Part shown: one piece after another, positions 1 through 37,566 of the stretch
Numbering within the stretch: position 1 is the first letter of the stretch
Layout: each line of letters begins with the position of its first letter
Source: Bdellovibrionales bacterium
Lineage (GTDB): Bacteria; Bdellovibrionota; Bdellovibrionia; Bdellovibrionales; UBA840
Reading direction: 5' to 3'
Assembly: GCA_037969075.1 (NCBI GenBank)
Contig: JBBKWS010000182.1
Location: forward strand, 1 to 37,566
Length of the DNA: 37,566 bases
Notes under the pieces: model-generated
What the model saw: only the letters and a program-made list of their open reading frames with translations
Told to the model about the DNA's origin: nothing
The model's database searches: none
Made by a program: the position numbers and the translations under genes

Positions 1-102
1 CTAGCGGTACTAGGAACATCACTGCTCAAGCGAATGTTTGATAAACATGATAAATTCATGATTGAAATAAACGATAAAGAAAAACAGAAAGAAGAGAAAT
101 AA
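1..102 (+). CDS. 3' end of a CDS truncated by the window edge
   Basis: Frame 1 is open from base 1 (LAVLGTSLLKRMFDK...KEEK) to TAA at 100-102. Confidence 0.45.
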   Translation, partial: LAVLGTSLLKRMFDKHDKFMIEINDKEKQKEEK

Positions 103-246
103 GTTAAAAAGGACATGCGGGGTGTCTGACTATGGTTAGATGCCTCGCCTTATTATTTGTTAATTTCTGTAGCAAAATGGGCTAGGTGGGTCGAGTTTAG
201 AGCTCATTTAATTTCATTTCAAATATAGGTGGTTTTGATGACTTTC

Positions 247-276
247 TTGACATTTCATGAAATGTCATGATATACT
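247..276 (+). promoter_or_regulatory. sigma-70 promoter of the TA operon overlapped by a palindromic operator
   Basis: TTGACA (247-252), 18 nt spacer, TATACT (271-276) preceded by TG; perfect 20-bp palindrome TGACATTTCATGAAATGTCA at 248-267. Confidence 0.8.
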
Positions 277-283
277 GACTACT

Positions 284-496
284 ATGAAAGCTAAAAAATT
301 TGCCACCCAAATTGATGAAAATGTCCTTAAAGATCTTAAGTCTTATGTGAGTAAGGCAGATCGCACTATTTCCAGTGTTGTGACAGAGGCTGTAGCTGAA
401 TACCTTCAACGCTCAAAGCTTCGTCCTGCCTTTCGTAGCGCAATGGATGAGGTGTTGAATGACAATGAAGAGCTTCTAAAGCGTTTAGCGAAATAA
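284..496 (+). CDS. Ribbon-helix-helix (CopG-like) antitoxin
   Basis: MKAKKFATQIDENVLKDLK...ISSVVTEAVAEYL strand-helix-helix pattern; C-terminal ELLKRLAK typical of Doc partners; stop overlaps toxin start (TAATG). Start moved from 257 to 284 because 257 lies inside the promoter. Confidence 0.75.
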   Translation: MKAKKFATQIDENVLKDLKSYVSKADRTISSVVTEAVAEYLQRSKLRPAFRSAMDEVLNDNEELLKRLAK

Positions 497-876
497 TGAA
501 AACAGTACTATATCCTACTCTAGCAGAGACTCTAGAACTCCATACTAGATTAATAGAAAGGTTTGGTGGAACTGGGGGCGTTAGAGACATGGGGCTTCTT
601 GAAAGTGCACTAATGAGACCGCAAACTGGTCATTATAAAAGTTTATCATTAGAAGCTGCAGCCCTCTTACAAAGTCTCGCCCAAAATCATGCGTTCGTTG
701 ATGGTAACAAGAGAGTAGCTTTTGCTACCACGGCCATCTTTCTCAGAATGAATAAATACAGATTAAAAGTGGGTGCTGATAATGGTGAATCATTTATTAT
801 TGAACGTGTAATAAAAAAGAAAGTTGATATCAAAGAAATCGCTGATTGGCTTGAGAAGCATATGAAGGTTGTTTAA
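496..876 (+). CDS. doc: Death-on-curing (Doc/Fic family) type II toxin
   Basis: HAFVDGNKRVA Doc motif, GGTGGVRDMGLLESAL N-terminal motif, 126 aa. Confidence 0.9.
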   Translation: MKTVLYPTLAETLELHTRLIERFGGTGGVRDMGLLESALMRPQTGHYKSLSLEAAALLQSLAQNHAFVDGNKRVAFATTAIFLRMNKYRLKVGADNGESFIIERVIKKKVDIKEIADWLEKHMKVV

Positions 877-926
877 ATAAATTTTAGTTGAAGATCACTA
901 GAGTATTTTTGGTTAGAGTTTAAAAC

Positions 927-1490
927 TTACCTAAGGGCTATTTGATCAAAAGAGAATTTATGCCCATCTATCGTTAGACTGATTTCCCTACCTTGCAAGA
1001 CGATACTGCCAAGGCCGATTCCTGCAAAGAGAGACTTATCTTCATTTTTGATTGGTAACTCTATACAAGAAATTTTTTGAGGCTTTGATGGAAGTGTCTT
1101 TTTGCGATGAACTTCAATCAGTGTAGGTATGCCCTCTAGAAAAAACCAAGCGGTGTGATGCTTCAAGGTCTCTGCACTAACGGGGTGAAGTTTCCACCCT
1201 AAATTTTGAGCGGTAATGGAGAACTCTTCTATATCGAGCACGTCAATCGCAATATGATGAAGTGAAGGTCCACGCTTTAGCAAAGCTCGTTTGTATGGTC
1301 CCTCAGATATTGCTTCAACGAGAAGTAACAGCCCGCTTTGCGTGTCATTAGATCCTACATAAATTTCTTTAGTGCCTTCAGAATCGAAGGTTTCTGGGTC
1401 TTCTGTCGCAATGCCATGATTATTCAAAAATGTAGCAGAAGCTTCAGCTGAAGATACTAAGAGTGCAACATGATTTAAGCGTGAGTTCAT
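927..1490 (-). CDS. VOC/glyoxalase superfamily protein (methylmalonyl-CoA epimerase-like)
   Basis: LNHVALLV, LLLVEA, KRGPSLHHIAIDV and LIEV metal-ligand pattern. Confidence 0.75.
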   Translation of the reverse strand: MNSRLNHVALLVSSAEASATFLNNHGIATEDPETFDSEGTKEIYVGSNDTQSGLLLLVEAISEGPYKRALLKRGPSLHHIAIDVLDIEEFSITAQNLGWKLHPVSAETLKHHTAWFFLEGIPTLIEVHRKKTLPSKPQKISCIELPIKNEDKSLFAGIGLGSIVLQGREISLTIDGHKFSFDQIALR

Positions 1491-1577
1491 TATAGCATTT
1501 CCAATGTAAAATAAGTTCGAGACCCGTATGGCCTAACTTAAAAAATAGTATCTAAATATATGATTTTATTGAAGTGA

Positions 1578-1594
1578 AAAATGGCGGGGTGGAC
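1578..1594. repeat. att-like direct repeat: copy of tRNA-Asp 3' end plus flank
   Basis: AAAATGGCGGGGTGGAC is identical to 15473-15489; the match extends to GTG upstream with a 1-nt indel. Confidence 0.85.
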
Positions 1595-1727
1595 CATCCT
1601 AACTTAAGTTACTGTTATTATTGAGGTCTAAACCTCTAGCCTACCAACTGTATCTCTAGTAATATTAAACTCTCTATTTCTGTTAAGTATTTCCACAACA
1701 ATTGGTATAGGCTAGGGGAGTCAGCCG

Positions 1728-4700
1728 TTAAGGGCATGTCTCCCACATTAGGTGCGGGTAATCACTGGCAGAGCACCACTTCCAATTACCGCTTACAGGT
1801 GTGAAGTCATAGCCCGCTGTTAAATAGATATTACCAGCAGCTTGGTTTTGCATTGCAGCTGTTGTTTGCCCAGACGGGGCACCTACGACAGGGCCACTAA
1901 AACCTATGGTCTTAGTCGATGTATCAAGATCCCAAAATGTGTTTGAGAAATATACGTACTCTTCAAATATATAACCAACAACTCCGTTTGCTAATACGTT
2001 AGGTGTATCTATTTGCACAGTCGAAAATGAATTGGTTAAAAAAGTTCTTTCATTGGTATTTCCAATGCCGTCATCATGATTTTGTGAATAACCAATGATA
2101 CCACCAAGGGAGCTTAAACCATTTTGAATGTGTCCATGTGCATAGGAATCAATAATTTCAATTACTCCGCCCGGTATAGAGCCAGTATTGTGATGGGCAA
2201 ATCCTACCAAACCGCCAGCACGGGTATTATTAGGTGTTAGATTGATCGTGCCGTTATAAAAAGATTTTTCTATTTTAAATAAAGTAGCTGAGTTTAAAGT
2301 CATCAAACCAACTAATCCACCAACTTCTGAGCTAGCTGTATTTGAAACTATAACATCAGCTGTTGAAGAGGATTTAGATACTGTGCCGTTGCCGTGAGAC
2401 ATAGTACCAATGAGTCCTCCTGCACGAGCTCCACCATTTAAAGTGATTGTACCTGATGTATGCACATTGGTTAAAGTAAAACCAAAAGTATTGCTGGCTG
2501 CCGTAACACCAATAATACCACCGACCGAGCCGTTGGACGATATATTTGCGTTTGAGCTAACATTATTGATAGTGTAATTAGCCGTTGCCGTTGTTAAATA
2601 ACCTATTATACCTCCAACCTCTGACAAGGCCGATGACACGTTGCCGCTATTGATTACGTCTTGCATGGACCCAGCAGCAGTAACATAGAGGCTACCTACT
2701 ATACCACCTATTACACTATTAGTGCCTGAAATTGCACCCAAGTTATAAGCTTGACTTATATTGGTAGTTCCAGAATTGGCAATGATTCCGCCTGCACGAT
2801 TGCGTCCGCTAATAGCTCCGTAATTATATGCATTTGTTAGAGTTATACTATTAGAAGAACCTATTATACCTCCTGTAATATCTTGTGTAGAGGAAATATT
2901 ACCGTAGTTATATGCTTGATTCATTATTAATGTGGAATCTACACTACCAATTACGCCCGCAGTATACGCTCCTACTGAGGTTACGTTATTATAATTATAA
3001 ACATTATTTACGCTACTACCGCTAATATTTGCGCGTCCAATAACTCCTGCAGTAACACTATTATTACCTGTTACAACAACATTTGAGTACAAATTAGATA
3101 CAGAGCTTATCCCGCCGTTAATATAACCTATCAGGCCACCTATTTCGCTTGATGCACCAGTAACCTGACCGCTTGCCCACAAATTATCAATGACATTGCC
3201 GTTAGTTGCAATCGGGTAGTAGTAACTCAATATACTGCCCACAAATTGTCTGCCGTGTAGATTAACATTAGTCATTCCTAAGTTTTTAATAGTATTGGGT
3301 GAGCCACTAGTATTTCTAAAAGCGCCAAACAACCCCAAGTAATCTTTTGCTGCATTGATATAAGTGTAATTGGCAATTACATGCCCATCCCCATCAAAGC
3401 TACCATTAAACGAAGTGGCAGCATCACCAATGTTGGTCCCGCCGATAGGTTCAAAGGTAAGACTATCTAGATCAATATTTGTCCCTAACTTAAAGCTATA
3501 TAAACCATTTAGATAATTATAAAGTCTACCATCAGATATTTTATATCTCATATTATTTAAATGCGCTACGCTACAAATTATAAACGGATTCATTGTAGTC
3601 CCACTTCCAGCAGCCATTTCAGTGCCCCAAGATCCGGGTAGGTCACAAATATGGGTTGGTGTAGATTGGTATAAGTAGGCGCCAAGGATTGAGCTAATAG
3701 AGCCCTCTGGATTTTGCACCGAAACGGTGGCTGTACCATTTGAACCGGCAGGCACACGACAAGTAAGCTTAGTAGTTAAGTGGATTTCTACATCTGTACA
3801 AGGTGAGCCACCAACAGACACGATAGTATCAGCAAGAAAATTATTTTTTGTTGCTTCAGAAAAACCTGTACCGGTGATGACTACCAGATCCCCACCAGCT
3901 GTTGGTCCCTGACTGCGTTTGATTGAACTTAAAACTAAAATATTATTAGATGTTACAGATAAATTAGCACCAGCTGTATTACCGGCTTGATCCTCTATTT
4001 CTAAATAATAACTAATAAATTTATTTACATCCGTTGGCCCACTAAGATTAGTTAGACTTGTTACGCCAACGTTACTATAAATTAAAGAGTCACTTGTGGT
4101 TGCTAAACTTTCTGTGTCAGATATTTTTTGAAAGATTCTAACTGTTATATTAGCCATTGCAGTTGTGTTATCGCTCATTGTCCAATTTAAATTCCAGCGT
4201 TTATAAGCATCTAATTTATTAGTCGTAAATGAACCAATAACAGGTACGGTCAAATCACTAGTTACAAAACTTCTAACGGTGCCATCACATCTGCGGTTGG
4301 CCGAACTATCTAATGCACATACTGAATAATAATAAGTCGTACCTTCGACTAAACCCGTATCGGTAAAGTTTAATGGACTGTGGCCAGCGTTAGTGCGCAA
4401 ACTACCATCATTAAATGGCTGTGTTGCATTAGCAAACGTAGTGTTAGCTTTTCTATATACTTGGTAGCTGATAGTGATACCCGGCTCACTAGCATATTGA
4501 TTATCTGTAGCGGCTAGCCAAGATAAAGTGTATGTAGGGCCAGCGCCAACTACAAGGTTTGAAGTAAATGCAGGTAGGGTTTGGTCAAGAGTACGTTTAT
4601 TTGCAAAACTTGAGCTTGGATCTAAGTAAGTCGTTTCGTTACCGACAGCATCATACGCTCTTACATGAAATTTATAAGTTCTATAGGGGTCAAGGTTAGT

Positions 4701-6629
4701 AACAGTGCAAGTAGTATCTGCTAAATTACAAGCACCTGGGCTAACACAAGCACAGTTTTTTAGTAAACTTAAACTATTATTTGGTGCCACAGAATAGACT
4801 TTAAAACCTTGATAATCTGCTGACCAAACTGGCTCGTACCATGTTACGGTCATCTCGCCTTCAGTAGATGAGATTTGATCTGCGGGGCCTTTGATTCCGG
4901 TAAAACCAGCGGGTGGGTTGACATCAGGTACAGCCACTGACTTTGCAGTATTTAAAGCAAACGAAGTGCAATTTTTTGAGCCACCTGGCAATTGATCTGC
5001 ATTGTCACAAGCATCAACAACGGCATAAACAACATCATAATCAGTGTAAGAAAAAATCGAACCATCAAATGACATTCCACTTGGGTTAGTGCCATGACTT
5101 CTAATAACCGTAGTAATATTGCCAGCTAAAGGTGTAGCAGTATTCTTCCAAAGTTTAATCCTGTACTCTAAAATATCAGAAGATACGCTTGCATTCCACG
5201 CAATACTTATTGTTCCCGTTAACGGTACATAGTTAATTGTTTGAATGTTATCAAAATTAGGCGGCGTACTATCTAATGTAGTTCGGCTTAAACTAGCGGT
5301 TGTATTAGAAGTGTTACCTGACTGATCTTGCGCCTTTAAACAAATAGCATATGTAGTGCGAGAGCTTAAGCCGGTTAGTGTTATTGTTCTTGCACCTGGT
5401 GCGTAGCCACTGGCTAAAACTTCATGTATCTGTGATCCATTTATACAAGGGTCAGAAGGAGTGCCTGGATAGGACGCAGAAGTACTATAAACGATATATT
5501 TATAAGTTCCGTCAGCGCTCTCAATACCTTCACGATCAATGGCAGTAAAACCAATAACCAACGACGAATCACTTGGAGCACCTAATGTTAAAGATGATAA
5601 ACCTACAAATGATGGAGCTGAAGTATCGCCCGTATTTAAAGACACTACATTCGTATTATTATTGTTATTTCCAGTTGGATCTTCATCCTGTACAATAAAA
5701 TGGTATTGCGTATTATCTATCACACCCGAGATACTTACAGATGTGTTAGGGTTTGCTAAATTAGCAACGACTAAAGTTTGCTCTAAAGTATAATCACTAA
5801 TATTAGTTCCACCGATGGCACCAACACGTTTATAGACATAGCGTTTTTTTACAGCGCCATTTGCTTCGACCCAAGGTATGTTTAATGTAACTTGAGAATT
5901 ATTAGCACTTGCAGAAGACGCGCCAGTAGTTAGTGGAGCCCCACCATCACTTAGTGTTAAGGCGCGTTCAACCACATTGGTATCGCAAACATTAAAACTC
6001 GTGCAGGCCCTTACACCAAAAGCGTAAGGCAATTCATCGCCTAGATTAGTTAGGGTATAAGAAAATGTGCCGGATGCTACTATTGATCGTGGGGTAGTTG
6101 TCCAATTTACGGTAGCGCCAGGATTAGCAAAAATTTGATAGGTACTTACTACGGGCCCTGTTGGATTAGCTGGCGACCAATTTACTCGTACTGATCTTGC
6201 CGTAAGGGCTGTTGCTGCTGTGATACCAGCAAAAACAGGAGCGTTAGCTGACATAGTGGTTAAGTGTAAAATATTAGAACCAGTTTTTGCTTTAAATGCT
6301 TTTGATCCTTCGCAAGTGTATTCGTACGTCGCAGCTTCTTGTAAGCCCGTATCAACAAATGAAGTACTAGCACGAGATGATGAAGAGTAGATAGCAGAAC
6401 CATTTCTATACACAGTGATGCGGTCATATTCTTGCGGAAACTCAAAGTTAACTAATATACTGGATGCATCTACTGCGCTACCATCAACACAGCCCAAAAA
6501 TGAATCAAATGGATCAGCGGATGCCCCACCACTTTCTTCTAAAGACCCTGAGCTTAAGCAAGCAGTTAGGGTCAGGCACAATAAAATGCCTGAAAAGAAT
6601 TTTTGAAGTACGTACGTGCCATTAGTCAT
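1728..6629 (-). CDS. Giant surface lipoprotein / putative adhesin with FN3-like repeats, IPT/TIG domain and GLUG-type repeats
   Basis: Lipobox LTAC; repeated ~110-aa beta modules with linkers DTSAPSF/DSTPPNF/DQTLPAF and motifs like YKFHVRAYDAVGN; GPTAGGDLVVITGTGF (IPT/TIG); GSGTTMNPFII, FNGSFDGDGHVI and many xGGLxG/GGIIG repeats (GLUG/ZmpB-like). Confidence 0.85.
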   Translation of the reverse strand: MTNGTYVLQKFFSGILLCLTLTACLSSGSLEESGGASADPFDSFLGCVDGSAVDASSILVNFEFPQEYDRITVYRNGSAIYSSSSRASTSFVDTGLQEAATYEYTCEGSKAFKAKTGSNILHLTTMSANAPVFAGITAATALTARSVRVNWSPANPTGPVVSTYQIFANPGATVNWTTTPRSIVASGTFSYTLTNLGDELPYAFGVRACTSFNVCDTNVVERALTLSDGGAPLTTGASSASANNSQVTLNIPWVEANGAVKKRYVYKRVGAIGGTNISDYTLEQTLVVANLANPNTSVSISGVIDNTQYHFIVQDEDPTGNNNNNTNVVSLNTGDTSAPSFVGLSSLTLGAPSDSSLVIGFTAIDREGIESADGTYKYIVYSTSASYPGTPSDPCINGSQIHEVLASGYAPGARTITLTGLSSRTTYAICLKAQDQSGNTSNTTASLSRTTLDSTPPNFDNIQTINYVPLTGTISIAWNASVSSDILEYRIKLWKNTATPLAGNITTVIRSHGTNPSGMSFDGSIFSYTDYDVVYAVVDACDNADQLPGGSKNCTSFALNTAKSVAVPDVNPPAGFTGIKGPADQISSTEGEMTVTWYEPVWSADYQGFKVYSVAPNNSLSLLKNCACVSPGACNLADTTCTVTNLDPYRTYKFHVRAYDAVGNETTYLDPSSSFANKRTLDQTLPAFTSNLVVGAGPTYTLSWLAATDNQYASEPGITISYQVYRKANTTFANATQPFNDGSLRTNAGHSPLNFTDTGLVEGTTYYYSVCALDSSANRRCDGTVRSFVTSDLTVPVIGSFTTNKLDAYKRWNLNWTMSDNTTAMANITVRIFQKISDTESLATTSDSLIYSNVGVTSLTNLSGPTDVNKFISYYLEIEDQAGNTAGANLSVTSNNILVLSSIKRSQGPTAGGDLVVITGTGFSEATKNNFLADTIVSVGGSPCTDVEIHLTTKLTCRVPAGSNGTATVSVQNPEGSISSILGAYLYQSTPTHICDLPGSWGTEMAAGSGTTMNPFIICSVAHLNNMRYKISDGRLYNYLNGLYSFKLGTNIDLDSLTFEPIGGTNIGDAATSFNGSFDGDGHVIANYTYINAAKDYLGLFGAFRNTSGSPNTIKNLGMTNVNLHGRQFVGSILSYYYPIATNGNVIDNLWASGQVTGASSEIGGLIGYINGGISSVSNLYSNVVVTGNNSVTAGVIGRANISGSSVNNVYNYNNVTSVGAYTAGVIGSVDSTLIMNQAYNYGNISSTQDITGGIIGSSNSITLTNAYNYGAISGRNRAGGIIANSGTTNISQAYNLGAISGTNSVIGGIVGSLYVTAAGSMQDVINSGNVSSALSEVGGIIGYLTTATANYTINNVSSNANISSNGSVGGIIGVTAASNTFGFTLTNVHTSGTITLNGGARAGGLIGTMSHGNGTVSKSSSTADVIVSNTASSEVGGLVGLMTLNSATLFKIEKSFYNGTINLTPNNTRAGGLVGFAHHNTGSIPGGVIEIIDSYAHGHIQNGLSSLGGIIGYSQNHDDGIGNTNERTFLTNSFSTVQIDTPNVLANGVVGYIFEEYVYFSNTFWDLDTSTKTIGFSGPVVGAPSGQTTAAMQNQAAGNIYLTAGYDFTPVSGNWKWCSASDYPHLMWETCP

Positions 6630-6653
6630 AATTCTCTCTTATTAGTTTAATAC

Positions 6654-6680
6654 TTTTCGGTAAATTGGGGCTAAACTTAA
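6654..6680 (-). promoter_or_regulatory. sigma-28 (FliA)-like promoter for the giant lipoprotein
   Basis: Minus strand TTAAGTTT-N11-ACCGAAAA versus consensus TAAAGTTT-N11-GCCGATAA, 25 nt upstream of the ATG. Confidence 0.65.
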
Positions 6681-6682
6681 GT

Positions 6683-6701
6683 CTGTCTAGTATTGAGACA
6701 G
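6683..6701. promoter_or_regulatory. Inverted-repeat operator CTGTCT-N7-AGACAG
   Basis: Abuts the -35 of the leftward promoter; core GTCT-N7-AGAC recurs at 6770-6784. Confidence 0.55.
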
Positions 6702-6769
6702 GCTTAAAGCTATTTAAAGGCCAAACCTAAAGCTAGTTTTATATTTTAAAAGAAGTAGATGTACTTAGA

Positions 6770-6800
6770 GTCTTAAGCTGAGACATAAAGGTACCGAAAT
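6770..6800 (+). promoter_or_regulatory. sigma-28-like promoter for the motor operon with overlapping GTCT-N7-AGAC site
   Basis: TAAG (6774-6777)-N15-ACCGAAAT (6793-6800); GTCTTAAGCTGAGAC at 6770-6784; AAGGA SD downstream. Confidence 0.6.
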
Positions 6801-6827
6801 AAGAAGTAACCCAAGGATGGTTATTTT

Positions 6828-7472
6828 ATGAGTCAATTAACTAAATGGATAAGCCTTTTATTAATAGCTATGCTGTTGAATGCTTGTTCGCTGTTAAAAT
6901 TTAATGACAAAAAAGAAATCACTATCGCTAGCATTCCCAGCTCTGCAGAAGTGGTTAATGCCGCCGGAGAAGTGGTTGGAGTATCACCTATATCTTTACA
7001 AGCCGAGACTTTGGCTAAATTAACAGACGGCGATAAACTTATATTTAGCGTTCGAAAACCTGGGTTTGAGACTCAAACCTTAGTTGTTGACCTGTCAGTA
7101 ACTAACATAAGCAGTCATGTAGTAAAATTAAAAGAACAAAGTGCATCTACATTTTCTAATGATATTTTATTGCAATACTCAAAACAAACCAATGAAATGA
7201 TTCGAGAAATTCTATCCATCCAAGGTCTTATTGTCGCTTCAGAATGGGCTTTAGCTGATGAGAGATTAAATGGTTTTGAAAAGAAGTTTTCAAATATAGC
7301 TGCGGCATTAGTGCTTAGGGCCAATGTAGAAATCAACCGTGGACAAGTACCACGAGCACTTGAGTACTTAAAACGAGCTAGAAGTATCGATCCCGATGAT
7401 ACCTATATATCTAGGTTGATCTTAAGCTTACAAGGCAGAGTACCAGCAGGGGAGGCTAAAAATGAAAATTAG
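6828..7472 (+). CDS. Lipoprotein with PEGA-like domain and C-terminal TPR
   Basis: Lipobox LNAC; ITIASIPSSAEV...VGVSPI...VRKPGFE (PEGA); ALEYLKRARSIDPDD (TPR). Confidence 0.75.
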   Translation: MSQLTKWISLLLIAMLLNACSLLKFNDKKEITIASIPSSAEVVNAAGEVVGVSPISLQAETLAKLTDGDKLIFSVRKPGFETQTLVVDLSVTNISSHVVKLKEQSASTFSNDILLQYSKQTNEMIREILSIQGLIVASEWALADERLNGFEKKFSNIAAALVLRANVEINRGQVPRALEYLKRARSIDPDDTYISRLILSLQGRVPAGEAKNEN

Positions 7473-9204
7473 CCTTTTAGCTTTAATATTTGTATTCACT
7501 TCAGTTCTAATGGCTGAAGAATTTCCTTCAACTACGCCTGTAAGTGTAATTGAAGCTAATTATGAAAAAGAAATTTTAAGTTCCATTGAGCAAATGTTAG
7601 GAAAAGACCTAGGCACATTAGTTAAAGTAAAAGCTAAAGTTGAAGACACTGAAAAAAACGCTAAGCCTAGCTTAGATGTGGCTTACTTACCAATCCCACC
7701 GACCAAGATAAATCTTTTAGGGCCAAATGCAAATAATCAAAAAATATCTAATTTAGATGTAAATATTAAAATATTAGCAGAAATGGACCCAAATCTAGAG
7801 ACCCAAATTAAGGACCTTGTTAACTTCTCAATTAAAAATATACCAGCAAGCATTAAGATAGAAAAATTCAATGTAAACAAAGATCAAAACCGTAAAATAG
7901 CTTCAGATGAAAACAAAGAAAATAAACCACTGTCAGAATTGATACAAGAGTGGAAGTGGTCATTCTTCTTACTTCTAGGTTTGCTGTCTATTGTTGGTTT
8001 TTTACTAGCCATGAAAATAATGTCAAATGGCTTGCAAACAGCCGCCGATAATTTAGCGGGGGGTTTTCGTTTAAACAATAGGACAACTCCGCCTGACGAT
8101 AAATCAGACAAAGAAGAAGCCGAAATCAAGTCCGAAACTATTGATGTAGAACATAGCTTATATAAAGATCAAATCCCTACGAATGTATCATTTTTAGAAG
8201 ATATTCTTAAAGAGGATAGTAGCGCCTTTTTTACAGCTTTAACAAGTGATGTAAAAGACAAAATGGGCTTTAAGTGGCTTTTAACAAAAATGAATCCCGA
8301 AGTTGTTAGTCTGATTAAAAAAGTAATGGATAAAAGTCGCTTGCAAGAGCTGCTTGCAACGGATGAAAACGAAGATGATCTAAAGATTAATTTAGCAGAG
8401 TGGTTGCAAAAATTCACAGAACGACAGCTAGTAAATAAAATGAAAGAAGAAAATATTATTGATCGAGCTTTATCAGCAAGTCAAAAAGTAAAATTATACT
8501 CATGGAACGCTGAAATATTTAATACAGGCAAAGACAATGTTTCTGACAATGCGATTTGGCGTTTGGCAGCAGAGGTTTTAACTCAAAATGAATTTGCTGA
8601 TTTAACAAAAGGTATTGATGCAGAACTTTGGAATAAGGTAATACTATCAGCCGACGTTAATGACGAGGCCGTTTTAGCTGCATATCAAAATTTAGAAGAA
8701 TTTGTTGAAAAAGATAAGAAAAGTGAAGGATCTAGTAAAAATAAGTATATCAATGAAAGACTTTTAGTGCCAATGATTGATAGTATTCGATCAAAACCAT
8801 TTGGACAAGATGATGAAATGATCCAATCACTTTGTGTGAATAACAAAGAATTAGAAGAGATCTTACGTGCAAAGGTATGGACGGCAGCTAACTTAAGAGA
8901 TATTCCTGAAACCTTTATAAAGTCATTTATATACGAACAAAGTACAGAGGTCGTTTTTTCTTTAATATACTCTTTGCCAGAGGATTTGGCTAAATCTATA
9001 GACTCAATGTTAGATTCAGGAAATAAAAAAATTATCATCCAAGATTTGGTTCAGAGGGCAAAACAAAAAGCTACAGATAAAGAACAGCTTGCAGCAAGAA
9101 ATTTAGCCAGAAAAGCAATCGATGACTTACGTACTAGTTACCAAAAAGGTGATTTTAAATTAAAATCAGAAGATAATAAGGGGAAGGATTTGTATGCTGC
9201 ATAA
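7462..9204 (+). CDS. Membrane protein, putative FliF ring domain-TM-FliG C-terminal domain fusion
   Basis: N-terminal signal; segment resembling FliF RBM3; one TM (about 7957-8013); C-terminal ~140 aa aligns by eye with FliG_C. Confidence 0.6.
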   Translation: MKISLLALIFVFTSVLMAEEFPSTTPVSVIEANYEKEILSSIEQMLGKDLGTLVKVKAKVEDTEKNAKPSLDVAYLPIPPTKINLLGPNANNQKISNLDVNIKILAEMDPNLETQIKDLVNFSIKNIPASIKIEKFNVNKDQNRKIASDENKENKPLSELIQEWKWSFFLLLGLLSIVGFLLAMKIMSNGLQTAADNLAGGFRLNNRTTPPDDKSDKEEAEIKSETIDVEHSLYKDQIPTNVSFLEDILKEDSSAFFTALTSDVKDKMGFKWLLTKMNPEVVSLIKKVMDKSRLQELLATDENEDDLKINLAEWLQKFTERQLVNKMKEENIIDRALSASQKVKLYSWNAEIFNTGKDNVSDNAIWRLAAEVLTQNEFADLTKGIDAELWNKVILSADVNDEAVLAAYQNLEEFVEKDKKSEGSSKNKYINERLLVPMIDSIRSKPFGQDDEMIQSLCVNNKELEEILRAKVWTAANLRDIPETFIKSFIYEQSTEVVFSLIYSLPEDLAKSIDSMLDSGNKKIIIQDLVQRAKQKATDKEQLAARNLARKAIDDLRTSYQKGDFKLKSEDNKGKDLYAA

Positions 9205-9805
9205 ATACATGCTTCTGACCTATATCTTGTTTTCTTGTAATTTTGCAGTTGCTGAAAGTGAAGATTTTAAATCAAAGTTAAGCCTTAGAAGTGGCCTAGA
9301 GTCTTTAGTTAACAAAGGGGAGTTATCTGGCAGTCAGACAAATATTGGAGGCTTTAATATAGGCTATAGTTTGTTCTTAAACTCAAGCCTAGCGATTATT
9401 TTTGGATACGCAGCCTCTTTTGATCTTGGCAACGCAAAGCAAACTGTTAACTCTTATATTTTGGCTGGTAAGTATTACTTTTCAGGGCTTGGTACAACAA
9501 TAGAAAAAAAAGATGAGCTTGGTACAAGTATCAGTAAGTCAAATAAAGCCTACTACGTTGGGTCTAGTTACGGTTTGCATGATTATTTTTTAGGAAGTGA
9601 TTCTTTATCAATAGACGCAGAAGTTGCAACCATAAAGGGAACCTACTCTACTACTAATGTATTTATTGGTGCGGATTATTTTTTAACTAAAAAATTGGAA
9701 TTAAATTTTGAGGCAGGTATTACTATACTTGCGTTTGCTGCTAGCGATAATCGTGTAAAAATACATCATACTTGGTTATTAGCTGGCTTAAATTGGGTAT
9801 TTTGA
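9194..9805 (+). CDS. Outer-membrane beta-barrel protein (small, OmpW/OmpA-TM-like)
   Basis: Signal peptide; amphipathic strands (GFNIGYSLFL, FIGADYFLTKKLELNFEAG); terminal LAGLNWVF beta-signal. Confidence 0.75.
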   Translation: MLHKYMLLTYILFSCNFAVAESEDFKSKLSLRSGLESLVNKGELSGSQTNIGGFNIGYSLFLNSSLAIIFGYAASFDLGNAKQTVNSYILAGKYYFSGLGTTIEKKDELGTSISKSNKAYYVGSSYGLHDYFLGSDSLSIDAEVATIKGTYSTTNVFIGADYFLTKKLELNFEAGITILAFAASDNRVKIHHTWLLAGLNWVF

Positions 9806-9812
9806 GGTAAAA

Positions 9813-11462
9813 ATGAAAGATTCTACATTTTCACTAAAAATGGATTGGCTAGATCAGGACGCTTTTGATTCTGATGTTGAATCATTAAACCTTAATGGTT
9901 CAAACATAGGTAATGATGTAGATGTGCTATCACAAGTTAAAGTCATTGACGAGTCTTGGCAGAAAGCATTTTTTAACTTTAAAGAATTAAAAGTTAATTT
10001 TAAAAAAACAATCATTGCATATAACAATGAATTAAAAGAAAAAAGTATCTTAGAAGAAAATATTTTAGAGCAAAAGAATATACATTCAAAGCAGCAAAAA
10101 AGAATTGAGCTCTTAGCTAACCATTTGCAAGAAAGAACTTTACAAGTGAATACGCTTGGTACTCAAACTTTTGAAAAACAGAAGCTAATCGATGAATTAA
10201 ATCAAGCAAATGCCAAAATCAATCAAGACTTAAATAATTTAAATCTTAAGATTAGAAACCTTCAGCTAGAAAATGATCAATTAAAAAATGAATCTGCAAA
10301 TCTAAAGGCAAAAGATATTAATAATACTGTTAAGCAAAAAGCCAATCTTAATAAAATTGACGGTTTAGAAGTAAGTATTATAAAGCTTGAAGAAGAGATC
10401 GCGCAATATGTTGATTTTTATGAGACTAAAGTAAAAAAACTTACTGAAAATTTAAACTCATTAAATTCTCACTATAATCTTTTGAAAAAAGAAAATAATC
10501 AGTATCAGACATTACTTAATAAGTTACAAAAACAGTCAGAAGAAGAAAAATCTTTAAGAGATGAACTTTCTACTAACTTAACTATTGAAGTGAGCTTGCG
10601 AAAGAATCATGAAAGCTTCATTGAAAAACTACAAAAAGAAAAAGCTGAGCTTAATCGAGAAATTAGAGAAGTTAACAATGAACGCTTTGATTTATATAAA
10701 AAAAATGAAATTGCACTTTTAAGTATAGATGAGTTAAAAACTGACAAGATGAGCGCCGCAAAAAAGATCGAGACCTTGCTGAAGTCTCAGCATGCATTAG
10801 ATGAAGAAAAACAAGAGCTTCAAATGACCTGCCGCGAACTAAAGCAAAGTATTACCAATGAAAAAGAAGCAAACTTGCAAGCGCAAGGAAATATAGATTT
10901 ACTACATAAGAAATTAAGTTTTTTTGAAGAGCAACTGCAAGATAGCAAATCTGAATTTATAAGTGCTTCAGCTTTGAATCAAAAGAATTTACAGGTATTA
11001 GAATCAAAAAATAATGATCTTGTAGCAGAATTACAGCAATCAAAACAAGACAGAGCAGAGTTAAATAGACAGCTTGAGCTTAAAAGTATTAATGAAGAAA
11101 ATTTACTTAATCAATTAAATGAAAAACATAAAATGATTGAACGCCTAGATAACGAATCTATAAATTTAAAAAATAATATAGCCCAGTTAATCTTAGTGCA
11201 ACAATCAGATAAGCAAATGATTTTTAATTTCCTGCAATTTATTGAGCGAATCATAATTGAAAATAACTCGCTGATAACTAAAAAAGACCAATTTTATGCG
11301 AAGCAGTTATCTGATACTACCAACACAATGCAGGAACGTATGGAGCGATTAGTTTCTTGGGTGTATTTGTCAAATAACAATAGCGCAAATCAAAAGCCTT
11401 TAGACGCAGATTCAAAGGCAATTAGAGATTGGTTGAATCAGTTGTTTTTTGAATCGAAATAA
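9813..11462 (+). CDS. Long coiled-coil protein of unknown function
   Basis: 549 aa, L/E/K/Q/N-rich heptads, almost no Pro; no signal peptide, TM or Walker A. Confidence 0.8.
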   Translation: MKDSTFSLKMDWLDQDAFDSDVESLNLNGSNIGNDVDVLSQVKVIDESWQKAFFNFKELKVNFKKTIIAYNNELKEKSILEENILEQKNIHSKQQKRIELLANHLQERTLQVNTLGTQTFEKQKLIDELNQANAKINQDLNNLNLKIRNLQLENDQLKNESANLKAKDINNTVKQKANLNKIDGLEVSIIKLEEEIAQYVDFYETKVKKLTENLNSLNSHYNLLKKENNQYQTLLNKLQKQSEEEKSLRDELSTNLTIEVSLRKNHESFIEKLQKEKAELNREIREVNNERFDLYKKNEIALLSIDELKTDKMSAAKKIETLLKSQHALDEEKQELQMTCRELKQSITNEKEANLQAQGNIDLLHKKLSFFEEQLQDSKSEFISASALNQKNLQVLESKNNDLVAELQQSKQDRAELNRQLELKSINEENLLNQLNEKHKMIERLDNESINLKNNIAQLILVQQSDKQMIFNFLQFIERIIIENNSLITKKDQFYAKQLSDTTNTMQERMERLVSWVYLSNNNSANQKPLDADSKAIRDWLNQLFFESK

Positions 11463-11536
11463 GTTTTGGCTTGTTAAGTATTTTTTTGATTTTAATAATG
11501 TTTATGAATGTGCGATTACGCTAAAAGGATGAATGT

Positions 11537-12322
11537 ATGAATTTTACAGCAATTTTTGGATTACTCTCAGCCATCGCAGTGCTAGGTTACGGTACGATGT
11601 CGGCTACATCCAACTGGAAAATCTTTTTAGATCCCCATGCAATAGCGATAGTTATTGGTGGAACAATGGCTGCCACATTAATATGTTTTCCGTTTTCTAC
11701 CATTAGAACTTTGTTCACTGTATTTTTTAAAAAGATCATAGGTAAGTTTGACGGGACTCACTCTCTATTGATTGAAGAGATAGTAATCTTATCAAAAGGC
11801 TACAGAGAAGACAGCCAATTCTTAAAAAATGGTGTTAACGCTATTAAATTTCCTTTCTTAAAAGAAGCGATACAACTCATGGTGGAAGGTGGAATCCCAG
11901 AAGATAAAATGGATGCCATTTTACAACAAAGAGCTGCAACCCATTTTAAGAGGTATGAGGATGAAGCAAATATTTTTAAAGTAATGGGAAAATTTCCTCC
12001 CGCTTTTGGTTTGTTGGGTACAACCCTTGGGATGATCGCTCTTTTGCAAAACATTGGATCACCTGATTCATTTAAACTTTTAGGCCCTGCCATGGCTATC
12101 GGATTAGTGGCCACTCTCTACGGTATTGCAATTGCAAACCTAGTGTTTATCCCAATGGGAGAAAACCTAATTAAATTAAATAAAGAAGACCAAGTCTCAC
12201 GTAAAATGGTGATAGTAGGAATTAAACTTTTAAGAGAAAAAGAACATCCTCTAATTGTTGAAGAGTTTTTAAAGAGTTATTTACTTCCGTTTGAAAGAAA
12301 CAAGCTTAAAAAGGTTGCTTAA
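11537..12322 (+). CDS. motA: Stator protein MotA/PomA family
   Basis: FLDPHAIAIVIGGT, PPAFGLLGTTLGMI, LGPAMAIGLVATLYG, ANLVFIPMG, EHPLIVEEFL. Confidence 0.95.
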   Translation: MNFTAIFGLLSAIAVLGYGTMSATSNWKIFLDPHAIAIVIGGTMAATLICFPFSTIRTLFTVFFKKIIGKFDGTHSLLIEEIVILSKGYREDSQFLKNGVNAIKFPFLKEAIQLMVEGGIPEDKMDAILQQRAATHFKRYEDEANIFKVMGKFPPAFGLLGTTLGMIALLQNIGSPDSFKLLGPAMAIGLVATLYGIAIANLVFIPMGENLIKLNKEDQVSRKMVIVGIKLLREKEHPLIVEEFLKSYLLPFERNKLKKVA

Positions 12323-12324
12323 AA

Positions 12325-13053
12325 ATGTCGGCTGCTGAAAAACTAAAAGACGAAGAAATAAAAGCTGCGGCAAAGCCAGCGGTCTATTTTTTTGAAGAAG
12401 CAGACTCGCCGTCTCATATGGATGAAGGGGAAGGCAACTGGCTTATCTCGTATGCTGATATGATGACCTTACTTGTAGGATTTTTTGTAATGCTTCTTAG
12501 TTTTTCAAAAATTGATGCCGAGGTTTTTGAAAAGGTAAAACAAGAAACCTCAAAAATATTTGGCGGAGAGTACCAAATTCCATTTTCTGAATTATCAAAA
12601 AGCCTTGATAAAGCCATTTCAGAAAAAGGTCTAGAGAATCAGGTGATTGTCGAAAAGAGTGCTACTGGCGTTAATATAACATTTAGGGGCGCATTGTTTT
12701 TTGACTCAGCCTCTGTTGCGATGAAGCCTGAAGCGCTGGATCTGCTATTAAAATTACAACCTATCATTTCAAGTAAAGCCAAAGAGTACGAATTATTAAT
12801 CGAAGGGCATACTGACGATAGCCCAATCAATGCAGGTGTGATTGCCTCCAACTGGGAGCTATCAAGCCTGCGAGCAAGTTCTGTCTTGCGATTTTTTTTA
12901 GATAAAGGTTTTGATCCTCAAAAATTAAAGGCAATCGGAATGGCTGATACAAGGCCTATCTTGCCTAATCGAGATAACCAAGGAAAACCAATTACAGACA
13001 ATCAATCGCAAAACAGAAGAGTGGTTATTAAAATTATTCCTAATTTTGATTAA
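12325..13053 (+). CDS. motB: Stator protein MotB with OmpA-like peptidoglycan-binding domain
   Basis: WLISYADMMTLL (essential Asp), IEGHTDD, SNWELSSLRA, NRRV. Confidence 0.95.
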   Translation: MSAAEKLKDEEIKAAAKPAVYFFEEADSPSHMDEGEGNWLISYADMMTLLVGFFVMLLSFSKIDAEVFEKVKQETSKIFGGEYQIPFSELSKSLDKAISEKGLENQVIVEKSATGVNITFRGALFFDSASVAMKPEALDLLLKLQPIISSKAKEYELLIEGHTDDSPINAGVIASNWELSSLRASSVLRFFLDKGFDPQKLKAIGMADTRPILPNRDNQGKPITDNQSQNRRVVIKIIPNFD

Positions 13054-13063
13054 AAGGTAAAAG

Positions 13064-14197
13064 ATGCAGCACCTAAGCCTTAAATTTAAATTCTTATTGC
13101 TGTCTGCACTTATGTCCCTAGCACTAGTATCTATAGGATATTTTTCAAGTTATTATTTATCAAAAAATCATTATTTAGGTTTTATCTCTCAGATGATGAC
13201 GGATCATCAAACGTTATACTACCAAACTGCAGAGGATTTAAAAAAGTTAGAACTGCCAGAGCCTGAGCTTAAAAATTGGCTTGGATCTAATATTAACTCT
13301 ATGGGTTTTATTAAAGATAGTGAGAAAAAACAAACCTTGTTTATGGTTAGAAGGTATTCTGACAACACATTTGGCGTTGAAATTAGTGAAGTAAGCTTTT
13401 TAGCTTGGCTAGAAAGTATAGACACTAAGTTGTTATTAACGTTTTTATCTTTGTCTATCCTATTGGGGGTATTTTCTTTCATTTACCTTAGCTTTGCTCT
13501 TTCTCCATTGAAACGACTAAGAAGAGCCACTGAAGATATACTAGCTGGCAGGCTTGATATGAATTTAAGTTACAATGCCAATGACGAGCTTGGAATGATT
13601 TATAGATCACTTGGTAAGTTGACTAAAGATTTAGAGATAAAAGATCAGGCCCTTGAAAAGTACACTGAGCTTGCGACCACAGATGGAATGACAGGCTTAA
13701 AAAATCATCGGTTTTTTAAAGAAAGTTTTCAGCGCGAATTAAATTTAGCAAAGAGACATAATGATATCTGCGGATTGATTTTATTAGATGTGGATCATTT
13801 TAAAAAATTCAATGATACCTATGGACACCAGCAAGGCGATGAGGTTTTACGAGGTGTTGCAAAGACATTGAAAGATCTTGCTAGAAATACAGACGTAGTC
13901 GCTAGATATGGTGGGGAAGAATTTGTAGTAGTATTACCTAGAACAGATATTGAGGGGCTAAAAATAGCTGCCGAAAAATTAAGGTCCGCACTAGAGACTA
14001 CTAAAGTCCCGCATTTGGCTGAGCCTGGTAAGACCCTTTCGGTTACTGCGAGTTTTGGTGTGGTAGCAATTTCTGGTAGTGATGCTATTGATCCTACTTA
14101 CACCTTATATGTAGAGACTGCTGATAAAAACTTGTATGAAGCAAAAAAAAGAGGAAGAAACTGTGCCGTAGTTAGTCAGTGGAAACATGCTGCATGA
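13064..14197 (+). CDS. Membrane-bound HAMP-GGDEF diguanylate cyclase
   Basis: Two TMs, HAMP (PLKRL...DELG), TDGMTGLKN, DVDHFKKFNDTYGHQQGD, RNTD I-site, RYGGEEF. Confidence 0.95.
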   Translation: MQHLSLKFKFLLLSALMSLALVSIGYFSSYYLSKNHYLGFISQMMTDHQTLYYQTAEDLKKLELPEPELKNWLGSNINSMGFIKDSEKKQTLFMVRRYSDNTFGVEISEVSFLAWLESIDTKLLLTFLSLSILLGVFSFIYLSFALSPLKRLRRATEDILAGRLDMNLSYNANDELGMIYRSLGKLTKDLEIKDQALEKYTELATTDGMTGLKNHRFFKESFQRELNLAKRHNDICGLILLDVDHFKKFNDTYGHQQGDEVLRGVAKTLKDLARNTDVVARYGGEEFVVVLPRTDIEGLKIAAEKLRSALETTKVPHLAEPGKTLSVTASFGVVAISGSDAIDPTYTLYVETADKNLYEAKKRGRNCAVVSQWKHAA

Positions 14198-14949
14198 TCT
14201 ATCTAGTCATAATATTTAAAGTACTCATATCATACTCTTTGGCAGACATTGAGATTAAAAACGGCATTATTGTTAAAAATGGTATTTCGTACAAGCAAGT
14301 AATAGCAATAGAAGATAATGATATTTTACTATGTAACGGTTTTTGCCAAATAGTCAGCGAAGATAAAATCATCGAGTTTCAATATAGAGGATTTGGTTTA
14401 TTTAAGGACATTATTAAGTTAGCAAAGATTGAGGCTGAATGGTCTACAATGCAATCTGAACTGCAAGCAAGAAACAGTGAAGCTCTTACCGACAAGCAAG
14501 AAGCAAAAGAAAAACCAAATGATAATTCTAAAGAGCCAAAAAGTGACGATACTGTGCAGATTGAGGATGCGAACGAAATTTCTCAACCTACACTAACAAA
14601 AGAAAACCTCTTGCGATTTAAGGTACCATACCCTGATAATAATTTAATTTTTCTGCACACAAATGGTGGAACAATTCACTTTTTACCTAAACAGAGGTGC
14701 GAAAGTGCAGACGGTTGTATTGGTTTTGTTAAAAGTCTAACGACTAATCAGACTTACAGAGTTACATTTAAGCAGGGAGAGATTCCATTTTGGTCTCTTA
14801 AAATTACGAAATCTAAATCTGACCTAAATTACCAATGGTTTTTTGAGGACGGGTATGAAAAGAATACCTTTGAATTTTATTTTTGGAATAATAATTCTAT
14901 AAATTTTGAAAAAGCTCTTTCGCTTAAGTATGAAATTGAAATCCTATAA
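14194..14949 (+). CDS. Secreted hypothetical protein
   Basis: ATG at 14194 overlaps the cyclase stop (ATGA); hydrophobic N-terminus ending in SLA; no recognisable domain. Confidence 0.65.
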   Translation: MIYLVIIFKVLISYSLADIEIKNGIIVKNGISYKQVIAIEDNDILLCNGFCQIVSEDKIIEFQYRGFGLFKDIIKLAKIEAEWSTMQSELQARNSEALTDKQEAKEKPNDNSKEPKSDDTVQIEDANEISQPTLTKENLLRFKVPYPDNNLIFLHTNGGTIHFLPKQRCESADGCIGFVKSLTTNQTYRVTFKQGEIPFWSLKITKSKSDLNYQWFFEDGYEKNTFEFYFWNNNSINFEKALSLKYEIEIL

Positions 14950-14976
14950 ATAATAAATGCAATAATATAAGAACCT

Positions 14977-15067
14977 AGAGTTGGGCCGGTCGCTTACCTT
15001 TATGGTTTAAATAAGGTGTAAAGGATGTCTCCGGTACAAAGTGTAAAGTATCTGTCCGGTATAGATC
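14977..15067 (+). mobile_element. Degenerate right end of an IS481-family element
   Basis: Two 21-bp repeats GTGTAAAGGATGTCTCCGGTA (15016-15036) and GTGTAAAGTATCTGTCCGGTA (15041-15061); translation RVGPVAYLYGLNKV*RMSPV resembles the IS481 transposase C-terminus as recalled. Confidence 0.6.
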
Positions 15068-15076
15068 GGTCAACTG

Positions 15077-15220
15077 TCACTTATGACTTATAGGCCCCTT
15101 TTTATAAGCTTTTACAGCGGCTCCACGCATCTCTTGCGTGAAATCCCAAAGAGCCTTGCCAATTCCAATAGCGAAGGCAAACCAAATGATTGCATATATA
15201 AACTTAGTAATCGTACTCAT
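15077..15220 (-). CDS. Small single-TM protein, 47 aa (not in ORF track)
   Basis: AGGAG SD 6 nt before ATG; MSTITKFIYAIIWFAFAIGIGKALWDFTQEMRGAAVKAYKKGPISHK. Confidence 0.65.
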   Translation of the reverse strand: MSTITKFIYAIIWFAFAIGIGKALWDFTQEMRGAAVKAYKKGPISHK

Positions 15221-15316
15221 TATAAACTCCTAAATGATGAAAAATAGAATGCCTACAATGGATATCATACTTGGTTTTACTTTAAAATTAGGATGAGGTT
15301 ACTGACGGGAAGTGAC

Positions 15317-15345
15317 CCTACCAGAATCCTACCAAAACCCTACCA
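15317..15345 (+). repeat. Three CCTACCA direct repeats with 11-bp period (candidate integrase arm-type sites)
   Basis: Copies at 15317, 15328 and 15339; another CCTACCAA at 1640-1647. Confidence 0.6.
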
Positions 15346-15476
15346 AACTCTGAAATATTCAGAAATTTGGAGAAATATTGCTTATAGAACGCTCGTTTCT
15401 GTTGTTTGTGTATGTGTTTAATTTGATTTGAGATTTTTTGTTGGTTGATCACTTGCATTTTCATTATGGGTGAAAA

Positions 15477-15553
15477 TGGCGGGGTGGACGGGACTCGAAC
15501 CCGCGGCCTCTGCCGTGACAGGGCAGCGTTATAACCAACTTAACTACCACCCC
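15477..15553 (-). tRNA. tRNA-Asp (GTC), CCA encoded
   Basis: GGGGTGGTAGTTAAGTTGGTTATAACGCTGCCCTGTCACGGCAGAGGCCGCGGGTTCGAGTCCCGTCCACCCCGCCA folds as a 77-nt cloverleaf with anticodon GTC and discriminator G. Confidence 0.97.
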
Positions 15554-15574
15554 GCAGGTGATAATTGAGATTCG

Positions 15575-15603
15575 AAATTAACGACGAAAGGCCAAACTGG
15601 CAA
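15575..15603 (-). promoter_or_regulatory. sigma-70 promoter of tRNA-Asp
   Basis: Minus strand TTGCCA-N17-TAATTT, 21 nt upstream of the tRNA. Confidence 0.55.
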
Positions 15604-15740
15604 GAAAAATCTCAGGGATATTTAGCTTAGATTGATCTATATGCCTTAATTTTAGGACCTAAAGCCCAACCTGCAGATAAAAAGCTAAGCTTTTGAACTT
15701 ACTGGTCTTTATTAAGGCTACATATGGTCGAAAAGACCTT

Positions 15741-17738
15741 ATGTGGATTATTCTATTACTACAGCTCAGTCTCTCAATAGCCAGCGAAAAATACAATGTC
15801 TGTGGGATCACCATCAACTCGGATGAAGAGATTAAAAGTTTCAAAAAACACTTAAATCCTAAAGATTTCAACTTTGTTGAATTAACAGATGTAATTGATC
15901 CAGCTGCTATTCAAAAAAAAGAAGTTCCTAATGATTGGTTTGATGCTGTTTGCGAAAAAGATATTCGTTGTGACGTCTTAGTTATCTCGGGTCATTTTGG
16001 TGGAAGCTTTTTTGGAGACAAAGGAATTGGCCTATCATTAGATGCTCTTGAAAAGTACTCTTGCAATGGAAAATGTAAAAACATTTTAAACTCTGCTAAA
16101 GAAGTCTTCTTGATGGGTTGCAACACTCTAGCCACAAAAGATTCTGATCACAGAACTCCAGAGCAGTACCTGCAAGTACTACTAGATGACGACATCGACC
16201 GTGCACAAGCAGAGAGAATCGTGCAAGCAAGATACGGTGCGCTTGGGGATTCTTTTAAAGATCGAATGCAGAGGGTATTTGAAAATGTCCCTAATATTTA
16301 TGGATTCACTTCCGTTGGCCCATCAGGCAAAACAGTAAAACCATTTTTAGATAAGTATTTCAATAAGGTAGGGGATTACAAAGAGCACATCTTGAAAATT
16401 CAAACACAAGACATTGTTAATTTAATTGAAGGAGCGAACAAAGCGGTTAAAAAATTCAATAACCCAGTGCTAGCAGAAGTGATGGCCACAACCGCTCATG
16501 CTGAATGTGCAGGGATTACCTCTTCAGACCCAGCTTATAGAATAAAAAAAGACATTTGTAAATTTTATGACAATAACATTTCACAAGAAGATAAAGTTGG
16601 ATTAGCAGAAGCACTACTAACAACTGATGATGCACTTTTATACATACCAACGATCAGTTCATATTTTTCTACTTATCAAAGTGATGCGGTTAAAAAATTA
16701 AAAAATAATAAAAAAATAGAAGCTCTATTAATTAAAGTTGCTGAGGATGTAAAAGGGTCCCCCGCTACATATATCGATATAATTAGCTTACAAGAAAAAA
16801 TTGGCTATATTAGCGAAAAGAAATTCTTAGCAGAGGTAAAACAAGTTTTATTACCTTATGTTAAAAAGATGGATAGAGAAAGTGCAGACCTATTGTGCTC
16901 AGTAGAAGATATGGATAGCTTGTATGAAAGATATGAGAAGATTGCGTTTAAAGCTTCAGACATGAATTTATCAAAGCTTGGCACAAGAGACGGGGTGGGC
17001 ACATTAGGTTGCATCAATGTAGCAGGTGAAAGTAAACAAGAAGTATCCTCAAAATTAGTTAGCTATATGGGGCAAAAAAGAGCGGACCCAGAGTACGAAG
17101 CAGAATATTATTATATCCTAGGAAAAAATATTACAGCAGCTGACTTTAAAATTGCCGAGCCACAAATGATAAAAACTTTTTCGGCACAAAAAAATTTAGA
17201 ATACAAAATGGCACTACAAATTTCTTTAGCTACTGCCTATGAGAGAAGTAAAGATATGAAAGGCCTAGAGGAACTATATAAAACAGGGGATCTTTATGCC
17301 GGTAACGACTGGGATAGCAGGCAAATAATTTTAGAAGCCGCCAGTCACCTAGAGGAGAGATCTGAAGTTTTTGTTAAAATTGCCATGGATAAAACTAGGT
17401 CTAACTTAAATAATACGGATTTATATGGGGCAGCTCAAATGGTCGGTATTTTTAAAACTGATCAAGATATAGAGTCACTGAAGCAGATCATTTCAACGCA
17501 AAATACAAATTCTATAAATAGTTACTTCTCAGTTATTTCAGATAAAAGTGCGGTTTCACCAAAGGTTATGGATATATATGTAAATACGGTTCTTGGTAGT
17601 CATGAGGCTGATTGGGTGAGTATAAATGAAGTCATTGCCTCAAAGTTAACTAGGGAGCAAAAAGACAAACTACTACAGTTTGCTACTGAACATCCAGGTC
17701 ACACAGCAGCTTATTCTATAAAAGAGCACTGTAAATAA
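15741..17738 (+). CDS. Secreted hypothetical protein, possible caspase/CHAT-fold N-terminal domain and helical C-terminus
   Basis: Likely start ATG 15741 gives signal peptide MWIILLLQLSLSIA; motifs VLVISGHFGG and VFLMGCNT. Confidence 0.65.
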   Translation: MWIILLLQLSLSIASEKYNVCGITINSDEEIKSFKKHLNPKDFNFVELTDVIDPAAIQKKEVPNDWFDAVCEKDIRCDVLVISGHFGGSFFGDKGIGLSLDALEKYSCNGKCKNILNSAKEVFLMGCNTLATKDSDHRTPEQYLQVLLDDDIDRAQAERIVQARYGALGDSFKDRMQRVFENVPNIYGFTSVGPSGKTVKPFLDKYFNKVGDYKEHILKIQTQDIVNLIEGANKAVKKFNNPVLAEVMATTAHAECAGITSSDPAYRIKKDICKFYDNNISQEDKVGLAEALLTTDDALLYIPTISSYFSTYQSDAVKKLKNNKKIEALLIKVAEDVKGSPATYIDIISLQEKIGYISEKKFLAEVKQVLLPYVKKMDRESADLLCSVEDMDSLYERYEKIAFKASDMNLSKLGTRDGVGTLGCINVAGESKQEVSSKLVSYMGQKRADPEYEAEYYYILGKNITAADFKIAEPQMIKTFSAQKNLEYKMALQISLATAYERSKDMKGLEELYKTGDLYAGNDWDSRQIILEAASHLEERSEVFVKIAMDKTRSNLNNTDLYGAAQMVGIFKTDQDIESLKQIISTQNTNSINSYFSVISDKSAVSPKVMDIYVNTVLGSHEADWVSINEVIASKLTREQKDKLLQFATEHPGHTAAYSIKEHCK

Positions 17739-17742
17739 AAAA

Positions 17743-19017
17743 CTAAAAATCTGCCATCTCAAGACCCTTCCAGCAGTCTTGGTAATTAGTGTCTTCAACC
17801 TCATCCACTGTTGGATTCTGTGTTGGCTTAAACACCATGGATGATTCAAACATAAAAGCTAGAGTGCCTTGCTGCTTCTCTGGCTTTAGCGTTTGGGCCA
17901 CAGCTTTTTGGTAGGTGTCTTTGTCAGGGCCGTGGGACGAAAAAGCATTGTGAAGGCTACCGCCACCAGGCATAAAGCCCTCAGCCTTTGCATCATACAC
18001 ACCGGTGATTAAACCCATATACTCACTCATCAGATTGCGGTGATAATAAGGCGGCCTAAACGTACCTTCTGCCACCATCCATCTCTCTGGAAAGATCACA
18101 AAATCTACATTCGCTAGTCCCGGTGTTTGGGTAGGAGATGTCAAAACCGTAAAGATCGATGGATCGGGGTGATCAAAGCTAACAGTGCCGATGGTGTTAA
18201 ATAATTTTAAATCATATTTATACGGATAGTAGTTTCCATACCAAGCAACCACATTCATCGGATTGTGATCCAATTCTGTTTTGTACAAATGATCTTGAAA
18301 CTTATGAATCCAAGTAAACGCTGTGTTTGCTTTTTCAAACGCTGCCACCGGCGCAAAAAAATGTCTAGCGTTAGCCAAGCCATTGGCACCAATAGGTCCA
18401 AGAGAAGGGATCTCAAAAGGTTCGCCAAAATTTTCAATGGCATAACCCGTAGCATGAGAAGATAAAAGCTCGATAAAAAATTTAATTCCTCTAGGGATCA
18501 CACAGATCTCAGTAGGAGCAATTTCTAATTTTCCAAATTCAGTGGTGATTAAAAGGCTTCCATCTTGAGGAACTAGCAAAAAATCTCCGTCAGCTGATGA
18601 GAAGCAGCGATTCTTCATGGATGAACTTGCTGAATACAAATAAACAATGGACCCTGCGTTTTGCGGGGAGCCATTACGTAAAAAAGGTTCTAGGCCATCC
18701 ACAAAATCCACTGGATCTGTTGCAGGAGTCAGTGGCATCCAGCGTTGTTGGTTAGGGCTAATAGCTTCTTCTTTACATAAAAACTTTTTTTGATCAAAGT
18801 GGGTGTAAGGCGAAAACTTTTTATGCGCTACACTGGGTAACAAACGATACAGCCAAGATCTTAAGTTTTTATCTCTTGGCATCGTAAAGGCCGAGCCACT
18901 TAACTGCTCGGCGTAAAGGTTTAAAGGAGCGATCTGCGGAGAATTTTGCTGAAAAGGCAGGGCTCCGGGGATTGCGGACGTAGAATGCGTATTTTTAAAA
19001 CCACTTAAATAATCCAT
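17743..19017 (-). CDS. hmgA: Homogentisate 1,2-dioxygenase
   Basis: LYAEQLSGSAFT, SFDHPDPSIFTVLT, FRPPYYHRNLMSEYMGLI, SLHNAFSSHGPD. Confidence 0.96.
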   Translation of the reverse strand: MDYLSGFKNTHSTSAIPGALPFQQNSPQIAPLNLYAEQLSGSAFTMPRDKNLRSWLYRLLPSVAHKKFSPYTHFDQKKFLCKEEAISPNQQRWMPLTPATDPVDFVDGLEPFLRNGSPQNAGSIVYLYSASSSMKNRCFSSADGDFLLVPQDGSLLITTEFGKLEIAPTEICVIPRGIKFFIELLSSHATGYAIENFGEPFEIPSLGPIGANGLANARHFFAPVAAFEKANTAFTWIHKFQDHLYKTELDHNPMNVVAWYGNYYPYKYDLKLFNTIGTVSFDHPDPSIFTVLTSPTQTPGLANVDFVIFPERWMVAEGTFRPPYYHRNLMSEYMGLITGVYDAKAEGFMPGGGSLHNAFSSHGPDKDTYQKAVAQTLKPEKQQGTLAFMFESSMVFKPTQNPTVDEVEDTNYQDCWKGLEMADF

Positions 19018-19020
19018 ATG

Positions 19021-20802
19021 CTAATTAGTATAAGAAGTATTGGTAGAAAATCCATACAATTCTTTGTAGTAAGCTGAGTTTTTAATCAATGACTCATGAT
19101 CTCCCTCAGAGTGAATTCTTCCGTCCTTAAATACAAATAATCTGTCGCAATCTTTCAATGTGTGGATTCTATGGGCGATAATAATGGTGGTTCTGCCGCT
19201 CGCAAGTTCTTTCATGGCGGATTGTAGAAGATTTTCCATCTCAGGATCAATATTTGATGTGGCTTCATCAAGTATTAAAATCTTTGGATCTTGCAGAAGT
19301 GTACGTGTAATTGAAACTAACTGCCTCTCTCCCACACTCAAATTATCCCCTTGATCGAAGACTTCAAAATCTAAGCCTTCAGCCTTTGTACTTAAAAACT
19401 GTGATAGACCCGTAGACTTGGCAGCTTGCAAAATTCTTTCATCACTTAAGTCACTACCTAGAGTTAAATTTTCTCTTAAGCTTCCACGAAATAAAAATAC
19501 ATCTTGTGATACAAAACCAATTTGCGATCTTAAATCATCCACTGACCAATTTTCGATGGGGCAATCATCCAATAAGATTTGCCCTTCCTGAAATGGATAA
19601 AGCCTTGCTATCAGCGATAGGGTCGTGGTTTTTCCACTTCCTGTGCGTCCTAAAAAGCCAATTACTTCACCAGTTTCAATGGTAAATGAAAGGTCGTTCA
19701 AGACGGGCTGCTCTTTATTGTAATGCATGCTAAGATGTTTAAACTCAATTTTACCTTGTAAATGATTTTTGCTGTTAGGCACTTGTGGTAAAACATCTGT
19801 TTCAGTTGGAGTCATTAAAAATTGTGCCACTCGGTCGGCGCTCGTAAAGGCCTGCTGCAACACATGAATCTCTCTTGATATCGCCTCAATTGGTTTTGTG
19901 AACCGTTCGGTGTAGCGGACATAGGCCACCAATAGCCCTAGGGTAATTGTACCCTCTAACACCAGATGCCCCCCGTAAAAAATAATTACTAAAAGAGGAG
20001 CTTGTACAAACAAGCTAGTGAGTGGTCTTATAAACGTATAAAGCCTATTCATAGCTTTTGATGCTTCTAAGTGATCATTCACTTTTTTATCAAATTCTTG
20101 CTCCGTTTTTTTCTCAATACCAAATGCTCTAATTACTTTTAAGCCCTGAATAAATTCAGATAGCTGCGAGTTAATGATGGCACTCTTCTTAGACATGTCC
20201 CAATTCATCTTACGAATTCGATCCTTTGTAACAAAGGTAATAATAAAAGTAGGAAAGATTGCAATACTCACAACTAGGCCTAATTGAATATTAGTTACCA
20301 AAATAGCAACCCAAGCCATAAGTGCTAATAAAAATGCTGTTCCAAATCTACCAAGAGAGGAGGAGAAAAATTCATCTAGCCCCTCAACGTCATGAGTAAG
20401 TCTTGTAACAATTCTACCTTGTGGAGTTTTATCATAATACGACATAGGTAAAAGTTTGATATGTTCAAACATCTTCTCTCTAATTTGTAAGATGGTATGA
20501 GAAGAAGCGTAAGCTAAAACCTTTCTACCATAATACACCATAATAATAGTGATAGCTTCAAAAGCCACTACAACGGCAGCATACCTAAGTGCTAGGCCCA
20601 TATCCCCTTTAATAATACCTTTATCAATAATGATGCTAAGAAGGTAAGAGGCTGTAATAGTAAAAAGAGTGGATACAAAAAGTAAAAAGATGCCAAGAGC
20701 TAAAGTCATTTTATAGCCATCAGCATACCGAAACAAAAAGCGAAATGCTTTTGCATCAGATAAACTTACGGTCTGTTTTTCTTCGTTAGTCTCTATTTTC
20801 AT
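19021..20802 (-). CDS. ABC exporter half-transporter (MdlB/YheH-like)
   Basis: TM domain plus GRTGSGKTT, LSVGERQ, LILDEATS. Confidence 0.92.
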   Translation of the reverse strand: MKIETNEEKQTVSLSDAKAFRFLFRYADGYKMTLALGIFLLFVSTLFTITASYLLSIIIDKGIIKGDMGLALRYAAVVVAFEAITIIMVYYGRKVLAYASSHTILQIREKMFEHIKLLPMSYYDKTPQGRIVTRLTHDVEGLDEFFSSSLGRFGTAFLLALMAWVAILVTNIQLGLVVSIAIFPTFIITFVTKDRIRKMNWDMSKKSAIINSQLSEFIQGLKVIRAFGIEKKTEQEFDKKVNDHLEASKAMNRLYTFIRPLTSLFVQAPLLVIIFYGGHLVLEGTITLGLLVAYVRYTERFTKPIEAISREIHVLQQAFTSADRVAQFLMTPTETDVLPQVPNSKNHLQGKIEFKHLSMHYNKEQPVLNDLSFTIETGEVIGFLGRTGSGKTTTLSLIARLYPFQEGQILLDDCPIENWSVDDLRSQIGFVSQDVFLFRGSLRENLTLGSDLSDERILQAAKSTGLSQFLSTKAEGLDFEVFDQGDNLSVGERQLVSITRTLLQDPKILILDEATSNIDPEMENLLQSAMKELASGRTTIIIAHRIHTLKDCDRLFVFKDGRIHSEGDHESLIKNSAYYKELYGFSTNTSYTN

Positions 20803-22490
20803 TATAGCTCTATCACCTGATCACAATATCTAAGAGTCGAGTCCCTGTGGGCTACCCAAATGATCGTGGTTTCTTTGTAATTTGTCTTAAGCATTTGTAA
20901 AATCTTTTCTTCTGTGACGGTGTCCACAGCAGATAGGCAATCATCTAAAATGATAATCCCTTTTTCTTGTGCTAACGCTCTTGCAATTGATAGGCGTTGT
21001 TTTTGCCCACCGGATAAATTTACACCCCATTCACCAAGCAGTGTATCATAAGAATTTTTAAATTGATTAACGTCTTCTTTAATATCAACTTTCATTAAAT
21101 AATCTTCTATATCACTGCCATCTAAATCTCTTGATAAAGAAATGTTATTCTTAATGGTATCAGCAAACAAAAAGTTCTTTTGTGGCACATAAGATATTTG
21201 TGATCTTAATTCTTTCATGCTGTAAGCTGTGATTTCTTTACCATACAGTTCAATCTGCCCTTTGTAGTCATCTCTTAAGCCTAATAAAAGCTCCATCAAA
21301 GTAGACTTACCAGATCCAATCGGTCCTTTAATCCCTAACCACTGTCCTTTTTTAACTTCAAAATTTAGGTTCGTAAATATAACTTGAGATTCTTGCTTAA
21401 ACTCTAAATCACTCACTTTGTAAACCGTTGTGGTGTGATTAACGCCAGTTGATTTTACACTAAAGCGTTTGTCCAGTGGTTCATTAAAAATTTCAATCAC
21501 TCGTTTCATCGAGGTGAAACCTTTTTTAAATTCAGATATTAAAAACCCTAAATCTTCAAATGGTACCTGCAAAAGAAAAATATAGGATTGCAATGCGATG
21601 AACTCGCCAATACTAAGTTGCCCAGTAGAGAGTTTAGTAAGCCCTAATCCAAATAAAAGGGCATAAGAAAGTAGGGGAGTGGAATCAAAGATTAAAATAA
21701 ATCTTAAAGCTGTTTTTAGTGATTGATATCTAATAGCTCTATAGATGTCAGCGCTTTTTGCTAATTTTTGGTACCAATAAAGGTGAGAAGATGAGAGCTT
21801 TTGCAGTTTTACATTAGCAATACTTAAGCTTGCCTCTTCGTTAACTGTTGCAAGCTTCTTTTGTGCCTCATCATATTCTTCTTCGAATTTTTTGGTAATT
21901 TTACCAACTAGCAGCGGAATAAAGCTAAACAGTACTAATGTATAAACAGTAATTTCGGCATCGATCCAAAGCATTGAAGCTAGAGCCAAAATTCCTAAGA
22001 ATACTGAGTTTGTCAAAGCCACCAAGGTAAAGCCAAACAAAAACCTAGCAGTTCCCACATCGCTGGTTGCAATGCTCATCAAACTTCCGATGGTCATTCT
22101 TTTTTCAAAAGACTTTCTTGGAAAAAAGGCAACTCGCTTCCACAATTCTGATTTCATCATAGCTGCCGAGACATGTGTCTCTCTCGCTAGGGTAATTCTC
22201 CACAAGCCTCTGAAAAAAGTTTGAACGAGCATTACGCCTGCCAAGATGAAGCCAATACGGTAAATGGTTTTAATAGAAGAGTCTTGTAGTAACCATGCGG
22301 GAATTTTTTCTCCCTGCAAGTGATCTAAGAAAAATTGGATTAACTTAGGAGTAAAAATCTCTGTGATGTTGGTAATAAGAATTGCTAAAATTCCTACTAT
22401 AAAGAATTTTTTGCGAGATAGAATATAAGTCCACCAAAAGGCTCGCTCTTTGAGCTGGCCGTGGGCGAGAGATAATTTATGAATGGCCAT
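20802..22490 (-). CDS. ABC exporter half-transporter (MdlA/YheI-like)
   Basis: TM domain plus GPIGSGKST, LSGGQKQR, degenerate Walker B ILDDCLSAVD. Confidence 0.92.
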   Translation of the reverse strand: MAIHKLSLAHGQLKERAFWWTYILSRKKFFIVGILAILITNITEIFTPKLIQFFLDHLQGEKIPAWLLQDSSIKTIYRIGFILAGVMLVQTFFRGLWRITLARETHVSAAMMKSELWKRVAFFPRKSFEKRMTIGSLMSIATSDVGTARFLFGFTLVALTNSVFLGILALASMLWIDAEITVYTLVLFSFIPLLVGKITKKFEEEYDEAQKKLATVNEEASLSIANVKLQKLSSSHLYWYQKLAKSADIYRAIRYQSLKTALRFILIFDSTPLLSYALLFGLGLTKLSTGQLSIGEFIALQSYIFLLQVPFEDLGFLISEFKKGFTSMKRVIEIFNEPLDKRFSVKSTGVNHTTTVYKVSDLEFKQESQVIFTNLNFEVKKGQWLGIKGPIGSGKSTLMELLLGLRDDYKGQIELYGKEITAYSMKELRSQISYVPQKNFLFADTIKNNISLSRDLDGSDIEDYLMKVDIKEDVNQFKNSYDTLLGEWGVNLSGGQKQRLSIARALAQEKGIIILDDCLSAVDTVTEEKILQMLKTNYKETTIIWVAHRDSTLRYCDQVIEL

Positions 22491-22491
22491 A

Positions 22492-22752
22492 CTACGACTT
22501 TAAAATACTTTTTAGCTGTTTGGTTTTAGTTAGAATTCGTTCAGTGACTAGGTCAATGTTACGTTCTGGAGAAAATTGTAATTCTGATTTAATTTGTAAA
22601 AATAATTTTTGTTGGTCTGGTGTTAGTGTTTTAAAATTTTCAATCAGGCGGTTTAAGTAAGAGTTGGATTTACGCATAAAATCACCATAGTCATATTCGA
22701 CCAATGATTTTACTTTTACTTCGAATGTTTCGATTTCTGTAAGAATCTCCAC
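22492..22752 (-). CDS. Small hypothetical protein
   Basis: GAGG SD before GTG; stop is 1 nt before the ABC gene start. Confidence 0.7.
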   Translation of the reverse strand: MEILTEIETFEVKVKSLVEYDYGDFMRKSNSYLNRLIENFKTLTPDQQKLFLQIKSELQFSPERNIDLVTERILTKTKQLKSILKS

Positions 22753-22795
22753 GTATTTACCTCTTAAAAAACTTTACCTGCCGGGGTCTTAATGG

Positions 22796-23719
22796 TCAAT
22801 AGCGATAGATGAATCTGTGTATAATTTGAGCGGCAAGGCGTTGGGTTTTGAAGTTTTCATCCAAAGGAGGGGATACTTCATAAATGCCTAATAATTTAAC
22901 AGGGAGTCTCTCGATTAAAAGTAAAAAGAGAGGATAAAATTCATCTGGCGTGAGCCCAGTGGGCCAAGACTGCGAAGCCCCTGGAGCAAAGACAGCGCTA
23001 AAGGCGTCAATATCGATGCTTAGGTAGGTGGGCGGCTTTTTAATAAAGATATCTTCAAATTGTTTTACAAAATAAGTAGAAAGGGTATCGCCACTGAGTT
23101 TAAAATCCTCAAGCCAAATGGCTTTCATACCTTTTGATTTTCCCCATTCAAAATGCTCTTTTGAATTGCAAACTTGTTGCAGCCCTACTTCGATAAAATC
23201 AAATTGGTCAGGGTAATCAGTCAACAAGCGGTAAAATGGAGTTCCAGAATTAATTTCATCTTTTAAAGGCCTGAGATCTAGGTGGGTATCAAAATTAATG
23301 ATTAAAGGTTTTACCTTTTCATCTTTTGAATCTTCTAAAAAGCTGGCCCCATCCGCGTAAGCGTAATCATGTCCTCCGCCTAATCCAATTAAGACCTTGC
23401 CTTTTGATAAAACTGACAAGGCCCCGGCTTTTGCGATTTCATGTCTGTTTTTTAAATTATCATCTAAAATCAAATTTCCAGCATCAAAGATTTTGGGTGT
23501 TTCTAGAATTTGGTGAGGTGTGGTTTTATAAAAAATTTGACGAATGCCATTAGGACCAAGGCTTGCACCTACTCTGCCACCATTATTGTCAATACCTTCA
23601 TCATCGGGATATCCTTGAATGACATATTCGGCTTCATTTATTGTTTTAACTAAAAGATTTCCCATGCGAGGATCATCAATATTTTTATTTTTATAGATAT
23701 CTACTTTTTCAAAGCCCAT
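22796..23719 (-). CDS. hutG: Formimidoylglutamase (arginase family)
   Basis: DEGIDNNGGRVGA, LGGGHD, INFDTHLDLR, NSGTPF, SIDIDAF. Confidence 0.85.
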   Translation of the reverse strand: MGFEKVDIYKNKNIDDPRMGNLLVKTINEAEYVIQGYPDDEGIDNNGGRVGASLGPNGIRQIFYKTTPHQILETPKIFDAGNLILDDNLKNRHEIAKAGALSVLSKGKVLIGLGGGHDYAYADGASFLEDSKDEKVKPLIINFDTHLDLRPLKDEINSGTPFYRLLTDYPDQFDFIEVGLQQVCNSKEHFEWGKSKGMKAIWLEDFKLSGDTLSTYFVKQFEDIFIKKPPTYLSIDIDAFSAVFAPGASQSWPTGLTPDEFYPLFLLLIERLPVKLLGIYEVSPPLDENFKTQRLAAQIIHRFIYRY

Positions 23720-24439
23720 TTAAAGTTCACTCACTTTTTTACTTATTGTCTCTACTGCGATCTCAAAAAGCTTTGCCCCATGCTCTGCTGTGGCTAGCCC
23801 TGGGTTTGACCCCATACGGCCATCAAAAAAGGTTTTTCTAAATTCTTTAGGTCCCAAGGGCATGGAGTACTTTGGACGCTCAATTTTAAATTGAGTATTA
23901 GGAATCGTTTTAAAGGCATCAACTTCTAAATGCATTGTAAGAGCAACCTCACCGCAAGTAGCGTGAAAACCATTTTCATCCCCAAAGTGAATTTTTTCAT
24001 AGGCTTGTACCTCAGGGAGGCGCCACCAGTTTTCGAGTTGCAGTATGGTGTCAGTGTCTTTTGTCTTCCACTCACAAAATGCCGTGGCAGTAGGGTTGAT
24101 GTTTCCACCATGACCGTTGATAAACATAAATTTTTTAAAACCGTGGGTGTAGCAAGATTCGATCATATCTTGTAGGACTAGCATCATGGTTGAGGGTTTT
24201 AGTGTGATGGTTCCAGGAAACCCCATGTGATGAGCGGCCATTCCAAAACACAGAGGCGGTGCCACCATGGTCTTGGTTCTTTCTCCTACTTCGATAGCTA
24301 GTTTTTGAGCCGTTATATAATCAGTGCCGATTAAACCTGTTGGTCCGTGTTGCTCCGTTGAACCTATAGGAATAATGATGGTGTTTTTAGTTTTAAGATA
24401 TTCTTCGACTTTTGGCCATGTTTGTAGGGACAATTCCAT
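23720..24439 (-). CDS. Creatininase family amidohydrolase
   Basis: PIGSTEQHGP, GTD, HHMGFPGT, INGHGGN, HATCGE. Confidence 0.9.
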   Translation of the reverse strand: MELSLQTWPKVEEYLKTKNTIIIPIGSTEQHGPTGLIGTDYITAQKLAIEVGERTKTMVAPPLCFGMAAHHMGFPGTITLKPSTMMLVLQDMIESCYTHGFKKFMFINGHGGNINPTATAFCEWKTKDTDTILQLENWWRLPEVQAYEKIHFGDENGFHATCGEVALTMHLEVDAFKTIPNTQFKIERPKYSMPLGPKEFRKTFFDGRMGSNPGLATAEHGAKLFEIAVETISKKVSEL

Positions 24440-24502
24440 AGGAGCTCCAAGGTTATAACAATGAAAGTGTAAAATAATTTATGGCGGATTCCAAGGGCTT
24501 AG

Positions 24503-25516
24503 TTATGAAGATAATTTGGTGGCAGCCCAATCCGCTAACTCGCTAAGCTTTTCAAACCTTTTTAGTGGCGTGATGACTTCAAGTAGATCTTTATATTGAT
24601 GTTCTACAGCTAATAAAATGGCGTTTCGTCTATGAGCCGTGGGGCCAGCTCTAAGGAGTGCGCTATTAGCAAAGATTTTTTCGATCTGTCTGTTTGAGGC
24701 GGTTAAAATAGTTTTCAAGCTTTGTTGAAGCTCTTCTTTATTAATATTGGGATCTTTGAAAAATTCTTTACCAAAGGCTTTTTGGTTCCAAGGGCAAACG
24801 GTTTGGCAAATATCACAACCAAAATACCATCCCTCCATTTTATCTCTTAGTTCAAGTGGAGGTGAGGTCTTGGATTCAATGGTCAAATAAGAGATGCACT
24901 TTGTGGCGTCCAGTGTACGCTCTTCTTTAATTGCGTTTGTTGGACAAGCATCAATACAGCGGGTACAAGTGCCGCAACGATCAGGTGTAAGTGATTCTTT
25001 ATGGCCTTCTATGTCAATGGATGTATAGATTTCCCCGATAAAAAAGAAGCTACCAATTTCTGGAGAAATCAAACAAGAATTTTTTCCTATCCATCCCAGA
25101 CCTGCTCGGTAAGCAAGGTCTCTTTCCATCACAGGGGATGAATCAGTAAAACAAACGAATTCATCTTCAGGAAAGTCTTTCTTTAAGTTTTCGATGAGTT
25201 CACTCATCTCTTTTCTAAACCAAAAGTGGTAATCTTCACCTTTGGCGTAAGCGGCCATCTTTAAATTAGGAAGCTCTGTGGGATATGGGTGTGGGAGGTA
25301 TTCGCGTCTTATTACGATGGCTGACTTTGCACTGGGCAAAAGTTTTTTAGGGTGTTCTTTAGCGTCGAGCTGGCTTTCAAGGTAGGTCATCCCACCATGA
25401 TAACCCTTATCAAGGTAGTTTTTGTATAGATCTAAACTTAAAGGAGTTTCTAGTTTCACTAGACCAAAATCCTTTTTTGTCTCTTTAAGTATTTGTTGAA
25501 GCTTAGATACAGTCAT
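24503..25516 (-). CDS. queG: Epoxyqueuosine reductase
   Basis: YAKGEDYH, DSSPVMERDLA, GLGWIGKN, CGTCTRCIDACPT, CISYLTIE, GCDICQTVCPWN; start at ATG 25516 is more likely than 25555. Confidence 0.93.
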   Translation of the reverse strand: MTVSKLQQILKETKKDFGLVKLETPLSLDLYKNYLDKGYHGGMTYLESQLDAKEHPKKLLPSAKSAIVIRREYLPHPYPTELPNLKMAAYAKGEDYHFWFRKEMSELIENLKKDFPEDEFVCFTDSSPVMERDLAYRAGLGWIGKNSCLISPEIGSFFFIGEIYTSIDIEGHKESLTPDRCGTCTRCIDACPTNAIKEERTLDATKCISYLTIESKTSPPLELRDKMEGWYFGCDICQTVCPWNQKAFGKEFFKDPNINKEELQQSLKTILTASNRQIEKIFANSALLRAGPTAHRRNAILLAVEHQYKDLLEVITPLKRFEKLSELADWAATKLSS

Positions 25517-25592
25517 GATGTCTGTAAAACTAGCGAATAAGTCACTAAATATCAAGGTAGACAGGCGTATCTATAATTAATATTCTAGAGAC

Positions 25593-26819
25593 GTGTTTGA
25601 TTTACAAAACCACGCCGAGTGGAAGCATATAGACCAGATCAAGACCCAATTTTTAAAATCGGGTTTTAAGATCTATCTAGTGGGCGGCTGCGTAAGGGAC
25701 CTTCTTTTAAAAAGAAAGCCCAAGGACTTTGATTTTGCCACCAGCGCCAAGCCTGAAGAGATGCAGGCTCTCTTTGATAAGACCAATGACATTGGGAAAG
25801 CCTTTGGCACAATTCAGGTGGTGATAGATAAAAGCATGTTTGAAATCACAACGTTTAGAAAAGATCTAGATTACGTCGATGGACGCCACCCAGAGGCCGT
25901 CACCTTTAGCGATGAAATCGAAGACGCCAAACGCCGTGATTTTACCATGAACGCCTTGTTTTATGATTTAGAGAAAAATGAAATCATAGACCATGTAAAT
26001 GGAAGATATGATATCGATCATAAAATCATTCGATTTATTGGAGATGCAGAGAAACGAATTGAAGAAGATAAGCTTAGGCTTTTACGCGCGCTTAGGTTTG
26101 TGTCAGCCTTGGGTTTTGATTTAGAGCCAGCCACTGCCGCGGCAGTTAAGACTTACGCTACTAAGCTGGATCAGGTGAGCGGGGAGCGAACCTTTGAGGA
26201 GATGACAAAGTTAATCTCGGGCGACTTTTTTCACAGATCTATCCCATACCTAAGGGATACGAATATTTTATCTATTTTGTTTCAAGATAAATTGGATCAA
26301 ACCAAATTAAAAGATTTTTTAGATATGAGTCGCAGTGATTTTTATAAATTACAAGTTGCCTTTGAGCTTGAGAACTCAATGTTATTTTCGATTTTATTTT
26401 ACGGCATGCTTTTAAAATCTGAGCAATTTGATTGGCGTAAGTGGCGTTGGTCAAAAAGTCTGTATTCTTCAGTCCTACTGTTTAGATTACTCGTTAAAAG
26501 AATGCATACCAAATTAGATAAAGTTGAAATCTTGCAAGCCCTGCAATCCCTAGAAGGAAATCTTTATTTTATCGCTAGAGACAAATTAAAAATGCACATC
26601 GATAATGAAGTTATCATTAGATCTCACTACGGGGATAAACTGCCGTTTGAAGTTCCACTTGCTGAGCCTCTGGTGAATGGTCAAGATTTACTAGCGATTG
26701 GCTTTACGCCAAGTAAAACGCTAGGGGACACCCTTGAGTCTTTATATAAACATCAGTTGGATCAAAATCTTTCTGACAAGAAGCAGTTGATAGAGCACGC
26801 AAGGACTTTAAAAATATAA
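25593..26819 (+). CDS. cca: Class II tRNA nucleotidyltransferase (CCA-adding enzyme)
   Basis: YLVGGCVRDLLL, DFD, EITTFR, DGRHP, RRDFTMNA, EDKLRLLRALRF. Confidence 0.88.
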   Translation: MFDLQNHAEWKHIDQIKTQFLKSGFKIYLVGGCVRDLLLKRKPKDFDFATSAKPEEMQALFDKTNDIGKAFGTIQVVIDKSMFEITTFRKDLDYVDGRHPEAVTFSDEIEDAKRRDFTMNALFYDLEKNEIIDHVNGRYDIDHKIIRFIGDAEKRIEEDKLRLLRALRFVSALGFDLEPATAAAVKTYATKLDQVSGERTFEEMTKLISGDFFHRSIPYLRDTNILSILFQDKLDQTKLKDFLDMSRSDFYKLQVAFELENSMLFSILFYGMLLKSEQFDWRKWRWSKSLYSSVLLFRLLVKRMHTKLDKVEILQALQSLEGNLYFIARDKLKMHIDNEVIIRSHYGDKLPFEVPLAEPLVNGQDLLAIGFTPSKTLGDTLESLYKHQLDQNLSDKKQLIEHARTLKI

Positions 26820-26990
26820 AATAGTTTAGTTTTCCCGATAATTGTGAAAAAGTAAGTAAGAAGTCTTCAGATATAGTGCAAAAATTCCAAATTATACATG
26901 CGATTAAACCCATTTTTACACTCGATCGAGTTCTATAGACTTTCAGAGGGTGTTTTATTATAAATCAGTAAATTATAAATAGGGGTACTT

Positions 26991-27410
26991 ATGAAAATAT
27001 TTTTTTGTGTGGTTATTTCACTTACTACTTTCTTGTCAATAGCAAAGGCAGATCAAGTAGCAACACTAACATGCACAGGAAGTAATGTTGTATTATTTGT
27101 TAAAAGTCCGTACTTAGGCGAAAACTCAAAGGCTGCACAAGAGCTTTACGTTCTTACACGTAAGAGTGAAGCAAATAAAGATGAGTCTCAGTACACAGCT
27201 TATTTTCTAGATATTTCACCAGATGCAGATTTTCACCGAGTCTATGTAAGCGGTAAAAATGCAGAGGGCGGATCATTTTTATTGAAAACTAATTTTCCTG
27301 TAGATGACAGTGACGGCACCACTATACGCGAAGTATCTCAGGGTACACTTACCTATAGTCATGGTCCTCTTCAAGGTAAGGATGAGCCTGTTGATTGCGT
27401 AGCTGAGTAA
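26991..27410 (+). CDS. Secreted hypothetical protein
   Basis: AGGGG SD; signal peptide ending in AKA; Cys near both mature termini. Confidence 0.75.
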   Translation: MKIFFCVVISLTTFLSIAKADQVATLTCTGSNVVLFVKSPYLGENSKAAQELYVLTRKSEANKDESQYTAYFLDISPDADFHRVYVSGKNAEGGSFLLKTNFPVDDSDGTTIREVSQGTLTYSHGPLQGKDEPVDCVAE

Positions 27411-27515
27411 ATGGCCTGCTTTTACCTACAAAGCATCCAGAAAATAAGATTTTAGATAAAAAATATTGCTCGTAAGCTATTCTAAGACTATGAAATAAGT
27501 TATCTTAGGAGAAAT

Positions 27516-28394
27516 ATGAAGGCGATTATTTTAGCAGGTGGATCAGGTACCAGGCTGTATCCATCCACCAAAATTATAACTAAGCAACTTTTGCCCGTAT
27601 ATGACAAGCCGATGATCTATTATCCGCTTTCTACTGTTATGCTTACAGGCATTCGCGATATCTTAATTATTTCTACGCCGCAAGATTTACCTATGTATAA
27701 ACAACTTTTAGGCGATGGCTCGCAATTAGGGCTTCGTTTAGAATATGTTGAGCAGCAAAAACCAGAAGGAATTGCACAGGCCTTTACTTTAGGTGAAACT
27801 TTTATTGGAAAAGACAATGTTTGCCTTGTTTTAGGTGATAATATTTTTTACGGCTACGGTTTTAGCGGTATGTTAGAAGAGGCAGCACAATTAAAGTCAG
27901 GCGCCTTGGTATTTAGTTATTATGTAAAAGATCCTGAGCGCTACGGTGTGTCCGAATTTGATAGTGATGGAAATGTAATAAGTATCGAAGAAAAACCAAT
28001 TAAACCAAAATCTAATTATGCTGTTACGGGACTTTATTTTTATGACAATCAAGTGGTTGAAATTGCAAAAAAGCTAAAACCCTCTGCTCGTGGAGAACTT
28101 GAAATCACGGATGTTAATAAAGAGTATTTAAAACAAAAAACTTTAAAAGTTAAAAAAATGGGCCGTGGTATTGCGTGGCTTGATACTGGCACACATGAGA
28201 GTTTGTTGGATGCCTCAAATTTTATTGCCAGTATCGAAAACCGTCAAGGCTTAAAAGTAGCTTGTATCGAAGAAATTGCTTACCGAAAAAAATATATTAC
28301 TAAGAACCAATTAATGGCACTGGCCGAGCCAATACTAAAAAGCCAATATGGCCAGTATTTAATTAGTTTGATTAAAGAGGAAGCCAATGTCTAA
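27516..28394 (+). CDS. rfbA: Glucose-1-phosphate thymidylyltransferase
   Basis: [43 protein letters not shown]. Confidence 0.97.
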
Positions 28395-29400
28395 AGAAAA
28401 TATTTTAGTAACTGGAGGAATGGGTTTTATTGGTTCCAACTTTATTCCATATATTATTAATAAATATCCAGACTACGACGTTATCAATCTTGATAAACTT
28501 ACCTATGCTGCGAATACCTCTAATCTCTCAGAAGTTATGGGTCATGAAAGATATACATTTATCGAAGGTGATATCTGTGATAAGGCTTTGATTAAAAACT
28601 TATTTAATAAATATCAGTTTCAAAAAGTCATTCATTTTGCAGCAGAGTCGCATGTAGATAACTCTATTAATGGTCCCGAGGTTTTTATTCAAACTAATAT
28701 TTATGGTACATGGAATCTTTTGCATGCAGCCTATCAATTATGGATGAATGGACCTAATCAATATAAAACAGAGTTTACGTCGGCGACATTTCAGCACATT
28801 TCGACCGACGAGGTCTATGGTAGTTTAGGTGATGAGGGCTTATTTTCTGAGGCTACGCCCTATGCCCCCAACTCTCCGTATAGTGCGTCCAAAGCAAGCT
28901 CTGATATGATAGCTCGCAGTTACTTTCATACCTATGGTTTGAGAGTGGTGACTTCAAATTGCTCAAATAACTATGGACCAAAACAGCACAATGAAAAACT
29001 AATACCTACAATTATCAGAAAAGCATTGCAACATGAACCAATTCCTATTTACGGAGACGGTAAAAATATAAGAGATTGGTTGTATGTATTAGATCATTGT
29101 ACGGGTATAGATCTATGTATGCACAAGGGAAAGCCAGGAGAAACATATAATATCGGTGGAAGAAACGAGAGAACTAATCTGCAAATAGTAAATACCATTT
29201 GTGAAATTTTAGACTCAAAGAAATCTCTGCCAAATCAAGAGTCCTATAAAAAATTGATCAGTTTTGTCGCCGATAGGCCAGGACACGATAAAAGGTACGC
29301 CATCGATGCTAGTAAAATCGAAGAGGGCTTAGACTGGAAAGCCTCTGAAGACTTTGAATCTGGTATTTTAAAAACCGTAGAATGGTACTTAAATTTATAA
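28387..29400 (+). CDS. rfbB: dTDP-glucose 4,6-dehydratase
   Basis: [40 protein letters not shown]. Confidence 0.97.
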
Positions 29401-30429
29401 TATCTTCTCTACAGAAAGCAAAAAACTTTTTGCCACATGAATTTCTGTAAAGTTATTTTTCATTTTTTCATAAGCATTTTTTGCAAGCGTATCTTTTAAA
29501 ACGGTATTAGATTTTAAGTCTAGTATCGCTTGAGCAATGGATTTCGCTGAGCCATCGACCAAGTAAATATCATCCTTATCAATGAAAACCTCAGAAATAG
29601 CGGGCGTGCTTTTTGTTATAATTGCTAACTTGCTACTGGCATAGTGATAAATTTTATTTGGAATGACTAAGCTTGTTTTTTCACCTTGGCCAAAGATGCC
29701 AAGAGCAACATCAAATGTATTAATTCTATCGGCTAAATCTTTTTGATTTAACCAGCCGGGTAGGGATACAAAATCTAAATTGTGCTTTTTTATGTATTTC
29801 AAAGCTTTTTCATATTCAAATCCATTGCCTATTAATTCAAAATCTATATCTTCGCCTTTAAGGATAGAGATGGCTTCAAGAATAGTCAAAACCCCTTGCA
29901 GTGGGATAAAGCCGCCATAAAACCCAACTTTAAATTTTTTGTTTTTTACGGTCTCTGAATAATCGTAGTCCGAAAAATTATTACCAATATATAAGACTTC
30001 CATTTTTTCTAAAGGGACACCAAAAGTTTTATTAAAGTATTTTTTATGCTCAATGGTATCTGTTAATACTAGGTCAGCCAATTGCATCGGGGTTTTATCA
30101 CGGTAAAAATTTCGCAAGGCAGATATTCCCCAACGAGAAACCAGTTTGTAGTCAAAGACCTTTGTTAAGTACCTTGATATCAAAGGGTCAAAAACTAAGG
30201 GAGTTTGACCGCAGTAGGATTTTACAAATTTAACTTCTGTATGGGTAAAGCAGGGTAAAAATACAAAGTCTACAGTTTTAGATAGATCCTTAATTTTTTC
30301 TTGGTTTGCCTTAGATTTTTTAGTGAACGGAAAATCTATAATGGTGTGTCCCAATTTTTTTAATCCATCGGCTAAGATTTTTGTTCTATTGTAATCAATT
30401 AAGTAATTTCCTGTAAAAAGTATTTTCAT
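29395..30429 (-). CDS. GT4 (GT-B) glycosyltransferase
   Basis: FYGGFIPLQG, VIPNKIYH; likely start MKILFTG at 30429 overlapping the rfbD stop. Confidence 0.85.
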   Translation of the reverse strand: MKILFTGNYLIDYNRTKILADGLKKLGHTIIDFPFTKKSKANQEKIKDLSKTVDFVFLPCFTHTEVKFVKSYCGQTPLVFDPLISRYLTKVFDYKLVSRWGISALRNFYRDKTPMQLADLVLTDTIEHKKYFNKTFGVPLEKMEVLYIGNNFSDYDYSETVKNKKFKVGFYGGFIPLQGVLTILEAISILKGEDIDFELIGNGFEYEKALKYIKKHNLDFVSLPGWLNQKDLADRINTFDVALGIFGQGEKTSLVIPNKIYHYASSKLAIITKSTPAISEVFIDKDDIYLVDGSAKSIAQAILDLKSNTVLKDTLAKNAYEKMKNNFTEIHVAKSFLLSVEKIL

Positions 30430-31250
30430 AGCTTTGCAATACACCTTTTTAGACCATCTTGCCATGTGGGAATTTCAATATGTAATGCCTCAGTCAGTTT
30501 GGAGGAATCTAAGCCACTAAATTTTGGACGGGAGGCTGGTGTTGGATAGGCAGTAGTGGGTATAGGTCTAAGATCCATATTGATGTTTTTTAGTTCAAAA
30601 ATCAAACTAGCAAAATCATACCAAGAGCAGGTCCCTTGGTTTGAAAAATGAAATACTCCATTTATGTTTGGAGAATCAATGAGCTTTAATATGGTGTTCG
30701 CCAAATCTGTGCAATATGTGGGGGAGCCAATTTGATCATTCACAATAGATAACTGTGGTCTATCTTTAGCAAGCCTTAGCATGGTGGTAAAAAAGTTTTT
30801 CCCAGTTTCAGAGTATAACCAAGAGGTGCGTATGATGCTTGTGTTTTTATTGCTAGTAAGCGCAGCGATCTCTCCTTGTAACTTTGATCTTCCGTATTGA
30901 TTGATAGGAGAAGTAGAATCATTTTCTGTGTAGAGTTCTTTTTTACTGCCATTAAAGACATAATCCGTGGAGATATGAATAAAGCGATTGCAGTATGTCG
31001 CAAGGACCCCCGGGGCGATAGCATTTACCTTATTGCAGAGATCAATTTCTTCTTCTGCTTTGTCTACATTGGTGTAGGCTGCGGTATTGATAATAATATC
31101 TGGCTCGCCGTGGCTTACAAAATAATTACCAAGAGCTGTATCGTCAGTAATATCTAAATCGTTTTTAGATAAATAAACAGCTTTAGGCAAAATACTTCTG
31201 AGAGCAGAGGCAAGTTGCCCATTAGCTCCTGTGACTAATATACGACTCAT
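30426..31250 (-). CDS. rfbD: dTDP-4-dehydrorhamnose reductase
   Basis: TGANGQL, AAYTNVDKAE, HISTDYVF, YGRSK, DQIGSPT. Confidence 0.95.
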   Translation of the reverse strand: MSRILVTGANGQLASALRSILPKAVYLSKNDLDITDDTALGNYFVSHGEPDIIINTAAYTNVDKAEEEIDLCNKVNAIAPGVLATYCNRFIHISTDYVFNGSKKELYTENDSTSPINQYGRSKLQGEIAALTSNKNTSIIRTSWLYSETGKNFFTTMLRLAKDRPQLSIVNDQIGSPTYCTDLANTILKLIDSPNINGVFHFSNQGTCSWYDFASLIFELKNINMDLRPIPTTAYPTPASRPKFSGLDSSKLTEALHIEIPTWQDGLKRCIAKL

Positions 31251-31794
31251 TATTTAGTATTTCCTTAAGGCTTAAGTTTTTTTTGTCTTTTTCTGAAAGG
31301 ATCGCGTTTTCTTGAGGAATTCCCCAATCTATTTGTAAATCAGGATCAGAGAAGTGTAAGCCTACTTCGTGTGTTGGTGCGTAGTAAGAATCACACTTGT
31401 AGCTAATAAGTGCGGTATCACTAAGTACCAAGAAGCCGTGGGCGAATCCTTTTGGTACTAAAAGTTGTTTGTAATTATCTGATGTTAGCTTGATGGCATA
31501 GTGCTTGGTAAACGTGGGTTCATCTTTTCGTAAATCAACCACAACATCTAAGATAGCACCATCTAAAACTCGTATTAACTTACACTGTGCGTGATTTCCT
31601 GTTTGAAAGTGTAAGCCTCTTAAAGTATTTTTTTGCGAAAAAGATTGGTTGTCCTGCACAAAATTTTGCATTATTTCTTTTTTATTAAAAGTCTCTTGGT
31701 TGTACGATTCAAAAAAATAGCCACGTGGATCTTTGTAAATTTTTGGTGAGATTACTTTTAGTCCTGTAAAACCAGTTGTATCTACTTCAATCAT
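31222..31794 (-). CDS. rfbC: dTDP-4-dehydrorhamnose 3,5-epimerase
   Basis: DPRGYFFES, VQDNQS, LRGLHFQ, PKGFAHGF, LSEKD. Confidence 0.96.
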   Translation of the reverse strand: MIEVDTTGFTGLKVISPKIYKDPRGYFFESYNQETFNKKEIMQNFVQDNQSFSQKNTLRGLHFQTGNHAQCKLIRVLDGAILDVVVDLRKDEPTFTKHYAIKLTSDNYKQLLVPKGFAHGFLVLSDTALISYKCDSYYAPTHEVGLHFSDPDLQIDWGIPQENAILSEKDKKNLSLKEILNNESYISHRS

Positions 31795-31795
31795 A

Positions 31796-32272
31796 TTACT
31801 TCTTTTTTAAGGATAAGGTGAGTGAGAATGTCGCAACCAATTCATCATCGCAATACGCCTCAACCGGCACGGCCATTTCAACGCGATCTTTAGATTCAAT
31901 CGCTCTTTTTACTAATGCTTTAACGGCCCCAACTGATTCACATTTAAAGACTACATCCTTGTCCGCGCGCTTTATAAAATTAGCTTTAAAATCTTTAAAA
32001 CTAAGATGTACCCAAGATTTCAATTCAACCATGGCTAACATTGCCGCAAGCCCTGCGGCCGTATCTGCTCCTGCTGCCATTGCGCCAAAGTACATGGTCT
32101 TAAGATGATTTTTAGTTTTACGGTTTAAGGGGACAAAGACTTCGCAGGTTGTATCATCTAGCCTTATGACCTTAGCAGAAATAAATCCAATCATTGGAAT
32201 TTTAAAAAGCCCAAAAGCTTTTAACATAAGATTGGCTTTAGTGGTGTGTGAGAACGGAAGCTTGTCTAACAT
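31796..32272 (-). CDS. Hotdog-fold thioesterase-like protein (DUF4442/PaaI-like)
   Basis: KNHLKTMYFGAMAAGAD, FKDFKANFIKRA. Confidence 0.8.
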   Translation of the reverse strand: MLDKLPFSHTTKANLMLKAFGLFKIPMIGFISAKVIRLDDTTCEVFVPLNRKTKNHLKTMYFGAMAAGADTAAGLAAMLAMVELKSWVHLSFKDFKANFIKRADKDVVFKCESVGAVKALVKRAIESKDRVEMAVPVEAYCDDELVATFSLTLSLKKK

Positions 32273-32280
32273 ATTTTTCC

Positions 32281-32937
32281 TTAGTTTACTTTCATTTCTT
32301 TTACATCATCTGCGATTCGCATATTACCACCAGTTGCTTTTTTCACTTCATCAGCCGTGTGGCCTGGGGCATATTCTTTTAAAATAAATTCGTTATCTCC
32401 AATATCGATCACACCAAGGTCACTTACAATTCTGTGAACACATTTTAGTCCTGTAAATGGTAGATCACATTTTTTCATTAATTTTGATTCACCAGATTTA
32501 TCCATGTGCTGCATAGCTACGACTACACGCTTCGCTCCTGCGACTAAGTCCATAGCGCCGCCCATGCCTTTAACCATTTTTCCGGGGATCATCCAATTGG
32601 CAATATTTCCTTCTTGGTCCACTTGCATAGCGCCTAGTACTGTTAAATCAATGTGTCCGCCCCTGATCATGGCAAAGCTATCGGCGGATGAAAAGAAGCT
32701 GGCGCCTGGGGCTGCAGTAATGGTTTGTTTTCCAGCGTTAATAAGGTCAGCATCGATGTCACTTTCTTTTGGAAACGGACCCATACCTAGTAAGCCATTT
32801 TCACTTTGTAGCATCACAGACATATTTTTAGGGATGTAGTTAGCGACAAGTGTTGGGATTCCAATTCCTAGATTTACACAATATCCATCTTCAACTTCTA
32901 ATGCGATTCTTTGCGCAATTTGTTCTCGGCTTAACAT
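32281..32937 (-). CDS. scoB: 3-oxoacid CoA-transferase subunit B
   Basis: VNLGIGIPT, LQSENG, GMGGAMDLV. Confidence 0.93.
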   Translation of the reverse strand: MLSREQIAQRIALEVEDGYCVNLGIGIPTLVANYIPKNMSVMLQSENGLLGMGPFPKESDIDADLINAGKQTITAAPGASFFSSADSFAMIRGGHIDLTVLGAMQVDQEGNIANWMIPGKMVKGMGGAMDLVAGAKRVVVAMQHMDKSGESKLMKKCDLPFTGLKCVHRIVSDLGVIDIGDNEFILKEYAPGHTADEVKKATGGNMRIADDVKEMKVN

Positions 32938-32952
32938 AATTACCTCTTAGCG

Positions 32953-33648
32953 TTATTGGCTAACCGTTTTAAATTCAATTCGCTTTTCTTGTTTTGCTTG
33001 AAATATTCTTTGGATAAAAACTCCAGGAGTATGAATCTGATCAGGGTCCAGGGTGCCAACCTCTACCAATTCTTCAACCTCAGCCACCGTAATTTTTCCT
33101 GCGGTTGCGATAATTGGATTAAAATTTCTTGCGGTCTTTCTAAAGATTAAGTTTCCAAATGTATCGCCTTTCCAAGCTCTGACTATGGCAACATCACCTT
33201 TAATGGCATTTTCTAGAACGTAATCTCGTCCATCGATATTTCGGATCTCTTTGCCAACAGCCACCTCAGTGCCCACACCAGTTGGTGTAAAAAAAGCTGG
33301 GATTCCAGCGCCGCCTGCGCGCAAGCGCTCAGCGAGTGTTCCTTGTGGAATTAATTCTACTTCAAGTTCTCCGTTTAGTAGTTGCTTCGCAAATTCTGCG
33401 TTTTCTCCAACGTATGACGACATCATTTTTTTAATTTGTTTATTGGCTAATAAAATTCCTAAGCCAAAATCATCAATGCCGCAGTTATTAGAAACTATAG
33501 TTAAATTTTTTGCCCCGATCTCTCGAAGTGCCTGAATGGATGTTTCTGGGATTCCGCAAAGACCAAATCCTCCAACCAGTAAGGTCATGTTGTCTTTTAC
33601 GTCTTCAAGAGCCTTCATAGCATTGGGAAATACTTTTGAATTCGCCAT
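32953..33648 (-). CDS. scoA: 3-oxoacid CoA-transferase subunit A
   Basis: GGFGLCGIPE, SSYVGEN, PQGTLAER; start MANSK at 33648 directly after the thiolase stop. Confidence 0.93.
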   Translation of the reverse strand: MANSKVFPNAMKALEDVKDNMTLLVGGFGLCGIPETSIQALREIGAKNLTIVSNNCGIDDFGLGILLANKQIKKMMSSYVGENAEFAKQLLNGELEVELIPQGTLAERLRAGGAGIPAFFTPTGVGTEVAVGKEIRNIDGRDYVLENAIKGDVAIVRAWKGDTFGNLIFRKTARNFNPIIATAGKITVAEVEELVEVGTLDPDQIHTPGVFIQRIFQAKQEKRIEFKTVSQ

Positions 33649-33649
33649 T

Positions 33650-34828
33650 TTATTGTCTCTCAACAATCATGGCTACAGCTTCGCCGCCGCCAATACAAAG
33701 TGTCGCAAGACCGTAGCGCTTATTTGTCCTCTGTAGTGAGTGAAGAAGAGTAGTTAAAATCCTAGCCCCACTCCCGCCGATCGGATGACCAATGGCAACT
33801 GCTCCGCCTTCAATGTTTACTTTTTCTCTAGGGATAGATAATTCTTTCATTGCGGCCATTGTTACCATGGAGAAAGCTTCGTTGATTTCCCAAAGATCAA
33901 TATCTTCGACTTTTAGCTTTGCCGTATCTAAGGCTTTTTTGATCGCGCCAACAGGAGCTGTTGTAAAATAGACCGGATCTTGCGCGAAGGTAGATGATGA
34001 AATGATCTTAGCTTGCGCCTTTAGTTTTTTATTCTTTAGAGTTTCTTCGTTTACTATAACCAATGCCGCCGCTCCATCATTGATGTTTGAAGCATTCACC
34101 GCAGTGATGGTTCCGTCTTTTTCAAAAGCAGCTCTTAAAGTTTTTACTTTTGATTCATCTAGTTTAAATACATCTTCATCACTATCAACGGTTGTCGTGC
34201 CCTTGCGGCCTTCAATGATCACAGGAGTGATCTCTGCTTTAAAGTGACCTTCTTTTGTGGCAGATTGCGCGCGCTTGTAAGATTCAACCGCAAATGCATC
34301 TTGCTCATCTCTAGTAAATTTAAGTTCTTTTACGCAAATCTCTGCGGCACTTCCCATATGAAAATTATTGTAAGGGTCCCACAGTCCATCTTTAATCATT
34401 GAATCTTGCGCCGTCACATTTCCCATGCGGTATCCGCTTCTGGCATTTTCTAGTAGGTGCGGAGCTTGGCTCATATTTTCTTGTCCACCGGCAACTACCA
34501 CTGTAGCGTTTCCAGCTAAGATTGAGTCACAAGCTAACATCACTGCTTTTAGGCCTGAGCCACAAACTTTATTAATTGTCATGCAAGGAACAGATGTGGG
34601 AAGGCCAGCAAAAATAGCGGCTTGCCTTGCTGGGGCTTGTCCAATACCAGCAGTCAAAACATTACCCATAATTACTTCATTGATGTCGCTTGGTTTTAAC
34701 CCACTACGCTCAACCGCAGCTTTTATGGCTGTTGCCCCAAGTTTTGAAGCAGTCACTGTAGACAGGCCTCCGTTAAATGAGCCCACTGGAGTTCTAGCAG
34801 AAGAAACGATATAAATATTTTCTTTCAT
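33650..34828 (-). CDS. atoB: Acetyl-CoA C-acetyltransferase (thiolase)
   Basis: NKVCGSG, EINEAF, GHPIGGSG, LCIGGG. Confidence 0.93.
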   Translation of the reverse strand: MKENIYIVSSARTPVGSFNGGLSTVTASKLGATAIKAAVERSGLKPSDINEVIMGNVLTAGIGQAPARQAAIFAGLPTSVPCMTINKVCGSGLKAVMLACDSILAGNATVVVAGGQENMSQAPHLLENARSGYRMGNVTAQDSMIKDGLWDPYNNFHMGSAAEICVKELKFTRDEQDAFAVESYKRAQSATKEGHFKAEITPVIIEGRKGTTTVDSDEDVFKLDESKVKTLRAAFEKDGTITAVNASNINDGAAALVIVNEETLKNKKLKAQAKIISSSTFAQDPVYFTTAPVGAIKKALDTAKLKVEDIDLWEINEAFSMVTMAAMKELSIPREKVNIEGGAVAIGHPIGGSGARILTTLLHSLQRTNKRYGLATLCIGGGEAVAMIVERQ

Positions 34829-34852
34829 ATTTCACCTCTTTGAATAGGTAAG

Positions 34853-34881
34853 AATGTATTTTTAAGAGAGCTGATTGTAAA
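34853..34881 (-). promoter_or_regulatory. sigma-70 promoter of the thiolase operon
   Basis: Minus strand TTTACA-N17-TACATT upstream of the GAGGTG SD. Confidence 0.5.
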
Positions 34882-34980
34882 TCTTTTTACCAGTAAATTT
34901 GGATACACTAAGTCAAAAGGGACTAGATAGCTGCTTGTGTTTGTGCATAAAGCCTTTTAAGCTTTTGTTTGGGAGTTTTT

Positions 34981-35880
34981 ATGTGGTTAGTTTTATTATT
35001 TCAGATACTAAATGCTCAAGATTTTATCACTAAAGATGCAAAATCTGCCGAAATCATAGGAGCCTCTATACAGGTCGCTCTCAGTCAAACAAAAAGCAAT
35101 ACGCTGAGCTGGAAGTGTGCAGATAGTAGCTGTAAAATCACTCCCACCATTTTAGAGGGGAAACTACGTATAAAGGTCATGACTAAAGGTAAAGTTATAA
35201 TTCATATGCCTGATATGCCTCTTAGTTTATATGCCACAAACTTACATTTAACTGCTTCGAATTGGGTAAGTGGTATTAAAGTTAGAGGGATGAAGTCTAC
35301 GCTAGATCTAAATAATACTAAGGGTCTTATTGATATTAATGGCAGTATCGTAAATGCAAAAATAAATAAGCATGAGGGACCTATAAAGTTCGACGCTTTT
35401 GATGGTAAAGTGCAAATCGTAGGAGCTAAATCCGATATCGAAATAAGTCAGTTCACAGGTCTCATTGGTCTGTTAAAAATTGATGGTGAGATCAGTGTAG
35501 CGACACAAAATGCAGATACCGTTATCAAAGATAGTCAGGGTAAATTAAAATTTACTACTACAAAAGGGCAGATTAACTTGAGTTCCTTTCAAGGTGAGAT
35601 TCACGGAGAATCAAAAGAGGGCGTGAGCGAACTAAGTCCACTGGCAAATTCAAAACTATATTGGAAGGCCGACAAGGGACGAGTAATACTTGATACTAAA
35701 AATATGGATGGAGCAAAGGTTGATATTGCAAGCATCGCAGGAAAGATGCAGCTAGCTCCTTCTTTAAAAATTAAGACAGAAAATGGATGGCGAGTGGCGC
35801 GCGCTAAACTTTTAGGCTCTGAACTTGGGTCCATTTTAGTACGCACAAATAAGGCTTCAATTCGTATGAGTTCTGAATGA
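34981..35880 (+). CDS. Secreted beta-repeat protein (DUF4097/putative adhesin-like)
   Basis: Short signal from ATG 34981; repeated GxIxI/GxL beta motifs. Confidence 0.65.
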   Translation: MWLVLLFQILNAQDFITKDAKSAEIIGASIQVALSQTKSNTLSWKCADSSCKITPTILEGKLRIKVMTKGKVIIHMPDMPLSLYATNLHLTASNWVSGIKVRGMKSTLDLNNTKGLIDINGSIVNAKINKHEGPIKFDAFDGKVQIVGAKSDIEISQFTGLIGLLKIDGEISVATQNADTVIKDSQGKLKFTTTKGQINLSSFQGEIHGESKEGVSELSPLANSKLYWKADKGRVILDTKNMDGAKVDIASIAGKMQLAPSLKIKTENGWRVARAKLLGSELGSILVRTNKASIRMSSE

Positions 35881-35923
35881 TTGAGCTTGACGACTTATTT
35901 TGAAAACTACATAGTCATGCCTT

Positions 35924-36646
35924 ATGGCAAAAGCAAAAAAAACAGCAAAAGCAAAGAAAGTTACTAAGAAGGCAAAGGCTACTCCTAAAAAAGTAGCAAA
36001 AACCATGATAAAAAAAGCGGCTAAGCCTAAAAAGGTAGCTACTAAAAAAGCAGTTAAGCCTAAAAAGGCAAAAGCTGTTAAAAAAGTAGCAAAACCTAAA
36101 AAGGTGGCTGCTCCTAAGAAAGCAGTTAAAGAGGTAAAAGCAAAACCTGCGAAAACAAAATCTCCATCTAAAAAAGAAGCAAAAGCTAAAAAATCTCCAG
36201 AAGTGGAGAATTTAGATGAGGATTTGAATGAAGAGGTGCCTGCGCAGCCTGAAGAGGCAAATTGGGAAGTAGACCCTGATGATGTGGTTTTAACGGATGC
36301 TGATGGTAACCCGTATTGTAAAGCTAAAGATTGCGATCAATTAGCGGCTGTTGATGGCTATTGCCGATTTCACTATATTTTACTTTGGAAGCGCATCCAA
36401 AATCGTAAAAAAATCTTAGCAGGGGACAAATTAGATCGTTATATCGAAGAGTTAACGGCTAGATATCCAGATAAATATCTAGAGATGTTACGTAAAGACT
36501 TAGCTTCAGAAAAAGATTTCTTAGCAGTCGTTGCAGAGCTTGATATTGATGAAGGTCTATCTGACTCTGAGTTTGATGATGATTCAGAAAATTTCATCGA
36601 TGAAATGCGCGGAGTCTCTCGTGAAGAAGGCGACGACGAATTTTAA
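35924..36646 (+). CDS. Histone H1-like Lys/Ala-rich protein with C-terminal Cys/His domain and acidic tail
   Basis: N-terminal ~90 aa of KKVA/KPKK repeats; CKAKDC...YCRFH; D/E-rich linker and tail. Confidence 0.75.
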   Translation: MAKAKKTAKAKKVTKKAKATPKKVAKTMIKKAAKPKKVATKKAVKPKKAKAVKKVAKPKKVAAPKKAVKEVKAKPAKTKSPSKKEAKAKKSPEVENLDEDLNEEVPAQPEEANWEVDPDDVVLTDADGNPYCKAKDCDQLAAVDGYCRFHYILLWKRIQNRKKILAGDKLDRYIEELTARYPDKYLEMLRKDLASEKDFLAVVAELDIDEGLSDSEFDDDSENFIDEMRGVSREEGDDEF

Positions 36647-36658
36647 AGGATATTTTTT

Positions 36659-37024
36659 GTGAAAAAGCACAAAGCAGTTATCACGAATAATCAGGGTAGC
36701 GAGAACGATATAGATGTAGAAATCATACATCTAACAACTAAAACTCGAATTATCAAATCAGTGCAGCTATTTTTTATATTAATAATAGCTGCTGCTCTGA
36801 GTGCCTTAATCCCAGTCTTTCATTTTATACTAGTACCAACACTTATTATTTTGGCCATAGTGCTGCCGTTTATTAATATAAAAAATGACAAGGCGATGAC
36901 GGCTCAAAAGATTAAGTGTCCAAAATGCAAAAATCCCATAGCTTTTAAAACAAAACGATTTCAGCAAGAAATCAAGACTTTCTGTCCGGCTTGTAGATCG
37001 CAATTAAAATTGTTTTTAAAGTAG
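36659..37024 (+). CDS. Small membrane protein with C-terminal zinc ribbon
   Basis: Two TMs (IPVFHFILVP); CPKC...CPAC; AAGGA SD, GTG start. Confidence 0.75.
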   Translation: MKKHKAVITNNQGSENDIDVEIIHLTTKTRIIKSVQLFFILIIAAALSALIPVFHFILVPTLIILAIVLPFINIKNDKAMTAQKIKCPKCKNPIAFKTKRFQQEIKTFCPACRSQLKLFLK

Positions 37025-37144
37025 TAAAAAACGTCAATTCATTATACAGGCACAAGATCTAGTCATGTTATCCAGGTTTCCTAAAAGTTATAATACTTTC
37101 GTGTGGTATCCCAATTGCAATCTATATAATTGAGGGAGATGGCT

Positions 37145-37566
37145 ATGATTCAAAAGGTACTATACTCAGGGTTATTGTTAATATTTTTAACAGGGTGCGG
37201 AGAAGGCTTTGACGTCAAAAGTTTAGAAGGCGACGTTAAAACATCAATCGGCGAAGTAACAGAGATCGAAAAAGCTACACTTACTGATATGCAATCCATT
37301 GAATCTGATATTGCAGATTTAGAGTCAGTAACTTTTGATGAGTATAACAATCCAGGATTAAGTCTTTCCAAAATTAAGGCTTTAAAATCAAGCTTAGGTT
37401 CAAAGCTTGATGATATTGTTAAAAAAATCGAAGCGTTTAAATTAAAAATTTCAGAACTTAGATCTAAAATTAATGACTACATTGCTATTCTTGATCCTAA
37501 TGATCCCAACCAACAACAAATCATTGAAAGACTACAAGAACTTTTACTAAAGCTTGATCAAATTGA
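37145..37566 (+). CDS. Lipoprotein, helical/coiled-coil, truncated by window end (not in ORF track)
   Basis: GAGGGAG SD; MIQKVLYSGLLLIFLTGCGEG lipobox LTGC; frame open to the end. Confidence 0.8.
   Translation, partial: MIQKVLYSGLLLIFLTGCGEGFDVKSLEGDVKTSIGEVTEIEKATLTDMQSIESDIADLESVTFDEYNNPGLSLSKIKALKSSLGSKLDDIVKKIEAFKLKISELRSKINDYIAILDPNDPNQQQIIERLQELLLKLDQI

Follow-up and report, generated by a model that had tools for sequence, protein, structure and literature searches.

The flagellar core combines FliF, FliG and a MotA5B2 or PomA5B2 stator, with a FliF MS-ring of about 33-34 subunits. Canonical FliG is soluble, is docked non-covalently on the FliF C-terminus and is encoded in the flagellar operon. 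Flagellar-type MotAB stators are generally treated as flagellum-specific, and FliF-FliG fusion mutants of Salmonella function as rotor. Other 5:2 motors act in the envelope-spanning systems Tol-Pal, ExbBD-TonB, AglRQS-Glt and GldLM/T9SS-SprB. The MotAB clade is named 'flagellar ion transporters' in the accessible part of a 2025 mBio phylogeny. Work on laboratory FliF-FliG fusions, as far as its accessible text goes, indicates that FliF and FliG joined covalently are in principle able to form rings and act as a rotor (PMC10941966). A natural FliF-FliG fusion of about 330 aa is described in Chlamydiaceae, with an RBM2-like and a second RBM-like domain and only a FliG_M-like region, and in the available portion of that paper it is discussed as an injectisome partner (Bergeron 2016, PMC4768692). 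The Bdellovibrio gliding machinery 'remains unidentified' according to the accessible part of a 2026 review, where its motor and adhesins are a major open challenge.

The locus described here shares with the flagellar core the order RBM3, TM helix, cytoplasmic tail and FliG N-M-C, the position of the FliG_C hinge motif, a charged putative torque-helix equivalent, and a stator with plug and peptidoglycan-binding domain. It differs in that one polypeptide, covalently anchored in the membrane, joins all of the FliF and FliG parts; FliF TM1, RBM1 and RBM2 are absent from it, and a predicted signal peptide stands in their place and leads straight into the RBM3-like domain. The partners encoded at the locus are a lipoprotein, an outer-membrane (OM) barrel and giant lipoproteins instead of FliM/FliN, export gate, rod, hook and filament genes. 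The chlamydial fusion likewise unites a signal sequence, one or more RBM-type periplasmic domains, a TM helix and a FliG-like cytoplasmic domain in a single natural protein and occurs without a complete flagellar gene set, whereas our protein has, by comparison with the available portion of that work, an RBM3 match, a whole FliG including the torque-generating C domain, and a dedicated co-encoded MotAB. The laboratory fusions, in the accessible text, join full-length FliF and FliG within a complete flagellum (Salmonella, Vibrio); ours is natural, truncated, highly diverged and outside any flagellar locus. Judged from the accessible literature, the Tol-Pal, ExbBD-TonB, AglRQS-Glt and GldLM systems also encode an ion-driven inner-membrane motor with periplasmic or OM partners, and the gliding systems among them have large surface adhesins as well. 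Their motors, however, come from the TolQ/ExbB or GldL lineages, which are not flagellar, and work via TM or periplasmic partners, whereas the present module has a flagellar-type MotAB whose predicted partner is a cytoplasmic FliG domain.

The window analysed, a stretch of 37,566 nucleotides from a Bdellovibrionales bacterium, contains eight same-strand genes between 6828 and 14949, separated by overlaps or gaps of 2-74 nt, which apparently form one operon (Table 1). We read the target protein of this operon as a type-I inner-membrane protein with homology along its whole length and in unchanged order, first to the C-terminal half of FliF (RBM3, second TM helix, cytoplasmic tail) and then to an entire FliG (N, M and C). 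It would act through a four-step motor mechanism, and we give this reading, mechanism included, a probability of roughly 0.6. The module lies outside the flagellum, as a Pfam scan of the window found no other flagellar families (rod, hook, export, C-ring, FliM, FliN) and the genome has a separate canonical fliF-fliG. Since the target, a ring-forming FliF end joined to a complete FliG, is encoded beside a MotA/MotB motor of its own and partners in the outer envelope, with flagellar genes otherwise absent from its surroundings, it appears to be the centre of an undescribed machine made from flagellar motor parts. No published description of the target family was found in a literature search.

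Table 1 Features of the target protein and its neighbourhood (positions in the window)
Feature	Position	Strand	Basis or remark
Giant lipoprotein, 1633 aa, lipobox LTLTAC, FN3 + IPT/TIG domains	1728..6629	-	divergent from operon
Lipoprotein, 214 aa, lipobox LLNAC, C-terminal TPR	6828..7472	+	homologue matches Pfam PEGA; overlaps target start by 11 nt
Target, FliF(RBM3)-TM-FliG-like protein, 580 aa, ATG start	7462..9204	+	ORF list, relatives, AlphaFold2 model
Signal-peptide-like hydrophobic N-terminal segment, residues 1-19	7462..7518	+	hydropathy; sequence MKISLLALIFVFTSVLMA; presumably cleaved
RBM3-like periplasmic domain, residues 22-140, alpha-beta/insert/beta-alpha-beta	7525..7881	+	model secondary structure, structural and profile matches to FliF
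Short insertion at the FliF beta-collar place, residues 61-94, with D-x-G-Y-L-P-x-P motif	7642..7743	+	low pLDDT, family conservation
Sole transmembrane helix, residues 165-186	7954..8019	+	model and hydropathy
Linker plus helices on the cytoplasmic side, residues 187-263, collinear with FliF C-terminal tail	8020..8250	+	profile alignments
Full-length FliG-like region, N + M + C domains, residues 264-575	8251..9186	+	structural alignment, profile matches
FliG torque helix equivalent, residues 521-536; charges K/R523, D528, K/R532	9022..9069	+	HMMER alignment, conservation
Secreted protein, 203 aa, probably small outer-membrane beta-barrel, ends ...NWVF	9194..9805	+	homologues match Pfam OMP_b-brl weakly; overlaps target end by 11 nt
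Cytoplasmic coiled-coil protein, 549 aa	9813..11462	+	weak coiled-coil/SMC-type matches only
MotA/PomA-type stator A subunit, 261 aa	11537..12322	+	Pfam MotA_ExbB 7.9e-21
MotB-type stator B subunit, 242 aa, plug + OmpA-like peptidoglycan-binding domain	12325..13053	+	Pfam MotB_plug 2.6e-15, OmpA 3.4e-13
Membrane HAMP-GGDEF protein, GGEEF site present	13064..14197	+	GGDEF 2.6e-47
Secreted or membrane protein, 256 aa, last gene of block	14179..14949	+	homologues in L008 and contigs C82, C193

A sequence-only reading of this DNA had proposed a one-gene FliF-FliG fusion, with a split helix-strand/strand-helix-strand periplasmic pattern, one TM helix and a cytoplasmic C-terminus. The ATG ORF does hold every peptide quoted there, and the AlphaFold2 model (mean pLDDT 84, input alignment of 69 sequences) reproduces the pattern as H25-46, E53-60, a low-confidence loop 61-94, E95-105, H110-123 and E129-136. 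Folded alone, the periplasmic domain gave identical elements with a pLDDT of 79. Beyond it the model continues with a long hydrophobic helix, H165-205, and is then all-helical over 228-575, with ~390 helical residues predicted on the cytoplasmic side. Hydropathy peaks lie at residues 3-21 (signal-like) and 168-186 (TM). The N-terminal signal-like segment had been overlooked in the sequence-only reading, as had MotA and MotB in the same operon, which are the strongest functional clue.

Among cluster representatives the target has 101 relatives at E<=1e-3 and 79 at E<=1e-10, nearly all 540-650 aa long and aligned end to end; an architecture kept by some 100 relatives in this way is more than chance. 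Conservation counts and the family profile refer to 69 members, and the superfamily profile for the RBM3 test to 99 sequences. The target protein alone had no match among Pfam and NCBIfam models. Single-sequence hhalign of the target against its paralogue on contig C193 was uninformative, and family-level and superfamily profiles were needed for the link.

For the periplasmic domain, a comparison of the isolated model with 48,161 representative chains returned as the best two the FliF MS-ring chains 8z5v_A (Z 11.1) and 6scn_A (Z 11.0), spanning FliF 232-438 and 260-452, and a third FliF match, 8z4d_1, had Z 9.9 and rmsd 3.0. VIA-align against FliF 7cg7_A gave Z 11.3 and rmsd 2.7 with 95 aligned residues, again over FliF 232-438. 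The FliF structural alignments (rmsd 2.7-2.8 Å, 95-97 residues, FliF 228-438) skip the collar (about 270 to 380). In hhalign, the N part of the superfamily profile matched FliF 229-486 with 81% probability and an E-value of 1.2e-5, while the cross and reversed controls were negative (E 0.35, 0.2, 0.16), and the sister family alone finds the same FliF region (E 8.3e-4). With the whole superfamily, query 25-314 paired with FliF 229-546 (E 5.9e-5); judging from these alignments, residues 187-263 would be equivalent to the FliG-binding tail of FliF. ESM Atlas neighbours include clusters with YscJ_FliF_C + FliG_M + FliG_C, a lead only and the basis for a range beyond Bdellovibrionota. The RBM3 identity proposed from sequence therefore has the top structural match and the profile match behind it, but it is not exclusive, as OsmC/Ohr proteins are tied with FliF within 1 Z (10.2 vs 11.1). 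Foldseek E-values of the isolated domain were only 2.5e-3 to 2e-2. Across the genome, Pfam YscJ_FliF_C (PF08345) found the canonical FliF only and missed the target, and PF01514 (YscJ_FliF; RBM1 + RBM2, SctJ-like) also found only the canonical FliF. The RBM fold is a common arrangement.

The insertion had been described as much shorter than that of FliF. It measures 12-75 aa in the 69 members, with a median of 39, whereas FliF has roughly 110, and the family accordingly lacks the beta-collar. Within its D-x-G-Y-L-P-x-P motif, Y75 and P79 are each conserved in 65/69 members. A predicted complex of four periplasmic domains, run without controls, scored 0.21 and 0.01, below the mark of 0.42, and speaks neither for nor against a ring. 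We infer ring formation and rotation by the target; thus, of the proposed one-gene fusion rotor, the fusion is supported by sequence and structure and the rotor is still conjectural.

The cytoplasmic part resembles FliG over its entire length. The family profile matched the PDB FliG 3hjl_A with an E-value of 5.5e-10 and five more FliG sequences at 8e-4 to 0.012. Foldseek ranks 1-8 of the target model were all FliG, headed by a full-length FliG (E 9e-5), and VIA-align superposed model residues 264-574 on Salmonella FliG 4-331 (8umx_B) with Z 11.7 and 278 aligned residues. The C part of the superfamily profile, aligned by hhalign with 17 local FliG, covered FliG 15-352 (82% probability, E 1.1e-5). 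All three collinear helical ARM-like domains of FliG (N, M, C) are thus present by structural alignment and hhalign, and identity to flagellar counterparts in the structural alignments is 13-15%. Pfam FliG_C (PF01706) was matched by 34/69 family members at E<=0.1 (best 1e-8), the homologue at locus L058 reached 40.2 bits (cut-off 23.3), and a 577-aa homologue from another genus lies above the Pfam cut-offs for FliG_C, FliG_M and FliG_N. The sequence-only reading was to fall if neither profiles nor structures significantly matched FliG_C or ring-building motifs; the 3hjl_A match and the FliF matches (Z 11.0-11.1) are both of this kind, and the reading stands.

HMMER paired 'vrervWtpskL' of the target with 'IREKMFTFEDI' of 3hjl, and hhalign gave the MFxF = VWTA pairing too, which reproduces the FliG_C alignment once made by eye. 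That alignment let FliG_C begin at about 8773, which is residue 438; the match to FliG_C stands, but the six-helix part begins near residue 450-470 and the whole of FliG (N+M+C) is present. In the torque-helix equivalent, K/R523 is conserved in 67/69 members, D528 in 65/69 and K/R532 in 59/69. D528 pairs with the second Asp of FliG 'ED', and the position equivalent to R281 is Gly in 65/69; R281 and D288/D289 (E. coli numbering) are the charged residues of the FliG torque helix. The EHPQR motif of FliG_M, which binds FliM, is not kept, as 'EHPQT' of the local FliG pairs with the family consensus 'aaWR' in hhalign. MgtE_N (Pfam) was also matched by 12/69 family members, and this, like the missing Pfam match of the target itself, would fit an envelope protein whose cytoplasmic part is a generic ARM/MgtE_N-type domain for sensing or scaffolding, with the MotAB neighbours coincidental or serving another partner. 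The top sequence and structure matches, however, are to FliG and not to MgtE, over three collinear domains.

Judged by its domains, the stator encoded in the window is of the flagellar type, with the MotA_ExbB channel domain in MotA and the TM Asp, plug and OmpA-like domain in MotB. Against the PDB, MotA matched MotA 8ucs_C (3.7e-35) and PomA (5e-29), and MotB matched MotB 6ysf_A (3.5e-27); the best NCBIfam models were PomA/MotA/MotD, all below equivalog cut-offs (PomA 2.2e-42). R90 and E98 of E. coli MotA are the cytoplasmic-loop charges that pair with FliG, and the positions matching the R and E of the E. coli-type MotA loop from the same genome (contig C69) vary among 20 module MotAs. Since these positions are variable and the R281 position is Gly, the textbook charge pairs of stator and rotor have not been kept. 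A compensatory swap of charges, linking the E98 position of MotA to the R281 position of the FliG-like helix, was considered and rejected, as these MotA positions differ from module to module. In two modules of one genome, MotA and MotB are 97% identical and the FliG-like proteins are too divergent for a phmmer link, which argues against a tightly co-evolved interface.

Loss of the canonical charge pairs would suit a force transducer or track in place of a closed rotor. In that case the rotating MotA pentamer would engage the FliG-like domain without a spinning ring being formed, each stator dragging individual copies or small arrays or pulling on them in cycles, and the force would reach the lipoprotein and barrel via the periplasmic domain, as in TolQR-TolA, ExbBD-TonB and AglRQS-Glt. 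The envelope-spanning set of inner-membrane motor, TPR lipoprotein and OM barrel does resemble Tol-Pal/Agl-Glt logic, and no beta-collar, rod or export gate is present that would occupy a ring or depend on one. Yet the periplasmic domain matches the ring-building RBM3 of FliF best, not TolA or TonB, and the partner TM of TolQR or ExbBD sits beside or inside the motor, whereas the homology here points to a cytoplasmic FliG_C-MotA contact. We consider a transducer of this sort unlikely.

In the four-step mechanism that belongs to our main reading, the RBM3-like domain would oligomerise on the periplasmic side of the inner membrane and thereby hold FliG-like domains beneath the membrane, arranged in a ring or, failing that, in an array. 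A MotA5B2-type stator, encoded four genes downstream, anchored to peptidoglycan via MotB and driven by ions, would then push the FliG_C-like domain, so that the assembly is turned or dragged; both partners are homologous to their flagellar counterparts, and their contact is predicted. On the periplasmic face, the assembly may couple to the lipoprotein and small OM barrel via the D-x-G-Y-L-P-x-P loop. The last step, surface work, is speculative and would most plausibly be done on the adjacent giant lipoproteins, either as adhesin movement as in surface motility or as deployment.

The target neighbourhood recurs in 22 related loci from 20 Bdellovibrionota genomes. MotA and MotB are present in 14/22, with one more locus cut by a contig end; the PEGA/TPR lipoprotein occurs in 17, the OM barrel in 14 and HAMP-GGDEF in only 3, and a giant lipoprotein homologue lies within the examined stretch in 11. 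Four loci with at least 7 kb on both sides (L041, L042, L049, L052) have no MotAB, which would again fit a generic ARM-type domain. Against it, MotAB adjacency is repeated in two paralogous families, with MotB of the sister family within 1.5 kb in 28/30 loci, and we regard a merely generic domain as very improbable.

One genome of the related-loci set has three complete modules. The genome of the target contains 6 MotB-plug genes, 4 of which adjoin a 575-628-aa protein of the target superfamily, giving four modules, each with its own motAB, besides the canonical fliF/fliG on another contig (C110). With canonical fliF and fliG the genome is flagellated by gene content, and MotA and MotB are of flagellar type; the target might then be a flagellar accessory. 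It could be a FliG paralogue, anchored in the membrane, by which spare stators are parked, recruited or regulated (a stator reservoir or a clutch), or it could serve as an alternative subunit of the rotor at some stage of the life cycle. The GGDEF enzyme of the operon recalls the braking of flagellar motors by c-di-GMP. In B. bacteriovorus, one flagellum is believed to be driven by three motAB pairs, according to the accessible part of a review, which would point the same way. But the target gene travels with the lipoprotein, OM barrel and giant lipoproteins and not with flagellar genes, a genome may have as many as three or four modules, every one with a stator of its own, the motif that binds FliM has been lost, and a periplasmic RBM3-like domain would be pointless for cytoplasmic stator parking. 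An accessory role of this kind seems to us quite improbable.

Returning to the motor reading, the target module would be a natural minimal torque core of the flagellum, with RBM3 ring domain, FliG and MotAB and without export apparatus, rod, C-ring and filament. Two questions thereby become testable, namely how small an assembly may be for a MotAB stator still to act on it and what other work such a motor can drive. The modules would be a counter-example to flagellum-specific MotAB, and as multi-copy units of motor and giant lipoprotein in Bdellovibrionota they are an obvious candidate for the gliding machinery. We suggest only tentatively that they form a separate, flagellum-independent rotary (or rack-and-pinion) envelope machine, in which a FliF-FliG rotor made of one protein is turned by a dedicated MotAB and linked via the lipoprotein and OM barrel to giant surface lipoproteins, as the engine of gliding motility or prey contact in Bdellovibrionota. 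If so, some 'flagellar' motAB pairs of Bdellovibrionota predators would really belong to this machine, and the target family could be a living relative of a pre-flagellar rotor. For flagellar evolution, the family would represent flagellar parts put to a new use by exaptation, or else a relative of an ancestral rotor.

The sequence of the 549-aa coiled-coil protein is not conserved in other loci and has no similarity to the same-place gene of L008, and the 256-aa protein had no family match in Pfam and NCBIfam. A promoter/terminator scan of the window gave 27 promoter-like sites against 30.8 expected. The C-terminal part of a giant-lipoprotein homologue matches Pfam GLUG.

The FliF/FliG-like ORF on the forward strand was confirmed: it starts with ATG, encodes 580 aa and contains all the peptide strings quoted in the sequence-only reading, which had taken it for a natural FliF-FliG fusion. 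Searched singly, the protein had no match in Pfam (E ≤ 1) or NCBIfam (E ≤ 0.01). When phmmer was run exhaustively against 1.84 billion cluster representatives, it returned 101 relatives at E ≤ 1e-3, of which 79 reached E ≤ 1e-10 and 21 reached E ≤ 1e-30. Almost all are 540-650 aa long and match over their whole length with 18-28% identity; by these sequence matches, the target is not an orphan protein. From an alignment of 69 full-length family members, AlphaFold2 gave a model with a mean pLDDT of 84. The predicted topology consists of a signal peptide, a periplasmic domain, a single TM helix and a cytoplasmic domain (table), and the periplasmic domain folded in isolation from 22 sequences showed the identical set of elements (pLDDT 79).

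The likeness of the C-terminus to FliG_C was borne out, and it extends to full FliG. When the family profile was compared with all PDB sequences, the top match was FliG 3hjl_A (E 5.5e-10, profile 387-581 on FliG 145-326), followed by five more FliG sequences (E 8e-4 to 0.012). With the full model, FliG occupied ranks 1-8 in Foldseek (best 8umx_B, E 9e-5, 333 columns), and VIA-align placed Salmonella FliG 4-331 on model residues 264-574 (Z 11.7, 278 residues aligned) and the FliG C domain 1qc7_A at Z 11.0 with an rmsd of 4.1. Pfam FliG_C was matched by 34 of the 69 family members at E ≤ 0.1 (best 1e-8) and MgtE_N by 12, and a homologue of 577 aa in a different genus of the order scored above the Pfam cut-offs of all three FliG domains (FliG_C, FliG_M, FliG_N). 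The hhalign comparison with 17 FliG sequences from the same genome and its relatives was collinear over FliG 21-353 (E 3.9e-4, probability 36%). A 99-sequence superfamily profile, which joins the family to a sister family typified by contig C78 of the same genome, matched FliG 15-352 at E 1.1e-5 (probability 82%; controls: C part against FliF, E 0.16; reversed FliG, E 0.0095). The cytoplasmic part of the target is therefore a whole FliG. HMMER and hhalign both reproduced the proposed equivalence of the FliG MFxF motif to VWTA, the Trp of which is present in 67/69 members. Unlike canonical FliG, the family has a replaced EHPQR-type motif in FliG_M and, in 65/69 members, Gly at the torque-helix Arg position; charges aligned with the torque helix are kept at D528 (65/69), K/R523 (67/69) and K/R532 (59/69).

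For the periplasmic part, the isolated-domain model was aligned to each of 48,161 representative PDB chains. The best two were FliF MS-ring chains, 8z5v_A (Z 11.1, FliF 260-452) and 6scn_A (Z 11.0, FliF 232-438), with a third FliF chain at Z 9.9 and rmsd 3.0. OsmC/Ohr proteins scored Z 9.5-10.3, less than one Z from FliF, and PrgK, SpoIIIAH and SpoIIIAG came next (Z 7.5-8.8). Foldseek with the isolated domain reached E values of only 2.5e-3 to 2e-2. This structural tie between FliF and OsmC/Ohr was resolved toward FliF by the sequence profiles. The family profile against 17 FliF sequences, weak when taken alone (E 0.0056, probability 6.5%), matched best at FliF 229-547, the sister family independently selected FliF 244-546 (E 8.3e-4), and the N part of the merged superfamily profile matched FliF 229-486, which comprises RBM3 and the second TM helix, at E 1.2e-5 and 81% probability (controls: FliG, E 0.35; reversed FliF, E 0.2). 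In this genome, the Pfam models YscJ_FliF and YscJ_FliF_C detected canonical FliF alone and not the target. A dozen entries for FliF rings aligned to the full model at rmsd 2.4-2.9 Å over 91-97 residues (FliF 228-438). The helix and first strand align before the FliF beta-collar and the remaining elements after it, in agreement with the split helix-strand/strand-helix-strand pattern seen in the sequence-only reading. The shorter insertion noted there was also found at the collar position, where it measures 12-75 aa (median 39) in the 69 members and carries a nearly invariant D-x-G-Y-L-P-x-P motif (Y and last P each 65/69). The periplasmic part is RBM3-like.

Because both parts match in structure and profile, the whole target is collinear with FliF (RBM3-TM2-tail) followed by FliG (N-M-C). 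These profile and model comparisons show homology to the FliF ring domain and to all of FliG. The fusion interpretation is supported, and it now takes in a full FliG, a dedicated stator and a module that is both conserved and multi-copy.

The target gene overlaps its upstream and downstream neighbours by 11 nt each, and five further same-strand genes, overlapping or 2-74 nt apart, continue to 14949, so that the eight genes look like an operon. A flagellar-type stator is encoded in this apparent operon together with a conserved set of envelope genes; the scan of 32 window ORFs gave no further flagellar family. The gene at the place equivalent to that of the 549-aa coiled-coil protein in a related locus (L008) encodes 594 aa with no sequence similarity to it, and the 549-aa protein may be a lineage-specific cytoplasmic scaffold. 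Neither the 256-aa protein nor a 681-aa protein at 15693-17738 (TTG start), both secreted or membrane proteins, matched a Pfam or NCBIfam family.

Features of the target protein, its operon and related modules
Feature	Location	Details
Target gene	7462-9204 (+)	580 aa
Hydrophobic N-terminal segment	residues 3-21	hydropathy
Periplasmic elements	helix 25-46, strand 53-60, loop 61-94, strand 95-105, helix 110-123, strand 129-136	AlphaFold2 model; loop of low confidence
Single long hydrophobic helix	residues 165-205	AlphaFold2 model and hydropathy, peak 168-186
All-helical region	residues 228-575	AlphaFold2 model
Lipoprotein with TPR	6828-7472	214 aa; homologue also matches PEGA
Probable small OM barrel	9194-9805	203 aa
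Coiled-coil protein	9813-11462	549 aa, without TM helix; between barrel gene and motA
MotA		PDB MotA 3.7e-35, PomA 5e-29
MotB		plug and OmpA-like domain; PDB 3.5e-27
HAMP-GGDEF protein		GGEEF site present
No-family protein	14179-14949	256 aa
Giant lipoprotein		1633 aa, FN3 and TIG domains; divergently transcribed
Modules in the same genome	contigs C182 (window), C82, C78, C193	four modules
Operon in a related complete genome (L058)	9021-15791, minus strand	MotA, MotB, TPR protein (302 aa), OM-barrel-like (194 aa), 325-aa protein, 577-aa FliG-like membrane protein

The window's proteins were also searched against the ORFs in the fetched stretches of 22 related loci, which come from 20 phylum genomes. 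MotA and MotB occurred together in 14 loci, with MotA cut by a contig end in one more, and were absent from four loci with at least 7 kb on each side. The lipoprotein was found in 17 of the 22, the OM barrel in 14, the giant lipoprotein within the fetched stretch in 11 and GGDEF in three. Gene order differs among the loci, and one genome holds three complete modules. Among the matches listed, at least 21 of 401 sampled phylum genomes had a near-full-length match at E ≤ 1e-40; at the looser E ≤ 1e-5 the count is 174/401, which includes canonical FliG and short FliG_C proteins. Many phylum genomes carry 230-350-aa ORFs with the FliG_C match also seen in a 217-aa protein of this genome (contig C140, 2782-3435) that contains little beyond its FliG_C domain (Pfam 1.7e-7).

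The genome itself contains 13 MotA_ExbB and six MotB-plug matches, besides a canonical fliF-fliG on contig C110. Of the six MotAB pairs, four lie next to genes for a 575-628-aa protein and for a barrel-sized one (~192 aa), and these 575-628-aa proteins share a predicted signal segment and a TM helix near residue 165-220. The C78-type family, found in 38/301 phylum genomes, is homologous to the target family over its full length (hhalign 98.3%, E 1.3e-14, 536 columns), with MotB within 1.5 kb in 28/30 loci. The superfamily profile matched the C82 protein at 70% probability (E 4e-5) and the C193 protein at 64% (E 7e-5). A block encoding MotA, MotB, GGDEF and the 256-aa protein (window 11481-14949) is duplicated at C82 2572-6041 with 87.5% DNA identity (proteins 97, 97, 93 and 82% identical), and the 256-aa protein also accompanies the MotAB-GGDEF block in L008. 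The FliG-like, lipoprotein and barrel genes of these two modules are too diverged for a phmmer link. The duplicate reflects either recent duplication or conversion of the stator half, or a mixture of two strains in the assembly, for which contamination is estimated at 5.7%. A HipA-type kinase gene (C82 9873-11189; Pfam HipA_C 5e-46) lies between the C82 module and its giant lipoprotein gene.

On sequence and model grounds, a rotor function of the target is plausible. The RBM3-like domain would assemble into a ring or array, MotA would act on the FliG_C-like domain, and the conserved D-x-G-Y-L-P-x-P loop may couple to the lipoprotein and barrel; more speculatively, the output might act on the giant lipoproteins. 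A textbook rotor-stator interface is disfavoured, since 20 module MotAs do not conserve the positions aligned with the R and E of the genome's E. coli-type MotA loop, and the 97%-identical MotA and MotB of two modules stand beside FliG-like proteins that phmmer does not link to each other.

No account of a FliF-FliG protein or module of this kind turned up in full-text literature searches. The nearest precedent, the Chlamydiaceae FliF-FliG fusion, combines in its published description (PMC4768692) an RBM2-like domain with a FliG_M-like region and has no stator, whereas the target has an RBM3-like domain, a whole FliG and a dedicated stator. In a stator phylogeny published in mBio in 2025, the MotAB/PomAB clade counts as flagellar, and a 2026 review describes the Bdellovibrio gliding machinery as unidentified. 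According to another 2026 review, a single flagellum is believed to be powered by three motAB pairs. The operon in L058 offers a lead: the complete genome that holds it belongs to a different genus of the order, and one motAB pair there stands at the head of an operon with a Pfam-detectable FliG-like membrane protein. Next to that operon lie genes for a HAMP-SpoIIE phosphatase and a YkuD L,D-transpeptidase.

The family also ends in conserved, tiny residues (AA 41/69, AS 13/69, VA 9/69); the target terminates in DLYAA (9187-9204) and the operon's GGDEF protein in KHAA. Since such termini are reminiscent of ssrA-type C-terminal degrons, regulated proteolysis of the family is possible by analogy. 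Elsewhere in the window, a Fic/DOC gene lies at 496-876, and 27516-31794 carries dTDP-rhamnose genes (nucleotidyl transferase, 4,6-dehydratase, RmlD-type reductase, 3,5-epimerase) with a group-1 glycosyltransferase, an ordinary gene set for surface-polysaccharide biosynthesis.
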